The notes below the pieces were generated by a model. It did not search any database, was not told where the DNA came from, and saw only the letters and a program-made list of their open reading frames with translations. The position numbers and the translations under genes were made by a program. Source: a virus. From it: a DNA stretch of 64,000 bases. The stretch is from IMG/VR virus record IMGVR_UViG_3300046370_000603. The stretch is one strand, 5' to 3'. Numbering within the stretch: the stretch's first letter is position 1; the number at the start of each line of letters is the position of its first letter. Of this stretch, positions 1 to 64,000 are shown one piece after another.

Positions 1-1
1 T

Positions 2-487
2 TATGCTTGGAGCAAATATCTCTTTGATCGACATGTAAAAAAACATTACCGCGATTCAAATATTTGGATTCAAGGTTTTAGGTACTTTAATGTCTATGGC
101 AATCATGAAGAACATAAAAAAAATCAGGCTTCGCCTATTACAAAGTTTTCCATTCAAGCTCAGCGCGAAAAATCTATAAAACTTTTTGAAAACAGCAATG
201 AATATCTTAGAGATTTTATTTGCGTAAATGATATTTGTAAAATTCACGAAAAAATGCTCCACCAAAATGTTTCTGAAATTTTCAATGTTGGAACTGGCAG
301 CCCAATCTCTTTTGAGCAAGTTGCCAATTTAATTTGTGAAAAATATAATGTCAGTAAAAGTTATATATCTATGCCTGATGACCTCAAAACTCAGTATCAA
401 TCTTACACAAAGGCTGACATCAGTAAACTTTTAAAATATGTTGATATAGAATTTCAAACAGTAGAAGATTACTTAACTCATGGATGA
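2..487 (+). CDS. hldD: ADP-L-glycero-D-manno-heptose 6-epimerase, 5'-truncated by window edge
   Basis: Frame from nt 2 reads YAWSKYLFD...GFRYFNVYGNHEEHK..QASP..RDFI and runs into track ORF 254..487 (FNVGTG..YQSYTKADISKL); typical HldD/RfaD motifs. Confidence 0.85.
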   Translation, partial: YAWSKYLFDRHVKKHYRDSNIWIQGFRYFNVYGNHEEHKKNQASPITKFSIQAQREKSIKLFENSNEYLRDFICVNDICKIHEKMLHQNVSEIFNVGTGSPISFEQVANLICEKYNVSKSYISMPDDLKTQYQSYTKADISKLLKYVDIEFQTVEDYLTHG

Positions 488-715
488 TGACTTTTATATT
501 GGTGGTCCACGAGATTATGATGAGCAAACAGATTCGTTTCGCATTGATCTTGAGAATTTAATTTATAGATATATTGACGAGTATGATATTAATACAATTA
601 CCATGATAGGAGCACTGCAAGAAAAAATAATAGAACTATCAAATGAGGGCAATATCGAATTTGAATCTGATGAAGATTTACTAGAATAATTAAAAGTTTT
701 TTTTATCATATAATT

Positions 716-1117
716 ATGAAAACTATATGGTGTAATGGAACTTTTGATGTCTTACATTCTTCTCACATAAAACTTCTAAAATCAGCTAGGCATTTATCTT
801 GTGGTGGACACGTTATAGTTGGCCTAGATTCTGATTCAAGAGTTTCGGATAAAAAAGGTTCAAAGAGACCTTTTAAAAATTATCATGAGCGTAAAACCAT
901 CCTGGAATCCATCAAATATGTAGATATGGTTTTTGAATTTTACACCGATCTTCAGTTAGAGAATTTAGTTAAAATGGTTTCTCCAGACATCATGCTGCTC
1001 GGAAGTGATTATGAAAATCAAAAAATCATTGGTGCTGATTTTGCTAAAGAAGTTCGTTTTCTAGAGCGAATTGACGATCTTTCAACATCTGCCATCATCA
1101 ATAAAATTAAATCATGA
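716..1117 (+). CDS. HldE domain II-like heptose-1-phosphate adenylyltransferase / cytidylyltransferase family
   Basis: NGTFDVLHSSH (GxFDxxHxGH-like), VGLDSD..KG..RP, ER..L...VD.V, GSDY, STS motifs. Confidence 0.8.
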   Translation: MKTIWCNGTFDVLHSSHIKLLKSARHLSCGGHVIVGLDSDSRVSDKKGSKRPFKNYHERKTILESIKYVDMVFEFYTDLQLENLVKMVSPDIMLLGSDYENQKIIGADFAKEVRFLERIDDLSTSAIINKIKS

Positions 1118-2319
1118 GTGAACAACAAGCATTTGATTTTTGTATAATTGGAGCTGGTATAGTAGGACTTTCTACCGCTTACAACATTCGCAAAAAATTC
1201 CCCAATGCTAAAATTGCTATTATAGAAAAAGAAAAAACTTTTGCCCTACATCAAACGGGTAGAAATTCTGGTGTTATCCATTCTGGAATTTATTACAAGC
1301 CAAACTCTCAAAAAGCTTTAAATTGTAGGTCTGGTAAAAAAATTCTAGAAAAATTTTGTTTAGATCATGATATTAATTTTGAACTTTGCGGAAAAGTTAT
1401 TGTAGCTACAGATAAGAAAGAGTTACCAAAACTAAAAGAGTTATATTCCAGAGGATTGTCTAATGGAGTTGACTGCGAATTAATCTCTAAAAATAGATTA
1501 CTAGAAATTGAACCCCATGCAAAAGGTGTAGAAGCTATTCACGTTAAAGAATGCGGAATTATTGACTATACAGCTGTTTGCAAAAAGTTAACTTCTTTAA
1601 TAAAAAATTCTGAATACGATCAATTTTTTTATAATTTTGAGGTCACAAAAATTAAAAAATTAAAAAACAAACAGATCCTGATTCAGTCCAAAGATTCAGA
1701 AATTCTATCTCAAACAGTCGTCAACTGCGCAGGGCTTTATTCTGACAAAATTGCTAAAATTTCTGGAGCGAATCCTTCTTTAAAAATAATACCATTTAAA
1801 GGTGAATATTTTAAACTTAAAAAATCCTCTCAACATCTTTGCAAAAATTTAATTTACCCAGTACCTGATCCTAAATTCCCTTTTCTTGGTGTGCATTTTA
1901 CCAGAGGTATAGATGGCTCTGTCGAGTGTGGTCCTAATGCCGTTTTTTCTTTTGGAAAAGAATCTTATAAAAAATTTGATGTCAATCTTTTTGAAGCTTT
2001 GGATTCAATCTGTTATCCAGGGTTCTTGAAAATGGCTTCGCAACATTGGAAAATGGGCTTGGGAGAAATCTATAGATCTTTTAATAAATTAGCTTTTACA
2101 AAAGCTTTACAAAGACTTGTGCCAGAAATTCAATCTAAAGATATGATATCTTCTCCATCAGGCATAAGAGCTCAAGCAATTGACTCCTCTGGGAATTTAA
2201 TTGATGATTTTGTGATTGAAACTGAAGGTTCAATAGTTAATGTTTGCAATGCGCCTTCGCCAGCAGCAACATCTTGTTTTGGAATAGCTGACACCATCGT
2301 CTCAAAACTGTATTTATAA
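1114..2319 (+). CDS. lhgO: L-2-hydroxyglutarate oxidase (FAD-dependent)
   Basis: IIGAGIVG, HQTGRNSGVIHSGIYY, IYPVPDP.FPFLGVHFT, GIRAQA, NAPSPAATS. Confidence 0.9.
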   Translation: MSEQQAFDFCIIGAGIVGLSTAYNIRKKFPNAKIAIIEKEKTFALHQTGRNSGVIHSGIYYKPNSQKALNCRSGKKILEKFCLDHDINFELCGKVIVATDKKELPKLKELYSRGLSNGVDCELISKNRLLEIEPHAKGVEAIHVKECGIIDYTAVCKKLTSLIKNSEYDQFFYNFEVTKIKKLKNKQILIQSKDSEILSQTVVNCAGLYSDKIAKISGANPSLKIIPFKGEYFKLKKSSQHLCKNLIYPVPDPKFPFLGVHFTRGIDGSVECGPNAVFSFGKESYKKFDVNLFEALDSICYPGFLKMASQHWKMGLGEIYRSFNKLAFTKALQRLVPEIQSKDMISSPSGIRAQAIDSSGNLIDDFVIETEGSIVNVCNAPSPAATSCFGIADTIVSKLYL

Positions 2320-2362
2320 AAAAAATTACAACGCAAAAAAAATAAAGTGGACTATAATATTT

Positions 2363-3274
2363 ATGAAAAATAATAAAATTAAAAAATGCTTAGTTACAGG
2401 TGGGGCTGGATTCATTGGCTCACATATAGTTGAACAATTACTTGACTTAAATTATCAAGTTGTTGTTGTAGATAACGAATCTTCTGATGCTAATGAAGTA
2501 TTTAATTGGCGCGATGATACAGAAAATTATAAAGTAGATATTTGCGACTTTGAACATTTTTCACCTTTATGTAAAGATGTTGATGTTATTTTTCATCTTG
2601 CTGCAGAAGCTAGGATTCAACCAACATTAAAAGACCCCATTTTAGCTACAAAAACAAATGTTTTAGGTACTTGTTCCGTTCTTCAAGCGGCTAGGGATAA
2701 TAATGTAAAAAGAGTCATTTACAGCTCTACTTCAGCCGCATATGGCTTAAAAAATGAATGCCCATTGAACGAAGACATGCCAAAAGATTGTTTAAATCCG
2801 TATTCTGTAACAAAAACTGCTGGTGAAGAATTATGTAAAATGTATACAGATTTATTTGGCCTCGAAACAGTTTCATTTCGTTATTTTAATGTCTACGGAG
2901 AGCGACAGCCTCTTAAAGGTCAATACGCTCCAGTAATTGGAATCTTTCTTCGTCAAAAAAATGCTGGAGAACCGATGACTGTAGTAGGAGACGGAACTCA
3001 AAAACGAGATTTTACATACGTGGGAGATATAGCTAGAGCTAATGTTCTAGCTTCCAACCTTGAGAACAAGGAAGTCGTTGGTCAACTAATAAATTTAGGC
3101 ACAGGTTTAAATCATTCTGTTCTAGAAATAAAAGATTTAATTGGAGGTGACTTTATTCATATTGAAGCTCGACTGGGCGAATCAAAAGAGACCTTAGCTG
3201 ATAATAGTAAAGCTAAAAATATTTTACACTGGGAACCAACTCAAAAGCTAGAAGATTGGATAGATAAACAATAG
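2363..3274 (+). CDS. NAD-dependent nucleotide-sugar epimerase/dehydratase (extended SDR)
   Basis: VTGGAGFIGSH, YSVTK (YxxxK), RYFNVYG, GDGTQKRDFTYV. Confidence 0.92.
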   Translation: MKNNKIKKCLVTGGAGFIGSHIVEQLLDLNYQVVVVDNESSDANEVFNWRDDTENYKVDICDFEHFSPLCKDVDVIFHLAAEARIQPTLKDPILATKTNVLGTCSVLQAARDNNVKRVIYSSTSAAYGLKNECPLNEDMPKDCLNPYSVTKTAGEELCKMYTDLFGLETVSFRYFNVYGERQPLKGQYAPVIGIFLRQKNAGEPMTVVGDGTQKRDFTYVGDIARANVLASNLENKEVVGQLINLGTGLNHSVLEIKDLIGGDFIHIEARLGESKETLADNSKAKNILHWEPTQKLEDWIDKQ

Positions 3275-3305
3275 TTTTTTGTGTAATATTCTTTGTGGAC
3301 ATTAA

Positions 3306-4700
3306 ATGGAATTATTAAAAAACATTAATATTAAACTTAGGACCGCTAGATCTGGAGATCCAGCGTTAGAAGCGGGCGAGGTACTAACTCTAGAATTTAT
3401 TAAAAAATACTTATATAAAAACATTTTTATGGCGCCAAGAGCATGGGCCGAACGCAATGCTTGGTTTTTTAAAAATACTGAAAAGATACCAAGCGTTGGT
3501 AGACCTCCTTCCATAATAGAAATAGAAAGAGAAGGAAAAAAACTCTTTCTTTATGATTTGTTTTGTAGTGCAACTGAAGTTTTTGGTTGTTCTGATTCTG
3601 ATTTTAAGAACCATGGAATGAATCAACATATGTTTCCCCGTGATTACCCACATTACCAAAATTACACTGCTGATCATGCTTTTATATCTAATCCACCTAG
3701 AGCTGGAGTTCCAATAGATTCTACTTTTCGTGATTGGTTTCATTTTGTAGACCTTGAAACTTTATCTGAAGTTGATCCACCTGAAGAATCCTTAAGTTTT
3801 TTTGGGCCCTTGATCTCTGAGATATGGGATTGGTGCGCTACAGGTAATACGTTTCCAGGTTACGCAAGAGACATAAATGTAGAGCCAGAAGGGGTAATCT
3901 ATTATACCCATCTCGGCCTTGGAGATGAGATTATATGCTTTGGATTAATTAATCATTTATCAGAAATATACGATAAAGTCATAGTTGCCTCTCATAAACA
4001 TAATAAAGATCAACTCGATTATTTCTTCCAAGAAAATCCAAAAGTTGAATTCGCCTCCGTCTCTGGCTCTGGCAATCGCCATTGGAAACAGGGAGCCTTA
4101 CAACTTGTAAGAGATCATCCTAATTTTAAACCTGTAATCTCAGGAGATGTAAATAATTTGGTTCAGTTGGGGCAAAACTTCAGTTATGGATTTTATCATT
4201 TTCACCAATTGAGTTATTCATTATCTCTTTCAAAATTTAAACCCCCAGCTGAAGATGAGCGTCAAACAGCTCTTGCTGATCATTTAAAAAAATTATATAA
4301 TATTACTGGCGATTATGCAATTTGCAGCGCAGAATGGTCCAAAAATAAAAACCCTGTTAACTTATTAGATGTTGATTTAAAAGGGCACACTTGCGATTAC
4401 CCACTTATCTACATCAAACAAGAAGAAAACATTTTCAGCAATATGTTTTTGCTCAAAAAATTAGTGCTTGAAGCGAAGCAAGTTTTCTTTATTGACAGCG
4501 CTTTTGCTCATTTTTTAGAGCGCATTGGGTATACAGGAGAAGCTTATTTAGTTCGATCTTTAAAAGGAAAACCTTATAGCCTTTTAACTGAAGTGAAACG
4601 TCATGAATCATCTGAAAAAAGTGAAAATTGCTGCTTTTGCGGAGGTCGCTTTAAAGACTATTGGAATGATTTGGCTCTTTTAGATGTTACAGTAATCTAA
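3306..4700 (+). CDS. Putative glycosyltransferase-like protein (GT-B-like C-terminal half)
   Basis: HLGLGDEII and FIDSAFAH motifs resemble GT9-like proteins; glycan-gene context. Confidence 0.45.
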   Translation: MELLKNINIKLRTARSGDPALEAGEVLTLEFIKKYLYKNIFMAPRAWAERNAWFFKNTEKIPSVGRPPSIIEIEREGKKLFLYDLFCSATEVFGCSDSDFKNHGMNQHMFPRDYPHYQNYTADHAFISNPPRAGVPIDSTFRDWFHFVDLETLSEVDPPEESLSFFGPLISEIWDWCATGNTFPGYARDINVEPEGVIYYTHLGLGDEIICFGLINHLSEIYDKVIVASHKHNKDQLDYFFQENPKVEFASVSGSGNRHWKQGALQLVRDHPNFKPVISGDVNNLVQLGQNFSYGFYHFHQLSYSLSLSKFKPPAEDERQTALADHLKKLYNITGDYAICSAEWSKNKNPVNLLDVDLKGHTCDYPLIYIKQEENIFSNMFLLKKLVLEAKQVFFIDSAFAHFLERIGYTGEAYLVRSLKGKPYSLLTEVKRHESSEKSENCCFCGGRFKDYWNDLALLDVTVI

Positions 4701-4719
4701 ATCCAGTGTATATATTTTT

Positions 4720-5070
4720 ATGAGCGATTTACACATACCGCATTTAAATTCTTCTGATTTAGCTGTTTTTTTCCTTTCTATTTATAAATATAAAAAAGTT
4801 GATACTTTAATTGATCTTTGCGCAGATAATATTATTTATAGAGACAATTTTCATAAATTGGGGGGGAAAAATAATTTTAAAACATTTTTAAAACATTTTT
4901 TTGAAGAAGAATTCGATTTTAATTTTACAAGCACAATTCACCAAGAAGAAGATTCTCTATCAGATTTTACTTTTAAGGTTGCAGGAAATACACATAAAGG
5001 TCAAGTTTTGCTGCATTTTAATGAAAACCGAAAAGTAACTCTGGCGTGGTTTCATTTCATTTTTGAATGA
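4720..5070 (+). CDS. SnoaL/NTF2-like small protein
   Basis: Size and L.ADNIIYRD...G pattern. Confidence 0.4.
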   Translation: MSDLHIPHLNSSDLAVFFLSIYKYKKVDTLIDLCADNIIYRDNFHKLGGKNNFKTFLKHFFEEEFDFNFTSTIHQEEDSLSDFTFKVAGNTHKGQVLLHFNENRKVTLAWFHFIFE

Positions 5071-6275
5071 ACCCTATTTTTGAAAACTTTAAAATTCAAC
5101 ATCTTAAAGATGTGTTTTTTTATAAAGGAAATTATTACTCAAGTGAGAAACTCCTTGAAAATGTTTCGCTTCATCCACAAGACTATGTTCCATTTCACAC
5201 GCTTCCTATTTCAGATTTAACTAATTTAGTTGGAGCAGAAAAATTAAAAGAAGCTAAAACAGAGCCCAGACCAATTGTGTGTCTAAATAATTTTCATGGA
5301 AATCCTGGTCATAATTTATGGGATTGTATGTATTCTAGTTGGTATTCGCTTTTTTATTTTATGCCAGATTCCGCCAAGGAAGATGATTTTATTTGGCTAG
5401 TTTCTCCAAGCATGTGGAGTCATTATCGTAAGTGGCCCATGGAACTTTTAAAACGTTTTTGTGGAGATTCAGTGAAGTCTAGTTGGCATTTGGTAGAAAA
5501 TGACATCGCTCCTCATTCAGCTCAATCTGAAATTATTTTAAAAATCCCAAATTTAATTATAGGATGCGCTGTCGGCATTGGCTGCATAGAAAAAAACTTC
5601 TGCAGCCGAAAACAGCTAAAAGCACACACACAAGATCCTGTTGATATTTTTGTTGATAGACTTTATGATCGTTATAATATCACGCGCAATAAAGATGTTG
5701 GCAAAAACAATACAATATACTACATAGCTAATAAAAGACCCTATCATGGCGTAGAAAATTTATTTGCCGCTTTAAATAAAAAATATTTAAATAAATTTAA
5801 TTTTCAAATCATCGATTTATCTCAACATAACTTTGAAAGTCAACTAAATATAGCCAATTCTGCTAAAATTATAATTTGTGGCGTTGGAACCGCACGGGCC
5901 AACAGTCCATTTTTACCGCATGGAGGCTTAGAAATTCAAACTGGCACTTTTGGCGGGGGAAATATGATGGATGAACACATCGGAACACTATCTTCCTTCA
6001 TAAAAGTTCTGCATGTTCAAGACCTTACCTCTCGATATAACGATCAAGAAATTGTCTCTAAAAACGCTATTGAAAAACTTCAATCCTCAATTGAACAGTG
6101 CCTAAATTATACTTTTGAGTACCCTATTGAAAACCGTGAATCTAATTTGCCAGCTATCGTTCAAAAATATATTAACCATCCTTTGATTGAACAGTTTTAT
6201 GAAAATTTTGTTCGTGCAAAAAAAACCAACTCATACGTATTAATATCTAATATCATTAATAATGAAAAAGTTTAA
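5067..6275 (+). CDS. Putative GT61-like glycosyltransferase
   Basis: NPGHNLWD and FESQLNIANSAKIIICGVGTARANSPFLP.GG..I motifs. Confidence 0.55.
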   Translation: MNPIFENFKIQHLKDVFFYKGNYYSSEKLLENVSLHPQDYVPFHTLPISDLTNLVGAEKLKEAKTEPRPIVCLNNFHGNPGHNLWDCMYSSWYSLFYFMPDSAKEDDFIWLVSPSMWSHYRKWPMELLKRFCGDSVKSSWHLVENDIAPHSAQSEIILKIPNLIIGCAVGIGCIEKNFCSRKQLKAHTQDPVDIFVDRLYDRYNITRNKDVGKNNTIYYIANKRPYHGVENLFAALNKKYLNKFNFQIIDLSQHNFESQLNIANSAKIIICGVGTARANSPFLPHGGLEIQTGTFGGGNMMDEHIGTLSSFIKVLHVQDLTSRYNDQEIVSKNAIEKLQSSIEQCLNYTFEYPIENRESNLPAIVQKYINHPLIEQFYENFVRAKKTNSYVLISNIINNEKV

Positions 6276-6993
6276 AATATTAAATCCTATTCTTGGAGCG
6301 AAAAGCTTAAAATATCAACAAGCTAAAGAAATCTGCCAGCGAACTTGGTTAAAAAAAACTGACGACGATGTTTTTTCTTTTTTTTATGAGGGTGACTACT
6401 CCGAAGATAACTTTTTCATTGATACGCTCCAACTTGAAACGGCAGATGCCTTAAGCTCTTCAATTTTTAAAACTCTAGATTGTTTTAAATATTGTTTAGC
6501 TAATTTTGATTTTGATTATATTTATCGTTCGTGTTTAAGCACTTATATAAATCTTCCCGCTCTTAAAAATTTTGCCGAGACTTTACCTATTTCTAATTTT
6601 TATGGAGGCTTCGTCGGCAGACATCGCGTAGCTGATTTTGCCGCTGGATATGGATACTGGATCTCCAAAGATTTGGTTAAACTTTTAGTTGCTCTGTACG
6701 AAGAAAAAATTATTGACAAACAATTAGTTATAGATGATGTTGATGTAGGTTTTCATTTGCGCGAGCAAGGAATTTTACCTCAACCTACCATTCAACAAAA
6801 TAAAGGTGGAAGTATTCCTTGGAATATATATAAAAGTTATCTTGCTGGTGACATTTCTTTAGAAGTTTTTTTGCAAAATGTGCCTGACTGTTATTGTCAC
6901 CGCTTAAAACCCGCTGACATACCGAATCCTCCAGAAAATTATTATATCACTCATTTAGAAAAATTAATGGAATCAATTAATCAAAAATATTGA
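6262..6993 (+). CDS. Putative GT31/fringe-like glycosyltransferase
   Basis: FDFDYIYR...TYIN, F.AG.GYWIS.DLV, IDDVDVG motifs. Confidence 0.55.
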   Translation: MKKFKILNPILGAKSLKYQQAKEICQRTWLKKTDDDVFSFFYEGDYSEDNFFIDTLQLETADALSSSIFKTLDCFKYCLANFDFDYIYRSCLSTYINLPALKNFAETLPISNFYGGFVGRHRVADFAAGYGYWISKDLVKLLVALYEEKIIDKQLVIDDVDVGFHLREQGILPQPTIQQNKGGSIPWNIYKSYLAGDISLEVFLQNVPDCYCHRLKPADIPNPPENYYITHLEKLMESINQKY

Positions 6994-7027
6994 CCTTGAT
7001 TTTAATAATGGGTGTATATAACATCAT

Positions 7028-7690
7028 ATGTTAAGCTACACTTCAAATAGTCAAGCAGGTCAAGAAAAATTTGTTTTAAATACTTTAAATCATCCGTTTA
7101 ACGGTTATTTTCTTGAATTCGGAGCTTTAGATCCGCGTGTGTTAAGCAACACTTATTGCCTAGATACAGTATTTAATTGGAAAGGTTTATCCTTTGACTG
7201 CTCAAATCTTCATCTAAAATGGCTAAACGATAGAAAAAATTCCACCTTTATTCATGGTTCCGCTCATAATCACGACTATAAAAATTTATTCTCAGAACAT
7301 TCTGTTCCAAACATAGTGGATTATCTACAAATTGACATAGATCCAGCGATGGGCAATCTTCATTTATTAAAGCAATTAAAGGAAGAAGTGTTTCATGATT
7401 TTAAATTTAAAGTTATAACATATGAACACGATTTTAAAGGTGATACATCTTTGATACCTGCAGTTGAAGAATCTAGAGAAATTTTTAAAAACGCTGGTTA
7501 TGTCCCTGCTTTTCTTAATGTTCATAACCTTGGACCTGGCGATGTTTTCGAAGATTGGTATGTGCATCCCGATTTAGTGAATATGAGTCGAATAAAACAT
7601 TTTCAAACTTTCAATATCAATCAATACGTAAAAAATCCTTACCCTTTCATAGGTAAGAGCATAAAAGGAGCTGAAATAATTTATACTTAA
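7028..7690 (+). CDS. FkbM-like SAM-dependent methyltransferase
   Basis: SQAGQE..GYFLEFGA.D...SNT..L...FNWKGL, DYLQIDID, ITYEHD, FEDWYV. Confidence 0.7.
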   Translation: MLSYTSNSQAGQEKFVLNTLNHPFNGYFLEFGALDPRVLSNTYCLDTVFNWKGLSFDCSNLHLKWLNDRKNSTFIHGSAHNHDYKNLFSEHSVPNIVDYLQIDIDPAMGNLHLLKQLKEEVFHDFKFKVITYEHDFKGDTSLIPAVEESREIFKNAGYVPAFLNVHNLGPGDVFEDWYVHPDLVNMSRIKHFQTFNINQYVKNPYPFIGKSIKGAEIIYT

Positions 7691-7731
7691 TTTTTATTGA
7701 CTTTTGTTTTATATAATGCTATGATTATATC

Positions 7732-9369
7732 ATGCATTACCCAAACACTAAGAACAATGTAAGTAAAATCCTAAACAGAAGAAATGATGGATACAATACC
7801 ATTATATGCAATGCGCCATGCCAAAGCGGTAAAACAGACATTGTTCCATGCCTACAAACAGAGTTTAAAGATAGCGGACTTTTCATTCCTATTGTTAGCG
7901 ACAATCACTTGTATGATGAAAATGAACGAGCGATTAGAGAACAAAATATTCAAGTTAGATGTGAAAAACTAAAAGATACGCTTGATATTTTAGAAAACGG
8001 AGGCTCGATACCCTATTCACCATTTATTGCTTGTGATGAAGTTCATGTTGGGCAAAAAGAATATTCCAGGTTTAACGACTTAATTATTGGTTTAAACAAA
8101 TATTATAAGCAAAAAAATTGGGGACGACCATTTTATATTCTTTTAGGAGCTACGAATTGGCAATTAATGTACGCTCACAATCATGGCACTTTGAGTAAAG
8201 AACTCTTTGGCAGAATTGATGCTTTAGATTTAGAAGTGGGGGAAAATTATTTTGGCGCACAAGAATTTTTAGATCATAAAAATATTATTTTTAAAAATCC
8301 TATTGATGGCATAAATAAACTAGAAAACAATGAGCTTCATCCATTTTTATTAGAAGAGTTAAGCCGCCTAGATTCTGAAGATTTAAAGCAAACTTTCACA
8401 AAAGAAGGTCTCTCAGGATACCCAATAGGTCTTATCAGAGTTGCTAGTTCCGCAGATGATGGCGAGCAATTGGCTCAAAAAATAAATCTTCATTTTAAAG
8501 ATAAAATTCATGCTCTTGCAGTTAACTCCACCGATGGCAAAAAAATTCAAAGCTCTTTCACTAATGCTCTTCGTGAATCATACAATAAACCTACGATTAT
8601 AATAGCCTGTCAAGGCATATCTATGGGAATTAGATTCCCTCTCAAAGAAAAACTCAGAATAGCTTTTGCTATTGAAGACAGAAAAGTTATTTCTTCAGTT
8701 GCTCAATCTTTTCTTGGTAGATTAATGGGGTACAGAGATCCAGAAAACCCTTTTCCAATACCTTGCAATATGTATAATATTGATGAAAATCTTGTTCAAT
8801 TTTTGGCGAATTTTGACATAGATTCTGCTTCCTTAAATGACAAAGCCATAGAAGATCTCCCGTTTATTCAAGAATCAGTAGCTATAGCTACTCATATGAA
8901 CGCTAAATTTTCTAGAAAATATACTAGAAGTGTTTTACATTATGATATTATTCCTAACAATATTAAGTTAGATGAAGAAATTAGAAAATACTATGAAGAA
9001 AAATATAAAGACAAATTATTAATGGCAACGAGTCCTACTTTTTCTCATGAAAAATACGAAAATTCATATCAAAATGATATACAAAAAGTCCTTCGAGAGG
9101 AAGGTGAAAAAGGCGGGGGGAATCGTTTAACTCGCTTTCATAATCCAAACGCTCAAAATAAAAACTTTCCTGAAAGCAAAAAAGAATTAAGGAATGCACT
9201 AGAAAGCCCAAACCATAGTTTGACAAGAAAAATTTTAGAAGATTTAGATGTTACCCCCGAACAACTTTTGGCAGCTTTTGACGAAGGCAGGTTAATTAGG
9301 ATTAAAATTACATATCCTGATGATAGAGTCGATGTAGAGATTAACAATAATGTTTTTTGCGAACAATGA
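7732..9369 (+). CDS. Divergent SF2 helicase/ATPase-like protein
   Basis: Walker A APCQSGKT, DEVH box, GAT motif III, QSFLGRLMGY motif VI-like. Confidence 0.55.
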   Translation: MHYPNTKNNVSKILNRRNDGYNTIICNAPCQSGKTDIVPCLQTEFKDSGLFIPIVSDNHLYDENERAIREQNIQVRCEKLKDTLDILENGGSIPYSPFIACDEVHVGQKEYSRFNDLIIGLNKYYKQKNWGRPFYILLGATNWQLMYAHNHGTLSKELFGRIDALDLEVGENYFGAQEFLDHKNIIFKNPIDGINKLENNELHPFLLEELSRLDSEDLKQTFTKEGLSGYPIGLIRVASSADDGEQLAQKINLHFKDKIHALAVNSTDGKKIQSSFTNALRESYNKPTIIIACQGISMGIRFPLKEKLRIAFAIEDRKVISSVAQSFLGRLMGYRDPENPFPIPCNMYNIDENLVQFLANFDIDSASLNDKAIEDLPFIQESVAIATHMNAKFSRKYTRSVLHYDIIPNNIKLDEEIRKYYEEKYKDKLLMATSPTFSHEKYENSYQNDIQKVLREEGEKGGGNRLTRFHNPNAQNKNFPESKKELRNALESPNHSLTRKILEDLDVTPEQLLAAFDEGRLIRIKITYPDDRVDVEINNNVFCEQ

Positions 9370-10531
9370 AAATAAATAAAAAACTAAAAAACGTAGAGTT
9401 TGAATACGATGAAGAAACAAAAACTTTTACAATTATGGAAGCTGATGGATTCAATGGTTACATCCAATTAAATAAGGTTTACGCTTTTGCATTTATGCGT
9501 TTCGTTGTTCGCATGGCTCAAAGAAATTGGCTTCGGCAAAAAAAACTTTCTCCAAGCGAGACTAAAACTTCCCTTCCCGCTAATAATCAACTGGAAATGT
9601 TTGAGGGATAATTTACAATATAATCATGAGAAATAATAAAATAAAAAGTTCAAATTTAATTTATGCAAGCGAAGATGAAGAATTCTTCTGGGAAAAAGAC
9701 GATAGCGTAGTTGAAGAAGGTATTGCTGTCGGATATGAAGTAGAGAGAGAAGAAACTCTTTTTGATGCTCATACTATTGACTTAGTTTTATTTGAAGATA
9801 TTTATCATGAATTCAAAGAAGAAATATTCTGATCCTCAATTATTTGAATATAGAGTTAAATACAATGCTGGAGCAGGGCACTCAGCCTTAGATAGCTTCC
9901 ATTATTACACTGCTGAATCTGCTGAGCAAGCTTTAAGCTATCATAATGCTATGATGAAAAAAAATAACTTTAGAAGTCAAACTATTTCAATTGAGAAAAA
10001 AAATCCTTATGCTAATCGCTGGGAAGATGAGAGTAATTGCATAAACAGCGATGAAGTCTAGTCAAATAATTTATTCTGAACATGATTACGATGAATGCTT
10101 TGAATTTATCGATGGCAGTGGTAGAGTTCCCGAAGGAACAGCTGTGGGCTACGAAGTTAAATCTAATTCTCCAAAACAAATCCTTATATTATTTGATGAT
10201 ATAAAATACAGTAAATACAACCACGATTATTGGAATAATTTAGAATTAGAAAATGATTCCGATAGACTAATTTTACCATGATAGCTTTTAATAAAGACCT
10301 TAACAATGATTCTGATCCCCTTAAAAAATTAGAAGATATATTATATAAGATATATAAAGAACTTGATTCTGAAGAAGTTTGTGAAGAAGATGTTGATTTT
10401 GAAAATACTAATCTATCTGAATTACTTGAGATAGTTTATTTTCATTTGTTTACCGAACATTACTCGGAAATTGATTTATCAATTAAAAAAGAAAATAATA
10501 ACTCTTTAAGTATAAAAATAAATGATTTAAA

Positions 10532-11071
10532 ATGAAGTTGGTGATAGATAAAGAAAAGTGTTATGATCGAAAAATTGAAATTATCAAACCTTTATTATTG
10601 CATTTTATAAGATCTAGAATTTACAATCATCAAGATTGTCAAGATATATTGCAAAATACTTTATTTATTTTAATTAAAAAGCGCGACACCTATATCCCAA
10701 GTAAAAGTTTTTATAGTTGGAGCTTTACAATATGCAGGTTTCAAATAAAAAGATATTTAAGTGAATCGTCTAGATCTAGAGAGTTCTGTTCCTCGGATCA
10801 TCTAGATAATACAGCTTGCTCAATTTTTGATCCATTTTTAGTTTTAGACAATAAAGAATCTTTATCTAAAAAGCAAGAGTTAACCAAAACAATAGAAAAT
10901 AAACATTTAAGCTGCAGAGAAACAGAGTTCTTTAAACTTCTTAAAGAGGGTAAAAGCCGCTCTGAAATTATGAACGCAATGAATATTAAACAAGTTAGCT
11001 ATTATCAATATAGAATTAGAGTCGCTCAGCGTTTCGCTAAACATTTTTCTGCGTATGAACAGGAAGTATAA
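10532..11071 (+). CDS. ECF-type sigma70-family factor
   Basis: Region 2 DCQDILQNT...F.SWSFTICRFQI; C-terminal HTH LSCRETEFF.L..EGKSRSEI. Confidence 0.75.
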   Translation: MKLVIDKEKCYDRKIEIIKPLLLHFIRSRIYNHQDCQDILQNTLFILIKKRDTYIPSKSFYSWSFTICRFQIKRYLSESSRSREFCSSDHLDNTACSIFDPFLVLDNKESLSKKQELTKTIENKHLSCRETEFFKLLKEGKSRSEIMNAMNIKQVSYYQYRIRVAQRFAKHFSAYEQEV

Positions 11072-11630
11072 TAACCAACCTAGGAAAGATATCATACTCA
11101 AGCTTCGATCTAAAGGTTTGAGCTATAAACAAATTCAAAAAAAAATAGGATGTTCTCTTTCGACTATTTCGTACCATTGCGGTTCTGGTTCTGAAAAAGC
11201 TAGGGTCAAAAAACAAGTGAAAAACAGGAAGCCAATATGCAAAAAAGTCTCAAATTTTAAAGCTCGATGCACAAGAGCTAATTATCAGACTTTAAGAGCT
11301 AAAGTTAAAACTTTCAAGAAAAGACCTCCGTCATCAAATAAAGGTAATGCAATCGTTAATAATATTTCAAAAAATTACTCATGCAAAGATGTGATTAATC
11401 ATATAGGTGAAAAGCCCATTTGTTATTTAACGGGACTACCAATTAATTTAAATAAACCCGAAACTTATCACCTTGATCATATTATACCCACATCAAAAGG
11501 TGGAACTAATGATCTTAGTAACCTCGGTATCTGCTTAAAGGAAGCTAATTATGCAAAAGGCGAACTATCTCTTTTGGAACTATATGATTTATGCGAAAAG
11601 ATTTTGTCTTTTAAAAGTAAAAAAAAATAG
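11055..11630 (+). CDS. HNH endonuclease with N-terminal HTH
   Basis: GLSYKQIQKKIGCSLSTISYH HTH; CYLTG...HLDHIIP.SKGG.N.LSNL...AN.AKG. Confidence 0.85.
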   Translation: MNRKYNNQPRKDIILKLRSKGLSYKQIQKKIGCSLSTISYHCGSGSEKARVKKQVKNRKPICKKVSNFKARCTRANYQTLRAKVKTFKKRPPSSNKGNAIVNNISKNYSCKDVINHIGEKPICYLTGLPINLNKPETYHLDHIIPTSKGGTNDLSNLGICLKEANYAKGELSLLELYDLCEKILSFKSKKK

Positions 11631-12010
11631 AATTTTCTAAATAATAAATTATTATTTAATTAAATACATCCTATATTATGAATGAAGAACAGCAAAATAT
11701 TTTAAAAAATTTCACAACTCTCGAAGAAGATTTGCACGATACTGAGTATAAATCAGATTTTGAAATCCTTAGAGAAGCCTGGAACATAGAGATTAGCAAG
11801 CCTGGATGCACTCAGTGCATTAAAAATGGGGCTATGTCTAAGTATAGTCAAATTGCATCAAATATGATTCTACATGGCTTATCAATAGAACAATCCAAGC
11901 AAGTCCTAGATCTTCGTAATGATTTAAATAAGAAGCATCAAGAAGTTGCGAAAGAAATCAATGGTGAAGTAGAAGCTGAAATCGCAAAAATCAAGGCTCA
12001 AAGTTAAAAC

Positions 12011-12268
12011 GTGAATAAATTAAAATATTTCACTGCCTCCTGGTGCGGACCTTGTAAATTTTTTAAACCAACCATTGAAGAGTTGAAAGAAGAAGGGCGA
12101 AATATAGATATTATAGACATTGATGAAAATCGGTCTATAGCTTCCGAATATCAAGTTATGTCTGTACCTACTTTAATTTTTGAAAGAGATGGCTCTGCTT
12201 ACGCTCGAACAACTGGTGCCCTGCCAAAATCTGAAGTTGAAAGAGCTTTAGATTGGTCTCCTGAATAA
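12011..12268 (+). CDS. Thioredoxin
   Basis: FTASWCGPCK, V.SVPT. Confidence 0.92.
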   Translation: MNKLKYFTASWCGPCKFFKPTIEELKEEGRNIDIIDIDENRSIASEYQVMSVPTLIFERDGSAYARTTGALPKSEVERALDWSPE

Positions 12269-12311
12269 TTTTTATTGACTTTTTATTCATATTGTATATG
12301 ATTTAAATCAT

Positions 12312-12485
12312 ATGAATAAAAAATACTTAAAACTTACAGACCTTTGGTTTGATGGCAAATATACTCAAGTTGGAAACGAAATTAAAAAAAATAATTGGAC
12401 AAATAAGCAAGTCATTGAATTTAGTTCTTATTTCGCTAAATATTGCGGTCTTAAAGAGCTTGCTATTCTCCATAAATTTCTTTAA
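12312..12485 (+). CDS. Small hypothetical protein (57 aa, absent from ORF track)
   Basis: ATG just downstream of a TTGACT-N17-TATGAT promoter; open frame MNKKYLKL...HKFL ends just before the tRNA. Confidence 0.55.
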   Translation: MNKKYLKLTDLWFDGKYTQVGNEIKKNNWTNKQVIEFSSYFAKYCGLKELAILHKFL

Positions 12486-12504
12486 TTTTTTAATTATAAA
12501 GTTC

Positions 12505-12580
<76 letters not shown>

Positions 12581-12973
12581 CTTTATGAATTCCCTAGATT
12601 TGGCTTGGAAGTCTTTTGAATTTTATTCCCATAAAATAGAAGAGTCTGAATCTATTTATCAGACTTATCATTTTGTCTTAGATTCTCATATAGATGAAAT
12701 GATTCAATTAGATGATAGAGAAAAAAAAGATCTTAAAAATAATTTACTAGATACCATCAATTCACTTCACAACCTTTATCGTAAACAAATGCAGTCTTTA
12801 GATGATATATTAAATAATACGCCCAATAATACATCTCACGCTGACCACAAAAAGTTAGGTGACTATCATCTTGCCAGCCCTGATTCAATCAACACCCTCA
12901 AAAGTCTTACCCTAGATTTAATATCTCAACTAGAAATAGATAAAAACAATATCAAAGAATATTTACGTTAATT

Positions 12974-13426
12974 ATGAACGCTAGTGAAATTAGGTTCAAA
13001 AATATCTGCGCAAAAAAAAATTTTAAAATTTCTAAATCTACAAAAAATCAAGATATTCACGAACATTGGGATTTTAAAGTTAACAATTCTCTAGTAGATG
13101 TAAAAGGTCTTAAAAAAATTTCTCGTTCCGATGGTGAATATAGTAATGATATAACTTGGCTTGAGATACAAAACGTTCGCGGTAATGTTGGCTGGTTAAA
13201 AGGTAAAGCTGACTTCATCGCTTTCGAGCAAGAAGATTGTTTTTTAATTTTTCGAAGAAAAGATTTGCTTGATTGGTTGAGAAAAAAAATCACCAATTAT
13301 CGTTTTGTTAATTCGTCCAAAGAAGCTCTATACAGGTTATATCAAAGAAGAGGGCGCAAAGATATTATTTGTATGGCAAAAATTTCAGACTTTAAAAAAG
13401 AAATTAAATATTGGAAATTGTTTTAG
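12974..13426 (+). CDS. PD-(D/E)XK-like nuclease
   Basis: HWDF...VDVKG..WLEIQNV.G..GWLKGKADFIAFE. Confidence 0.55.
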   Translation: MNASEIRFKNICAKKNFKISKSTKNQDIHEHWDFKVNNSLVDVKGLKKISRSDGEYSNDITWLEIQNVRGNVGWLKGKADFIAFEQEDCFLIFRRKDLLDWLRKKITNYRFVNSSKEALYRLYQRRGRKDIICMAKISDFKKEIKYWKLF

Positions 13427-13439
13427 TGTATACATAAAT

Positions 13440-13820
13440 ATGGATCACAAACATTTAATGGTAAATTCAACTTTTGAATCAACCCCTTTTACATCTACTA
13501 TTTTCACAAGCGATTGGATTCGTCATTTAGTTGACCTGATAGATATGAAAATCCTTTATGCTCCGCGATCAGTTAGGTGCGATAAAGAAGGAAATGAAGG
13601 TATCAGTTCTTTTTGTTTAATTACTACCAGTCATATTGCTCTGCATTCTTGGGAAGAAACTGACCCCAATCTTGTTCAGTTAGATATATATAGTTGCAAA
13701 CCTTTTGATTACCAAATTGTTTTAGAAGAGTTTAGAAAATTCTCCCCGATGACACTTGGTTGTAAATTCTTAGACCGATCTATCCCTTCAACAAAAGGAT
13801 GGATTATGGGAGAATCATGA
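13440..13820 (+). CDS. speD: S-adenosylmethionine decarboxylase proenzyme (short, SpeH-type)
   Basis: HKHL N-terminus, TSHIALHSW autocleavage motif, QLDIYSC; start re-set to ATG 13440 behind a GTGTA motif. Confidence 0.8.
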   Translation: MDHKHLMVNSTFESTPFTSTIFTSDWIRHLVDLIDMKILYAPRSVRCDKEGNEGISSFCLITTSHIALHSWEETDPNLVQLDIYSCKPFDYQIVLEEFRKFSPMTLGCKFLDRSIPSTKGWIMGES

Positions 13821-14122
13821 GTGTAAATTGGGACGAATATAGCGACCTCCGAGCTCCTATTCTTGTTACTGACGATAAAGGCTTAGAAGTAATTGTCAAA
13901 AAAGTACAAAACTCTCGATGGAATGGCATGTGCATACATCCTAATGGGGTTTTTTCATTAATTGATTTTGGTATTTCAATAATAGGTGATGAGACGACTT
14001 CTGACCAAATTTACAAAAGGAATTGTGTTTACGACGATTACGATCAATACATCAAAATGTTCAAACAGACTACTTATGCTATTCTTCGTCAATTTAACTC
14101 GTGATTACTTTGTTTAATTAAT

Positions 14123-14902
14123 ATGAAAATTTACTTTAAACATTATTCAGGCGCTATTGCCGAATATGATTATATGTTCTTTGATTGCATGGCTAAAGTT
14201 TCATTCAGCGAAGAAGATTCAGCATTGCAACAGGGCTGGCTTCCAGACGACTACTTTCTACCAAAAAATGAAGATAGGAGTCATTGGTATCAAGCTCGAC
14301 AAACAAGAATCAATCTTAAAAAATTTCAGGAAACAAAAAGCACAAAAAAAACTAGAAAAAAATGCAGTCAAATTCAAATAAAGAAATATGAATGCGAAGA
14401 AATTGACCTTAATATATTAAATAATATCTTTTTAAAATATTTTGAATACAAGCAGTTTAAGCCTTGGAAGCTAGAACCCTTAGTTGAGCTAGAAAAAGAT
14501 CGAAAATTTTTCTTAGTTTACCATGCTCCATCCGAAAGTGGCGGCTGGCATAATCCCGTAGCCTTTACTTACATGAGAGATGTTGGGAGTAATAGTGTGT
14601 TTTCAACTCAATTTGCTTGGGATTATTCAAATCCGAAATTATATTTGGGCAAATATGCAAATCTTGCCGAAATAGATTATTGCATTAAAAATAATAAAGA
14701 CTATATGTACACTGGTATGGGTTACGAAAATTGCTGCATTTATAAGTCAAGCTATAAAGGATTTGAATTTTGGACGGGGGAAGAATGGTCTGATGACATT
14801 GACCATTATAAATTTTTATGCGAAAGAGATTCTAGAATTATAAATACCAAAGAATTAGATAAAATTAAAAAACATGATGATCAAAACTTTTTCAAAAAAT
14901 AG
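14123..14902 (+). CDS. Aminoacyl-tRNA-protein transferase (ATE/Bpt-like)
   Basis: L..GW, RINL..F N-domain; WDY..PKLYLGKYANLAEI...YMYTG.GY..C..YK..YKGFE C-domain. Confidence 0.65.
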   Translation: MKIYFKHYSGAIAEYDYMFFDCMAKVSFSEEDSALQQGWLPDDYFLPKNEDRSHWYQARQTRINLKKFQETKSTKKTRKKCSQIQIKKYECEEIDLNILNNIFLKYFEYKQFKPWKLEPLVELEKDRKFFLVYHAPSESGGWHNPVAFTYMRDVGSNSVFSTQFAWDYSNPKLYLGKYANLAEIDYCIKNNKDYMYTGMGYENCCIYKSSYKGFEFWTGEEWSDDIDHYKFLCERDSRIINTKELDKIKKHDDQNFFKK

Positions 14903-14934
14903 AATTAAATATAAATAATATTATAATATTATTA

Positions 14935-15804
14935 ATGAAAGAGTATGTTCAACGAGCTGGAAACTATATTGAGACTAATAAATTTTCTTACATTATTAAA
15001 GATTCCCCTACGGTCACCATAATTTTTTGCAAAACAGATTTTCTTTTTCAAGAATTTGAAAATCTTAAAAATTTAAATAAAAAGATAATTTTGTTAACGG
15101 GTAATTCTGATTTCCCAATTACAGAAGATCATGTAACAAAAGCTCCTCCAAATTTATTGAGGCTTTATGGTCAAAATGTATTATGCAATGATGATCGCTT
15201 TGTTCCTGTTCCAATGGGGTTGGAAAGTAGCGTAATATGTCGCAGAGGATTTGATCATGGAGTATATTATGATCGATCAAAAGATTTGCAAGATTTATTA
15301 ATCTCGTACACAGACGAAGAAAAAAGTGTTAGTCGAGCAGAAAAATTCATATATTCTAATTTTAGCATTCGCACAAATCCCCCTCACAGACAAGCTGTCT
15401 TTGATTTTGTGCAAGATATTGACTTTATAACTTCTGGTGCAAGGAAACCTGTTCCTGATTTTCATCAAGAAATTTTAAATCATAAAATTACTTTGTGTCC
15501 TGCGGGTAATGGTTTAGATACTCATAGATTGTGGGAAATTTTGTATCTAAATAGAATCCCCTTAACAATTTTCACTAATCAAAAAGCAGCTCAAGGTTCA
15601 ATTTCCCCCAATTACAAAGAATACTCTATATATAAAAAATTATACTCCAAACTACCAATTATAATTCTTGATAAAATAGAAGATCTTAAAAATAAAAATC
15701 TTATTGAAGATTTGTATAATGAAGTTAAAGACCGACCTAATGATTTAGCTTACTTTTCAAATTGGGTTAAAATTATTCATGACGACCTTAACGATCATAC
15801 ATAA
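14935..15804 (+). CDS. Exostosin/GT47-like glycosyltransferase
   Basis: LCPAGNGLDTHRLWEILYL.RIP. Confidence 0.65.
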   Translation: MKEYVQRAGNYIETNKFSYIIKDSPTVTIIFCKTDFLFQEFENLKNLNKKIILLTGNSDFPITEDHVTKAPPNLLRLYGQNVLCNDDRFVPVPMGLESSVICRRGFDHGVYYDRSKDLQDLLISYTDEEKSVSRAEKFIYSNFSIRTNPPHRQAVFDFVQDIDFITSGARKPVPDFHQEILNHKITLCPAGNGLDTHRLWEILYLNRIPLTIFTNQKAAQGSISPNYKEYSIYKKLYSKLPIIILDKIEDLKNKNLIEDLYNEVKDRPNDLAYFSNWVKIIHDDLNDHT

Positions 15805-15813
15805 TTTAAAATT

Positions 15814-16266
15814 GTGATAGAAGATTATATTGATTACATCTCTTTACAGAGAAAAGAATTAGGGGGTCATGCCATCTGCCCTTTTGCTAAAAGTTTTTTA
15901 AATAAAGTCGAAATAATTGAATCTACTAATTTTATGGCAGATGCATTTGATTGCATACAAAATAAAAATCATCCAATGTTGTATTTAATTTATGGTGACT
16001 CAAAACAATTTGATAAAAAATGGCTAGAAGAATTTTGCAATGATCACCAGCAGTTTGCAAAAATAAATGATCTGTGGTTAATATGGGATCACCCCGATCA
16101 AATAAATAAAATAAATGGAATTAAAACAAATAATAAAGAATATGCTATATTAATGATACAAAAATTAAGTGAGTTAAATAAATATTCAAATAAGTTGCAT
16201 AAAACAAATTATTATAGTTTTTGGGATAATAATTATTATAATAAAATTGTAAAGAGTAGGATGTGA
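15814..16266 (+). CDS. DUF1415-like protein
   Basis: CPFAK motif, DHPD, ILMIQ.L..LN. Confidence 0.45.
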   Translation: MIEDYIDYISLQRKELGGHAICPFAKSFLNKVEIIESTNFMADAFDCIQNKNHPMLYLIYGDSKQFDKKWLEEFCNDHQQFAKINDLWLIWDHPDQINKINGIKTNNKEYAILMIQKLSELNKYSNKLHKTNYYSFWDNNYYNKIVKSRM

Positions 16267-16324
16267 AATTTTTTAGAACATTTAACTTAAATTGTTATAA
16301 TAATGGTAAAATCATTTCTTAAAT

Positions 16325-16750
16325 ATGAAAAAATATGATGAAATTAATCAAGATCTTTTAAAATCTTTACCTAATCCAAGTGTTAACGCTTATGAAATAA
16401 AAGTAAAAATCCCCGAATTTACTTTTCTTGGAGTTAAAAATCAACCCGATTTTGCAAATGCTTATATTAGTTTTTATCCCAAAGATAAGATTATTGAGTT
16501 AAAAAGCTTGAAGCAGTACGTTTTCAGTTTAAGGGATATTGTGGTTTCATACGAAAGATTAATTAATATATTTTTTGATCATTTAAACTCAGCGTATGAT
16601 CCCGACAGATTACGCTTGACGATGATTTTTAATCCTCGTGGAGGAATTTCTTCAAAATTAACTATTGACTCTGACTGGTATATTCGCGGAGGTGACGAAA
16701 AATATAAGGATTGGACAAGTCATTCTGAAGAGTGGAGCGTCAATATGTGA
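16325..16750 (+). CDS. QueF (7-cyano-7-deazaguanine reductase)-like T-fold protein lacking the catalytic Cys
   Basis: PEFT..QPDFA, IELKSLKQY, SYE, FNPRGGI; EFTFLG where QueF has EFTSLCP. Confidence 0.75.
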   Translation: MKKYDEINQDLLKSLPNPSVNAYEIKVKIPEFTFLGVKNQPDFANAYISFYPKDKIIELKSLKQYVFSLRDIVVSYERLINIFFDHLNSAYDPDRLRLTMIFNPRGGISSKLTIDSDWYIRGGDEKYKDWTSHSEEWSVNM

Positions 16751-16792
16751 ACCAAATAATACAAAAATATCAACTTATTTATATATAAAATT

Positions 16793-17368
16793 ATGAGAGG
16801 TCAAATTCAATTAGATTCAAATGCAGGTAAATTTATTACTGAAACTTGTTCGAGAAATGATGTTTCTACAATCGTAGAAATAGGAACTTGGGAAGGAGGT
16901 GGGTCTACTCAATGCGTGTTGCAGGGAATTCAAAATACTAATAAATCTTTTTTTACTATTGAATGCTGTTTAGAGAAATACAAAATTGCTATTGAAGGCA
17001 AACCAAATTTTAAAAATATTCATTATTTATTTGGTAAAATTATTGAGGAAGAAGATCTTGACCGAGATAATCTTAGCGGTAAAGAACAAGAATGGCTTCG
17101 CATAGATACTGAAGCCATGAATCAGTGCCCTAATGTTTTAGGTTTATTGCCTAATCAGATTGATTTTCTAATTTTAGATGGGGGAGAGTTTTCAACTAGA
17201 CCTGAATTTTTAAAATTAAAAGATAGGGCAAAAACTGTCTTACTCGACGATACTCGTTCTCGAAAGAATAGATTAAATTTTGCTGAACTTTCTGAGGATG
17301 TTAATTACAAAACAATAATTGATTCTCCTGAGAGACATGGATGGGCGGTTTTTGAAAAAATATCATGA
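16793..17368 (+). CDS. Class I methyltransferase-like protein
   Basis: IVEIGTWEGGGST, DFLILDGGEF, LLDDT. Confidence 0.55.
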   Translation: MRGQIQLDSNAGKFITETCSRNDVSTIVEIGTWEGGGSTQCVLQGIQNTNKSFFTIECCLEKYKIAIEGKPNFKNIHYLFGKIIEEEDLDRDNLSGKEQEWLRIDTEAMNQCPNVLGLLPNQIDFLILDGGEFSTRPEFLKLKDRAKTVLLDDTRSRKNRLNFAELSEDVNYKTIIDSPERHGWAVFEKIS

Positions 17369-17718
17369 ATACTGAAACTAAATTTGTAGAAAAAAGATGG
17401 GGGCATGAAATATGGTTCGCAAATAATAAAGAAGAAAATTATTGTGGTAAAGAATTATTCATTAAAGAAGATTGCCATACATCTATGCACTTTCATCTAA
17501 AAAAACATGAAGTATTTTATATACTAGAGGGGCAACTTTATCTTGAATTAATTGATACAAAAACGGGGGATACGAGTTATATTATTTTAAATAAAGGTGA
17601 TAAATACGAAATAGAACAAGGTAAACCTCATCAACTTCACGCTCATCATGGATCAGTTAGATTAATTGAAGCAAGTACATTTCATAAAAATTCTGACTCT
17701 TACAGGGTATACGATTGA
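17365..17718 (+). CDS. Cupin (sugar-phosphate isomerase-like)
   Basis: KRWGHE, SMHFH..KHE.FYI..G, PHQL, IEAST.H..SDSYR. Confidence 0.75.
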   Translation: MNTETKFVEKRWGHEIWFANNKEENYCGKELFIKEDCHTSMHFHLKKHEVFYILEGQLYLELIDTKTGDTSYIILNKGDKYEIEQGKPHQLHAHHGSVRLIEASTFHKNSDSYRVYD

Positions 17719-17936
17719 TTTAGATATTTTTTATGTGTAACACGCATAATAATGAAAAAATTTTGGTTAATTTGGGCTAGAACTTTAGATCATCGAGTCG
17801 GCAAAACGGACAAAGATCAACCTGATATACCAATTCTTTCTTTGCGGGAAGCTAGATTTAGTTTAATCCTAAGAACAATTATTGTCGTTCTAAATATGGT
17901 GACTTGTTTATTTATAATAGCAAATATAATTAAAAA

Positions 17937-18341
17937 TTGGTAATGAGTAAAAAAGAATTACCAGACAATTATGTTCCAAATGCTTATGCCTTGCCATATG
18001 CAAGTAATTTATCTGCCCCTGTCATCAAACCCGATCATAGTCTTGGTGGTTGGAAAATTGGTGCAGTACATTCAGCAAATAAGCATTACGAAGAATTATT
18101 TAATAAATTAAAAAAAGAATTTGAGGAGCTTGCTGAAAATGTGCAATGGAATGAAATCATTTTTAATGCAGAGATGAGAATGAAACCTGTCATTGGAAAT
18201 ATATATCATTTGTACAAAAAAGATAATCAAAAATATTTCATGAGTTTATTTGCCCCAAATGAGTGTTCTTGGGGAGAAAAATACGCAGGTAGTTTTAGAT
18301 TAAATTATGATAATAGATGGGATAAAATAAATTACTCTTGA
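17937..18341 (+). CDS. DUF2452-like protein
   Basis: LPYASNLSAP, F.P..G.IYHLY-like motif (KPVIGNIYHLY), G.FRL.YD.RW. Confidence 0.55.
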   Translation: MVMSKKELPDNYVPNAYALPYASNLSAPVIKPDHSLGGWKIGAVHSANKHYEELFNKLKKEFEELAENVQWNEIIFNAEMRMKPVIGNIYHLYKKDNQKYFMSLFAPNECSWGEKYAGSFRLNYDNRWDKINYS

Positions 18342-18375
18342 CAATGCTTTATGAGTATAATATACTAGCATCACT

Positions 18376-18978
18376 ATCAATAAAATCGAATACAAAAAAT
18401 ATTTAAAATCTTCCGAATGGAAGACTAAAAGAGAGCGTGTTAAAAAAAGAGACGGATGTCGTTGCGTTATTTGTGGTACAAGCTCAGAACTTCATGTTCA
18501 CCATCGCACTTATGAAAACATTGGTAATGAAAAATTGAGTGACTTAATTACGCTTTGCGGAAGTTGCCATACTCTTTATCATGCCAAAATGCCAAGTTAT
18601 GAGCCTGTTGAAAATTTACCATCGAAACCGATTAATCCAAATAATGGAAAAAAAATATGGAATAAAAAAAAGTGGCTAAAGCAACGATCCTATGCAGAAG
18701 ACGCTATAGATGATCGCACCTTGATACTTCGTGACTGCAATATTAATAATCCAATTAGAATTACAAAAAAAATCTTAACGCTTTGTCTAACTTTCGGATG
18801 TGGCTTACATAAAGAAGCTCACTATACTTTGCTTACAAAAAATAATTTAAGACAAAAATCGGGTTGGCAATCAAAAGTTCGTAGAAAATTTATATCATAT
18901 AAAGACTTGGAGTCCTTATTTCAATTCACTCAACAAAGAGAAGCTTCTCAAATCAGAGAAAATACAAAACACTATTGA
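18376..18978 (+). CDS. HNH endonuclease without a canonical start codon
   Basis: Frame extends upstream of track ORF: YLKSSEW...RDGCRCVICG...LHVHHRTY...DLITLCGSCH; in-frame TAA at 18358; ATC at 18376 is the likeliest start. Confidence 0.7.
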   Translation: MNKIEYKKYLKSSEWKTKRERVKKRDGCRCVICGTSSELHVHHRTYENIGNEKLSDLITLCGSCHTLYHAKMPSYEPVENLPSKPINPNNGKKIWNKKKWLKQRSYAEDAIDDRTLILRDCNINNPIRITKKILTLCLTFGCGLHKEAHYTLLTKNNLRQKSGWQSKVRRKFISYKDLESLFQFTQQREASQIRENTKHY

Positions 18979-19238
18979 CATTCTTAATTTCTTATTATAA
19001 TATTAATTTATTATGAAAAGAGGAAGACCAAAAGGACATAGCCCTTATACAGAAATTAGTTATGAAGACCTAAGCGATTGGGTTGGATGCAAAACCAAAA
19101 TCCCTGTTTCTAAAAAGTGGTTGCAGGTTTTAATGGGAAATGAAACGGAAGATGATATTTCTGTTGACAATTCGCCAAAAGAAGTGGATACTAAAGACAT
19201 TGACTCTAAAATTGAATATACTTTAACCAAATTTGATA

Positions 19239-20165
19239 ATGAATAATTACTTTTCTCATCTTGTAGGTCAGAATGCAGTTAAGAAAAAGCTATCTTTCTA
19301 TCTTGATGCTTTTCACAAAACCTCTCAATGCCCATTTCTATTAATGTCGGGTGCTAAAGGTTTGGGTAAAACTGAATTCGCCAAATCTTTCGCCAAGAAT
19401 CTTTATAATAGAGATGGCGACAGAAGATCGTTTCTTGAATTAAATTGCTCTACCATTAAAAATAATGAACAATTTTTTGAGCAAATTTTTCTACCTCTTA
19501 TTGCTGATAATGAAATTACAATTTTATTTGATGAGTGTCATGCCTTGCCTCATGATCTTACAATGGCTTTTTTAACAATTTTTAACGCCGAAACTAATAG
19601 TAGAAAAACTTTCGAGTGGAATGAAATGACATTTGAATTTAATTTTAAGCAACAAACTTTTATTTTTGCAACAACTGAAACTGACAAAATTTTCCCCCCA
19701 TTAAAAGATAGAATGACTGCTGTAGATTTTGAGCCTTATTCACAAGACGATTTATCTGCCATCGTTCAGCTTTGTATTCCCGAAATTCAGTTCGTGGATG
19801 GTGTTGAGGATAGGGTTGCTTCGACCATTAGAGGTAATGCTCGTAGTGCAGTAAAACGCTCTAAAGAAATACAATTATATTGCGGTGCAAAAGAAAGTTC
19901 CTACTTCAGTAATGAAGATTTTGATGATTTGTGCGACAAAGTTGGAATTCTTCCCTTTGGCATTACTCATACTGAAAAACAAATTCTTCAAGCTCTAAAT
20001 AATTGTGGTTCAGCAACTCTCACAGGACTTGCGGCTAAGATTGGTATGAGTAAAACTGCCCTACAGAGAGATCATGAACTTTATTTATTAAATAAAAATT
20101 TAATTGAGATAGATGGAAAGAGAAAAATAACAGGTCAAGGCATTGACCTTTGCAAAACTTTTTAA
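19239..20165 (+). CDS. ruvB: RuvB-like Holliday-junction AAA+ ATPase
   Basis: F..LVGQ, GAKGLGKT, LFDECH, FIFATTE, PLKDR, RGNAR, C-terminal winged helix. Confidence 0.8.
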   Translation: MNNYFSHLVGQNAVKKKLSFYLDAFHKTSQCPFLLMSGAKGLGKTEFAKSFAKNLYNRDGDRRSFLELNCSTIKNNEQFFEQIFLPLIADNEITILFDECHALPHDLTMAFLTIFNAETNSRKTFEWNEMTFEFNFKQQTFIFATTETDKIFPPLKDRMTAVDFEPYSQDDLSAIVQLCIPEIQFVDGVEDRVASTIRGNARSAVKRSKEIQLYCGAKESSYFSNEDFDDLCDKVGILPFGITHTEKQILQALNNCGSATLTGLAAKIGMSKTALQRDHELYLLNKNLIEIDGKRKITGQGIDLCKTF

Positions 20166-20374
20166 ATATGAAACTAAACTCGGAAACTCAACATAATTTT
20201 CTAAAATTAGTGGAAGAACTCAATGAATTATCTCTTGAATTAATTCATGCGGTAAATAAAGTTAATAAAAATAATTTAGATAAAATATCCAATGAAATTA
20301 AAGATGTTGAAAAGTATTTAAATATTTTAAAAAAATATCTTGACTCACAATCCTAAATATACTATATTTCAGAC

Positions 20375-21379
20375 ATGGATACTATACTAGGTTTAACTTG
20401 CATTAGTGAAGAGTTAAAAGATAAGGACAAGAAAAAATATTCTTTTCGCACAATGACTCGCAAACGCTTCAATGATTTGTGTAACCAAGAAGGTAGAGAT
20501 GAAGCGGTCAATCAATTATCTGAAAGAATTTTGCACAATGTTGTTGTTACTGAATATATTGTCAATCATTGCAATTCCTCAAATATTGGGCATTATCGTC
20601 TTAGTTCTGCTCTTTTTCCTCTCCTTACCGACCAAACTTTGGACATTTCTCTTGGAGATTTGCCTCACAAAGCAAGAATAGAAAAAGGCTTAGAGCTAGT
20701 AGGTTTAATTGCTAAAAAGTTTGATATATCAATTGGTTCTCACCCCGATCAATTTAATGTTCTCGCATCTCCCGATAGAGAAAAAGTTAATCGCACGATA
20801 AATGAACTTAATTTTCAAGCAAGTGTCCTTGATATGGTCGGCTTACCTCAAGATCATACTGCTCCGATGAATATTCATGTCAACTATACTCCAAAAATAG
20901 ATGAAACCTTAGAGATAGTTGCTACTAGATTTTTTCGTAATCTTTCTATGTGTGATGCAGGTGTTTACAAACGATTAACTATCGAAAACGAAGATAAAGG
21001 CTTCTTCAATGTAGATAACTGCATTAAATTTAGTGATTATTTATTTAATATGTGGGGAGTAAGCATTCCTGTTTGTTACGATAATTTACATGATTTTTGC
21101 AACCCCTCAGAGGTTGAAAGTATAAATTATCAAGCAGAAAGATGTGCTTATACATGGGTCAATCAGAAGCAAAGTGAAGATATTGTTTCTAATTTCATTG
21201 CTCCTGTCTTCCATTGGTCGGAAGGTAACCCAAGTAAACCTCGCTCTCATGCAGATTACTTTGCCCTCGGTCATATTCCACCTATTATTGCCATTGACCC
21301 CGATGAGCAAGTTAAATGGGAGTGTGAAGTTAAACAAAAAGATAAAGCAATTAAACTTTTACAAGAACAAATGGCATGA
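20375..21379 (+). CDS. uvsE: UV-damage endonuclease
   Basis: YRLSS.LFP, HPDQF.VLAS, NIH, IENEDK, YDNLH, FHWS, RSHADY, EVKQKD. Confidence 0.88.
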   Translation: MDTILGLTCISEELKDKDKKKYSFRTMTRKRFNDLCNQEGRDEAVNQLSERILHNVVVTEYIVNHCNSSNIGHYRLSSALFPLLTDQTLDISLGDLPHKARIEKGLELVGLIAKKFDISIGSHPDQFNVLASPDREKVNRTINELNFQASVLDMVGLPQDHTAPMNIHVNYTPKIDETLEIVATRFFRNLSMCDAGVYKRLTIENEDKGFFNVDNCIKFSDYLFNMWGVSIPVCYDNLHDFCNPSEVESINYQAERCAYTWVNQKQSEDIVSNFIAPVFHWSEGNPSKPRSHADYFALGHIPPIIAIDPDEQVKWECEVKQKDKAIKLLQEQMA

Positions 21380-22360
21380 AAAAAAATTTAAATAAATTAG
21401 AAGTTGGCGATCACATTAAAGAGAGAGCTTTAAAAATAAAAAGGCGAGTTGGTCAGATAGTAACTATTCTTGACGATAGCAAAACAAATCCAACCCTTGA
21501 ATGTATTTTAGTTCATCCTAGAACTCTTCTACCGATAGAGAATCTTTTTGGTCAGCATAAAGTATTTAAAATTAAAAGGGATAATACTAAGTATTATGTC
21601 CCGCGTCAAAAACTTTTTGAGAAGAAATCTTTTGAAATAGGCAACTATATATCTTATAAAAGTAAAGCTCGATTAAAATATGGAAGAATTATTTGCTACT
21701 TAAATCAAGAAGAAGGATTATACCCAAAATCTTATGATCTACACAAGCATAATGGCAAAGATTTGTTAGAGTGTGTTGAAATAAATCCAAATAATCTAAA
21801 AAGAATACTTAATGCAGATGACCATCCGAATATCTTTGTTGCTGATTCAAACAAAGCAAAGATTGTGAGAGTGCTAGATAAAGATGAAAATGGCAAGCCA
21901 ATCATACCTTTAAGGCTTGACATTTAATTTTTTTTGATTTAAGTTGATACCATGATGAAAAATATACTAAACATAGTTTTGCTTATTAGTTTCAGTTTTT
22001 GCTTTGGCAACCACAAAGATGAAAAATTTGGCTTTGTCGAAGGTGAAGTTTACAATCCTTGTAAAGTTACCAAGGATACTTTTGGGGCTATTAAAAATGA
22101 ATACGGACAATGGGTATTGCCTATCGGTCATCCAATGCTTGATTTAATTAAAGAGGGATATATGATTCATCCCAAAAAACCAAATGTTGTTATACCTAAC
22201 CCTTATAGCACAGCAGGAAGAAAATTAATAGCCTCATTAAAGCCTAAATACGCTCCTTCAAGAGGATTTAAAACTGAAACAAAACACTATCCTAGCGATA
22301 GCAACTCGCATTATAAAGAGCAAGGAATTGCTTCAGATTTTCTTAGAGAAAAAAGAGCTA

Positions 22361-22852
22361 ATGCAAAAAAGTAATATAAAAATAATAGAAGGTAATCTTC
22401 TTGACTTTCCTAATGATATAAATTTCATAGCCCATTCGTGCAACACGCAAAATATCATGGGTGCAGGTATCGCTAGGCAAATAAAAGACCGATACCCTAT
22501 GGCATATGAAGCTGATCGTCATGCAATGTACGAAGACCAAGTAGGCTTGGGGAGCTTTAGTTTTGCTTGGACTGATGCTACCCAAAGTAAAGGTATATAC
22601 AATATGTACACTCAAGACAGAATAGGTGGACAAAGAGCAGTTGATTATGAAGGTTTTTACTTAACTTTAGAGAATGTCGCAAATCATATTGAATGGCAAG
22701 ATGAACACGATGGTACAACTTCTACTTTTGGTTTACCTTGGATGATTTCTTGTGGACTTGCGGGAGGCAGTTGGGGAATTATTTTCTCAATGTTAAATTA
22801 TATTTTAGTTGACAGACGCTTTCAAACATATATAGTTAGATACCATGAATAA
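22361..22852 (+). CDS. Macrodomain (ADP-ribose-processing) protein
   Basis: GNLL, AHSCN..NIMGAGIA, NMYTQ, CGLAGGSW. Confidence 0.85.
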   Translation: MQKSNIKIIEGNLLDFPNDINFIAHSCNTQNIMGAGIARQIKDRYPMAYEADRHAMYEDQVGLGSFSFAWTDATQSKGIYNMYTQDRIGGQRAVDYEGFYLTLENVANHIEWQDEHDGTTSTFGLPWMISCGLAGGSWGIIFSMLNYILVDRRFQTYIVRYHE

Positions 22853-23638
22853 ATTAGAAGAAGCAATGGGCAATATGTCCAACATTCAAGATGACATTGA
22901 TGCACTCATCTATGCTATCGGAGATGCACCTCGAAAATATACAGAAGATGAATTATTAAATATGCTCATTGGCATGAATCAGCTACATAAAACTCGTTGT
23001 GAAATGATGTGGCAAGAATATGAAGCCAATAGAAACAAATGCAATACAAATAATGACCCTATAGTCCAAAGTCTGTACGGAGATGGAACATTAAAAAAAT
23101 AAAAATAATGATTGAATTAGAAAAACCTTGGCAAGCTCCTAGAGAAGTTGCGTTAGCAATTATTGACCTAGCGATGACTCATATTAAAAAAGTCGAACTT
23201 AATCCCGAAGTTGAAACTGAAGGAGATAACTTTGACTATTGGAATAGTTACAAATTAGAAGATGGCACTTTTGTAGACTACAACATTTATTGTGGTGATG
23301 ATGTTGGAGAATTTACCGAGGATGGTGAGTTTAAATATGGTGACCCAAGTGAATGGTCATGGGACATTGCTTGCTATGCGGTTGATCCACCAACTAAAGA
23401 CAATCCTTATCATCAAATAGATACAGATAGAACACAATATTTATTTAATTATAATAAAGATGGAAAAAGAGAAATAGTTTTTCAAGATTTTGTGTAATAT
23501 ATTTTGTGCAATTTTTTTGGAAATTAATAAATAATGCGTATAACAGATTGGCTAATATTATTACTTATAATGATTATCTTATTATTGAGCTTTCAATTCT
23601 TTTTTTTATAATTTATTTTTTAATATATTCATTTTAAT

Positions 23639-23941
23639 ATGCAAAATACAATAGATAAAATAATACAATGGCACAAAGATCGTAACCTCATTGATGGGTC
23701 TGACGATAAAACTCAAACTTTAAAGTTATTACAAGAACTTGGGGAACTTTCAGATTCTGTATGCAAAGAAAAACCTATTCTTGACGACATTGGAGATATG
23801 CTAGTAGTAATGATCAACATTTGTGAAAGAAATCAAGTCTCCCTTGAAGATTGTCTCAAGGTTGCTTATGAGGATATAAAAGATCGTAAAGGCAAGATGG
23901 TTGATGGTGTTTTCGTAAAAGAATCTGATTTAATAGCTTGA
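23639..23941 (+). CDS. MazG-like nucleotide pyrophosphohydrolase
   Basis: KLLQELGEL, DDIGDMLVV, AYEDIKDRKGKMVDGVFVKE. Confidence 0.85.
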   Translation: MQNTIDKIIQWHKDRNLIDGSDDKTQTLKLLQELGELSDSVCKEKPILDDIGDMLVVMINICERNQVSLEDCLKVAYEDIKDRKGKMVDGVFVKESDLIA

Positions 23942-25436
23942 CATAATTGTTTGCTTGCTTTAATCTGTTGTTATTATGAGCGGAGAAGGTTTATCAGTTA
24001 GTTTTAGAAGAACGCCCCTTACGGACAAGTCTAATGCGGAACTCCTTGAAGAGTTTCAAAAGATCATCTACAATAGTAGAGTCATGAGACACATGAAATG
24101 GTATGGCAAAGCTCATACTCTCGACATATTAGAACATGGTGACGACAATCGACAAAAGTTTGAGCAAGAATATGTTGCAATTATAGATACTTTTCAATTT
24201 GAGATTAGTGTTTATGATTCTTGGTATGAAGATGCTGATCTTTATGAGTCGCATGAAGTAGAAGATAGTTTTGTATCTCTTGCTCTTGAGTTCGCTAAAG
24301 ACAATAATTTAATGTATTTCTCCCAAGGTTTTCCTGCTGAATGGATAGAGACAGAAACTGCTGATGGAGAAAGATGTTGGAATCATTATAGTGTAAAACC
24401 CGATGATAAAAATATTGACAAAATATGCAAGGTATGGCATGATTATGGCATGAAAATGATTCAAGCAGAGCAATATGGTCAAACCGATGAGATGAAAAGT
24501 TTTTATTGGGCAAATGCAAGAGATCAAATTAAAGAATTAATGGAACATGAATATGAATACGCAAAATAGGTCAGAAAGTTGGTTGGTAGAGCAATATAAT
24601 CGAAATCGTTTGCCATCAAAACATATTTCAAATACAAATGAAATCTCAAATGCTTATTCAGAAAGTTGGTTGACGATCAGGCAAGAAGATGATACAGACA
24701 ATTGGTCTACCCCGATTATGTGGTTAGATGACAGATCAGAATATGATCTCTTTGCGTCTAACGATCTCAATATAGATTGGGTAGAAGAGATGGATAAAGA
24801 AGGCTCTCCAATCTTAGAAGATGATCATCTTTGCAGAGATATTTGCATTGAAGTAACTTGTCCATCGAAAAAACTTGACAAGCGTAGAGCGGTGGGTTAT
24901 AATATAGACTTTGATTGGAACTAATTATGAAACTATCACTTACATTGCACAAAAAAACTTATAGTATTGATTCGGACGAATCATTTGACGGCACAAATCT
25001 TAATGAATTAGTAGAACAATTTAAAGGTTTGCTCGTCAATGCAGGATTTCACCCAAGCAATGTAGATGATATGTTCAATACAGACTATCAATGGTTTACT
25101 GAAGAAGAAAGAAATGATAATACGCAAGGTCATTTAAAAGATAGCAGATACAATGATGGTTACACCAAAGGTTGGGATGAAGCGTTACACCATCGCAAAG
25201 TTCAAGATTTTCAAGATAATTTATATAAAAATATGACTGAATAAAATTATGATTCAAATAGAAGACGCTAATCAAGAAAAATATCATATAAATCCTAAGC
25301 AAGTTGTTTATGTAAAAGAAAGAATGCACATGGGTAAAATGATGTATAAAATTATGCTTACGAATGGCGAGGCATTAATGACAGAAAACGAGCATGGTGC
25401 AAAATGTATCATCTCTTCAATAAGATCGAGATCACA

Positions 25437-25727
25437 ATGATTGAAAAAGAAGTGATATTAAAAGAAACCTCTGATGGTGATTTGTTTTTTACTATCCCTA
25501 ACGATGTTCTTGAAAGATTGGGTTGGAAGGAAGGTGATGATTTAAAATTTGAAGAGAAAAATGGTTCGGTTTTAATTCGTAAAGTCAAATATGAAAGCGT
25601 GGAGCTAGAATTTGATGACGAACAATTGCTCAAATATATGATGGTTGCACACGAAAAAGGTATTACATTTAATGAACTTTGCGAGGAAGCAATCAAAGCT
25701 AAATTTAATGAGGTTGATCCTAAGTAA
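25437..25727 (+). CDS. AbrB/MazE-like DNA-binding domain protein
   Basis: FTIPNDVLERLGWKEGDDLKF..NGSVLIRK. Confidence 0.65.
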   Translation: MIEKEVILKETSDGDLFFTIPNDVLERLGWKEGDDLKFEEKNGSVLIRKVKYESVELEFDDEQLLKYMMVAHEKGITFNELCEEAIKAKFNEVDPK

Positions 25728-28700
25728 AATATTATATCACATTGGAGACTTAATTAGTAAATTATTTTATTATAATTGCTTTGCTTGGCTATATCCTCTA
25801 TACAATAGAATAATGGGTTTGAGTTGCAATCTTGACAAAGACGCAAAAGTATGGAAATATAAAAAATATGAATGAAATAGGAAAACAGAAAAATAAATTC
25901 AAAGAAGAATTATCTAAACATATCCTCTTTTTATTAGATGATCCTTGGTTTCAAGAACTTTACTTTAGTGCTAGTGATGAAACTTTAGAGCTTAATAATG
26001 CAATTGAAGATACTCTTTTTAAATATGAGTCTTGTTTTAATAATTCGCTTAGTGATTTATTTAATTTTAAGCAAGTGGGAATTATAATCGCTCACAATAT
26101 TTATCGAGGAATTATTGAAGAACTTAATGAATTATTAAATAATGGTGATATGAAGTTTGAAAATGGATCATGGGTTTTCTCTAAAAAAACTTATACAAAA
26201 AAATCTATTTGTAAAAAAATTGTGGAAAATGTTTTAGATTCCAAATTCTCCAAGAAAGATGAACCAATTTCCATACCTTATTTCCATAATGAATTTCATG
26301 ATTACGATAAAGAGGATAATAGTCGTATAATTCATTTTGCGTAAATCAAAGGCATGATGTGAATAGTCTTTTTCCAAATAATAAAGAACCCGAAATACCC
26401 CCCGATACTTGTCCGTATATTAATTTTATTCAAGAAGTTTTAGATCAAATAAAAAATCAAAACAAATCGCAAACATTAGACGCACAAGTACAATTAATCA
26501 ATGATACATTAGAATATATTAGAGATGCAAATTCTCAATTAAGAGATTGTGGAAAATATTGGAAGAGAAAATTTGAAAACAAAGGTAAACGAAAATGAAT
26601 GATGAAATAACAGAATCAATCTCTTATCAAAGGGGTTATGATAAAGGTTTTGCTGATGCACAAGAATATCTTTCTCAAAAATTTGAAAAAATATTAAGTA
26701 AAAATGCAAATAAATCTTACGACAAGGGTTATCAAGATGGAGCAAATCAAAAAGATAATAAACCTTGCGTGTGTGGGTTTTGGGGTTCAAATAAATATGT
26801 AGCCGAATGGCATAAAGATTGCGAAAATGGCAAATAAATATATTAAATCATGAAACCAATACATAATACTAAAAACTGCAATTACAGAAGATTCTTGCAT
26901 AAAAAACTAAAGCACGGCAAAATAAGTGGCAAGTTTTATAAGTTTCTTTATAGAAACTTCCCCTATCGAGTTACCGCAAGAGAAGTGCAAGTTTGCGTTC
27001 AAAAAGTTCTTTATGGTGACATGAATGAAAACAAAGCTATTGCAATATTAAAAAATCAAGGCAATGAACTTAGAAGGCAAAGAGAAATGGTAAAATCAAA
27101 TTGGGAGTGTAGAAATAAAATTGAAAAATAAAATAATGAAATGAATAAAGAATTATATAATATGTTAAAAACTTCAGCGGAAGCTGATATAGCTAAAGCA
27201 AAATTAAGCTTGAAATTATTAGGGGAAATACCAATTGGTATCGGAGATCATTCAACTACTGATTTTTATAAAAATGCGGAAGAATCTCTATCATTATTAG
27301 ATGATGCCGAAAGCAGGTTAGAGACATTGAATCAATTTGTTAAATCCCTTGAAATATCTATAAACAATGAAAGAGATAATACTTAATACTTTAAAGGAAA
27401 TAGCTTGTGCCAACACAGGTACTTGTCAAATTAATTTGCAATCTGAATCTGCTCAAGAAATGATTGCTAATAAATTGCTTGACAAGTTAGAACCTTTCAT
27501 GCAAAATGAAACCATGCAATTAGTTGAAGACATTATTTTATCAAGCGGAGATTATGTAGGTGAAACCCATGAATGAAAAACAAATAGAAGCACTCGTAAC
27601 TGCAAATAAACTTATTCTTGAAGATATTATTAACAATAGTAACTTTTCTATTGAAGAGTTACAAAGAGTTTCAGATCAGACAGGTGATTTAATTGAGAAT
27701 TTATCGTTTTGGTTTAAACAAGATAATTCTGAAAGATTTTTTTATGAACTTAAAAATTACATGAATTGGTTGCTAGATAATTATTCGTAATATGGCTTGC
27801 AGAGATAAAAATTGCGTCTGCAACGACAACAAAAACATGGATACAATAGATAAAATTAGAAAAATTCGATCTGAACGAGTCGAACAATTAAAGGAAACGA
27901 TTGCTGAATATAATCCCGAAGCATTATTCGCTGATGGTCACGATCATGCTATCATGGGTTATTCTAGTGACGGCAGAGTTGTTTACTCTGCCGACCAAAT
28001 AATTGGTGGACTAATGAACGAAGGCATGACGAATGAAGAGGCGATAGAGTATTTTCATTTTAATATTGAGGGTGCTTATGTCGGTGAATTTACTCCAATT
28101 TATATGTACGAGGAATAATCAATGTGGAATTATAGAATAATTAAAGACAAAAATACTTATGGTCTTTACGAAGTTATGTATAATGATGATGGAGAAATTT
28201 TCGCTCATAGCGAAGAACCCGAAATTGTTGGTGAAGACCCAAAAGATTTACTTGATACTTTAGAGTTAATGATTCACGATGTAAATAAACACATTATTGA
28301 TGGCAAAGAAATATTAGAAATAGATAAAATAAAATTCGCAAAACCATGCGAAGATTTTGAAAAAAGCGAAGCTATAACTTATGAAGAGTTTAAAAAAACG
28401 CTTGACAAGCTAGAGTAGCTATATTACTATTTTAGCCATGACAAAGAAAATATACGAAGTAGAAATGAGCAGTACGACATATCGTACTTTTGAGATAGTA
28501 GCAGATTCGCCCGAAGATGCCCAAAATAAGGCTTTCTCTCAATTAGATAGTGATTGGGAAATTAGTAAGGCATGGAAAGAGAACGCGGATATTGTTTCTT
28601 GCAATCCTCTTGGTGGAACATCGCATATGGATGATGATGAATTTGGTGCATATATCAGAGGAGAATAAGCATGAAAATAATTCGCACAATAATTAATTGG

Positions 28701-31700
28701 TTTTATCGCAAACAAAATATGCGTTCATCCAAAAAACAAATGAACAAAATAATGAGTGAAATTAATGCTGACTCTATGGATTACGATGGCATGGGGAACT
28801 ATGGTAGATTTCCACCCGAAAAATAAATGCTTGACAATAATAAATAACTTATATAAGGTAAAGGCATGAAAGAAATTATAGGAGACGATTATCCAACTTA
28901 CGAAGATTCAGTAAACATGACTCTTGCGGAGAGAGCCAAAAAAGGACATTATGTTTGCAACATCCCTGCTAGACATTTTTGCGATGACGAAGAAAAAATG
29001 GTAGATTTTAATAGATTAACTAAACAAGAATTTTTAGATAGTTATTCTTACCTAACGGAAGAGGAATATAAATTGACAATGGATCACATGAAACTATTGC
29101 AAGAAGAAAAAAGTATATCTAAAAATAATATAGATAGATTGCTTCAAGAGAATTTTGAACTTAGGCATCGTCTAGCTTGTATTGCTGATGACATATTAAT
29201 TATTTCCAATCATATAGAAGATAATTGTAATAAAAAATTTAAAAAACCAAGTCGAAATCCCGATGGTAGTGTTAATGCAGATGAAGCATGGCATAATGTT
29301 AGCAATATAGAAATCGCTTGTGATTTATCTGATAAATCTGTTGATGAATGGGGTAGTGAATTTAAACATGAAGCACAACTTGATAACTTAAATAGAGACT
29401 TATGAACATTGATTATCAGTTACTAGAAAAACAAAGGGATCACTTGTTATCTATTTTATGGCATGACTTTAAACCCGCTGAAGAAAAAGAAGGTCAACCT
29501 GTTCCATTAGACAGAGAGTTAGGTTGGGGCATCGTTCATTTATTAGATGATTTGTTAGATCAAGAATATTATAAAAATAAAAAAGCATGAGTAAAAAAAG
29601 AGAATATTGTGTTGGTATTAAAATAATTAATGCCTTTTATGTCGAAGCAGAAAGTCGAGATGAAGCAGAGCAAATAGTAAGAGAGTATGATCCCTACAAA
29701 ACTCTTGATGATTGTGATTTTAATATTGAATATGCTGATCCTACAAATGGAGATATTGCATGGAAAATAAAAGCTGATGAAGTGGATTGGAAAGAGCTTG
29801 AGCCTAAAAATTTTGACAGAAAATATGAATAATAAAGAATTAAAAACAGAAATTCGTAAATTAGAAATTGAATTAGATTATATTGAAGCTAAAGAACCTC
29901 ATAATATAAAATATATAATGGAATTAGAAAAAAATATAGATAATTTATATAAACAATTAGAAGAATTAGAAGATGAAACTAACTAAATATCAAAAAGCTA
30001 GACTACTTGAACATGAGTGGGATATAGTTACAACAAAAAATGGGCAAAATTGTGCATGGATTAGTGTTGCTCCCGAAGATGGAGAAATTTTTCAAGCCTG
30101 TATTGATATTTTTGGGTTGACAGGAGATGGAGAAGATGTCAAACTATTGGTAGTAGCAACCAACGAAGGAGATTAAAATATGAGAAACACACAAAGAGAA
30201 TCAAGAGAAGGTAATCCCGATTATGACGAAATGAGATATGATCTTGCAGAATATGAGGCAATGAACATGAATGTTTCTGACATAATTGATATGTTAATAT
30301 ACGGAGTTGAACCACTTGACGAATGCTCTAACATTCAAATAAAAGAAGAGTGGGAACAAACTTTTGGCAAATTAAAAAATTGGGAGACAAAATAATGAAA
30401 TTGGAAAAAGCGATAGAATTAGTTTTAAATGAAGCAGAAACCTCTGCTCTTGGTGATAATAGTAACGATGTGCTTGATGCAGTTGAAGTTGTTCAAGCGT
30501 TTTACGATGAGCATGGACATCATTTTGCAAATTTTTCTGTTGACAATGTTGAAAAAGTTTCTTAGGATTTAGTTTTAATAATTAAACAAAGGAGACGAAA
30601 TGAATTATTTTGCAAATACAAATGTCCGTTGGAAAACATGGTCACCCGAAAATGTTATCTTTAAAAGCAATCAATTAGTCAAGAAGGTTTTACCCTCTGA
30701 ACATATTTTATCATGGAAGAGCAAAAGTGATCGTGATCGAAAAATGTGCGAGAAAACAGGTTGCAAAGCAACTCAAACAAATCAATTTGGTGGGCAACCA
30801 TATACATATTATACCAAAGAAAACTACAAAGGAATTATGGTTCAATTAACCGATGTTAAATCAGATTTTCCATCTGCTAATATTGACTTTATTGATTGGA
30901 CAGAAAAAAAAGATAGTGTTGGCAACCCAAAGGGTGCTTTAGATATTTTGGTTTACCTTAACTCTTTTCATCAGCCTTGGCAATATGTTAAATGCCCTCA
31001 AACAGGAAATTGGGTCAGAAAAAGCACAGGTAAAACTGCACCATTACGAGAAGGTTATCGTATGTCTTATGGTGGACAAGGTGATGCTCACGCTTTAGAC
31101 TTTGACGAATTCCACGAATTGGTTCAAATAACAGAAATGATCAGAGATTTCCTTGTAGATGTTGTTATCCCTACAAAGAATGGCGAATTAATTGAAGAAG
31201 ATTTATTAGTAGCATAATGCCAATTTATTGTAACCATGATACTTTATTAATGATTCCAAACATAAAAGGTTATGAACCATATATAAAAAACGCAGAATTA
31301 AAAGAAATGAAAGAAGAAGCAAATGCAGAAGACATAAGTAAAGAAGAATATTATTTGTATGATATTATTAGTGCTTGTGAGAATATACTTGACGATCTTG
31401 AGAATGGGGCAAACATTGAACAAGCAGACTTTAACAATCTTGGATATGTAGATGGCATTATGCTTCGTATGCAACATAATGTAAATAAACAATTAAATCC
31501 AACAAATATCAAAGATGACTAAATTGTTGCAAAATTTACCCGATGTTTTTTATGCGGTTAATGTTTTTATTGGTTGCACCTTAATTTTGCTATTTGTTTT
31601 AATTATTTTAAGCATAGATTCTGATTAAATCCTTGACATCTGTTAATTTTTACTTTATTGTTTTAGCATGAAGAATCAAGAAATTATAGTAAAAGAAAAA

Positions 31701-32507
31701 AAATACAAGAACAGAAAAGATAGTTTATGGGTCGTTAAGTCTAATCATGCAGAAAATCTTAACTTATTAACTCGCAGAAAAAGTCTTGACAGAGTTGATC
31801 TTTTGTGCTTAACTGATCTTGGTTTTAAAATTAAATATGAAAATAAATAAGGAGAAAATATTATGGGATTAGATATGTTTGCTTTTGCTCGTCCACCTCG
31901 CAAGAGAAATAGTGACGATGATATTGGAATTTGCGATTGGAGAAAACATAATCGTTTACAAGGTTGGATGGAAGACTTATGGGAAGCTAAGGGCAGACCA
32001 AATTGGAAACCATCTGAAGAAGATAATGACCTTAGTGGTGATTTTAATTGTGTTGAGTTGCAATTAACTAGGGCAGACCTTTATGATTTGCAAGATGATA
32101 TTGTGAATTTTAATTTGCCCGAAGCAAATGGATTCTTTTGGGGTAGTGATTCATATTTTTGGAGAGATGAAAATGATAAACCATATCCCGAAAATGAATA
32201 CTATTATAAGGAGCAAGATTTGAATTTTGTCGCAGAAGCACATAAAATGCTTGACAAAGGTTATCGAGTATTTTATAGTTGTTGGTATTGATTATGGCAC
32301 ACGATGAATTTAATAGTGGAGCAAAGCATGGATTCAACATGGCATTGTATGCAGTAAGAAATGTTGATAAACAAATAAAGTTTCCCGAAACTCATGGCGA
32401 ACTTGGTGAAATCCCTTGGCAAGAGCAAAACACAATTTATCACGCACAAAAAGATTTATTATATAAAATATACGAAGAAATAAAAAAAGAAATGAAAGAA
32501 GAAGTAC

Positions 32508-32828
32508 ATGAGGACGATTAATAATTTATTAATTATTTTGGTATTGACAGGATGCAATCATTCCTCTAATTTAAATCCAACAGATACAAAAGTCTCTCGT
32601 TCATCAGAGATGCAAGCAGAGATAGATTCAGTTCTCTCAAAAGATGCCGATAATAAAAAATTAGAAAAAGAATATTTAGAAGAAATAAGGAGGGCAGAAG
32701 AAAATAATGATCAAGAAGCATTTAAATTTTATTTATCAGAATATGTTAAAGTAGAAAGATTAAAATTACCCGAATGGATAAAGAAAGAACCAAATTATGT
32801 CCAAGGGGGAGTTAATATTAAATATTAA
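32508..32828 (+). CDS. Putative lipoprotein
   Basis: Signal peptide ending in lipobox LVLTGC. Confidence 0.5.
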   Translation: MRTINNLLIILVLTGCNHSSNLNPTDTKVSRSSEMQAEIDSVLSKDADNKKLEKEYLEEIRRAEENNDQEAFKFYLSEYVKVERLKLPEWIKKEPNYVQGGVNIKY

Positions 32829-32845
32829 TACAAAACAATTTAATT

Positions 32846-32920
32846 CGCATGGTAGCCAAGTGGTAAGGCAGGAGTCTGCAAAACTCTTATTCGTCAGTTC
32901 GATTCTGATCCATGCGTCCA
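32846..32920 (+). tRNA. tRNA-Cys(GCA)
   Basis: CGCATGG/CCATGCG acceptor stem, anticodon loop CTGCAAA, GTTCGATT T-loop, T discriminator, CCA. Confidence 0.95.
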
Positions 32921-35900
32921 CTTTTAGGTTCACCTCTTTTTGTTCTCTCCAAAAGAACACTCCCTGCTTGATCAACTAAAAAAGACTAGAAAGTAATTCG
33001 ATTACTACTATATCGGAGTTAGTCATGGATACTCTCCATGCAAATATTTAAAGTAAACTATGAAAATACAATTAGGAATAAGGGGTAGTGAAGATGCCAT
33101 GAATCACATCTTAATTAAAATAGATGATCTTATTTTAATGAATAAAGATAATTTATTTCTAGCAGGGAATGAAGGTAGAGATAACACAGGAAAAAATTTA
33201 GTTCAATTATTAAATACTCTATCCAAAGATCACGAAATATCTGTTAGTGAAAATGTTGCAGAACTTATAGAGAGCGAATTAGACATAAAAAACAACGAAA
33301 TTAAAAAATATTCAAAATAGTGTTGACATAAATAAAAAACTATTTTAGTATTTTTGTTATGAATACAACAGAAGCATTCCTAGAAAGCATAAATCAATCA
33401 ATCGCCAATGCTGAGAAGATAGCAAACTCGATTCCCAAGAAGGGTCTTAATGTTTATCTCGACAAATCAACTATGGTCATGCAAACATTCAATGATCCTA
33501 GTGCGTTTGCTCATGCCAAGAAAGTTACTTCAAGAGCAGGGCAATCAAGTTGTCTTCGCAATGTATTAGATGCAGGGGGTAGATTGCAATAATGCATGAT
33601 AAAAGATGCAAAATAATTGTTTAACTATATAAATACTATTTTTTTATCGAAAACACAACAAAATGCTTGACATATCATGCAAAATCAACTTGAATAACGA
33701 CATGGAAAAATTACCAACATACGAAGAGTGGACAAAAGACATGGACTTAGAAGCTCAAATAAAATTCTATTATGATGTTGACATTGACAATTATTTAGGT
33801 GATCCTTGGCAAATAGTAGCAGAGATTGCAGAGGAATGTCCTAATTGGTTGGCAGAGTTTAAAATTAATTTTAAAGAATATTTACAAGAAAAGGAATATA
33901 TTCAATGAAAGAAACAAGAGATCACTTTAGAGAAAAAAATCTTCATGTTCAAATGAAGTGGAATATTGAGCCACAAGAAATGCTAGATTATATTATTGAA
34001 GCAGATAAATCCAATGGAAGAGATTCAGATGAATATTCTCCTTCGTTTTATGTAGGCAAATCTCTCAAATATATTCGTGAAGTTTATGAAGATTATAATG
34101 GTCTTGAATCTTTAACTGATACTGAATTAATCGAGAATGGTTATTATAGATTGGAGATCGCATGAAAGAATTAAAAGAAAAATTAAATAAAGTTATCTCT
34201 AAACAAGTTGAGATGGTAAATAAATATGGCTCAAATACTCTCTCTACTTGTGATCATTATAATTGGGACAGGGATATTTGGAATTATAGGCATTCTATCG
34301 TTGACAAGTTAATTGATCTAGGTTTTAATGTCGATACTCAAATGAATTGGGGGGTATTAGATATAACAACAACAAAGGAATTAAAATTATGAATAATTAC
34401 ACAGACGATTATATAGACGATTATATAGAAGAAAACTTAAATAAGTTAGAATACGACTCTTTTACAGGCACTTATTGGTTGCAAGATGAAGAGTGGGAAG
34501 AGCCAAGGGAGTTTACTGCTGACGAATTAATTAACGAAGGAATTTATTTAAATGAATACTGCGAAAGAGTATAATGTAGAAATAGGCTTGACTCCAAGCG
34601 ATATTCAAGCTATTCTCGATGGAGAAATGTCAACACTTCACTTTTTACCAACTGATGATACTGATTACGAAGATAAGATTAGCGTTCATCTCAAGCCAAT
34701 TAGTGAAGATGCACCTTTATCAGAGCAAATGAATTTAGTTGTTGACACATGGAGCAGAAAAGAGTTATAGTATCGACATATCAATAACTATATGTTTACA
34801 AAAGGAGAAAACATCGACATGAATTACATAACAGAAGAAATTAAGTTTCGAGTTCCACAAAATGGTGGAGATCAATATCGCTTATATGAGTGTGTTGATC
34901 AAGTGGCAGATTTAATTGATATGTATTTCGGTACTGCAATAGAAGATACAACTAATATACATAATTTAATTGAAGAAGAAATTAAAACAAGTAAACTTAG
35001 AGAAGTAGAGCATAATAGATTAGAAAATATAAATGGGGGAATTAAATAAAAATATTTAGAAGATTAAATTAATTCTTTATTAAAATAAATTTTAATATTC
35101 AAATTAATTTATTTAATAAATTGTTAAAATAAAAATTATAAGAAAAATGAAAGAAGTAATACAATTAATTGAAGAAAAAATTTTAGAGATTAACAATTTT
35201 CCGATTACAACACAAGAGCAAGAGCAAATGCACATATTAGAAGTGGGATGCTTAAATCAGTTACTTAGAGTAGCAAAAGAACTTTCTGAATAAAAAACAA
35301 AAAAAGCATTGACTTATCATCATGCGTATTTTAGTATAACATCATGAATCTAGCAAGAGAAATAAACGAAAAATTGGATGCAATCTTATTTATGCGTAGT
35401 GAGATGCAACGCATGGATCACGACTTGGATGACGATCAAGTTCTTAATAATATACAAACAGGTGAGAAGACAAATAAGGAACAAGCGTTTGAAATAGTTG
35501 AAGGCATGATAAATGATGTAAAAAAAGAACTAAACCAAATAACAAATAATGGTTTAAATGTAAAAGATATTTTTACAAATAATTATTATATAAATGATTT
35601 CACGCAAGATAAGATTTGTTCTGAAATTGAAACAAATAATACGCTAAATAATAATCAACCAAATAATATAGGATTAAATTAATCATGATACAGATAATAC
35701 AACATTCTAACTTTAAAGAATTTTTTCAAGTTTTAAATTTCGGCAAAATCGTTGATGAATATCGAGGGGAAGCAATAGCGATAAGAAAAGCGTCTCGAAT
35801 TGCTAGAAAACAAAAGCAAGATAGCATTGAAGTATTGACCGAAAAGCAAGATAAAGTAATCCAAGTAAAAAAAGTTTGACAACCCGAAAATCATTTGCTA

Positions 35901-36810
35901 GGATGTAATCATAACATTCAAAATAGGAGAAAAAAATTATGGCAAACATAGCAAAATGTGCAAGAGCAACCGCAGTAATGAACAAAGTGAAAGGCAAAGA
36001 CCCATTTGCTTTTACTCGTAGGTTCTTAGGTTATAACGAAGCAACCGAAGGTATTCTCGCCCAACAAAGAGAGGCAGATCGTAGATTGAAACAAATTCAA
36101 GCCAAAAGATTAGCTAAGGGGGTAGCATAACATGGAAATAGTAACTCCATTAAATAAAAAAGTGAGTATATTTGCATCTAATGAAGAATTATATGAAAAA
36201 TTAACTCCACAAGAAATAATGTTAATTAAATTAGCCAAGATAGAGGAATTTGCAGATGATTTATATAGATCACACGATTCTGAAGCAAATAAAAAATTAT
36301 TTCCACCCGAAAAAAGTTGGTTTAAAATAAAAGAATTGTTAAGAGAATGTAGAAACTTGAACAAATGAAATTTGTAAAATTAATTATACTTTTTTTTATA
36401 TGTAATACATTGTATGGTAATTGTAAAAAATGGGAATTGCGTTTTACAGATAGTACGAGATATTACAGAGAAGATTTAGGGCTTAAATTTTTTAATGTTC
36501 GTATTGGCAACCACATTAAACATACAAGAACATTTCCGTATGGACATAAGTTTCAAAACATATCTGTATATCCAAGTTTAAACAAAATAACAATTCAAAA
36601 TTGGCGAACATTTAATCCTTGGATGGAAGCAGTTAGAAAAAACATGAAAGAAAAATATCCAAATAAAATTGTAAAACTAACATACTCCGAACATGGTGGA
36701 GCAAGCATTGAGCCACAATTCAGAAAACATATTTATTATTTATTTGTTCTTGACAAAGATCAATATTCATACTAATATGATAATCTCACACACAAAAAAG
36801 GAAAACAAAA

Positions 36811-39108
36811 ATGATAATCACACAGGAAAAATCTAAGGAAGTAATTAGTTCACACGATTTCGAGCAAGTTAATTGCACGATTGATGCAGAAGATATGCGT
36901 TATGTTGCATCTCTTCTTCGCAATAACTACTCTAACACTCGTCTTGCAGTAGTTAGAGAAATTAGTGCCAATGCTCTTGATGCCAATGCTGAAGCAGGTG
37001 TTACTCGTCCAATCGAAATCAAGTTACCAACTTCCATGAATCCAACATTTGCAGTTCGTGATTTTGGGGGTGGACTTAGCCAAGAAGATGTTTTCGGACT
37101 TTATTCCAAGTATGGTAAATCAACCAAACGCACATCCAACAATTACATTGGTGCTTTCGGTATTGGTAAATTTGCTCCACTTTCTTATGGTGACAATTTT
37201 ACTTGCGTTTCTTACCATGATGGCACAAAAACTTCTTACAATGTATTTGTTGATGAAAATGACGATACCAAGATCACAAAGTTGTTTGAAGAACCAAGCA
37301 ATGAACCAACAGGTTTAAGCATCGAAGTTGCAGTCTCCGAAGAAGATCGTAACGAATTTAGAGATGTTGTGCAAAAATTCTTTCGTTTCTTTTCTGATTC
37401 TGATATGCCAAAATTTCTTGGAGTCGAAGAAGATTTTATACAAACTCCTAAAAAAGTTTTGTCAAGTAAAACTGATGAATGGTTCTTTGCAGAAGATGAC
37501 AATAGGCATGGGTACAACCATTATTATTCTCATGTTCTTATGGGTAGAGTTGCTTATCCAATTGATCCAAATGCAATTATTGTTAGCAATTTTGTTTCCA
37601 ACGAAGATTCTCGCAGAATAATTCAACAACTTTTACAACAAAGTAATTTCTACTTTCGTGTGCCTCTTGGTTCAGTAAGATTGCATCATAGTCGTGAGTC
37701 GCTAGAATATAACAAAGCAACTCAAAAAGAAATTTGTGCGATTCTTTACAGAGTAAGTCAAGATATTCAAACTATTGCAAAAGAAAAACTTGCCGATAGT
37801 GAAGATTTGTGGGACGCAAAGAAAAACTATGCTCAAGTCGTTAATGCTCTACCTTATCAAGTAAGAGGAATATTTGAGAATAGTTTCGAGTGGAAAGGTA
37901 TCAAAATTGATAATTCTACATTCCAAAGAGACTATCAATTATCAGAAGATTTGATTATTACTCAATACGAAAAAGTTGAAGATAAAGATTCTCGCAATGG
38001 ATTCAAGGTAAGAGCAGATAAAACAAATCGCATTTATTGTCAAGACGATTATCTTGTGATGATGCAAGACATTGATTCTTCTCATGGCAACAATCTTAGA
38101 GTTCGCACTTTGATGAATGATTTACCCGATCTTAAAGGGGTTTTCGTTGTTCATCCTACTAGCGAATGTGGCAAATCAGAAGTTTATGATAATTGGCAAT
38201 TTGATCTTGTTGATGGAAAACATATTAGATATTCTTCTCTAGTAGAAAAGGAAAAAATTGTTCGCAATAAAGTTTCGGGTACAAGTCGTGCTTGTATTCC
38301 ATTGTTCAAGATGAAGTTTGACAAATCTAGTTATGCTTATCGTAATGCAGATTATTGGCAAAATGTCAACGAACCAATCAATTCACTTGAGCTAGGCGAA
38401 ATTGAAGGTTCTGTCAATGGTAAAATCATTTATGTTCCAATCAAAAACTACAAGGTTGATAGTGAATCTTATGATCTTGACAGAGTTTACAAAATCTGCA
38501 AGGGAGTTCGCAAAAAAGCCGAAGATAATTCTGATGAAAAAAATCTTCAATTATTCGGTGTGCGTTCAGCAGATGTCAAAAAACTAGATAAAAGTACATG
38601 GGTATCATTTTTTGATTTTTATCTTGACTATTGCAAGAACATCATTCGTAACAATAAGAAAGAATGTCAATCAGCATACAAAATAATTCAATTCAAAAAA
38701 TCTACCGATAATAATTTCGCTGAATATCGTTGGAGTTATGGTCAAGTATTTACCAATAACACATTTGATGTTTCTCTTTTCGGTGACCATTTATTTGCTC
38801 GTTGTGCAGAAAATTGGAAACTCCTTATGGAAGAGAATACAGATGATCGTAGATTTAGTGTTGCTATCAATGTCGTTAAGTTGGGTGATGAAGCATGGTT
38901 AGATGATATATTGGATACAAAAGTTGATGCAGAATCAATTATGCAGGATTTCAAATTACTTGATAAAAATTATCCTTTACTTCAAGTTGTTACAAGTCAT
39001 GTTAGCAATTGGGTCAATCTAAAACAAGACAATGACAAAAATGTAACCAACGAAACTCTCTTTGAATACATTTCCTTATGTGATGTGAATGGGGGAGAGA
39101 GAGCGTAA
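36811..39108 (+). CDS. rIIA: rIIA-like protein (GHKL/Hsp90-type ATPase N-domain)
   Basis: YSN..LAVVREISANALDA, VRDFGGGLS, YGKSTKR.SN..IGAFGIG; followed by rIIB-like gene. Confidence 0.85.
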   Translation: MIITQEKSKEVISSHDFEQVNCTIDAEDMRYVASLLRNNYSNTRLAVVREISANALDANAEAGVTRPIEIKLPTSMNPTFAVRDFGGGLSQEDVFGLYSKYGKSTKRTSNNYIGAFGIGKFAPLSYGDNFTCVSYHDGTKTSYNVFVDENDDTKITKLFEEPSNEPTGLSIEVAVSEEDRNEFRDVVQKFFRFFSDSDMPKFLGVEEDFIQTPKKVLSSKTDEWFFAEDDNRHGYNHYYSHVLMGRVAYPIDPNAIIVSNFVSNEDSRRIIQQLLQQSNFYFRVPLGSVRLHHSRESLEYNKATQKEICAILYRVSQDIQTIAKEKLADSEDLWDAKKNYAQVVNALPYQVRGIFENSFEWKGIKIDNSTFQRDYQLSEDLIITQYEKVEDKDSRNGFKVRADKTNRIYCQDDYLVMMQDIDSSHGNNLRVRTLMNDLPDLKGVFVVHPTSECGKSEVYDNWQFDLVDGKHIRYSSLVEKEKIVRNKVSGTSRACIPLFKMKFDKSSYAYRNADYWQNVNEPINSLELGEIEGSVNGKIIYVPIKNYKVDSESYDLDRVYKICKGVRKKAEDNSDEKNLQLFGVRSADVKKLDKSTWVSFFDFYLDYCKNIIRNNKKECQSAYKIIQFKKSTDNNFAEYRWSYGQVFTNNTFDVSLFGDHLFARCAENWKLLMEENTDDRRFSVAINVVKLGDEAWLDDILDTKVDAESIMQDFKLLDKNYPLLQVVTSHVSNWVNLKQDNDKNVTNETLFEYISLCDVNGGERA

Positions 39109-39130
39109 TTGCTCCTCTCCCTCAAATTTT
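39090..39130 (+). terminator. Hairpin between rIIA and rIIB
   Basis: GGGGAGAGAGAGC...GCTCCTCTCCC followed by an A/T tract. Confidence 0.45.
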
Positions 39131-39206
39131 TAAAAATAATTCTTGACAATATATACAAAACAATTTAAGATATAGATATATTAAACAAAAATAGGAGAAT
39201 AAAATT

Positions 39207-40361
39207 ATGAATCAAGTACCATATCAATTAACAGAAAATTCACTCACAATCTTTTGGGAAGGCAAGCCACACACAATTCGCAAAGATCATGTAAATTTCC
39301 AACTCGCCAAGAAAGCTATTCTTGATGCTAGATATGATGATCTCGGTGATCTTATTGATGTTGCCAAGGCAGTCGAAAATTTTGTTGAAGGTGATATTGA
39401 AGTTAAGGATGAAGTCGTTTATTACAAAGGTCATCGCTTGCATGGTGTTGTTGTTGACAAATTACTTGATATGCTTCGTGCAGGAATGAAAGATTCTGCT
39501 CCTCTTACCAACTTTATCACTCGCTTGCAAGCTAATCCAAGTGCAAATTCAGTAAATGAACTTTATTCTTTTATGAGTTATAAGTCTCTTGCGAATACTC
39601 CCGAAGGTAAGGTTTTGGGGTACAAAGGTGTGCAATCTGATTATTGGAGTACAACAGGTAATGCCGATACAATTGTATTGCAAGGGAAAACTAATGATCG
39701 TCACCAAATTCTCAATGAGGTTGGTGCAACAATTGAAGTTGCTCGTAGATGCGTAGATGACAATAAGGATAATCATTGTTCTTTTGGTCTTCATGTTGGT
39801 TCATTCGATTATGCTGATAGTTGGGCAGGAGAAGATGGAAGATTGCTTCTTGTGGAGTTTGATCCTGCTGATGCAGTATCTGTACCAACTGATTGTGACT
39901 TTCAAAAACTTAGGGTTTCTAAGTACAAGGTGATCTCTGATATTAGCGACACAAGAAAAGAGTTAAATAAACCTGTCTACGAGGCTAATAAGCCCATTTA
40001 TGGATCAGATGATGATGAAGACTGCGATTATGACGATGATGATTCTGATTTTGTTGATGAAGAGATGGCAGATAGAGTTGCCGATCATTATCTTAATAAT
40101 CCTAAAGATTTATTAGCTAATAATCCTCATTTGCTAGATAGTTATGAAGATAGAGTTGATTCAGTTGTGGAGAGCGTTCGCAAGTATGTTACTAATAAAT
40201 TAAATCTAGGAATTTTTCCAACAATTAAAGATATAGCAGATTTAAGAATTTGTAAATCCAATAAAATTGGATATGTTGGAGTAAAAAGTATTGTCGAAGA
40301 GTTAGGTTATGTTCTTGATTTTCTTGACTTGCCTCTTGGTCAACAAATTGTGGTCGAGTGA
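39207..40361 (+). CDS. rIIB: rIIB-like protein
   Basis: NPS..SV.ELY.F, GYKGV, VDD..NHCSFGLHVG, DPADAVSVP.D...KLRV..Y.V. Confidence 0.85.
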   Translation: MNQVPYQLTENSLTIFWEGKPHTIRKDHVNFQLAKKAILDARYDDLGDLIDVAKAVENFVEGDIEVKDEVVYYKGHRLHGVVVDKLLDMLRAGMKDSAPLTNFITRLQANPSANSVNELYSFMSYKSLANTPEGKVLGYKGVQSDYWSTTGNADTIVLQGKTNDRHQILNEVGATIEVARRCVDDNKDNHCSFGLHVGSFDYADSWAGEDGRLLLVEFDPADAVSVPTDCDFQKLRVSKYKVISDISDTRKELNKPVYEANKPIYGSDDDEDCDYDDDDSDFVDEEMADRVADHYLNNPKDLLANNPHLLDSYEDRVDSVVESVRKYVTNKLNLGIFPTIKDIADLRICKSNKIGYVGVKSIVEELGYVLDFLDLPLGQQIVVE

Positions 40362-41409
40362 TATTTTTGTAGAATTTTATTACTTGTAATATATAATATA
40401 TGTATATGAGTAAAACAATTCAAACATTAGAAGATGTATCAAATATTGACGAGCTAAATGAATTAATAGGAGAAGATGATATTTCCGAAGAAGAGTATCA
40501 AGATATGGTAAAATATATTCAAGATAAAAATTCTTCTAATAAATAGGTAATCCTTTCTCTCCTATGGGTATTGTGGCGAGGTTTCTCTTTGTCCTTGGTC
40601 AGAATTCATCACCCGATCCGTAACCACATAAAAGCGTGATCTAATTTATTTTCAAATAAACCTTACAACTATGAATTTACACAAGAAAATGATAATTTCA
40701 AATAATTTTTACTTTGTGCTTGCTTTATATATCAATATTCATTAGTATATATAACATAATACAATATATATAGAGAGAGAATATAAGATATAATATAATA
40801 AATCACACAAGAAATAATAAATATATTGAAATGTAATAGATTATAAATATAATGATTGAGGAGTACGCAAATTAATTATATAAAAATAAGATGAGAATAA
40901 AAGTATTGGCAATTATAAAAAATTATTTATTAAATAAAAAAATAAAAGATAAACAAAATAATTCAAAAGAAAAAAATTTAAAATATGTACGAAATAAATA
41001 TGGTTTTTTTTCACTTGAAAATAACAAAAAATAAACAATAATAAAAAATTTTACAATTAAATAAATAAATTAATTAAATAATAAATTATTACAAATAAAA
41101 TGAGCATCGAAGATCAAAGTGTAAATTTCGTAGAAAATCACATGGAAACGAGTTTCAGCGAAATAATGTCTTCAAAAATCATCAAAGAAATGTATTGGAT
41201 TGATGTTAAGGAAGGTGCAAGGGCGGTAGCAATAATGGGCGAAATAACTGAAGAGAAAAAAATAGAGAGTAATTTAATATGTCTCTTTCCAATATTTAAA
41301 CCAAAAGAAGATTAACGCAAATAATTACTTATTAGGATAAAAAATAAAAATAATTAAAACAAATATTATTGTTAATAAAAAAACATCCCACAATTCTAAA
41401 AAAGTCATA

Positions 41410-41610
41410 TTATTTATTATTATTAATTTTTTTGTTTATTTCTATTTTTCTTAATAATATTTCAAATTGAGTGTCACTCATATTGTTATATTGATGCCAA
41501 GCATATTCCTTTATCCTCATTAATCTTTTTTCGGGAGTTCCATTCACCCAATAAAACGCACTAGAGCTTAATAAGTCTCTTACAATGTAATTATATATCT
41601 CCATATTCAT
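41410..41610 (-). CDS. Small hypothetical protein
   Basis: GTGTA-N9-ATG on the minus strand sets the start at 41610 (MNMEIYNY...). Confidence 0.5.
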   Translation of the reverse strand: MNMEIYNYIVRDLLSSSAFYWVNGTPEKRLMRIKEYAWHQYNNMSDTQFEILLRKIEINKKINNNK

Positions 41611-42277
41611 AATAATAATTACACCCAAATAATTATACAAAAAATTTAATATAATAAAACACACATAAAATAATTCTTGACAATGTGTGAAAAATATATT
41701 AATGTATTTCTATCAATCATAAATAAAGCGTTAAAAGCGTAAAACAAAAAAAACATTCTATGAAATATATATTAATTACATTATTATTTTTTATAAGTAG
41801 TTGTAGGCATTGTGAATATAATGTCAGCAACATTTCACATAGTTGCCCGAAAATAGGACACGGACCTTGCTACCTCTGCGATACCAAATAATATTATGAA
41901 AATTTTAACCATATTAATCTTATCTGTCTTACCAATATTCGGTGCTATTAATCCTTTTGATGATATAGCAGAAATAAAAGCAAAAAAATTAGACATGAAG
42001 CGTCAAGTATATTTCTTTTGTGCTGATATAAATTGGGCTTGCCAACAAATGACTAGCTTATCAAAGAAATGGGATCCCCAACGCATGGGTATTGAATTCA
42101 CTCCACCGCCCCTTACCATGCCATTAAAAAGCCTACCCAAATATAAATGGCACACTAATAGCAAAAAATTTATTGATGTAATAAAAGAAATTGGTGATAA
42201 ATATAATTGTATTTGGGAATTTAAAGGTGGTAAAGTTATATTTAAATATGTCGAAAATAAATATATCAAAAATAAAG

Positions 42278-42306
42278 TTGACAAATAACATATTATATTA
42301 TATAAT
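42278..42306 (+). promoter_or_regulatory. Consensus sigma70 promoter upstream of a non-coding unit
   Basis: TTGACA-N17-TATAAT, perfect match. Confidence 0.8.
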
Positions 42307-42381
42307 GTATATATAAAATTGAGAAAGATAAACTCAAATAAATAAAATAATCTAAAATTTTTGTTCTTTATAGTATTGGTA

Positions 42382-42645
42382 GACCTCTCCGAGCAGTTGG
42401 AAATTGTTGGAGGCTCGGAGGGGTCGCTTAAATTTTGGAAGGGCTTATAATCCTTCCTGTGGGTGACCCGAATAAGCCTGTCGTGAGCGGGCTAAGGTAT
42501 GCAAATTCCCTGTGGTGGGGCGGTAGAGTTCAATCGAATGAGCCGATGACAAATACCATGTCTAATTTGTAGTTGGAAGTAGGTACACCATGAACTGATG
42601 TTCACGCCGAAAACTTGAAGGTATACAGTAATCCTTCCCCACACT
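42382..42645 (+). ncRNA. Putative structured non-coding RNA, unassigned family
   Basis: GC-rich island with no ORF >=60 aa, multiple hairpins, TGTGGG/CCCACA closing helix, between a consensus promoter and a terminator. Confidence 0.6.
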
Positions 42646-42666
42646 CTATTTATCATCCCCCACCCC

Positions 42667-42722
42667 AACCCTTCTCGGTAACTGCCTAGTAATATCCCAT
42701 TACTAACCGAGAAGGGTTTTTT
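42667..42722 (+). terminator. Intrinsic terminator
   Basis: AACCCTTCTCGGT...ACCGAGAAGGGTT + T tract. Confidence 0.75.
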
Positions 42723-43165
42723 GTTTTGACAACTGCGTTTTTATTTATTATAGTATACTCATGAAAACATTAAAAGACATACTATCAAATTACGGGTACA
42801 TCAACAGCAATCAACTTAAGGAGATAGCAGAGCACTTTCCTGCGTTCAGGGTGGTAATAAAATGGAGCGGGCTCCCCCGCGAGCGTCTTCCAGCCTGGGA
42901 GGCAATATCTAGAATCAAATCTGTAGAGGATCAAGATATCGATTACTGTAGAGAAGTATTTATATCAGGTAAAGAATATAATATATTACTAGACGCCTTT
43001 AATATTGCAAAATAAAAATAAATAACAAAAATATATTATGGAAATAATACTCGTATTAACGGTAGCCCTAGGAGTAAAAATGTTATTAGATGAAATATAA
43101 AAATAAATAAAATATAAAGTAAATAAATAAATGATGAAATAAATTTGATTATGATTACCTCCTTG

Positions 43166-43194
43166 ACCCCCACTGTAACAGGTGGGGGTTTTTT
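43166..43194 (+). terminator. Intrinsic terminator
   Basis: ACCCCCAC...GTGGGGGT + TTTTT. Confidence 0.75.
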
Positions 43195-43216
43195 GTTGCA
43201 CAATTCTACTGTTTCA

Positions 43217-43288
43217 TAAGTCTTTAATTATCAAGCACTTGCGAGCGCGGCTGCCGTGCTACATAAGTCCTTGATTGACAAGCTTTTA
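43217..43288. repeat. Dyad element copy 1
   Basis: TAAGTCTTTAATTATCAAGCACTTG-N22(GGCTGCC)-TAAGTCCTTGATTGACAAGCTTTTA. Confidence 0.92.
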
Positions 43289-44926
43289 CAAAAGCATTTT
43301 TATTTACTTTTTATTTGACAGAAACTAAAAATTAGTTTAGTTTTATATTATGCAAGAGACAATAGATATTACACCAACATGGTCAGCACTCATTCTTCCG
43401 ATGATTGAGGTGTTGAAGAACCCAAAAGCAGGATACGAAGACAAGCAAAATGTTATATTTGAATTAAAGCGTTTGGCTAAAATCGTTGACGACCAAAACG
43501 CAAAGATCAAAGCAAATGACAAAAACAAAACTAATTAAAGAAATTTTAGATCAAATGAATTATCTAAGCCCACGAGAATTGATGAAAATTTTCGAGATGA
43601 TTTATGGTCAAGGAGAAGTTGAACTAAAAGAAGTAGATTGGAGTAAGTAATGACATTATCAGAATCAATTATGGACATCGTTAGAGGCAACCTCGCATGG
43701 TCAGACCCCATGTCAACAGTTTGCCTCGATCAACATGAGCGTCACCCCGAAAAGTTTCCAAAGGGTAGCTCGTTTCAAACTGAAGATGAATCTTTAGCAG
43801 ACATCATTCGAGACTTGACATTATTACAAAATGAGCTTAGGATAGAATCATCTTTTCAATCAGCACAACTATAACACAAGGAAAAATCATGACAACAGTA
43901 TTAGACACACCCGAACAAATCGAAATGTTTCGCTACAAAACTCTTCTTAAAGGGTTAAGGCTCGAGACTTTAGGAATGCAAATGAGCAGGGGCAAATCTT
44001 GCTATTCTATCATCAAACAAGAGTTCGGTCTCAAAGGTAGCAAGCAAAAAGTTTTCGATCAATTCAAATTAATGTTAGAACAAGTAAACGAAAGGGCAGT
44101 ATAATGACAGCATCACAAGTAGAAGCGAGAGTAGAAAGTTGGAATTGGAATATGAATATCTTTGAGATTTATGATGAACTTAGAGATGGACATTCAGCAA
44201 AAGATCAAGAAAATTTACTTTCTTTTGCCTATCGTTATTTTAACAAAGACAAAATGATTTTAGAGCTTGCCTCTCATTTTGGAATCTATAACATAGAGGA
44301 TGATAACAATGAATAATTACATAGAAGCAACCTGCATCGGCAGTCCACTAGGTTTGCCCGAATACAATGAAGATACTGAGCAATGGGAAGTATTTTTTGA
44401 AGAATCAGAAACGCCTTGGTTTCCATACGATATTCCAAGAGACATTCTATCCGTGAGCTTTGAGTCGGCAGATTTGGCTTGCGATGTTTACAATCACTAC
44501 AACCAAAACCCCGTAAAAGAAGAAACTCAAGATGAAGAAATTACTAATTAAAATTTATCGCTTTTTTAATCCGCTATACCAAGTGGTTTATCAAACCAAA
44601 GATGGTAGAACCGAAATGTACACAATTACAAAACCTATGCACGAAAATGAATTCGGCAACCAACAAGAGGGAAAAGATGTCGTTGGCTTCAGATCTTTTT
44701 GCGTGAATAAAGATGGTATCAGATCTTTTCGTTATGACCACATTGTATCCCTAACCAAAATCTAATTATGAAGAAAGAAATACAAAATAAAAATACCCTA
44801 CAAGAGAGCTTGAGAAGATTTGGGCATATGCTTGCCATGCGTGAGCAGCGCGGCGATAATTCAACGGAATACAAAAAGAAACAGGCTATGCACGAATCTA
44901 TGCTAAGAAAGCTTTACAACCAATCG

Positions 44927-44998
44927 TAAGTCATTGATGCTCAGCCACTTAGGTGGCGGGCTGCCGTGCTACATAAGTCCTTGATTGACAAGCGTTTA
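44927..44998. repeat. Dyad element copy 2
   Basis: TAAGTCATTGATGCTCAGCCACTTA-N22(GGCTGCC)-TAAGTCCTTGATTGACAAGCGTTTA. Confidence 0.92.
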
Positions 44999-45060
44999 AA
45001 AATTTAAAATTATTTAACTTTTTTCTTGCAGTAATTAAAAAAATTGCTTAGTATGTTTAC

Positions 45061-45474
45061 ATGATACTAAGAAACCAACAAGATCCACGATACACAATCA
45101 AAAAGAATCGTCCCGTATATGTTTACAAGAATCTACATAAAGATTGTTGGAGCATCAAGCAACATGGATTAGTAAAAGCTCACATTCCAAAGGATCATGC
45201 TATTGGATTATGGGATTGCTATTTTCATGTCGATGCCAAAGGCAGAGAAAAAGTTCTTCGTGAGAAGCGTAAGAATGTTCATGCTTTTGTCAAGGGCTAC
45301 CTTCAAGATGCTGAGAATGTATCTCGCAATCCCCAAGTTGTCACCAGGAAAGTCGAGGTAACATATAATCCTTACAAGTATGAGACTTTTGTCGAGAAGG
45401 ATACCGAAAAGTTTGCGTACTATGCAGACGAAGTTTTATTAACACACAACAAAGTAACCGCTTATATGTCATGA
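45061..45474 (+). CDS. Conserved phage hypothetical protein
   Basis: VYKNLHK.CWSI...GREKVLREKRKNVHAFV.G...YNPYK motif recognised from other phages. Confidence 0.6.
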   Translation: MILRNQQDPRYTIKKNRPVYVYKNLHKDCWSIKQHGLVKAHIPKDHAIGLWDCYFHVDAKGREKVLREKRKNVHAFVKGYLQDAENVSRNPQVVTRKVEVTYNPYKYETFVEKDTEKFAYYADEVLLTHNKVTAYMS

Positions 45475-45832
45475 ATATTACAACAGCATTAGAAATTGTA
45501 TTAGACCTAGCCAATCAAAATGTTATTGACGATCCTGAAATGAAAGAGGAGGCATCAAAACAAAATGAAGCTATTGAATGGGTTGCATATTATTTAGAAA
45601 ATTTTATAAAGAAAGGTAAACATTAAAATGAAAGAAGAATTATACTCAATTAAAACCGCCATTGACGGACTCAGCGATGAGATACTAGAACATCGCAGAC
45701 ACGCAAACATGGACGACCTCGTCAAGGTAATGAAGAATATCAACGACAATCTTGTTGCAATTAGTTTCGACTTAAAAGATCTAGTTGAAGCAAAAAAGTT
45801 TCAAAATGAGTTGACAACCGCACTCAGATAGG

Positions 45833-45904
45833 TAAATCCTTTATAGTCAGTCACTTAGGTGACGGGCTGCCGCGCGATCTAAGTGCTTGATATTCAACGA
45901 TTTA
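45833..45904. repeat. Dyad element copy 3
   Basis: TAAATCCTTTATAGTCAGTCACTTA-N22(GGCTGCC)-TAAGTGCTTGATATTCAACGATTTA. Confidence 0.9.
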
Positions 45905-46346
45905 AAAAAATCAAAATTACTTAACTTTTTTCTTGCTATAATTAGGTATTTAGCCTACTATGTATATATGAAAGCGAGAGAGATAAAGATCAGAAAACCA
46001 ATTCTTTTTACTAAGTCCCGCCCGCACAAAGTTAAAAACAAGACAATCCACAGAAAACTCAAACATAAGGAATTATTAGCATGAATATCAGCGAAGACTA
46101 TTTAGACAATGAAAACCCAAATGCAGACGAAGTAATGACTCGAGCCATGAGTTGGCTTTGGAAACACTTCATTGAACCTAACACAGATCACATTACAGAA
46201 GAACAAGCTGAAATGCTTACAATGATTGGCGTTAGCTTTAAAATGATTGCAGAACAAGCTGATGCTTACGATCAAACTTTTGAAGAAAGTCCATATTTAA
46301 ACAATTAACTCTTGACAAAAAACATTATAACTATTATTATACTATC

Positions 46347-47219
46347 ATGAATACAGAAGAAAACAACATTAACGCTCCTCGCAAATCCGTAAACTTACAC
46401 ATTTGTGGAGGTAATCGTACTTTAGTAGATTTTGATCAAGTGCAAGCAGTACCAACTCCTTTGGCAACCATGCGTAGCAAACCAAACAAAAGAACAGGTG
46501 AGCTTGCTGTTTCTCATCAGCCAATCGCTCATGATGAGCTTATCGTTCGCACTAGAGAATCTTTAACTCAAAAAGGTTTTGCTATTCAAGATGAAGTTCA
46601 CTCTCTCGCTAGAGGCGATCAGCACTATTTCGGTTTATTTGCCGTAGATCATCCTAATCGAGTTGCAACTGATCGTGGTTGCGTTGTGGGCGTTCGTAAC
46701 TCTCACGACAAAACATTCCCCGCAGGACTTTGTGCAGGTGATGCTCCATTCGTTTGCGATAATTTAATTTTTACCAATACCATTAAACTTGCTCGCAGAC
46801 ATACTCGCAACATTCTCAACGATCTTGACTTTATGATCAATCGTGCTTTGGGTAAGTTGTTCGGATTTTGGCATGGACAAGATCAAAGAATTGAAGCCTA
46901 CAAAGATCGTTCTATCGGCAATGTTCTTGCTCACGATCTAATCATCAAAGCGGTTCGTGCAGGTGCTTTACCAAAATCTAAAATTCTTGATGTTGCAGAT
47001 CAATGGGAATCAAGCGATCATGTTGAATTTAAGGATCGCAATGTCAATTCTCTTTATAATGCTTTCACCGAAATTTACAAAGGCAACTTAGTTGCCTTGC
47101 CAAATCGCTCGGATGCTCTTCATTCTGTTCTTGACAACTATGTTGATTTTAATATCGACAACCATGTTGAAAATACTCTTGATATGGAAGTTGTTGAAGG
47201 CGAATTGGTTGAAGTTTAA
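46347..47219 (+). CDS. DUF932-like phage/plasmid protein
   Basis: H.PI.H, GVRNSHDK, G...FVCDNL.F, RRHT, SLYNAFTE. Confidence 0.65.
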   Translation: MNTEENNINAPRKSVNLHICGGNRTLVDFDQVQAVPTPLATMRSKPNKRTGELAVSHQPIAHDELIVRTRESLTQKGFAIQDEVHSLARGDQHYFGLFAVDHPNRVATDRGCVVGVRNSHDKTFPAGLCAGDAPFVCDNLIFTNTIKLARRHTRNILNDLDFMINRALGKLFGFWHGQDQRIEAYKDRSIGNVLAHDLIIKAVRAGALPKSKILDVADQWESSDHVEFKDRNVNSLYNAFTEIYKGNLVALPNRSDALHSVLDNYVDFNIDNHVENTLDMEVVEGELVEV

Positions 47220-47242
47220 AAATTGGTTTGTCGTTTCGTTTT

Positions 47243-47270
47243 GCTCCCCCGATTGGGGGAGCTTTTTTTT
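47243..47270 (+). terminator. Intrinsic terminator
   Basis: GCTCCCCC-GATT-GGGGGAGC + T8. Confidence 0.85.
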
Positions 47271-47289
47271 GGAATGATTTAGGCTTTTG

Positions 47290-47361
47290 TAAGTCTTTGG
47301 TTATCAAGCACTTAGGGGCGCGGCTGCCGCGCGCCATAAGTCGCTGATGTTCAACGATTTA
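47290..47361. repeat. Dyad element copy 4
   Basis: TAAGTCTTTGGTTATCAAGCACTTA-GGGGCGCGGCTGCCGCGCGCCA-TAAGTCGCTGATGTTCAACGATTTA. Confidence 0.92.
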
Positions 47362-47651
47362 AGAATGTCATTTTAGTTCATTTTTTTCTTGCGTTAAATT
47401 GTTTTTTTTGCGATAGTGTAACCATGAAAAGAATAGTAAAAATCTTAATGGAGCGTGACGGGCTTTCCCGCGAAGACGCTATTCACCAAACCGCAACTTT
47501 TTTCCGTGAAATGTCTGAAGACATTGCAATGGGTGGTGATCCATTCGAATGGGAAGAAACATTTACCAGTGAGTTTTCTCTAGAACCAGATTTTTTTGAA
47601 GATCTTATTTTTTCGCTTGCAATTGCATAAAAATTTGGTTAGTTTTATATT

Positions 47652-48377
47652 ATGAATCTATTATCAAACCCATCTAAAATGCCTTGCTTAGGCTTTAACA
47701 TTCCCGCTTTCAAGTATTGCCCTGCAGCTCAACTCATGGCAAAGGTCAAGGACAAAGCAAAAAAGTTTATTTGTGATGCTTGTTATGCTTGCAAAGGTTT
47801 TTATATGTTTAACAATGTCAAACAAAGTTTGCAAGACAAGGCAAATTTTGTCACCAAGTCTTTACATCGAGACAATGGGCAAACTTTTGTAAATGAGATA
47901 TCCAAGCAAATCAAGGCAAAGTATTTTGACAAGCAAGGCAACAAAAAAGTTTTAAAGAATGTCAACACAGATCTTTTTCGTGTTCATGATTCAGGAGATC
48001 TTTTTTCCCCAAAGTATATCGAGGCATGGATTAAGATTTGCGAAAATTTTCCTTCAATTCGCTTTTGGTTTCCAACTCGTGAGTGGGCAAGAGATAGTCA
48101 ATTGCCTTCACTTCGCAAGCTCGCAAGTTTAAAGAATGTTTGCTTAAAACCAAGTGCTTTATATGTTGATGAACCCGCTCCACAAATCGATGGTCTAGAT
48201 GCGGGAACTTCCGTCTATAGCTCAAAAGAGAAAGCTGAGCAAGACGGGCATTTTGTTTGTCCCGCAACTTATGTTAAGGGCGAAGACGGCAAGGTTCTTG
48301 CAACTTGTAAAGCTCATAATTGCAACTTATGTTTTATCAAAGGATGCAAAAAAGGTATTGCATATTTAGCTCATTAA
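47652..48377 (+). CDS. GP88-like Cys-rich phage protein
   Basis: SKMP..FNIPA..CP, C.ACYA.KG.Y, FRVHDSGD, FWFPTRE, C-terminal CPA..C...C..C. Confidence 0.7.
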   Translation: MNLLSNPSKMPCLGFNIPAFKYCPAAQLMAKVKDKAKKFICDACYACKGFYMFNNVKQSLQDKANFVTKSLHRDNGQTFVNEISKQIKAKYFDKQGNKKVLKNVNTDLFRVHDSGDLFSPKYIEAWIKICENFPSIRFWFPTREWARDSQLPSLRKLASLKNVCLKPSALYVDEPAPQIDGLDAGTSVYSSKEKAEQDGHFVCPATYVKGEDGKVLATCKAHNCNLCFIKGCKKGIAYLAH

Positions 48378-48569
48378 TCTATAATTAAAGCCATGAATGA
48401 AGAAACTTATTTTGACTCAGCCCAAGGAATTGACATTTCACAAGATCGTGCCTTAGAAGAATTAGCCAGGCACGGCATTACTTCCAGTGAGGAAATTATT
48501 GAATTTTTTGAAGACATGGGCGACAAGGAAGGGTATTCAGCCCAAAAAGTTCTTGAGTGGTTAGGCTAC

Positions 48570-48641
48570 TAAAGCCTTGACTATCAAGCACTTAGGGGCG
48601 CGGCAGCCGCGCAAGCTAACTGCCTGTTAGCCAACGACTTA
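48570..48641. repeat. Dyad element copy 5
   Basis: TAAAGCCTTGACTATCAAGCACTTA-N22(GGCAGCC)-TAACTGCCTGTTAGCCAACGACTTA. Confidence 0.9.
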
Positions 48642-49573
48642 CACAAGCATTTTTATTTAACTTTTTTCTTGCGTTAATTGTAGAAAGAGTTTAATGTGTT
48701 TATATGATTAACTACGACATACCAAACTCAATCTCACAATTCAACCCAAAACCTTCTATGTTAGATTTTGACGATCTAGATTTTCAACCACATCGTGGTG
48801 CTGATGATGCAGTCCAAGCAAGACTTGACTTTGGCAACGGGCTAGAAATTTCTGTTGTTGCAAGTAAAGATGGCAGAGCAGGATTATATGGTAGTGTGGA
48901 GGAAGATTTGTACGAAGTTGCAGTTTTTTACAACAATGAAATGATTCCGCTTTCTCGTTCTGACGATGTTGTTGGCTGGCAATCTCCTGCTCAAGTATCT
49001 ATCCTAATGGCGAAAGCTCAATCCGAAGGAAGCGTTTGGGTTGATGAGCTAATTGCAGACAAAGCAGAATTTAGAAGAGATTTAGGGCTTGACGACTAAA
49101 CCAAACTAAACTATATTATTACTATGACAGAAGAACAAAGACTCGCAGTTATCGCTAACGCATATCGTGAATCCAAAGGTTTGCCAACTAATTCCTCAGT
49201 ATTAGAATTAGTCGCAGACTTACAAGCAGAACAATTGGTTGTCGAGCATGGATTGAAAGATGTTGAAAGAGATGACATTACAGATGAAACTCAGTTCTTA
49301 CTTACTGATGTCGCTGAAGATATTGATGAGGAAGATGAAGAAATCGGATTATCCGATGAAATGAAAGGAATATATTATGATAGTTGAATTGTTTTTATTA
49401 TCGCCTTGGCTTCTTGTTTTTTATATTATGTGGAAAGATATGATAGAAGAATGATGCCAATTTTAATTATATTATCGATTCTACTTTATCTTTATATCCA
49501 AGACTAAATTTCTCAAATAGCAAATAACTTTTTTTAGTAGTATTAGTTGAAGTTGTTGGATTAGCCCTCGTCC

Positions 49574-49645
49574 TAAGTGATTGATAATCAAGCACTTAGG
49601 GCGGGCGGCTGCCAAATTCATAAGTCCTTGATTATTAAGGATTTA
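49574..49645. repeat. Dyad element copy 6
   Basis: TAAGTGATTGATAATCAAGCACTTA-N22(GGCTGCC)-TAAGTCCTTGATTATTAAGGATTTA. Confidence 0.92.
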
Positions 49646-49889
49646 TTTTTTTTATTTTTTTCTTGCAAGTTTTATTTTTTTATAGTAGTTTACTTTTATG
49701 GATAATCAACAAGACTCTCTCGAAAACATTGCTCACGCCTACGGCATCACTGATGCTGATCTTGATGAACGCGAATCTGTGCTTGCTCAAATAGCACAGG
49801 AAGAACTTGAAGAGTATGACCGCCAAGCTCTCAAAAAATTCTCTGAAAACGAGGATTTTGACTGGGGTTATCACGCCCAATGGGATTTC

Positions 49890-49961
49890 TAACTCGTTGG
49901 TAGTCAGTCACTTAGGTGACGGGCTGCCGACAAGCTTAAGTCTTTGATTATCAAGCTTTTG
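49890..49961. repeat. Dyad element copy 7
   Basis: TAACTCGTTGGTAGTCAGTCACTTA-N22(GGCTGCC)-TAAGTCTTTGATTATCAAGCTTTTG. Confidence 0.9.
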
Positions 49962-50023
49962 CAAAAGCATTTTTATTTACTTTTTTTCTTGCGTATTTTA
50001 AAATTTTGTTCTAGTGTGTATAC

Positions 50024-50230
50024 ATGAAACATTCAGAAAGTGGAACTCGCAAAGTGTTAAAACAATTACGGAAATGTCCTGAAATCGAAAAGATTCGTGA
50101 GACTGCAAGTGGGCATATGATCCTTGCTAGAAATGGAGAGCAGTATCTCGCCCATTTTAGTGCAAGAGCATTTCACCCATTGCGTAGATGGTTAAAAAGA
50201 AACACTTCATTAAAAACATTAAAATTCTAA
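50024..50230 (+). CDS. Small basic protein, possible HicA-like fold
   Basis: 68 aa, helix followed by RETASGHMIL...H pattern reminiscent of HicA. Confidence 0.3.
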   Translation: MKHSESGTRKVLKQLRKCPEIEKIRETASGHMILARNGEQYLAHFSARAFHPLRRWLKRNTSLKTLKF

Positions 50231-50234
50231 AATT

Positions 50235-50456
50235 ATGGATACTTACAACGGCTGGAAAAACTGGGCGACCTGGAATGTTGCTCTTTGGTTAGGGAATGAC
50301 GAATATCTTTACAAACTTTCTCGTAGGTTTGTTAATTACAAAGATCTTGCAAATACGCTCATAGAAATGGGTAGTCCTTGTACGCCTGACGGGGCAAGGT
50401 ATGCAGATGAAGACTTAGACACCTACGCCCTCGATGAATTGTTGCAAGAAGAGTAA
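50235..50456 (+). CDS. Conserved phage hypothetical protein
   Basis: YNGWKNWATWNVALWLGNDE.LY...TPDG motif. Confidence 0.6.
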   Translation: MDTYNGWKNWATWNVALWLGNDEYLYKLSRRFVNYKDLANTLIEMGSPCTPDGARYADEDLDTYALDELLQEE

Positions 50457-50524
50457 GTCGTTGATTATCAAGCACTTAGGTGCTTGGCAGCCGCACCCAT
50501 AAGGGCTTGGCTATCAGTGACTTA
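50454..50524. repeat. Dyad element copy 8, at the convergence of + and - transcription
   Basis: TAAGTCGTTGATTATCAAGCACTTA-N21(GGCAGCC)-TAAGGGCTTGGCTATCAGTGACTTA. Confidence 0.92.
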
Positions 50525-51383
50525 TGTCAGCAATCTTTTTGTGATTCCCATTTTAGTTTCCAATCCCTGCAACGGCAGGAAGTTTTTAGTGCGGGTGTTG
50601 AAAGTTTTGCAATTTGTTGCCCGACATCAAATCGTGCTTGCCAAGCTTTGCCGTAAGCAACCGATTGATCTTGCAAACTCTTTGAATTATCCCAAAGATT
50701 ATAGCAACGGGCATTTAAGTCATTCCATTTTTGATTTAATTCTTGCAATGTCATAATTATTTTCCCCTTATAGTTTTTCGGTTAACATTTCTTCCCTTAC
50801 CGCATTGTTTGCAATGTTGTTAATTTCGGTCATCCATTTATCAACATTTTCATTGAACACTTTTCCATCGCCTGAAATGTTTTCTGCAACTGTGTTTTTA
50901 ATAGCTCTTGCTTGAGCCGCAATGCCTAAGAGTGCTCTTGACAAGTTGTAAGCTTGGTGATTTTTATATGAATCGTTTTCTATTAAGTCAACGATTGAGA
51001 TGGTGTCCGTATTAGCTTTCATATATATAAGGTAAACGATTTATTAAGTAATTGCGAATTTTATTTTAGTAAATTTAAAAGATCATTTACGCATGGTTCA
51101 GTGATGTGTCCATCTACTTTCATTGCGTCGATGATTTCTTTATTTGTTACATCTTTAGATGCTTCGACTATTTGATCCCAAGTCCAAACATTATTTGCGA
51201 CATCTTCCCACAGGGAAACGCCCGACTTTTCGTCGCGTGAAAACTCAAGAAGCCCATTGACTCCGATTACATGATTGATTCTGATCTTATCCATAAAAAC
51301 AAGGTAAACTAGTGGTGCGTGTTTTGCAAGCAAATACAGATTTTTTTTTGTCTTTTTATTTAAATACCAAATAGTCAAATAGT

Positions 51384-51452
51384 GCAACTTTTTAGGAGTG
51401 GCGGGATTGTGCAACTTTATAGTTGTAGTAGTATTGGGCAACTTTATAGTTG
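51384..51452. repeat. Three GCAACTTT(ATAGTTG) direct repeats with 27-bp period
   Basis: Copies start at 51384, 51411 and 51438. Confidence 0.75.
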
Positions 51453-51477
51453 GCACACTTCCTGAACTCCTCTTTTG

Positions 51478-51548
51478 TAAGTCGTTGTTTATTAAGCACT
51501 TACAGCAGCGGCAGCCGCCTCCCTAAGTGCTTGATTATCAGTGACTTA
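51478..51548. repeat. Dyad element copy 9
   Basis: TAAGTCGTTGTTTATTAAGCACTTA-N21(GGCAGCC)-TAAGTGCTTGATTATCAGTGACTTA. Confidence 0.92.
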
Positions 51549-52584
51549 GGAGGCTGATCTTATCGGTGTGCTAGACCTTCCAATCGTGCTATTTGATTGT
51601 CCAATTCTATTTGTATGGCTTCAATGTCTGAAGCCTTCTTTTTATTGTTTAATTTCATCGCCTTGACTCTTTCGTTATTCAACGCCATGATTTGAGTTCT
51701 TAATTTGTTTATTGTGTTTTTTATGTATTCCATGATTAGATTAAATCGTAGTATTGTGGCGAGTAGTCAACATGGCAAGAGTGGGATTCTATCTCTTCAT
51801 CCATGTTGTCGTTAAGTTCTTTTTTAATTGCTTTGACAAGATCCAAATTGATTGAATCAATCTCTTTGCCGTTACCATCAAAACGCTTTACGCTTTCAAG
51901 AGTATCAAAGTAAGCTACCAAGTGAACGGCTGAGACTTGGTCTCCATAAAGAGACTCCTCTGTATCTGTCGATGCTCTACCTTGCAGTTCGTAGTATTCT
52001 TCGCCCACTTCAGCATAGGCGGAAAACTCTTCTTCGGTTACTTCGTCGAATTCTATTTTTATTTCTGTCATACCTTACTATCGTCTATTTTTTAACTTTT
52101 GTCAAATTTATTTTGAATTATTTTTGAAACATTATTTCAAGGCAAGTGTCGAATTGTTCACGAAAGAGTCTTGGTGCATCTGTGACAAACCAAGTTTTGC
52201 TAGTGTTTGTGATTAACCTTTCTGTGATCTTTTTGCTTACGACATCTAAAAGATCTGTATTCTCGTAAATGTTGGATTCTGTCAATTCGTTTGTTTGTTC
52301 GTTTACTAGCTTTGCCATGTAGACATCTATATATTCGGGTTTATATGAATCATTTATCAAGATGTCATCTTGACAAGCTACTGCCTCAACCCTGTAAGTT
52401 GTGCCGCTTATTCCCATCAGGAAGTTAAAAGTGAATTCTTCTGTGTCTGTATTGTATATTGATTTCATATACATAAACTAAGGCATATATTAACTAAAGT
52501 CAAATTTATTTTGAATTATTTGGCAACTATTTTATTGCATTATTCTATCACATGAATTGGCATGGTTTCTGTACATGCGTCTCG

Positions 52585-52655
52585 TAAGTCGTTGTTTATT
52601 AAGCACTTACGAGGGCGGCAGCCGCCGCCCTAAGTGCCTGATTATCAGTGACTTA
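52585..52655. repeat. Dyad element copy 10
   Basis: TAAGTCGTTGTTTATTAAGCACTTA-N21(GGCAGCC)-TAAGTGCCTGATTATCAGTGACTTA. Confidence 0.92.
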
Positions 52656-53680
52656 GGAAAGCGTTTTAGTTATAGTGTATAGATGTATAGTGCAACCGAT
52701 AAGAGGATTATGCAAGTCATACATACACCTCCTCTGTATGTGTTACCCAATCGTATTCGTCAATTTCTTGCCCGTTTAGCATAGGGGTAAAGTTCTTTTG
52801 ATAAATGCCTAATCCTGTTATGCCGTTGACTCTTTCCCTTGTTGTTGGAGTGTTCCAACCTGCAAGCGTTGCCATTACAAGCCCGCTTACATCTCGTTTG
52901 ATTATCTCGTTGCCATGTAAGAAGACGCTTGTGCCGTCTGTTCTTGTGTTGCCAACCTTTAGAGAAGTGCCTTGCTCAAAGGCTTTTTTAATTCTTTCTG
53001 TTACTTTACGCATTTGTTTCTTCCTCTGTTATGATTTGAAAATGTGGATTGTTTCGTTTTATTTGTTTTGCAATTTGCAAGGCTTTTGCTTGTGATTTTG
53101 CGTTGTCTATTAGTTCCCCAAAAAGGCGAATGTCAAACCAATTTGAAAAGTTAGGATTTCGTAGTATTTTAATCATTTCTATTTTTACCTTTCCTTGTGT
53201 GTTGTGTCAAGACTTACCTTTTAAAGTAAGCCTTGACTTGATCGGCAGTTGCCTTGATTAGGTCAGAGATAAAAACCTCTGACTCGAAAAGATGATCTTG
53301 CGAATGATGCTTGATCGTTGCGACCCGTTGAGATCCGACTCTGTCGATAGACACGAGACGAACAACTTTATTATTAACCTTTGAGTGGTAAAGGCTTCCG
53401 ACTTTTAATCCTTTAGTAATGTTCATATATACAAGGTAAACGAATTGGTGCGTTGTGTCAAACTATTTGAGTAAAAAAAACGCTTTTTTTAAAAGTTTTT
53501 TTGGTTGCACTATACCCCCATTTTTTGAATTTTTTCCCGCCCCTCAATCTCAGATTTGGCGGGGGGGTGGGTTTTCTCAAAAAGTTTCCCGCGTATTCTC
53601 ACTGAAATAACCTTTTTTGAAAAAAAAACGACGCATATTTGAATTCTAACTGTATATAATGATAATAATATTATATAAAT

Positions 53681-54409
53681 ATGCCAAGACGAAAAAAACC
53701 TGAAATTACTAATGATCAGGATATTGAAAATATAGTAGGTACTATTGGAAAAACTAAAATAAAAACACACAAAATTAGTTTTACCGATAAACAAACTGAG
53801 TTATTAAAAATCATATTTGATAGAAATACTAAAATAGTTTTTGTTAGTGGTCCTGCGGGCACTAGTAAAACTTTTATGGCTATATACGGCGCTATACAGC
53901 TGTTTAATATGAATAATGACTACTCTATTGGATATGTTCGAACAATTATAGAAAGTGCAGATAGAGGCATGGGCGCCCTTCCTGGTAACGTAGATGAAAA
54001 GTTCTGTCCTTTCATGATGCCTTTAACCGACAAGCTTTATGAACTTAGCCCAGCGTCCGACGCAAAAAAAATGATTGACAAGGAAATAGTAAAAGCTATG
54101 CCAATAAATTATTTACGGGGAGCTAGTTTTAAAGATCAGATCATTATAGCTGATGAATCACAAAATTTCACAACAAAAGAACTAATTACTTTAATTACTA
54201 GAATTGGCGAAAATACCAAACTAATAATTTGCGGCGACTCTATGCAAGCTGATATTAATGGAAAGAGCGGCTTTAACCCAATCAAAGATCTTTTTAGTAA
54301 TGAAGCAAGTGAAAAGCAAGGTATATATAATTTCGAGTTTGATTATAAAGATATAAAACGTAGCGAAATATTAAAATATATAGTTAAAAAATTAGAGGAA
54401 TTAGATTAA
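53681..54409 (+). CDS. phoH: PhoH-family ATPase
   Basis: GPAGTSKT, G.LPG...EK, YLRGASF, IADESQN, ITRIGENTK..CGD..QAD. Confidence 0.92.
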   Translation: MPRRKKPEITNDQDIENIVGTIGKTKIKTHKISFTDKQTELLKIIFDRNTKIVFVSGPAGTSKTFMAIYGAIQLFNMNNDYSIGYVRTIIESADRGMGALPGNVDEKFCPFMMPLTDKLYELSPASDAKKMIDKEIVKAMPINYLRGASFKDQIIIADESQNFTTKELITLITRIGENTKLIICGDSMQADINGKSGFNPIKDLFSNEASEKQGIYNFEFDYKDIKRSEILKYIVKKLEELD

Positions 54410-54484
54410 TTTCCTTTTAAAATTATTTAGTGTAATAATCTATATGGAGATTATTAACAATAATAACAAGAAAGCGGGAACAAT

Positions 54485-55267
54485 ATGATTGCAGTTCATC
54501 ATAGAGGTTCAACGGGAAATATTTTTTTGCAGCTTATGCGGGCAATAAGAGTTTCGAAAGAGCGCAATATGCCAATCAAGAATTTATGGACTACTTATCG
54601 TGGAGCGCCTACAGGTCATTGGAACGAATCAATGTACAATAATTTTGTAAGTTTTGAAAATCCAATTGCGGAACCAAATGCCTCAATAGAGTATAAGGCC
54701 GAATATTTTTATCAAGACCCAAAAGATATAAAATGGATTTTAGATAATACAGATTCGATATTAAAAACTCGTCCTCCACTAAGGCAAGGAGTATTTGTTC
54801 ATGCTAGATTAGGAGACATTGTACATGCTCCACACTACGTAAGCTCCTTAAAAGGAGATCTAGAGCCTTTTAGGAAAGCTAGCAAATCGAATAAAAACCA
54901 AAGTTTTGAATATTTTTGCAAAGCCATCGAGCAATGTTCACACTCTAGAAGATTTAATACGCCAGGTCATCCTGAAGGTTATATATCAACTAACCCTCAA
55001 TCGGTAAATTGCATTTTAATAAAAGCCCTTGTTGAAAAATATAACCTCAAGGTTTATACGCAAGATGTAGAATCTACTATAGATTTTGGTAGCCAATTTT
55101 CCCATAAAGTTTTATCAACTGGAACCTTCAGTTTGATGATTGGGCTACTTGGGCAAAAATGTACAAAAATACTTTTACCTAATCCCGAATTGTACCATCA
55201 ATGGCATCCAGATTTTATCTCATTTTTAGATGCCTATAGACATAACTTTCAAATTGTAAATGGATAA
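54485..55267 (+). CDS. GT11 (alpha-1,2-fucosyltransferase)-like protein
   Basis: G.TGN..LQ, VHARLGD, STGTFS..IG. Confidence 0.6.
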   Translation: MIAVHHRGSTGNIFLQLMRAIRVSKERNMPIKNLWTTYRGAPTGHWNESMYNNFVSFENPIAEPNASIEYKAEYFYQDPKDIKWILDNTDSILKTRPPLRQGVFVHARLGDIVHAPHYVSSLKGDLEPFRKASKSNKNQSFEYFCKAIEQCSHSRRFNTPGHPEGYISTNPQSVNCILIKALVEKYNLKVYTQDVESTIDFGSQFSHKVLSTGTFSLMIGLLGQKCTKILLPNPELYHQWHPDFISFLDAYRHNFQIVNG

Positions 55268-55743
55268 CCAATTTATTGAAAATCAATTTGTTAGTTTTAC
55301 ATACGATGGTAAAGAATTACGTGGAGAAATTATAAAAATATATACTCAAATTGGCTTTTCTGAACACGGACAAACATTCGCTATTATAAGAATCGAAGGG
55401 CAAAAAGGATTGTTCAATAAAAATACATTAAGAATTGAAATTAATGAACTTGCAAATATTGCGCGACTACACTAAAAATTGAAAAAAGATAAAAAAAAGA
55501 TATAATATATATTATGGAAATCATAATTTCTTCTGTAGTTGGTGCAATTTCTGCAATTGTTGTTGCAATTATTCACAATAAAGCTATTGAGAGGAAGAAA
55601 AGTCAAACTTGCGACAGAATAATCAATACCCTAAACGTAGATAATAAAAATATTTATATTATCGACTCGAAAGAAGAAGAGCGCGGCAAGCAACCAATGC
55701 ATTACTCAAAAGCAAGTACCGAAAAAATAATTTTTATAATAAA

Positions 55744-56049
55744 ATGAGCGTTAAATATTGTAAATCGTGTGGAGCTAAAAATAGCTACGTGGGTCTCGAA
55801 CCTAAGTTTTGTAGTAGCTGCGGGGCGCCTTTAAATCAAAGTTTAAAGAAAGTCTCAAGGGGCTCAATAGCAAATTCAAATATATCTGAAAGCTTAGTTA
55901 ATAATGATGATACAACCAATATAGATTTCGTACCTCATATAGGTAGATTGCAGTACGATATAGAAGTTTCTAATAAGAAAACTTTCACTTTTGAAGAAAT
56001 TGCTGGACGACCTTTAAATGAGTCAAAATCAACCGAAGAAGAGAGGTAG
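55744..56049 (+). CDS. Zinc-ribbon protein
   Basis: CKSCG...FCSSCG. Confidence 0.65.
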   Translation: MSVKYCKSCGAKNSYVGLEPKFCSSCGAPLNQSLKKVSRGSIANSNISESLVNNDDTTNIDFVPHIGRLQYDIEVSNKKTFTFEEIAGRPLNESKSTEEER

Positions 56050-56749
56050 GCCGAGAAAGATAACTTTTGTAGAAAAGTATGAGCATGTCTTAGAAAAAAT
56101 TGAATCTCGAAAGAAAAATTGGTTCTTAAATAGCTCAGGCTGGATTGGGTGGGAAGATGTTAAGCAAATTATCGCTACCCATATTTTTAATAAATGGCAC
56201 CTTTGGGACCAATCAAGAAATCTAGATCCTTGGTTGAATAGAATTATATCTAACCAGCTTAAAAATTTATTAAGAAATACTTACGGTAATTTTTTACGTC
56301 CATGCGCTAGATGTCCTTTTAATCTTAACGGCGCAATTGATAACATTAATGAATCAAACAATACATGCACGTGGACGAAAAGCGGAAAACAAGATTGCAC
56401 TTGTCCTTTATTCAAGAAATGGAATAAAAGTAAAAAACATTCTTTTCATATAAATACTGCATCAAGTATAGATGTAGATGATTTTCAAGAGAAATGTAGA
56501 AATAGTTTTGATATTGATGTAGCTAGTCAAAAATTGCATAAATTAATGAAAAAAAGTTTAAGTGAAAAACAATATAGAATATATGAAATGTTATATATTA
56601 AAAATTTAGATATAAATAAAGCTGCAGAAGAGTTGGGTTACAAAACAAGCGAGAAGGGGCGCAGCGCGGGGTACAAACAAATTAAAAACTTTGAAAAAAT
56701 ATTTAAAAAACTAGCTAAAAAGCTAATAGAAAAAAATGATATAATATGA
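56018..56749 (+). CDS. Phage sigma70-like factor with Cys-rich insert
   Basis: WEDVKQ..KWHLWD..PWLNRIISNQLKN (region 2-like); LSEKQYRIY..AAEELGY (region 4-like HTH). Confidence 0.6.
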   Translation: MSQNQPKKRGRPRKITFVEKYEHVLEKIESRKKNWFLNSSGWIGWEDVKQIIATHIFNKWHLWDQSRNLDPWLNRIISNQLKNLLRNTYGNFLRPCARCPFNLNGAIDNINESNNTCTWTKSGKQDCTCPLFKKWNKSKKHSFHINTASSIDVDDFQEKCRNSFDIDVASQKLHKLMKKSLSEKQYRIYEMLYIKNLDINKAAEELGYKTSEKGRSAGYKQIKNFEKIFKKLAKKLIEKNDII

Positions 56750-57795
56750 AGCTAACAAAACAACAACAAAAATTTATCACAGATAACGCTGATAAGATTA
56801 GCGATTTAATCGAATTGACTAGGCAGACTTTTAATAACGAAAAGCTAGACGGGCGAACCAAAGAAGGTAGAGCTGTTAGAAAATTTTTAGTAGATAATAA
56901 CTTAAAATACAAAACTACAGAAAAAGAAAAAAGGGAAGAAATAGAGTTTAATCAAGAACAAAGAGAATTCATAATTCAGTATGCCAAAGAAGGAATGAGT
57001 GCCTATGAGATATCTAAAGTTCTGTTTCCTGAGGTTAACGTAACCAACTTAAGTAAAGAGGTTCTGGAAATAGCAAAGTTCATCGAAGATATAGATTTTA
57101 AATTATTGCATCCTAATGAAAGCGCTATGAATGCTCAGTATTTCGCGCCCAAATCAATTTCTAGAGTTTTAAAAAAAGTTAATGAATATTGTCAGCAAGA
57201 ACTAACAGAAAAAGAGTTAACTCGTAATGATTTAGATAATCTTGAGAGTACCTTGCGTTTTTTAGCTGCTCCCAGGTTTATTCAAGTTATCAACACGTAT
57301 AGCGCTATGGATGATAGAACGTTATTTGAAGCTGAGTATATAAGATCTGTATGGGATAAACCAGACTTAACAAGTGATGAATTAAATTTATATATTAATG
57401 TTTGCATGGATTATATACATTTAAAAAATATAAGTAGAGCTATAGATAAATTAAATAGAATGTTTGAAGATTGTGAAGATCAACAAGATATGACTGTTAG
57501 ATTAGCAGAATTATTAAAAACAAAGAGTGAGGAATATAATCAATGTGAAAAGAGACAAGAGACATTAATAGCAAGATTAAATGGAGATAGAAAAGAAAGA
57601 ATAAAAAATAAACATAAAGATAATGCATCTATATTATCATTAGTTAGAGTATTTCAAAATGAAAATGATAGACAACGAATGGTAGACATGGCAGAGAAGC
57701 AAAAACTACTAATTGAGCAGGAAGCGTCCAATTTAGAGAATATGGACATCTGGAAGGCTAGAGTATTAGGAATATCCAAAGAAGACGTTCTATGA
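56746..57795 (+). CDS. Hypothetical protein with HTH-like segment and coiled coils (possible small terminase or regulator)
   Basis: EGMSAYEISK HTH-like segment; lies upstream of TerL. Confidence 0.3.
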   Translation: MKLTKQQQKFITDNADKISDLIELTRQTFNNEKLDGRTKEGRAVRKFLVDNNLKYKTTEKEKREEIEFNQEQREFIIQYAKEGMSAYEISKVLFPEVNVTNLSKEVLEIAKFIEDIDFKLLHPNESAMNAQYFAPKSISRVLKKVNEYCQQELTEKELTRNDLDNLESTLRFLAAPRFIQVINTYSAMDDRTLFEAEYIRSVWDKPDLTSDELNLYINVCMDYIHLKNISRAIDKLNRMFEDCEDQQDMTVRLAELLKTKSEEYNQCEKRQETLIARLNGDRKERIKNKHKDNASILSLVRVFQNENDRQRMVDMAEKQKLLIEQEASNLENMDIWKARVLGISKEDVL

Positions 57796-57893
57796 GGCTG
57801 TACAGGGAGTTTTCGCGGTATTTAAATCTCTTGTTGCCATTAAGGCAATTGGAGAGTTTCTATCTTTCTTAAACATAAACAGATTTTATTACG

Positions 57894-58823
57894 GTGAGTG
57901 TAAAATGTAAAATATGCGGAGCAGAGTTTAAAACTGAGCGTTCCTTGCACACTCACATCAAGGCGCATGGCATATTGTTGTCTGAATATTATATTACATA
58001 TTATCCTAGATATAATTTATATACAGGTGAGTTAATTCCTTTTAAAAATAAAGAACAATATTTTAATACATTTTTTTCTAATAATATTGAATTGGAGAAA
58101 TGGGCGGCGACAGCCGAACATGAGCATGTACAACAAATATTATTATTAATGTTAAAAAATAGAATAATTAGTAAAAATTTAAAATACGCGCCTAATCATT
58201 TAGAATTAAAATTACTTGAGTTACCTGAGATAAAGATATATAAAGAATTTTTTGGTTCATATAACGAAGCCTGTCGCAGGCTTCAGGTTGAACCATTATT
58301 AAATAAAAGTATAAAAAGTAAATTTTTAAAAGAAAATAAAAATTTAAATGAGTTAGAGATATTGATTGACACTAGAGAGCAGCAACCCCTTACCTTTAAA
58401 AATAGCATTTTACAAAAATTAGACTTTGGAGATTATACAGCTGCGGGAGAAATGTACAGCAGGACTTACATAGATAGAAAAAGTGAAACAGATTTTAAGT
58501 CTACAATGACTGTAGGTTACGATAGATTTTGTAACGAGATGGATAGGTGCGTCAGCTTTGACTCATTTATGTATATTGTCGTAGAAAGCTCAATAGAGAA
58601 AATAATCAGAAATAATAACTATGGAGCACATAAATCAAATTTAACTTTTGTATGGCACCAAATGAGACTTATATCTCATAATTTCGCAAAGAATTGCCAA
58701 TTCATTTTTTCAGGAGGGAGAAAACGATCAGAGAATTTAATTAAACTATTGTTACATGCAGGACCTGAAATGTGGAATAGTGACATCCAATATTACATAG
58801 ATAACAGAATATTAAATGTATGA
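57894..58823 (+). CDS. C2H2 zinc-finger plus ERCC4/XPF-type nuclease
   Basis: CKICG.EF....L.THIK.H; IDTREQ, DFGDY, IDRKS..DF. Confidence 0.75.
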   Translation: MSVKCKICGAEFKTERSLHTHIKAHGILLSEYYITYYPRYNLYTGELIPFKNKEQYFNTFFSNNIELEKWAATAEHEHVQQILLLMLKNRIISKNLKYAPNHLELKLLELPEIKIYKEFFGSYNEACRRLQVEPLLNKSIKSKFLKENKNLNELEILIDTREQQPLTFKNSILQKLDFGDYTAAGEMYSRTYIDRKSETDFKSTMTVGYDRFCNEMDRCVSFDSFMYIVVESSIEKIIRNNNYGAHKSNLTFVWHQMRLISHNFAKNCQFIFSGGRKRSENLIKLLLHAGPEMWNSDIQYYIDNRILNV

Positions 58824-59257
58824 AAAAAGAAATTAAAATTGTATTAATAGATTTAGATAAAACACTGTGGAGATTTGACAGTTGGAATCAAGGTGTAGTC
58901 TCCGAAGAAAAACTTAGAAATTTTTTATTCCCAGAAGCTCTAGAGGCTATAGAATTAATTAAAAATAAAGGTTACAAGATAGGTATAGCATCTGCCAGCC
59001 CTTCGTCAACAATTTGTCATATTTATTTAGATAAATTATTTCCAAAAGATTATTTTGATATAATAATTATTCACCCTACATACCCATATAAAACTTATCA
59101 CTTTAATCAAGTTGTAGAAAAATTTGGTTATAGTTATAATAATATATTAATGATTGATGATTTAGAACCTATTATCGAGAACGCTAAAGCTTTAGGGGTT
59201 CAAACAATTCACGCAAAATCAGGATTATCAAAAAACTCTATAATTGACTTATTGTAA
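58820..59257 (+). CDS. HAD-superfamily phosphatase (MDP-1-like)
   Basis: DLDKTLW, IAS, K, MIDD. Confidence 0.75.
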   Translation: MKKEIKIVLIDLDKTLWRFDSWNQGVVSEEKLRNFLFPEALEAIELIKNKGYKIGIASASPSSTICHIYLDKLFPKDYFDIIIIHPTYPYKTYHFNQVVEKFGYSYNNILMIDDLEPIIENAKALGVQTIHAKSGLSKNSIIDLL

Positions 59258-61116
59258 TGACTTGGGAACCAGGAATTCAAAAACGTAAAACACTTACAAA
59301 AGATGTAAACGAGGAGATTAAATCTTTAGAAGGATTTCTATCTGAAAACGAAGCTAAAATATTACTATATAAATTTTTAAGAGAAAATATCACTTTTAGC
59401 ACAAACTTAATAGCTGGAGTGGATTTATTTCCTTTTCAGCACATGGCTATTAAGGCTATGTTTGAATCAGATTATTTTTTAGGTATATGGTCTCGAGGAA
59501 TGTCCAAGTCCTGGACAACGGGGATTTTTGCCTTTATGGACGCCATTATGAACCAAGGTGTGGATATCGGTATATTATCAAAATCTTTTAGGCAAGCAAA
59601 AATGATTTTTAAAAAAATTGAGGATATTGCAGCCAAACCTGAAGCTAAATACTTAGCAAATTGTATAACAAGAGTTTCTAAACAAAACGACGAATGGGTC
59701 ATGGAGATAGGATCTAGTTCAATTAGAGCGTTGCCTCTGGGTGACGGTTCCAAGCTTAGAGGTTTTAGGTTTCATAGAATTATTATCGATGAGATGCTAC
59801 TCATGCCTGAGAGAGTTTACAACGAAGTTATTGTGCCATTCTTGTCTGTCGTTCAAAACCCAAAAGAACGAGAGGATATGTATAACCTTGAAACAAAGCT
59901 GATTAAACAAGGCAAAATGAAAGAAGAAGATAGATATGTGTGGCCTAACAATAAATTGATTATGCTATCTTCAGCTAGTTACAAATTTGAATATTTATAC
60001 AAATTATATGAAAACTTCGAACAACTTATATTAAATGAGAATGACAGTAATGCAAATAGATCTATAATGCATTTCTCATATGACTGCGCCCCGAAACAAT
60101 TGTATGACCAGAATCTAGTTGAACAAGCTAAATCAACAATGAGCCAAAGTCAGTATGACCGAGAGTTTGGAGCAATTTTTACTGACGATAGCTCAGGATA
60201 CTTTAAAATATCAACAATGCAAGAGTGTACCATTCCAGAAGGGTCTGCGCCAAGTGTTGAAGTAAAAGGGCTGGAGGGTGATAAATATATATTAGCATTT
60301 GACCCGAGTTGGGCAGAGTCCGAAAGTTCTGACGATTTTGCCATGCAAGTTTTTAAGCTTAGTGAAAAAACTGGTGTCGCAACCTTAGTTCACGTTTACG
60401 CTATGGCTGGAGAGAGTTTAAAAAATCATATTAATTATTTTTATTATTTATTAAATAATTTTAATATTGTTGCTATTGTAGGTGATTATAATGGAGGAGT
60501 TCAATTTATAAATGCTGTAAAGGAAAGTTCTTTATTTAAATCTTCTAATATTAAAATCAATATAATTGAAACAGAATTTGATGATTTAGAGAATTACCAA
60601 AAGTCTTTAAGAAGCGCTAAAAGAGAATTTGCTAAAGAAGGATTACCTTGCATACTCAGGAAACCTACTTCGGAATGGATACGCCGAGCCAATGAACTTC
60701 TTCAAGCTAATTTTGACCACAAAAGAATATGGTTCGCTTCACAAGCTATAGACGATCATTTTCAGTCTCAAAGAAGAAAAAAAATTCCAATTAAAAATCT
60801 AAGGTTTATGAATTTCGCTGAAGAAGAAGAGAAACAAAGCGATGGCGCTAAAATGATAGATTTAATTGAACATCAATACGATATGATATCGTATACAAAA
60901 GGACAGTGCGCGTTAATTGAAGTGCGTTCTTCGCCCCAAGGAAATCAAACTTTTGATTTGCCATTAACCTTAAAGAAAACAACTGGCCCGAGTAAAGCCA
61001 GAAAAGACTGCTACTCAGCATTAGTTTTGGGAAGCTGGATGATTAAGATATACTCAGACATTCATCACTTTAAAGACGAGACTTTAAATACGTTTGTGCC
61101 AATGTTCATAAAGTAA
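59257..61116 (+). CDS. terL: Terminase large subunit
   Basis: LFPFQ, SRGMSKS Walker A, LRG.R...IIIDE Walker B, LSSA, nuclease domain AFDP..DD..KD.YSAL. Confidence 0.85.
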   Translation: MTWEPGIQKRKTLTKDVNEEIKSLEGFLSENEAKILLYKFLRENITFSTNLIAGVDLFPFQHMAIKAMFESDYFLGIWSRGMSKSWTTGIFAFMDAIMNQGVDIGILSKSFRQAKMIFKKIEDIAAKPEAKYLANCITRVSKQNDEWVMEIGSSSIRALPLGDGSKLRGFRFHRIIIDEMLLMPERVYNEVIVPFLSVVQNPKEREDMYNLETKLIKQGKMKEEDRYVWPNNKLIMLSSASYKFEYLYKLYENFEQLILNENDSNANRSIMHFSYDCAPKQLYDQNLVEQAKSTMSQSQYDREFGAIFTDDSSGYFKISTMQECTIPEGSAPSVEVKGLEGDKYILAFDPSWAESESSDDFAMQVFKLSEKTGVATLVHVYAMAGESLKNHINYFYYLLNNFNIVAIVGDYNGGVQFINAVKESSLFKSSNIKINIIETEFDDLENYQKSLRSAKREFAKEGLPCILRKPTSEWIRRANELLQANFDHKRIWFASQAIDDHFQSQRRKKIPIKNLRFMNFAEEEEKQSDGAKMIDLIEHQYDMISYTKGQCALIEVRSSPQGNQTFDLPLTLKKTTGPSKARKDCYSALVLGSWMIKIYSDIHHFKDETLNTFVPMFIK

Positions 61117-61158
61117 CTTTTAAGTTGACTTTGTAACTTTTAGGTGTATCATGTATGA

Positions 61159-63234
61159 GTGAGCGCGCCAAAAAAAAGAAAATACGAAAAAAAATCTAGC
61201 TACTGGAAGAAATTTGAAAACAAAACTCAAGCTTCTGCTCCAGAAGTAAATAGCAGTGTGGAACCAATGCTTTGTGGTGACAACTATTACACGAGCAACG
61301 CAAGCAACACACAGAAACCTCAATTGTTTGAAACAAAAAGTAGTTGTAATACTGTAAGCGATGCCTTAAGAGGCGCAGATAGAGCGACTACAGGAATGCG
61401 AGGCAGATATGGGTCAAAAGTTAAATCAGATAAATATAAAAATATTGCAGAAGGGTTATTGCCGTATAATATTAACGTCGATGGTGTTGACGTAAGAGAA
61501 TCTATAGAGCTGTGCCAAAAGGCGTATGCAAATATTCCAATCTTTAGAAATGCTATAGATGTTATGTCTGAATTCTCAAATTCAGAAATCTACCTAGAAG
61601 GGGGTAGTGAAAACGCTAGAAACTTTATATATAAATGGTTTGAAAAAATTAATCTTTGGAAACTAAAAGATCAATACTTTAGAGAGTATTATAGGAGTGG
61701 GAATATTTTCTTTTATAGAATTGATGGTGAATTTTCAAAAGAAGATGTTTTAAAGTTAAATAAAATTTACGGTAGCGCAAATCATAAATATCTTGATCCA
61801 GAAAAAATACCTGTTAGATATATTTTACTAAATCCATATGATATTGTTGCCTCAAGAACCAGTTCCTTTAGTGAAGGAGTTTACAAAAAAGTTTTATCAG
61901 AGTACGAATTAGAAAAATTAAAAAACCCAACAAACGAAGAAGATCAAAAAATATTTGATTCTTTGCCTCCAGAAGTCCAACAAAAAATTTCTAAAAACAG
62001 TTATCATAGAACGGGAGTATTAATACCTCTAGATCCTGAAAAAATAATATATTCTTTTTATAAAAAACAAGACTATGAGCCATTTGCAACTCCTTTTGGA
62101 TTTCCTGTATTAGATGACTTAAATTGGAAAATAGAATTAAAAAAAATTGATCAAGCTATTAGCAGAACAATAGAAAACGTGGTTCTCTTAATAACAATGG
62201 GAGCTGAACCAGATAAAGGCGGAATAAATCCTCATAGCATGAGTGCAATGCAATGCTTGTTTCAGAACGAAAGTGTTGGTAGGGTTTTAGTTAGTGACTA
62301 TACCACAAAGGCTGATTTCGTTATTCCAGATGTTAATAAAATATTAGGTCCACAAAAATACGAAATCGTCAATCAAGATATTCGAGAGGGTTTGCAAAAC
62401 ATTATCGTCGGAAAAGAAAATTACTCAAGTACCCAAATTAAAGCTCAAATATTTTTGGAAAGATTGAAGGAAGCTCGGAATGCTTTTATTAATGATTTCA
62501 TAATGCCACAAGTAAAAGTTTTATGTAAAAATATGGGATTCAGAAAATATCCTACAGTTAAATTTCAAGAAGTCGATATTAAAGATGAAGTGCAATTTCA
62601 AAGGGTAATCACTAGATTGTTAGAAATTGGAGTTATCTCTCCAGAACAAGGTATGGATTCCATAAGAACGGGGTTGTTTCCAAACGCAGACACTTTACAA
62701 CCAGCTCAAGAAAAATATTTAGAAGATCGAGAAAAGGGTATGTATAATCCATTGATTGGTGGAGTACCTTTGGTTGAAGCTCCTGGAGCTGAGGAAGAAA
62801 GAGATTTAAAAGAAAAGCAAATTAATAAGATCGCAAAACAATCTTCTGTTAACAACGCTCCAAATAATCAACAGGAAAAACCTCCTAAAGAAGTTGGCAG
62901 ACCGACTGGAGCAACTGCAAAAACATTATATTCTAGAAAAAATCTTCAGTCAACTGTTTACGATATTGAAAAATTAAGATCCTTTGCAACAACAAAAATA
63001 AAAAATAAATTTAAAGTTAAAAGACTCAACAAGCAGCAAACAGAAACTTTAGACAGTTTGATTGAAGCTGTTGTAGTGTCAAATCATAAAAAAGACTGGG
63101 AAAAGCAAATTGAGGCATGCATTAAAAACCCAGAAAAAATTGAGCAGTGCTCAGCGCTCCCTGAGATATTAAATGTATCTTCTGCGCATCAGTTGACTGA
63201 TTATCCAGCGGCAATACTTTTTCATAGTAAATAA
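61159..63234 (+). CDS. Probable portal protein
   Basis: 691 aa directly after TerL; Y..IPIFRNAID.M, REYYRSGN.F.Y, GRP tail typical of portals. Confidence 0.7.
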   Translation: MSAPKKRKYEKKSSYWKKFENKTQASAPEVNSSVEPMLCGDNYYTSNASNTQKPQLFETKSSCNTVSDALRGADRATTGMRGRYGSKVKSDKYKNIAEGLLPYNINVDGVDVRESIELCQKAYANIPIFRNAIDVMSEFSNSEIYLEGGSENARNFIYKWFEKINLWKLKDQYFREYYRSGNIFFYRIDGEFSKEDVLKLNKIYGSANHKYLDPEKIPVRYILLNPYDIVASRTSSFSEGVYKKVLSEYELEKLKNPTNEEDQKIFDSLPPEVQQKISKNSYHRTGVLIPLDPEKIIYSFYKKQDYEPFATPFGFPVLDDLNWKIELKKIDQAISRTIENVVLLITMGAEPDKGGINPHSMSAMQCLFQNESVGRVLVSDYTTKADFVIPDVNKILGPQKYEIVNQDIREGLQNIIVGKENYSSTQIKAQIFLERLKEARNAFINDFIMPQVKVLCKNMGFRKYPTVKFQEVDIKDEVQFQRVITRLLEIGVISPEQGMDSIRTGLFPNADTLQPAQEKYLEDREKGMYNPLIGGVPLVEAPGAEEERDLKEKQINKIAKQSSVNNAPNNQQEKPPKEVGRPTGATAKTLYSRKNLQSTVYDIEKLRSFATTKIKNKFKVKRLNKQQTETLDSLIEAVVVSNHKKDWEKQIEACIKNPEKIEQCSALPEILNVSSAHQLTDYPAAILFHSK

Positions 63235-63272
63235 TTTTTCATTTAATTTTTTTTTGCGTGTATTAGCATGGT

Positions 63273-63878
63273 ATGCCTATGCAAAAAATTTATATTGATT
63301 TATCTAACAGAATTAAAAATCATGATTTGTTTTGTAATTGTGATGAAGAAGGTGTTGCTATCACCAACGAGATTTGGGCCGAGGAAAAGAATAAAGGGAA
63401 AAAATTAAACAAACCTTTTCGAACTCCAGGCGGACCAAAAAAGTTTTCAGTCTATGTTAAAAATGAAAAAGGTAACGTAGTAAAAGTTAACTTTGGTGAT
63501 CCAAACATGTCTATTAAGCGAGATAACCCAGAAAGAAGAAAAGCTTTTAGGGCAAGACATAATTGCTCAAACCCTGGCCCTAAAACAAAAGCTAGATACT
63601 GGTCATGCAGGCAATGGAGAGCTGGATCAAAAGTTCAAGGAGCAGAAGTATTTTTATCAGAGGAGCAGATTGAGGCAGTGATATTAGATGAGCTAGACGA
63701 ATCTGAAGGAAAGAAAAATAAACCTGGGCTTTGGGAAAATATCAGAAGAAAGAAAGCTAGAATGGGGAAAAATTACAAACCAGCTAAACCAGGCGATAAA
63801 GATTACCCTGATGAAAAATCTTTAAAGAAAGCTCAAAAATCTTCAAAAGATAAAAAAAAGAAAAGCGATAAAAAATGA
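63273..63878 (+). CDS. Basic conserved phage protein (possible head-associated)
   Basis: KKF.VYV..VKVNFGD.NM.I..D.P.RRK.FRARH.C..ARYWSC and GLWENIRRKK motifs. Confidence 0.55.
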   Translation: MPMQKIYIDLSNRIKNHDLFCNCDEEGVAITNEIWAEEKNKGKKLNKPFRTPGGPKKFSVYVKNEKGNVVKVNFGDPNMSIKRDNPERRKAFRARHNCSNPGPKTKARYWSCRQWRAGSKVQGAEVFLSEEQIEAVILDELDESEGKKNKPGLWENIRRKKARMGKNYKPAKPGDKDYPDEKSLKKAQKSSKDKKKKSDKK

Positions 63879-64000
63879 ACTTTAAATACAAGACTACATT
63901 TTCTGATAATTTAAAAATTGATCAATTAATATCAATTGCAAATTCTTATCAAAGTCAGGCATCTTTAGATAATTTACAAGATTTAATTCCTGGTGATATA
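63875..64000 (+). CDS. Start of next head-module gene (3'-truncated)
   Basis: ATG overlaps the previous stop; open to the window end (MNFKYKTTF...). Confidence 0.5.
   Translation, partial: MNFKYKTTFSDNLKIDQLISIANSYQSQASLDNLQDLIPGDI

Follow-up and report, generated by a model that had tools for sequence, protein, structure and literature searches.

Between positions 42278 and 42722 of the window (the whole 64,000-nt stretch of viral DNA that was analysed), a compact segment raises two questions: to which class of RNA it belongs, and whether this RNA is made as a product in its own right or serves to control the gene behind it. A first-pass annotation, prepared from the sequence alone, had proposed a stand-alone structured RNA of unknown class with its own promoter, boxA-like motif and terminator. 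When the sequence was read from 41900 to 43400, every feature listed in that annotation was found in its place, including the consensus promoter, the boxA-like 9-mer, the GGAAGG/CCTTCC hairpin, the domain closed by TGTGGG and CCCACA with its inner stems, and the terminator with its core stem and T-run (Table 1). The segment is also GC-rich in an AT-rich setting, as described (GC 0.46-0.48, compared with 0.17-0.33 in the flanks). Its longest open reading frames comprise 58 aa (minus strand) and 45 aa (plus strand), in keeping with the claim that no ORF reaches 60 aa, and the search for tRNA or tmRNA genes within 42278-42722 was likewise negative. Single-sequence folding yielded z = -3.4 for the plus strand and an equally good z = -3.6 for the reverse strand; as folding fails to separate the two, the strand was assigned from the Rfam match, the promoter and the T-run.

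The class of the RNA was determined by scanning the whole window with Rfam 15 at gathering thresholds. Positions 42437-42647 (plus strand) matched RF01745, the manA RNA, with 79.3 bits (gathering score 55.2, E = 1.6e-18) over model positions 1-192 of 192, and a permissive Rfam scan of 40000-46000 returned nothing else notable. This match corresponds to the 185-nt multibranch domain of the first-pass annotation together with the GGAAGG/CCTTCC hairpin. The conserved manA blocks GUGAC/GAAUAA, GUGGUG, ACCA and UAUACAGUAAUCC are all present in the cmscan alignment, and they are invariant or nearly so in alignment A2 of the relatives described below. The segment thus corresponds to a genuine folded RNA, and the core of this RNA belongs to the known manA family. 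The annotation had named a match to a known Rfam family as the observation that would speak against a novel class; such a match, above the curated threshold and spanning the whole model, was obtained, and the label 'unknown class' is given up. The class itself is not new, having been described as a riboswitch candidate of the cis-regulatory type (Weinberg et al. 2010, Genome Biol 11:R31, PMC2864571), and the manA literature contains no description of a genomic arrangement such as the one found here.

Table 1. Features of the manA locus and its surroundings (coordinates refer to the window).
Feature	Coordinates	Strand	Details
Promoter P1, TTGACA-N17-TATAAT	42278-42306	+	score 12/12; predicted start near 42313
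5' leader pseudoknot	42319-42353	+	covarying stems S1 and S2
Stem S1, TTGAG/CTCAA	42319-42323 with 42333-42337	+	
Stem S2, AGAT/ATCT	42326-42329 with 42350-42353	+	
A-rich loop 3 of leader pseudoknot	42338-42349	+	12 nt
boxA-like motif TGTTCTTTA	42362-42370	+	8/9 bases of E. coli rrn boxA ugcucuuua
Variable insert, 13-bp hairpin	42382-42425	+	42382-42394 pairs with 42413-42425; window only
manA RNA core (RF01745)	42437-42647	+	covariance-model match; 211 nt
Hairpin P1 of manA core	42437-42457	+	GGAAGG/CCTTCC
Closing helix of manA core	42458-42463 with 42638-42643	+	
Loop L5, GUGGUG	42512-42517	+	
Loop L7, ACCA	42555-42558	+	inside ACCA-containing loop 42551-42559
Loop L8, ACUG	42594-42597	+	
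Loop L9, CAGU	42626-42629	+	
Pyrimidine-rich, G-poor linker	42648-42666	+	present in all clade-B loci
Intrinsic terminator	42667-42727	+	hairpin 42667-42718; T-run 42717-42727; dG -25.2 kcal/mol
Promoter P2, TTGACA-N17-TATAGT	42726-42754	+	score 11/12; -35 box overlaps terminator T-run
84-aa protein gene	42761-43015	+	next gene; outside RNA

Relatives of the locus were collected from viral contigs. The 84-aa protein encoded downstream has 15 relatives there (61-90% identity, alignment A4), and a manA match was found about 100 nt upstream of the gene in 14 of the 14 cases with enough upstream DNA. In addition, viral contigs were scanned with a conserved manA 15-mer, which returned 72 loci, about half of them manA and the rest chance matches. 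The resulting set comprised 30 distinct related loci (the window and 29 others), 27 of them usable, plus three contigs that had been binned with bacterial genomes. The true manA loci fall into two groups, a canonical group A (17 checked, 161-181 bits) and a group B (64-93 bits), the latter referred to as clade B. Four related viral contigs of 194-214 kb, rated 100% complete, contain one manA match each.

The two groups share the full-length model match, the same helices, the conserved blocks GUGAC..GAAUAA and UAUACAGUAAUCC with the GUGGUG and ACCA loops, and a setting in phage DNA. They differ in score (161-181 bits for the canonical loci versus 79 bits for the window), the peripheral helices P6 and outer P8 being divergent in the window; non-standard pairs in the cmscan alignment indicate that the window does not form the outer P8 stem present in the Rfam model. 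They also differ in layout. In group A, about 7 nt separate the end of a sigma70-type promoter from hairpin P1, and manA gives way within 40-60 nt to a ribosome-binding site and an ORF; the downstream ORFs look gp32-like or transaldolase-like by eye, based on their N-terminal sequences. A true counterpart of the terminator was found in none of the 17 canonical loci, all of which lie in the 5' UTR directly upstream of a gene, a position that the window locus does not occupy. Clade B instead shows a leader of about 70-225 nt and a terminator of its own, the next gene having a promoter to itself, in the order promoter P1, leader with boxA-like motif, insert site, manA core, linker, terminator, promoter P2 and next gene.

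The fold of the core is borne out by comparison of these sequences. RNAalifold, applied to 23 aligned clade members, predicted 43 pairs, 16 of which keep pairing through compensatory changes on both sides, among sequences that are fairly close (mean column identity of 84% in the core); the covariation that the first-pass annotation had proposed as a check is hence present, and on this basis the helices of the manA core are more than chance. The covariation extends over the multi-stem fold, namely hairpin P1, the closing helix, the inner three-hairpin junction, P8 and P9, and hairpin P1 was also seen to covary by eye in alignments A1 and A2.

Upstream of the core, the promoter is the first conserved element. 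A perfect TTGACA-N17-TATAAT occurs twice in the 64 kb of the window, compared with 0.11 occurrences expected, and all 25 clade-B loci with upstream DNA carry TTGAC(A/T)-N17 plus a -10 box in the corresponding position. Transcription is predicted to start near 42313. A small hairpin begins a few nucleotides past this predicted start, about 10-18 nt past the -10 box in the relatives (45 nt in L071), and, in the long-loop subtype, four to five bases of its loop pair with a segment past the 12-nt A-rich tail. Stem S1 has compensated variants in relatives (TTAAG/CTTAA and TCGAG/CTCGA), and stem S2 is even more variable (GGAT/ATCC, GGGC/GCCC, GAGGC/GCCTC, GGGGC/GCCCC and AGCT/AGCT). In alignment A3, which covers the long-loop subtype including the window, 93% of the cells pair, compared with 20-55% when the 3' partner is slid, and both partners change in four of the nine pseudoknot pairs. 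This count on the long-loop alignment took the place of a loop-to-tail permutation test across all leaders, which is uninformative because A/T triplets match everywhere (93 of 2000 permutations reach the observed value). In the short-loop subtype, S2 is weak or absent. Going by this alignment, the leader element is an H-type pseudoknot, a structure absent from the first-pass annotation. The isolated leader, searched against Rfam with E-values of up to 10, gave only chance-level matches (RsaH, csRNA and a snoRNA), and its membership in a known small pseudoknot class, of the preQ1 type or other, was therefore rejected. It resembles the preQ1-I riboswitch pseudoknot in its 5-bp stem, in loop bases that pair past an A-rich tail and in its total length of about 35 nt; it differs from it in that the S2 sequence varies freely, and a counterpart of the conserved cytosine that contacts the ligand in preQ1-I is absent from the window leader.

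The boxA-like motif is the most persistent element of the leader, being retained even where the 5' hairpin is missing (L028) or the rest of the leader has diverged (L071). The version found in most relatives, TGATCTTTAACATTTTA, agrees at 15 of 17 positions with the E. coli rrn boxA-spacer sequence ugcucuuuaacaauuua (Table 1 of PMC2724277). Counts of the 9-mer class TGHTCTTTA in the window (8, compared with 5.0 expected) show no enrichment. By itself the 9-mer is not statistically unusual in such AT-rich DNA, and the weight of the motif derives only from its conservation among fairly close relatives. Between this motif and hairpin P1 lies a fixed insertion site. The 13-bp stem of the first-pass annotation exists as described, with one U-G wobble that is possible only in the plus-strand RNA, but it does not belong to the conserved RNA; relatives lack this lineage-specific insert or carry others in its place, and its arm sequence has no other copy in the window. 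The site is empty in L076, L077, L080, L082, L084 and L085 and otherwise occupied by unrelated structured inserts of about 44-155 nt (about 60 nt in L073, L074 and L079, about 70-110 nt in L042, L001 and L030, and about 155 nt in L075).

Downstream of the core, a linker is present throughout clade B, with a sequence that is not conserved and a length, measured from core to terminator, of 12-83 nt, at times including extra hairpins. It is followed by a terminator whose core stem pairs 42669-42679 with 42706-42716 in the window, which places the predicted 3' end of the RNA near 42720-42724. An equivalent hairpin with T-run (dG -15 to -29 kcal/mol) is found in 25 of the 26 clade-B loci, and the stem sequences differ almost completely from locus to locus. 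Promoter P2 is set into this terminator in a constant manner: in 23 of 25 loci, 5-9 nt separate the start of the T-run from the invariant TTGAC of P2, and the P2 -10 box lies 16-17 nt further on. In 20 of 22 distinct loci, an ATG devoid of a Shine-Dalgarno sequence follows 6-7 nt past the P2 -10 box, an arrangement that suggests that the 84-aa gene is probably translated from a leaderless mRNA. The gene lies downstream of the RNA in about 20 of the 26 clade-B loci; the RNA unit is also kept in front of different genes (L024, L027, L030, L033, L039 and L071). The 84-aa protein had no match in Pfam, PHROG or PDB folds (best PDB E-value of 0.29). Its AlphaFold2 model (pLDDT of 86) shows a small alpha/beta fold, and an HTH-like identity, initially suggested by eye, was dropped in view of this model.

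Taken together, the comparison supports the first-pass reading of a non-coding, structured plus-strand RNA with its own promoter, boxA-like motif and terminator, all of which are conserved. We consider it moderately probable that the stretch is a self-contained gene for a trans-acting, possibly self-assembling manA-family RNA of about 410 nt, extending from about 42313 to about 42722. A trans-acting RNA gene is suggested because promoter, leader, core and terminator are conserved as a block. The stand-alone reading is preferred because the neighbour has an independent leaderless promoter and the unit persists in front of different genes, because the varying distance from core to terminator is not easily reconciled with a fixed expression platform and no conserved antiterminator pairing is evident, and because the 17 canonical loci contrast sharply in layout. 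We infer that host sigma70-type RNA polymerase would initiate at the consensus promoter P1, transcribe the leader with its pseudoknot and boxA-like motif, continue through the lineage-specific hairpin insert and the 211-nt manA core, and halt at the strong intrinsic terminator near 42720. The 84-aa ORF would be expressed separately; because it has its own promoter and appears leaderless, the manA RNA would not be its 5' UTR switch. The 5' pseudoknot and the 3' terminator hairpin may protect the ends of the RNA, which would act in trans.

The alternative that survives best, which we nonetheless hold to be improbable, is a cis-regulatory manA attenuator, in which a ligand or protein bound to the core would decide on the use of the terminator (42667-42727) and hence on whether read-through from promoter P1 reaches the 84-aa gene and, further on, the early genes. 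It would agree with the classification of manA as a cis-regulatory riboswitch candidate in Rfam and the literature (PMC2864571), with the textbook order of aptamer-like core, terminator and gene, with the 5' UTR position of the canonical loci and with the frequent presence of the 84-aa gene downstream in clade B. The conserved promoter of that gene, however, would start its mRNA at the ATG, and a read-through transcript would offer no Shine-Dalgarno sequence for its translation. Moreover, the spacing between core and terminator varies, extra hairpins intervene in some loci, the unit persists in front of unrelated genes, and no manA ligand has been reported in the literature searched. The terminator stems change freely while the 3' strand of manA is fixed, and no conserved antiterminator pairing is evident. 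It is conceivable that the G-rich 3' arm of the terminator pairs with the linker or with the C-rich 3' strand of manA; the sequences are of low complexity, and with C-rich and G-rich segments of this kind and unconserved arms, chance complementarity is unavoidable. A cis link of another kind, such as regulated read-through or occlusion of promoter P2, may exist, given that most relatives have the 84-aa gene behind the RNA.

Similarity of the leader to antitermination sites suggests another reading, which we regard as quite unlikely: the pseudoknot and the boxA-like motif would act like a nut site and render polymerase from promoter P1 resistant to termination on its way into the array of early cassettes, with manA as a passenger or a processed by-product. 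As in rRNA operon leaders (boxB-boxA-boxC) and lambda nut, an untranslated structured transcript opens with a structured element and then a boxA-like sequence, and this succession is conserved in the clade-B leaders, with the exception of L028, which is devoid of the 5' hairpin. The close match to the E. coli rrn boxA-spacer in most relatives fits equally, as does the rank of promoter P1, the strongest of the promoter-like sites around the beginning of a long plus-strand series of early genes. The known systems, however, carry a boxB hairpin where the window leader has a pseudoknot, and the window differs from them by a strong intrinsic terminator about 350 nt further on. The main action of rrn-type Nus complexes is directed at Rho rather than at strong intrinsic terminators, which counts against such a role. 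No N-like protein was identified, each downstream cassette has its own promoter, making read-through unneeded, and the retention of a conserved, covarying manA fold of 211 nt would be left unexplained. As for the favoured stand-alone RNA gene, the boxA-like motif might recruit host Nus factors (through NusB/NusE binding) as in rRNA leaders and so promote the processive synthesis of a well-folded untranslated RNA; by analogy with those leaders, we rate such recruitment as clearly doubtful.

A trans-acting antisense RNA, whose A-rich leader or pyrimidine-rich linker would pair with phage or host mRNAs such as the 5' ends of leaderless early messages, is highly improbable, for its stand-alone promoter-to-terminator layout with a 3' terminator hairpin and U-tail, as in bacterial small RNAs, and the complementarity of the linker UCAU to AUGA (7-nt match to the ORF start at 44300, 6-nt match to the ORF at 45061) are set against whole-window matches of at most 11-17 nt, all A/T-rich and no better than those of shuffled RNA, a best duplex of 8 nt with the initial 14 nt of any of 33 ORFs predicted to be leaderless, 7-8-nt duplexes scattered over the whole RNA, only 3 of 33 leaderless starts matching the linker (by 6-7 nt), and a linker sequence that is not conserved among relatives. 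The same comparison included the array of dyad elements, for which the first-pass annotation had suggested a test of complementarity, and nothing beyond chance was detected.

For a stand-alone manA RNA, the loops of the core provide a clue to its possible mode of action. L5 and L7 are complementary in nearly all clade members, and the double change from UGGUG/UACCA to UGGCG/UGCCA in L024, L084 and L085 preserves their pairing, with L007 representing the U-G intermediate. L8 and L9 are complementary in the window, and variants such as CUGA/UCAG in L077, L079 and L080 retain 3-5 pairs (by eye, alignments A1 and A2) within a locus set that was gathered in part with a 15-mer from L9 and hence under-samples L9 variation. 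Covariation of this kind fits an intramolecular pseudoknot and an intermolecular kiss alike, so that the L5-L7 and L8-L9 pairings may represent either. Recently, manA RNAs were reported by cryo-EM to form octamers, decamers and a 60-subunit icosahedral cage in vitro, with pentamers as building blocks that are joined between molecules through kissing loops, either L5-L7' and L8-L9' or a variant set (bioRxiv 10.64898/2026.07.01.735769, July 2026). These assemblies were obtained with other family members at high RNA and Mg2+ concentrations, and the authors still term manA putatively cis-regulatory, a biological role not being established in their study. The window RNA belongs to the same Rfam family, its counterparts of the contact loops named in the preprint are complementary (UGGU with ACCA, ACUG with CAGU), and L5-L7 shows covariation within the clade; the assemblies, on the other hand, were seen in vitro, whereas the window locus is known from its genomic anatomy alone. 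Because the preprint demonstrates manA assemblies, we propose that the window RNA could act as a multimer through L5-L7 and L8-L9 contacts; as an argument by analogy, this proposal appears to us considerably less probable than its opposite.

As to the phage itself, the window encodes an rIIA-like protein (36811-39108), an rIIB-like protein (39207-40361) and a large terminase (59257-61116). When compared with 50,697 phage records, neither the region (blastn) nor the 84-aa and 691-aa ORFs (tblastn) produced a match, and for the upstream 130-aa ORF, viral contigs yielded no relatives. The phage, with its rIIA and rIIB genes, is not among the known cyanophages, and the phage collection searched contains no close relative of it. 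The three related contigs from metagenome-assembled genomes (MAGs) were binned under the labels Cellvibrionales, Rickettsiales and Neomarinimicrobiota, two of the three being marine-type labels. Since three contigs point to three different phyla or classes, MAG binning is considered unreliable as an indicator of the host.

manA has been an orphan riboswitch candidate for 16 years, and the window together with about 30 relatives reveals a second, sharply different arrangement of this RNA, whose promoter-leader-core-terminator layout next to a separately expressed neighbour is what would be expected of a trans-acting RNA product. The locus supplies defined constructs, namely the 211-nt core and the 410-nt unit, as well as a clear contrast with manA of the 5' UTR type. 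In its most far-reaching form, the proposal would state that a clade of uncultured phages of about 200 kb uses manA not as a riboswitch but as a strongly promoted early gene for an RNA-only multimer or cage, synthesized with the assistance of Nus factors via an rRNA-like leader. We regard this as a speculative and rather unlikely combination. If true, it would provide a natural setting for the manA cages observed in vitro and would add manA to rRNA as a second structural RNA whose synthesis is assisted by boxA.

In viral contigs, canonical manA RNAs, i.e. the higher-scoring loci in 5' UTR position, are flanked by an abutting σ70-type promoter upstream and a ribosome-binding site downstream. 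On visual inspection of its N-terminus (pattern MSF..LKK...ERLWKPEVD), the ORF that follows the RNA at loci L002, L013, L016, L022, L026, L031, L045, L055, L059, L060 and L066 resembles gp32, the phage single-strand DNA-binding protein. The ORF at L011, inspected in the same manner, is transaldolase-like. The mRNA of T4 gene 32 carries an autoregulatory leader pseudoknot, so the position of manA 5' of gp32 may merit attention.

Among the loci of clade B, which comprises the stand-alone unit of the window and its relatives, L028 is the only one that lacks both the 5' hairpin and the terminator. Its promoter is directly followed by the boxA-like motif and then by the manA core, with an ATG located ~17 nt downstream of the core. 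L028 may represent an intermediate between the stand-alone and the 5' UTR arrangements. Large structured inserts were found at the variable site between the boxA-like motif and the P1 hairpin of manA in L001 and L030 (~100 nt), L075 (~155 nt) and L090 (~110 nt), with one insert, closed by the pair TTGAGAG/CTCTCAA, being common to L001 and L030. These inserts could be additional RNA domains or small mobile hairpins.

Further features of the window and its relatives are listed in the table. The spacer of the second perfect promoter match is GC-rich, unlike that of P1, the promoter of the manA unit.

Coordinates of features in the window and in related contigs
Feature	Sequence	Position or length	Remark
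manA locus	L028	2002-2242	minus strand
20-codon ORF	window	43039-43101	3' of the 84-aa ORF; predicted hydrophobic peptide MEIILVLTVALGVKMLLDEI
Intrinsic terminator	window	43165-43200	clean, 10-bp stem and T-run; after the 20-codon ORF, immediately ahead of the first dyad element
TTGACA-N17-TATAAT	window	24875-24903	only other perfect match in the 64 kb
L088 contig	JAYQMT010000004.1	210,818 bp	

The contigs carrying the manA units L088, L089 and L090 were binned in MAGs whose three lineages, Cellvibrionales, Rickettsiales and Neomarinimicrobiota, are unrelated to one another. Because the L088 contig (211 kb) is as long as a complete phage genome, all three contigs probably derive from phages and were wrongly placed in bacterial bins. 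IMG/VR classifies G005, the contig of L074 (83,536 bp), as a provirus and the other relatives as linear virus contigs; host flanks on G005, if present, could point to the host.

Follow-up and report, generated by a model that had tools for sequence, protein, structure and literature searches.

Structure and distribution of the repeated element

The region between positions 43217 and 52655 of the analysed window, a 64,000-nt stretch of viral DNA (IMG/VR record IMGVR_UViG_3300046370_000603), contains copies of a compound dyad element placed between modules of small genes. Ten elements of 71-72 nt had been proposed in this region, and all ten were recovered by pattern and profile searches. The arm pattern, with at most three mismatches allowed, gave 13 matches, every one inside 43217-52655 (0.03 expected), and a profile built from the ten copies recovered exactly those ten in the 64 kb with scores of 60-74 bits, which confirms that there are none elsewhere in the window. 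The element consists of two 25-bp palindromic sites flanking a G+C-only spacer, and each copy is an inverted repeat of a half-unit of about 35 nt around a central W, located 35-36 nt from the start of the first arm. The arms are palindromic, as described in the original prediction, but imperfectly so, and their outer halves vary more than their inner halves. The central GGCWGCC motif is present in all ten copies, but its invariance is limited to this genome; the relatives have other G+C-only centres and spacers that are 5 nt shorter. A search against Rfam gave no match at the elements and only manA RNA and two tRNAs elsewhere in the window, while a literature search on the palindrome core found nothing relevant. 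The features of the array are listed below by coordinates and strand.

43217..43288, plus: copy 1 (arm, GC spacer with GGCTGCC, arm), found by pattern and profile; preceded by a canonical terminator at 43165-43190
43289..43352, plus: putative promoter region of unit 1, with A/T tract, -35 TTGAC at 43315, -10 TAGTTT at 43338, 6 nt and ATG at 43350
45026-45063, 45933-45970, 47389-47426, 48669-48706, 49663-49700 and 49989-50026, plus: same rigid putative promoter layout
44927..44998, plus: copy 2; overlaps ORF 44768-44929, whose stop codon is the first TAA of the element
45833..45904, plus: copy 3, found by the profile
47290..47361, plus: copy 4; preceded by a canonical terminator at 47243-47262
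48570..48641, plus: copy 5; overlaps ORF 48393-48572, which ends on the first TAA of the element
49574..49645, plus: copy 6; spacer one base longer, putative promoter just 17 nt off
49890..49961, plus: copy 7; overlaps ORF 49698-49892, which likewise ends on the first TAA of the element
50454..50524, minus: copy 8, of reverse polarity, at the convergence point of the rightward and leftward genes; no adjoining promoter
51478..51548, minus: copy 9, between cistrons of the leftward operon and 22 nt ahead of a GTG start that has an AGGAG; no promoter
52585..52655, minus: copy 10, within the leftward operon, with a promoter-like site about 70 nt further on the minus strand
43350..50456, plus: seven rightward modules with 1-8 small ORFs each
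50527..53426, minus: three leftward modules, abutting phoH (53681-54409)

The rightward units share a rigid organization. The stop codon of the upstream gene coincides with the start of the element or lies a few bases from it, and all seven rightward copies are followed by TTGNN, an 18-nt gap, a -10 box, exactly 6 nt and the ATG. Six of these copies have 26-28 nt between the arm and the TTG, and the remaining one has 17 nt. These units lack a Shine-Dalgarno sequence, and the ATG is located 6 nt past the -10 box. Judging from this layout, the putative sigma-70-type promoters are probably functional and would produce near-leaderless mRNAs. The genes of the array may be expressed early. A promoter and small ORFs had been predicted after each copy, which is the case for copies 1-7, while copies 8-10 represent the dyad only and are located at the end of, or within, the leftward operon. 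As three of the ten copies lack a promoter at the usual distance, the element is more than a promoter component.

Copies 8-10 score higher in the reverse orientation, indicating that the element has a weak polarity. Elements located between rightward genes were in the plus orientation in 45 cases and in the minus orientation in 10, as compared to 3 and 12 between leftward genes (p 1.6e-5). The polarity of the element thus tracks the gene direction.

Only two family matches were obtained in the rightward modules, an L5 gp82-like protein (45061-45474) and a GP88-like protein (47652-48377), and the leftward modules contain a Kyano_Gp96-like ORF (52717-53013). Searches of 20 ORFs in and around the array against Pfam, and of 10 of those against PHROGs, identified no DNA-binding domain and hence no candidate reader protein among the ORFs tested.

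The phage and its relatives

The combination of manA RNA, PhoH and Kyano_Gp96 had pointed to a T4-like cyanophage, an assignment that was dropped because of the remote identity of the terminase. The terminase has only remote, non-T4 matches in cultured phages, at 24-26% identity, and its Pfam match to the T4-type terminase N-domain is weak. Likewise, megablast and tblastn searches with positions 30000-40000 and ORF 7732-9369 against cultured phages gave no match. By sequence comparison, the array belongs to a clade of uncultivated phages of about 200 kb that are not T4-like.

The comparative dataset consisted of 17 non-redundant related metagenomic contigs with 144 copies of the element. In four relatives of 194-214 kb that were rated 100% complete, all arm matches were located in one stretch of at most 10 kb. 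The spacing from arm to arm differs by genome, being 41-42 in some and 46-47 in others, and this 5-bp difference argues against two bound proteins that need a fixed helical register. More distant relatives have the same layout with a different dyad; their equivalent position is occupied by a plain GC-rich hairpin, in two cases directly after the 3' end of a tRNA gene.

Rearrangement of modules among relatives

The modules were predicted to be units that can be added, deleted and reordered, and the relatives do show translocation, deletion and replacement of modules, as well as inversion. In the closest relative (85-90% nucleotide identity), module 2 of the window (45061-45831) is placed between modules 4 and 5, and module 6 is missing. 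Across the 17 contigs, the same modules occur in many orders, and inversions of modules were confirmed at the nucleotide level. Gene adjacency was kept in 153 of 579 cases (26%) across the element versus 969 of 1342 (72%) elsewhere. Counted as distinct adjacencies, 47 of the 52 that span an element were broken, as compared to 45 of the 69 that are element-free (Fisher p 0.0013). Modules thus also break away from the elements, with each of these 45 element-free adjacencies broken somewhere, but these breaks partly represent noise from crude ORF calling. The rearrangements were deduced from the comparison of these contigs.

The breakpoints were examined in three-way junction comparisons, and all 14 switched inside the element, within positions 0-72. 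These comparisons correspond to about seven separate events, and two of them place the switch only to the interval -1 to 50. No switch was located in the flanks or in the repeated promoter. The switch intervals are scattered (10-17, 18-24, 31-41, 53-59 and 67-72), the junctions are patchy, and neighbouring 12-nt segments show almost no correlation in identity (r 0.1-0.27), which is the pattern of homologous exchange and conversion. A linkage test across the element revealed no special break at the centre. Five of the 14 comparisons switched at positions 30-43, and two of the three junctions in the closest pair switched in the GC spacer, so a preference for the centre is possible, given only about seven events.

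The spacers are more alike within a genome (0.62-0.65) than between genomes (0.54-0.56), and every genome has its own centre sequence, indicative of concerted evolution. A homology profile of the flanks, inferred from 105 pairs after filtering for flank identity because the unfiltered profile was too noisy, showed a decay over the whole element that is blurred by concerted evolution. A maximum chi-square breakpoint scan that included the flanks returned just the edges of the element.

Arm sequence and RNA structure

On each strand, the arm consensus includes a match to the IHF consensus WATCAANNNNTTR, although this consensus is that of Escherichia coli and may not hold for Bacteroidota. The window has 29 exact matches to WATCAANNNNTTR (12.8 expected), and 14 of the 29 are located in the ten elements, and the 144 copies contain about 1.0 exact match per element. 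A search for HU/IHF genes in the phages identified none and only one sub-threshold match.

The same 25-bp palindrome is present in a 6.8-Mb metagenome-assembled genome (MAG) of the Microscillaceae, in 48 exact copies and 358 copies with at most one mismatch, and of 42 sites that were sampled, 38 lie between genes. This MAG has three doublets with the spacing of the phage arms, all with AT-rich spacers, which is no enrichment according to a rough estimate. The MAG contains three Y1_Tnp matches; the two of these loci that were analysed contained no copy of the motif at up to four mismatches. The host of the phage may be a Microscillaceae-like member of the Bacteroidota.

Covariation was assessed in 133 distinct copies with helix models within the arms, between the arms and in the spacer, and no excess of pairing over column shuffles was observed (z +1.4, +0.9, -3.2 and -0.9). 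Since there is no base-pair covariation, the arms look like protein sites. The RNA folds of four of five copies were far better than those of shuffled sequences (z -4.8 to -6.2), while the fold of copy 2 was no better (z -0.29), and the predicted folds differ from copy to copy. A terminator scan called none of the elements, and the canonical terminators before copies 1 and 4 are separate, at a distance of 27-28 nt.

Recombination genes

No recombinase had been noted in the window, and no tyrosine recombinase was seen among its protein-family matches. The tyrosine recombinase family (PF00589) is absent from five relatives rated as complete, and neither serine recombinases (PF00239) nor Y1/HUH proteins (PF01797) were found in the complete relatives of about 200 kb that were searched (four to five). 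A RecA-family gene is present in three of four complete relatives, but no RecA-like gene was found in the closest complete relative (G001).

Comparison with known systems

Cassettes with promoter-early stem-loops (PeSLs) are known from T4-type phages (Arbiol et al. 2010, PMC2839356; Comeau et al. 2014, PMC4122927), in which exchange is ascribed to recombination between the repeats and mini-circles have been demonstrated experimentally (PMC2839356, PMC4122927). Like PeSLs, the element is a composite repeat within a hyperplastic region whose genes are small and mostly unknown, and its lineage-specific dyad is closely followed by an A/T tract, a sigma-70-like promoter and a start codon (here in seven of ten copies). 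In both systems, relatives differ by insertions, deletions and replacements located at the repeats. It differs in that the phage is not T4-like, the repeat is a 72-nt compound of two 25-bp palindromes and a GC spacer rather than a short stem-loop, there is no Shine-Dalgarno sequence and the ATG follows 6 nt past the -10 box, inversions are frequent, the arms show no covariation and equal a bacterial repeat, and all copies are located in one block of at most 10 kb. Furthermore, the experimental evidence of circles is for PeSLs, whereas the shuffling described here was deduced from contig comparison. The idea of mobile-promoter cassettes in the original prediction therefore matches a published concept (PMC2839356, PMC4122927), but its integron-like part is not supported.

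As in integrons, small gene units are located between imperfect palindromic sites, and their order and content vary among relatives. However, there is no IntI or other tyrosine recombinase, the arms end in TAAGT/ACTTA and not in the RYYYAAC/GTTRRRY of attC sites, as had been pointed out, all seven rightward units have their own promoters whereas integron cassettes are promoterless and read from a common Pc, the exchange points are not fixed and the units also invert. With no known recombinase, scattered switches, a non-conserved core and own promoters, an integron-like site-specific system finds no support.

The REP/BIME elements of enterobacteria (in particular the IHF-binding RIB/RIP class) and REPINs also consist of intergenic palindromic units in inverted pairs, with an IHF-type consensus, and serve as substrates for rearrangement. 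Here, the IHF-like sequence is the palindrome itself and not the spacer, its binding is putative, there is no linked RAYT (the cognate Y1 transposase, whose gene REPs usually flank), and the phage copies are confined to one region, whereas in the bacterial MAG the palindrome is dispersed between genes across the genome. Sites for bending proteins of the IHF/HU family are located upstream of or at phage early promoters, as for TF1 in SPO1 and IHF in Mu and lambda. The arms are similarly candidate bending-protein sites upstream of phage promoters, but each promoter has two double sites, three of the copies lack a promoter, no HU/IHF gene was found in these phages and the sites are predicted from sequence.

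Function and evolution of the element

We consider it probable that the element is the boundary module of small-gene cassettes, which are shuffled in a PeSL-like manner by homologous recombination in a non-T4 lineage. The 25-bp sites would act as docking sites for a sequence-specific protein, and their everyday function is probably protein binding, perhaps by an IHF/HU-like bending protein of the host, by which the element may insulate or activate the neighbouring promoter. The 72 nt repeated at every border (about 140 nt when the promoter is included) would provide homology for recombination, and homologous recombination or gene conversion between copies, the likely mechanism, would excise, move, replace and invert whole units while leaving the genes undamaged. 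It is the presence of a copy at each border, together with the self-inverted structure of the element, that would allow whole units to be excised, moved, replaced and inverted.

An element acting at the RNA level at the 3' end of the units, where its transcript would form one long hairpin or a triple one and serve as a terminator, a 3' stabilizer or a processing site like the RNase III-type sites between T7 early genes, with shuffling as a by-product, would account for the position at or near the upstream stop codon, the strong folds in four of five copies, the T-rich DNA after copies 1-7, the polarity that tracks transcription and the GC-rich hairpins of distant relatives, two of which directly follow a tRNA 3' end. 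We consider this unlikely, since the 133 distinct copies show no compensatory variation under any helix model, and it is the sequence rather than the pairing that is kept across genomes. Furthermore, the folds are variable and that of copy 2 is unstable, canonical terminators already precede copies 1 and 4, the U-rich run does not adjoin the stem, and a bacterium has this arm between divergent genes. Far less probable is a dedicated site-specific cassette system, in which an unrecognized recombinase would bind the arms, exchange strands in the GC core and generate circles. With two inverted sites and a short centre between them, the element has a geometry like that of a recombinase core site, GGCWGCC is invariant in the ten copies here, the homogenized centre is private to each genome and some switches are located in or near the spacer (two of three in the closest pair and five of 14 at positions 30-43). 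Yet the remaining switches fall in either arm, linkage does not drop at the centre, whose sequence and length vary between genomes, the junctions are patchy as in gene conversion, the cassettes have their own promoters with no attI- or Pc-like head, and the four to five complete relatives that were searched yielded no recombinase of the tyrosine, serine or Y1/HUH type.

The least probable of these explanations is a selfish element of the REP/REPIN or MITE type, spread by transposition, perhaps mobilized by the host, and of no use to the phage. A Microscillaceae genome with three Y1_Tnp matches has a high-copy intergenic palindrome of the same sequence as the arm, and the doublet form recalls REPINs. 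However, the copies are not scattered but occur once per module border in a single stretch of at most 10 kb in four phages of about 200 kb, these phages lack a Y1 transposase, two of the bacterial Y1_Tnp loci lack the motif, the bacterium shows no enrichment of doublets at the phage spacing, and there is no covariation. The conservation of the layout with a different dyad in distant relatives also suggests a function and argues against a selfish element. It is improbable that a dedicated, unrecognized protein of the phage or the host docks on the arms, pairs the elements and actively promotes exchange and inversion; in its host-factor version, this protein would also read the identical intergenic palindromes of Microscillaceae genomes. 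If so, the array would be a programmed gene-shuffling device and not a passive substrate for homologous recombination.

Shuffling by homologous recombination between the borders, the reading that we favour, would extend the PeSL idea past the T4-type phages, with repeated regulatory borders serving as joints for the swapping of small accessory genes. The gain is incremental in that the shuffling principle has already been published for PeSLs. The comparative support is clearer than usual, since units were translocated, lost and inverted and each resolved break fell inside the repeat, and a self-complementary border would account for units that flip as well as move. Finally, the identity of the arm to the Microscillaceae palindrome provides a lead to the host lineage of this uncultivated phage clade and to a DNA-binding factor that may be common to host and phage.

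Ten dyad elements in one stretch of a large phage genome

As originally observed, the window contains ten copies of a 71-72 nt dyad, each composed of a 25-bp palindromic arm, a GC spacer and a second arm, and no others. A scan of the window for the arm pattern with up to three mismatches gave 13 matches, all within 43217-52655, versus 0.03 expected. A profile HMM trained on the ten matched no further copies in 64 kb. Repeat finding recovered a 72-nt dyad, which in five to six copies belongs to a repeat of 99-141 nt extending through an A/T tract and a promoter to the ATG. When each copy is cut at its centre, the 20 half-units share one consensus. The central GGCWGCC, located 35-36 nt from the arm start, was originally described as invariant. 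This holds for all ten copies in the window but not for the relatives, in which it is replaced by other G+C-only centres, with one homogenised version per genome.

Copies 1-7 are flanked by rightward genes. Of the ten copies, four supply the stop codon of the preceding ORF through their first TAA (these ORFs end at 44929, 48572, 49892 and 50456). Past the second arm, copies 1-7 all have the same layout. TTGNN follows after 26-28 nt in six of them and after 17 nt in the other, an 18-nt gap separates it from a TAGTWT-like -10 box, and the ATG begins exactly 6 nt past this box. Given this short distance, mRNAs from these units would be nearly leaderless. Canonical intrinsic terminators with a GC stem and a T run are located at 43165-43190 and 47243-47262, 27-28 nt upstream of copies 1 and 4, and termination before these two copies needs no element. 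The remaining copies are placed at or in a leftward operon:

Copy 8: at the convergence of rightward and leftward genes
Copy 9: intercistronic, with a GTG start with AGGAG 22 nt beyond
Copy 10: followed by a promoter-like site after about 70 nt on the minus strand

Against a profile limited to copies 1-7, copies 8-10 score higher in reverse orientation, and element polarity tracks gene direction in the relatives (45 vs 10 for rightward genes and 3 vs 12 for leftward genes, p 1.6e-5).

The replicon is a large uncultivated phage that is not T4-like. Its terminase is 24-26% identical to the best matches among cultured phages, and the window also encodes phoH and Kyano_Gp96-like, L5 gp82-like and GP88-like ORFs. 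Relatives of 194-214 kb were rated complete. RNA features of the window are:

12505: tRNA-Thr
32846: tRNA-Cys
42437-42647: manA RNA (Rfam RF01745, 79 bits), about 570 nt ahead of the first element

The manA RNA shares 97% identity with its counterpart in the closest relative, compared to 70-85% for the neighbouring DNA. The same contig also encodes a 765-aa GHKL-type ATPase-domain protein (HATPase_c_3), an FAD oxidoreductase (DAO) and a GT61-like glycosyltransferase (36811-39108, 1114-6275).

A search with the exact arm 20-mer identified 10 viral contigs, seven of which contain arrays of whole elements, and a search with the GP88-like protein identified 26 loci. In each of four related genomes of about 200 kb, all arm matches fall in a single stretch of at most 10 kb:

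G001: 25176-34339
G032: 12814-15557
G033: 179750-188975
G034: 183794-192717

Given this confinement, the element is not a genome-wide terminator or promoter motif.

Modules are rearranged at the elements

The small-gene modules between the elements differ in order and content among the relatives. In the closest relative (85-90% nucleotide identity), module 2 of the window (45061-45831) is placed between modules 4 and 5, and module 6 is missing. Gene-family maps of 17 non-redundant contigs with 144 elements revealed module fusions, losses and inversions, as well as the following module orders:

M1 M2 M3 M4
M1 M3 M4 M2
M3 M2 M1 M4
M2 M1 M3, new module, M4

Three of the inversions, all adjoining an element, were verified by blastn. 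Among other genomes holding both gene families, adjacency was kept in 26% of cases with an element between the genes, as compared to 72% without. Counted as distinct adjacencies, 47 of 52 were broken across elements versus 45 of 69 elsewhere (p 0.0013); the count of 45 is inflated by crude ORF calling. The maps and the adjacency frequencies thus support the cassette idea, according to which relatives reorder and delete units at the elements.

Exchange points and the mechanism of exchange

Three-way alignments of the window and its closest relative show that the left half-element stays with the upstream module, while the right half and the promoter stay with the downstream module. The switch is located in the GC spacer at two of three junctions, and the third shows a mosaic pattern, the promoter included. 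We also compared junctions automatically in pairs with flanks that are at least 80% identical, which gave 14 comparisons representing about seven independent events. The switch intervals were all inside the element (10-17, 18-24, 30-43, 53-59 and 67-72, with two that lie somewhere within -1 to 50), and neither flanks nor promoter repeat contained a switch in any of the 14. The expectation that breakpoints fall in the element was thereby supported.

The integron-like mechanism of the original prediction is not supported, given the scattered switches, the variable centre and the lack of recombinase families in the complete relatives, where profile searches for tyrosine (PF00589), serine (PF00239) and Y1/HUH (PF01797) recombinases found none. 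The junction comparisons contained 0-8 inconsistent sites each, indicative of patchy conversion. The identities of neighbouring 12-nt segments were barely correlated, and the centre was not special. The centre-to-centre distance of the arms is 41-42 nt in G033 versus 46-47 nt in the window, a half-turn shift of helical register. A RecA-family gene is present in three of the four complete relatives. The scattered and patchy switches, the genome-specific centres, the absence of the three families and the RecA-family gene favour homologous recombination with gene conversion over a site-specific enzyme, as judged from these comparisons. With only about seven events, there may nevertheless be a preference of exchange for the element centre.

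The arm resembles a protein-binding site and has a bacterial twin

Among 133 distinct copies, the intra-arm, inter-arm and spacer helices showed no excess of pairing over column shuffles (z +1.4, +0.9, -3.2 and -0.9), and mutual information was high between adjacent columns only. The predicted RNA folds vary by copy, from one long hairpin to three hairpins, and one copy folds no better than shuffles. Conservation is highest at TAA, TT(G), (T)CAA and ACTTA. The arms conserve symmetric sequence rather than pairing, a pattern characteristic of sites for dimeric DNA-binding proteins. The IHF consensus, which is that of E. coli and may not hold for Bacteroidota, occurs within the arm consensus on both strands, and the elements hold 14 of the 29 exact matches to it in 1.1% of the window. 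A gene search for HU/IHF in the phages found none, and domain searches of 20 ORFs from the array and its surroundings identified no DNA-binding domain. The sole candidate reader seen, a 70-aa frame inside the cassette array of a related genome (L052, G003:C1:16137-16247), has a sub-threshold match to the HU/IHF family (14.9 bits) that is too weak to call.

Scanning a bacterial genome collection for the arm pattern identified eight stretches, seven of which are contigs of one Microscillaceae MAG (JALONJ01, L041-L047). The eighth, RFXU01000148 (4.8 kb), was binned in a Flavobacteriaceae MAG. It carries phage cassette genes along with six whole elements and probably represents a phage fragment that was either mis-binned or binned through a host link. 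The Microscillaceae MAG (6.8 Mb) contains 48 exact arm copies and 358 with at most one mismatch, versus zero for a control pattern. In 54.5 kb sampled from it, 38 of 42 arm sites are intergenic, irrespective of whether the spacer is tandem, convergent or divergent, and the palindromes are often grouped with 2-4 per spacer. This high copy number and intergenic placement identify the arm as a genuine bacterial intergenic palindrome. Fourteen of 24 other Microscillaceae genomes contain 1-11 arm copies, and no exact copy was present in 400 other Bacteroidota sampled. The bacterial palindrome showed no covariation at its variable positions, was absent from two Y1 transposase loci fetched from the MAG, and was not enriched there for doublets at the phage spacing. 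Either host and phage would have a reader in common, or the phage would have borrowed a host repeat. Under either reading, the twin is a lead towards a putative Microscillaceae-like host.

Relation to known cassette systems

Distant relatives, whose GP88-like protein is 57-59% identical, contain none of these elements. At the equivalent position they have a different 35-nt GC-rich dyad (TTGGCACGG, about 15 nt, CCGTGCCAA), which precedes an A/T tract, a TTGAC promoter and the ATG. In one such locus (L033), genes for tRNA-Cys and tRNA-Leu end exactly at the start of the lineage's own GC-rich dyad (6835-6945, 9814-9936), so that tRNA genes too sit in cassette-like units. By this sequence comparison, the relatives share the architecture but each lineage has its own dyad.

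The closest known system is the promoter-early stem-loop (PeSL) cassettes of T4-type phages, in which the dyad is likewise specific to the lineage while the border architecture persists (PMC2839356, PMC4122927). The present system differs from PeSLs in that it belongs to another phage lineage and has a compound 72-nt dyad with the apparent character of a protein site, frequent inversions and an arm with a bacterial twin. What is added here is the identity of the arm with a host-type bacterial repeat and the mapping of junctions at the nucleotide level.

Follow-up and report, generated by a model that had tools for sequence, protein, structure and literature searches.

Copies of a 71-72-bp repeat arrayed along the early-gene region of an uncultured virus form a mosaic: their halves assort independently, their exchange points are scattered, the order of the gene cassettes between them is permuted in related phages, and base-pair covariation is absent. 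Ordinary recombination between repeats that double as protein-binding boundary modules probably explains both the array and the mosaic, and fits better than a dedicated site-specific enzyme because swap points occur at scattered positions instead of always at the 7-base centre of the repeat. In the window (the whole stretch of DNA analysed, 64,000 nucleotides), the ten elements occupy 9.4 kb of the interval from rIIB to phoH, in a hyperplastic early-gene region flanked by rIIA/rIIB and phoH. On balance we take the source to be a large, AT-rich, uncultured marine phage, with the elements as boundary modules of its hyperplastic early-gene region. To judge from its genes, this phage is not recognisable as a T4-like virus (rIIA ~27% identical; TerL not T4-like).

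Element anatomy and the cassettes it bounds

Each element comprises two 25-bp dyad units (consensus TAAGTSSTTGAT-W-ATCAASSACTTA) on either side of a GC-rich spacer with GGCWGCC at its centre. All 20 units of the window fall in the ten elements, as do 10 of the 11 occurrences of GGCWGCC (1.3 expected). The preliminary description had counted seven copies and drawn them too small; elements 8-10 are additional, and the full extent is 71-72 bp, made up of the two units and a 21-22-nt spacer. Within an element the units start 46-47 bp apart, and a spacing of 46 or 47 bp recurs in 146 of the roughly 180 unit pairs when all loci are pooled. Columns are numbered from the first base of the left unit, which places the core at columns 33-39. 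Across 54 elements the centre base is T in 38, C in 8, A in 7 and G in 1; it is polar (T 28 versus A 7 in the 47-bp form), with the extra spacer base fixing orientation independently. Centre variants include GGCCGCC, GGGAGCC, GGTTGCC and CGCTGCG, and some relatives lack the motif altogether. The arms around the core (columns 26-32 and 40-47) are the least conserved part of the element, with background identities of 0.25-0.57 except at columns 27 and 40.

Both half-sites of a unit fit the IHF consensus WATCAR-N4-TTR. In the family-wide logo, A5, T11 and T12 are invariant and the consensus is followed at every specified position, with a complete match in 73 of 216 half-sites; the window holds 29 matches against 12.8 expected, and 15 strict matches lie within the 20 units. 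The T8/T9 and A17/A18 steps of the unit are separated by 9 bp. The IHF-H' structure has one DNA kink on the AA step of TATCAA and another on a TT step, 9 bp apart (PMC12854757), and the same kink spacing for IHF appears in bioRxiv 10.1101/382655; we read this equality as geometric consistency only. Symmetry resides in the consensus, as expected of a protein site, because base-pair covariation is absent. The units may be protein-binding, DNA-bending sites for a host IHF/HU-type or a phage protein, which would mark cassette boundaries and organise the region upstream of the early promoters. No HU/IHF gene (PF00216) was found in the related phage records.

On the 3' side of copies 1-7 lies a conserved sigma-70-like geometry (TTGnnn-17-TAnnnT-6-ATG), and in five of the seven the right unit ends 62-63 nt before the ATG. 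These modules are putative promoters, most of them below a 9-of-12 consensus threshold in a promoter scan; as they end 6 nt before the ATG, the cassettes would be leaderless. No promoter was seen within about 100 nt of elements 8-10, so a purely promoter-linked role fails to cover all copies. The small ORFs of the cassettes mostly lack a family assignment, and one cargo protein has more than 900 metagenomic homologues. Small early genes such as these are the usual home of host-takeover and anti-defence functions.

Table 1 Coordinates of the elements and of associated features in the window.
Feature	Position	Strand	Remarks
Canonical intrinsic terminator	43165-43190	+	just 5' of element 1
Element 1	43217-43288	+	unit 43217-43241; core 43249-43255 in spacer; unit 43264-43288
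Putative promoter module after element 1	43289-43349	+	T-rich flank, TTGACA, 17 nt, TAGTTT, 6 nt, ATG at 43350; read from sequence
Nine gene cassettes	43289-52584	.	each 1-8 small ORFs, element-bounded
Element 2	44927-44998	+	first TAA is stop codon of ORF 44768-44929
Equivalent promoter modules, other elements	44999-45060, 45905-45969, 47362-47423, 48642-48703, 49646-49697, 49962-50023		
Cargo, L5 gp82-like protein	45061-45474		
Element 3	45833-45904	+	
Cargo, DUF932-like protein	46347-47219		290 aa
Second canonical terminator	47243-47262		just 5' of element 4
Element 4	47290-47361	+	
Cargo, GP88-like protein	47652-48377		
Element 5	48570-48641	+	core GGCAGCC; TAA is stop codon of ORF 48393-48572
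Element 6	49574-49645	+	extra spacer base on left side
Element 7	49890-49961	+	TAA is stop codon of ORF 49698-49892
Element 8	50454-50524	.	71-bp symmetric form; convergent genes either side; TAA is stop of ORF 50235-50456
Element 9	51478-51548	-	71-bp form; minus-strand genes either side
Element 10	52585-52655	-	71-bp form; minus-strand genes either side

Mosaic copies and scattered exchange points

Every shared string on which the preliminary description had built its case was found in the sequence. Copies 3 and 7 are identical over columns 12-40 (45844-45872 and 49901-49929), copies 4 and 5 over columns 13-43 save for the central T/A, and copies 1 and 2 over columns 33-68 (43249-43284 and 44959-44994); columns 33-44 and 62-74 are common to copies 3 and 4, and the downstream flank AAGCATTTTTATTTA to copies 1, 5 and 7. 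Rather than the simple half swaps first proposed, these tracts are patches with two ends, the far ends in the window falling at columns 11/12, 12/13 and 68/69. Given column-wise background identities, the 29-column identical run over columns 40-68 has a probability of ~1e-7 per pair.

Left and right groupings are incongruent, as had been described by eye and as Mantel tests confirmed: among the window copies, r was -0.19 for left versus right, -0.17 for right versus flank and -0.16 for left versus flank, whereas interleaved-column controls inside the segments gave 0.49, 0.54 and 0.82 (P = 0.048, 0.004 and 0.001). Family-wide, pairing between the halves of the same element (71.1%) was no higher than that of shuffled halves (72.0%; 54 non-redundant elements), and block distances fell into three groups, {upstream, left}, {right arm, right unit} and {flank, promoter}, with between-group r of about 0.

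Uncultured viral (IMG/VR) contigs with the repeat family are numerous, and each has it in one array; in two records of 78-84 kb every unit except one belongs to a single ~10 kb array. With the 25-bp unit as a query, such hyperplastic arrays and the genes they carry could be located easily in viromes. The cassettes run 0-1-2-3-4 in the window, 0-3-2-1-4 in the related records G001 and G002, and 0-2-1-3 in G004. The junctions of these permutations lie within elements, some of them resolving to the core region, and no cassette is inverted.

Maximum-likelihood change-points, placed in 40 pairs with homology on one side only, fell in the flank (columns 73-90; 19), the right unit (6), the left unit (5), the arms (5), the upstream region (4) and the promoter (1), and never in the core; support intervals included the core in 5 of the 40 and excluded it in 35. 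The preliminary claim of crossover thus holds in part: copies have exchanged sequence and halves assort independently, but confinement of exchange to the 7-bp core by a tyrosine recombinase is not supported, as breakpoints are largely spread along the element, an outcome that the same description had named as contrary to its reading. Exchange points were seen in the left unit, both arms, the right unit, at the unit/flank boundary and just before the -35, and T-centred and A-centred elements have exchanged sequence. The recent difference between G001 and G002, which spans column 41 to about column 95, has junctions right after the core and at the T-run before the -35, and a second element is absent; in contig L224 no element intervenes between a cassette-2-like gene and the -10 region of cassette 1, which adjoin directly. 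Recent tract ends fell in the central spacer in 20 of 43 cases (47%); had exchange been uniform, the same detector would have placed 30% there (binomial P = 0.016 for ends that are not independent). Several of the sharpest lie 1-5 nt from the core, and in each of the four sharpest events one of the two ends is about 5 nt or less from the core, its partner being elsewhere. This excess beside the centre is modest, and homology alone does not predict it.

Ordinary recombination as the probable origin, and its alternatives

Repeated ten times in 10 kb, the module (roughly 140 bp) would act as portable homology for a general recombination system. Short-patch ectopic gene conversion among copies would produce the incongruent left, right and flank groupings, and reciprocal exchange would insert, delete and permute cassettes across related phages. 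Identity blocks common to the copies are short (7-14 nt), so exchange would be at the level of microhomology unless recent copies were more alike. We infer the recombination enzymes, the binder of the units and the activity of the promoters.

Exchange might instead start from a break: a structure- or sequence-specific nuclease would cut the GC centre or its immediate vicinity, recognising either the tip of a palindrome or a GCWGC-type site, and repair from another copy would leave one-sided tracts running from the centre to a variable end. The spans of the in-window tracts and of the G001/G002 difference agree with this, as do the one end near the core in each of the four sharpest events, the enrichment of tract ends in the central spacer, the polar central base and an HNH-domain ORF in the window. 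Yet the spacer holds less than half of the tract ends, and 19 of the 40 change-points are at the unit/flank boundary; the enrichment is modest, comes from pairs that are not independent and is concentrated in the left arm, an arm that itself covaries with the adjoining unit; the arms have no conserved stem, so a cruciform would not be general; and no nuclease is tied to the site. We consider break-initiated conversion unlikely, with a small chance of being right.

Strand exchange by a recombinase within the GGCWGCC core, for which the IHF-type units on either side would be accessory bending sites and the cassettes integron-like, self-expressing cargo, is improbable. It would account for a conserved, polar 7-bp centre with IHF-type sites at a rigid distance on either side, as in lambda attP, for cassette permutation without inversion and for those junctions that map to the core region. 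The putative binding arms, however, are the least conserved columns, the centre varies or is absent among family elements, exchange has occurred between T- and A-centred elements, the core lies outside most change-point intervals, and the insertion in G001 is not flanked by two elements. Searches for integrase, resolvase and Y1 transposase (PF00589, PF00239 and PF01797) found none in G001-G005, nor was there a strong recombinase Pfam match among 102 window ORFs, although these related records are 11-67% complete and the window is part of a genome, so that absence is not proven. A tyrosine-recombinase core site lacks support on three counts: no cognate gene turned up in these records and ORFs, the inverted arms are not conserved, and no identical overlap contains all the junctions. 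It is likewise a long shot that an abundant marine phage lineage uses the 72-bp module as a dedicated site for cassette exchange, at which two symmetric IHF-type U-turn sites would present the polar GGCWGCC centre to a candidate phage nuclease or recombinase for the directed excision, capture and reordering of self-promoted leaderless cassettes; if true, it would be a phage counterpart of the integron with different chemistry.

Selection on pairing rather than sequence, in an RNA or DNA hairpin (terminator, RNase III site or cruciform), could mimic reassorted halves. The consensus is indeed a long imperfect palindrome at the 3' ends of genes, and a subset of elements has a local hairpin (NNCAC-TTAG-GTGNN) whose compensatory pairs are of several types (47.5% paired versus 43.2% shuffled; 0 of 500 shuffles as high). 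But observed pairing did not exceed shuffled pairing for the long hairpin (71.1 versus 72.0%), the cross-core stem (59.9 versus 60.4%) or the intra-unit hairpins (72.6 versus 73.4%), giving no covariation for any of the three; the GC part is not followed by a T-run, and the elements have no match among Rfam families. We rejected the elements as terminators, as none scored as terminator-like in a scan and canonical terminators adjoin elements 1 and 4 upstream; the hairpin reading as a whole is very improbable. That no exchange took place, and that chance, or convergent selection among a small number of permitted states, made the groupings, is scarcely credible: the few variable unit positions would lead one to expect some homoplasy, but identical runs of 29-36 nt cross the most variable columns (~1e-7 per pair), correlations are positive within segments and about zero or negative between them, and gene order already contradicts it, with cassettes physically permuted between genomes.

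Comparison with known systems

The REP/BIME sequences of enterobacteria (including the IHF-site RIB/RIP class) are imperfect palindromes that lie outside genes, at gene 3' ends, and are paired with defined linkers, some with an IHF site; they are substrates for ectopic recombination, have an associated RAYT (Y1 HUH) transposase and exist as dispersed chromosomal copies. The present family resembles them in its extragenic imperfect palindromes at 3' ends, its pairs, its IHF sites and its apparent use as a substrate for ectopic recombination, but is phage-borne, confined to one 10-kb array, coupled to putative promoters and unrelated in sequence; membership was rejected, as RAYT-type Y1 (PF01797) was not found in the related records searched and the copies are clustered in one phage array. 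With integrons it shares an array of small cassettes, a block of one orientation, an imperfectly palindromic end site and an order shuffled between relatives. We rejected an attC/cassette assignment: no IntI was found in G001-G005, and the R/L-box organisation and GTTRRRY core are absent (by inspection against the consensus); structure-conserving covariation is lacking and junctions are scattered; and integron cassettes are promoterless, whereas each plus-strand cassette here has its own promoter-like module. A site of the lambda attP type likewise has a short polar centre and IHF-consensus sites at a fixed distance; here, by contrast, no recombinase gene was found in G001-G005 or among the strong Pfam matches of the window ORFs, the core-flanking arms are unconserved, the centre varies between partners, and junctions extend beyond it.

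The closest known system is the PeSL (promoter-early stem-loop) cassette of T4-type phages, in which recombination at several positions inside the motif shuffles ORFans (Arbiol et al. 2010, PMC2839356; Comeau et al. 2014, PMC4122927). Both are short composite motifs, repeated in a hyperplastic early region and bounding small ORFan cassettes, and both show indels, replacements and shuffling between related phages. A strong sigma-70-like early promoter is part of the PeSL motif; here a putative promoter follows copies 1-7, and none adjoins copies 8-10. The repeated motif bounding small ORFs and the junctions within it, at several positions, recur here, whereas the terminator stem-loop does not: in place of the GC stem-loop terminator upstream in PeSL stands a 72-bp module without a conserved stem, in which two 25-bp dyad units of conserved sequence carry IHF-type half-sites at a rigid 46-47 bp spacing. 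Nor is the phage recognisably T4-like, and its cassettes look leaderless, with no Shine-Dalgarno module. The PeSL authors did not decide whether a helper protein is directed to the GC-rich part (PMC2839356; PMC4122927), and the modest excess of exchange ends near the GC centre keeps alive their question of a targeted protein aiding recombination. Modular exchange of early-gene cassettes by way of portable regulatory repeats, described until now for T4-type phages, is suggested for an abundant uncultured marine phage lineage as well, with a repeat of different design built on paired symmetric IHF-type sites at rigid spacing.

Setting and anatomy of the element array

The phage is large and AT-rich (~31% GC), and its ten elements (copies 1–10; 71–72-bp repeats, each with two 25-bp dyad units around a GC-rich spacer) lie in a stretch of ~10 kb between rIIB and phoH in which GC is raised to 35–38% and small ORFs are packed together. 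We found no close cultured relative of the phage, and megablast of 43–53 kb matched no cultured phage. At Rfam gathering thresholds the only matches in the window are a manA RNA (RF01745, 79.3 bits) and two tRNAs, none of them on an element. The manA RNA sits just 5′ of the array, within 42278–42722, between a perfect TTGACA-17-TATAAT promoter and a putative hairpin with T-run that was recognized by eye and is absent from the terminator-scan list. Downstream of rIIB, a GC-rich island in very AT-rich intergenic surroundings gives no Rfam match.

Features of the window
Feature	Position	Remark
rIIA	36811–39108	
rIIB	39207–40361	
GC-rich island	40546–40640	
Promoter preceding manA RNA	42278–42306	
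manA RNA	42437–42647	
Putative hairpin and T-run	~42676–42712	3′ of manA RNA
TTGCACAAT	near 43195	related to ATTGNGCAACTTT
290-aa protein	46347–47219	
Shared-geometry starts	42726–42763, 43316–43352, 46312–46349, and promoters after elements 2–7	
Shared-geometry starts	51020–51037, 51292–51309, 53424–53441	minus strand
ATTGNGCAACTTT, three copies	51379–51445	intergenic; 27-nt period
phoH	53681–54409	
Large terminase	59257–61116	

In each element two 25-bp units enclose the 7-bp core GGCWGCC, which is separated from the first unit by a 7-nt arm and from the second by an arm of 7 or 8 nt; all 20 units of the window fall in the ten elements. The window contains 11 copies of the core motif where 1.3 are expected. 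Ten belong to elements; the other, at 296, is within an ORF and has no surrounding unit. Start-to-start unit spacing is 47 bp in copies 1–7 and 46 bp in copies 8–10, which sit among minus-strand genes, and across all fetched loci it is 46 or 47 bp in 146 of ~180 close unit pairs. In four elements the upstream gene's stop codon is the unit's first TAA. Canonical intrinsic terminators lie directly 5′ of elements 1 and 4, and the terminator scan gave none of the ten elements themselves a terminator-like score.

After each of copies 1–7 comes a T-rich flank, then TTGnnn, 17 nt, TAnnnT, 6 nt and ATG, with 62–63 nt between unit end and ATG in five of the seven. We infer promoters here from motif geometry, most of them under the threshold of a stringent consensus scan. 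Because the putative −10 lies only 6 nt before the ATG, transcripts would start at or beside the start codon, that is, leaderless. The same arrangement (−35, 17 nt, −10, 6 nt, ATG) marks at least 12 cassette starts, and the minus-strand set has an unusual conserved −10 region, GTTTACCTT. The ATTGNGCAACTTT repeats, 5′ of the minus-strand gene 51064–51294, and the related TTGCACAAT are possibly sites of a second regulator.

Resemblance of the units to IHF sites

The half-site logo, W-A-T-C-A-R-S-S-A-C-T-T-A with invariant A5, T11 and T12, is the IHF consensus WATCAR-N4-TTR. The window contains 29 strict matches to this consensus (expected, 12.8), and 15 of these are inside units. AA and TT steps within a unit are 9 bp apart, as are the kinks in the IHF-H′ structure, one at the AA within TATCAA and the other at a TT step (PMC12854757; bioRxiv 10.1101/382655). 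At the unit's centre, TTGATTATCAA has a single-base difference from the matching TTGCTTATCAA segment, rebuilt from two dodecamers of the IHF-H′ source. The units are putative IHF-type sites by resemblance and geometric consistency. No HU/IHF gene was found in the related phage records. A resemblance to the MotA box (TGCTTGA in the unit) was dropped because no promoter has it at −30, and a Fur-box-like unit centre and parS or operator arrays were considered and set aside informally.

We compared base pairing with that of shuffled partners in an alignment (A3) of 54 non-redundant elements. Neither the long palindrome (71.1% versus 72.0% shuffled), nor a cross-core stem (59.9% versus 60.4%), nor intra-unit hairpins (72.6% versus 73.4%) gained over shuffles. 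The dyad symmetry is therefore a property of the consensus, as in a protein-binding site, and the element's two halves vary independently. A local hairpin, NNCAC-TTAG-GTGNN, alone beat shuffles, in a subset of elements. In a subset, the arm beside a unit and that unit's inner half-site are complementary (A3 columns 17–22 with 27–32; for example 50470–50485, 44943–44958 and 45849–45864), with several compensatory pair types (AAGCAC-TTAG-GTGCTT, GCCAC/GTGGC, GTCAC/GTGAC).

Mosaicism and the position of exchange

The preliminary description proposed that left and right halves had been reassorted by repeated crossover at or near the core, whose 7-bp length would fit the overlap regions of tyrosine recombinases. 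The shared strings it quoted are all present, and the incongruence of left, right and flank groupings holds: their distance matrices are uncorrelated (Mantel r −0.19, −0.17 and −0.16), and interleaved-column controls within each segment are concordant (r 0.49–0.82). Counting columns from the left unit's first base, with the core at 33–39, copies 3 and 7 are identical over columns 12–40, copies 1 and 2 over 33–68, and copies 4 and 5 over 13–43 save one central mismatch. Family-wide, block distances separate into three linkage groups that part at the centre and where the right unit meets the flank.

A first tract scan was set aside because the shared promoter motif dominated its signal; flank-conditioned change-points replaced it, together with a scan for recent tracts judged against a simulated null. 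Maximum-likelihood change-points in 40 element pairs with one-sided homology fell upstream (4), in the left unit (5), left arm (3), core (0), right arm (2), right unit (6), flank columns 73–90 (19) and promoter (1), and only 5 of the 40 support intervals included the core. Two related records that are 96% identical, G001 and G002, show a recent difference whose left junction lies directly after GGCAGCCGA; the right junction is at the T-run ahead of the −35, and there is no second element. A JGI contig (L224, 3300048023), 99.85% identical to the window over 43333–48093 (4.8 kb), offers a natural variant: at its positions 1–330 a cassette-2-like gene ending in TAG runs straight into the cassette 1 −10 region, with no intervening element and no −35.

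Among recent near-identical tracts, 20 of 43 ends lie in the 22-nt central spacer, against 30% expected from chimeras simulated with uniform exchange and the same detector (P = 0.016, with non-independent ends). This may mark the centre as a mild hotspot, but crossovers are not restricted to it. Initiation by a break at the GC centre would account for the central excess and is a live minority explanation. The tyrosine-recombinase model fails on four counts: the binding arms, the identity of the overlap, where the junctions fall and whether an enzyme is present. For the last, five related records (11–67% complete) contain no match to Phage_integrase, Resolvase or Y1_Tnp, nor do these families appear among strong Pfam matches of the window's 102 ORFs; given the limited completeness, this absence is supporting evidence only. 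Restriction-type cutting at GCWGC was dropped informally, its sole sign being the depletion pattern: 35 sites in the window against 52 expected, 11 of them in or beside elements, and none across 15590–43250 (27.6 kb).

Relatives and comparison with known systems

Scanning viral contigs with the 14-mer alone returned mostly chance single matches. A composite-pattern search was informative, but its core frequencies are biased; for the spacers we therefore turned to unit-based detection. Many uncultured viral contigs (33–41% GC) carry the unit and its paired architecture, and for the lineage there are contigs of at least 159 kb. The array adjoins phoH in most loci, and in two records (78 and 84 kb) a single array contains all units but one. 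In some relatives the units stand in direct tandem and the GC spacers, which are shorter, contain no GGCWGCC, so the conserved module is the unit, not the core. One of these, L073 (IMGVR_UViG_3300012928_000022, 900–2700), has higher GC, with the same 25-bp unit in tandem pairs and triplets, GC spacers of 15–17 nt and a canonical terminator after each unit group; in common with the window it has the GTTTACCTT start motif and some of the minus-strand genes.

Cassette order is 0-1-2-3-4 in the window, 0-3-2-1-4 in G001 and G002, and 0-2-1-3 in the related record G004, and in side-by-side alignments the left unit accompanies the cassette upstream of the element and the promoter flank accompanies the cassette downstream of it. 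Among the arrays' cargo the DUF932-like 290-aa protein is shared most widely, with 939 homologues in marine metagenomes (E ≤ 0.001), some labelled DUF932; its nearest cultured matches are in Salinibacter phages (28% identity), and the PDB yielded no useful relative. PHROGs and Pfam assign no function to the conserved small proteins, and no binder or enzyme candidate emerged.

The array is best matched by the PeSL paradigm of T4-type phages: hyperplastic regions there contain repeated composite regulatory motifs that act as portable homology, and crossovers fall at several points along the motif (PMC2839356; PMC4122927). Unlike PeSLs, the window's elements have no terminator stem-loop; they carry instead two sequence-conserved, rigidly spaced units, putative IHF-type sites, and the inferred promoter modules beside them have leaderless geometry.
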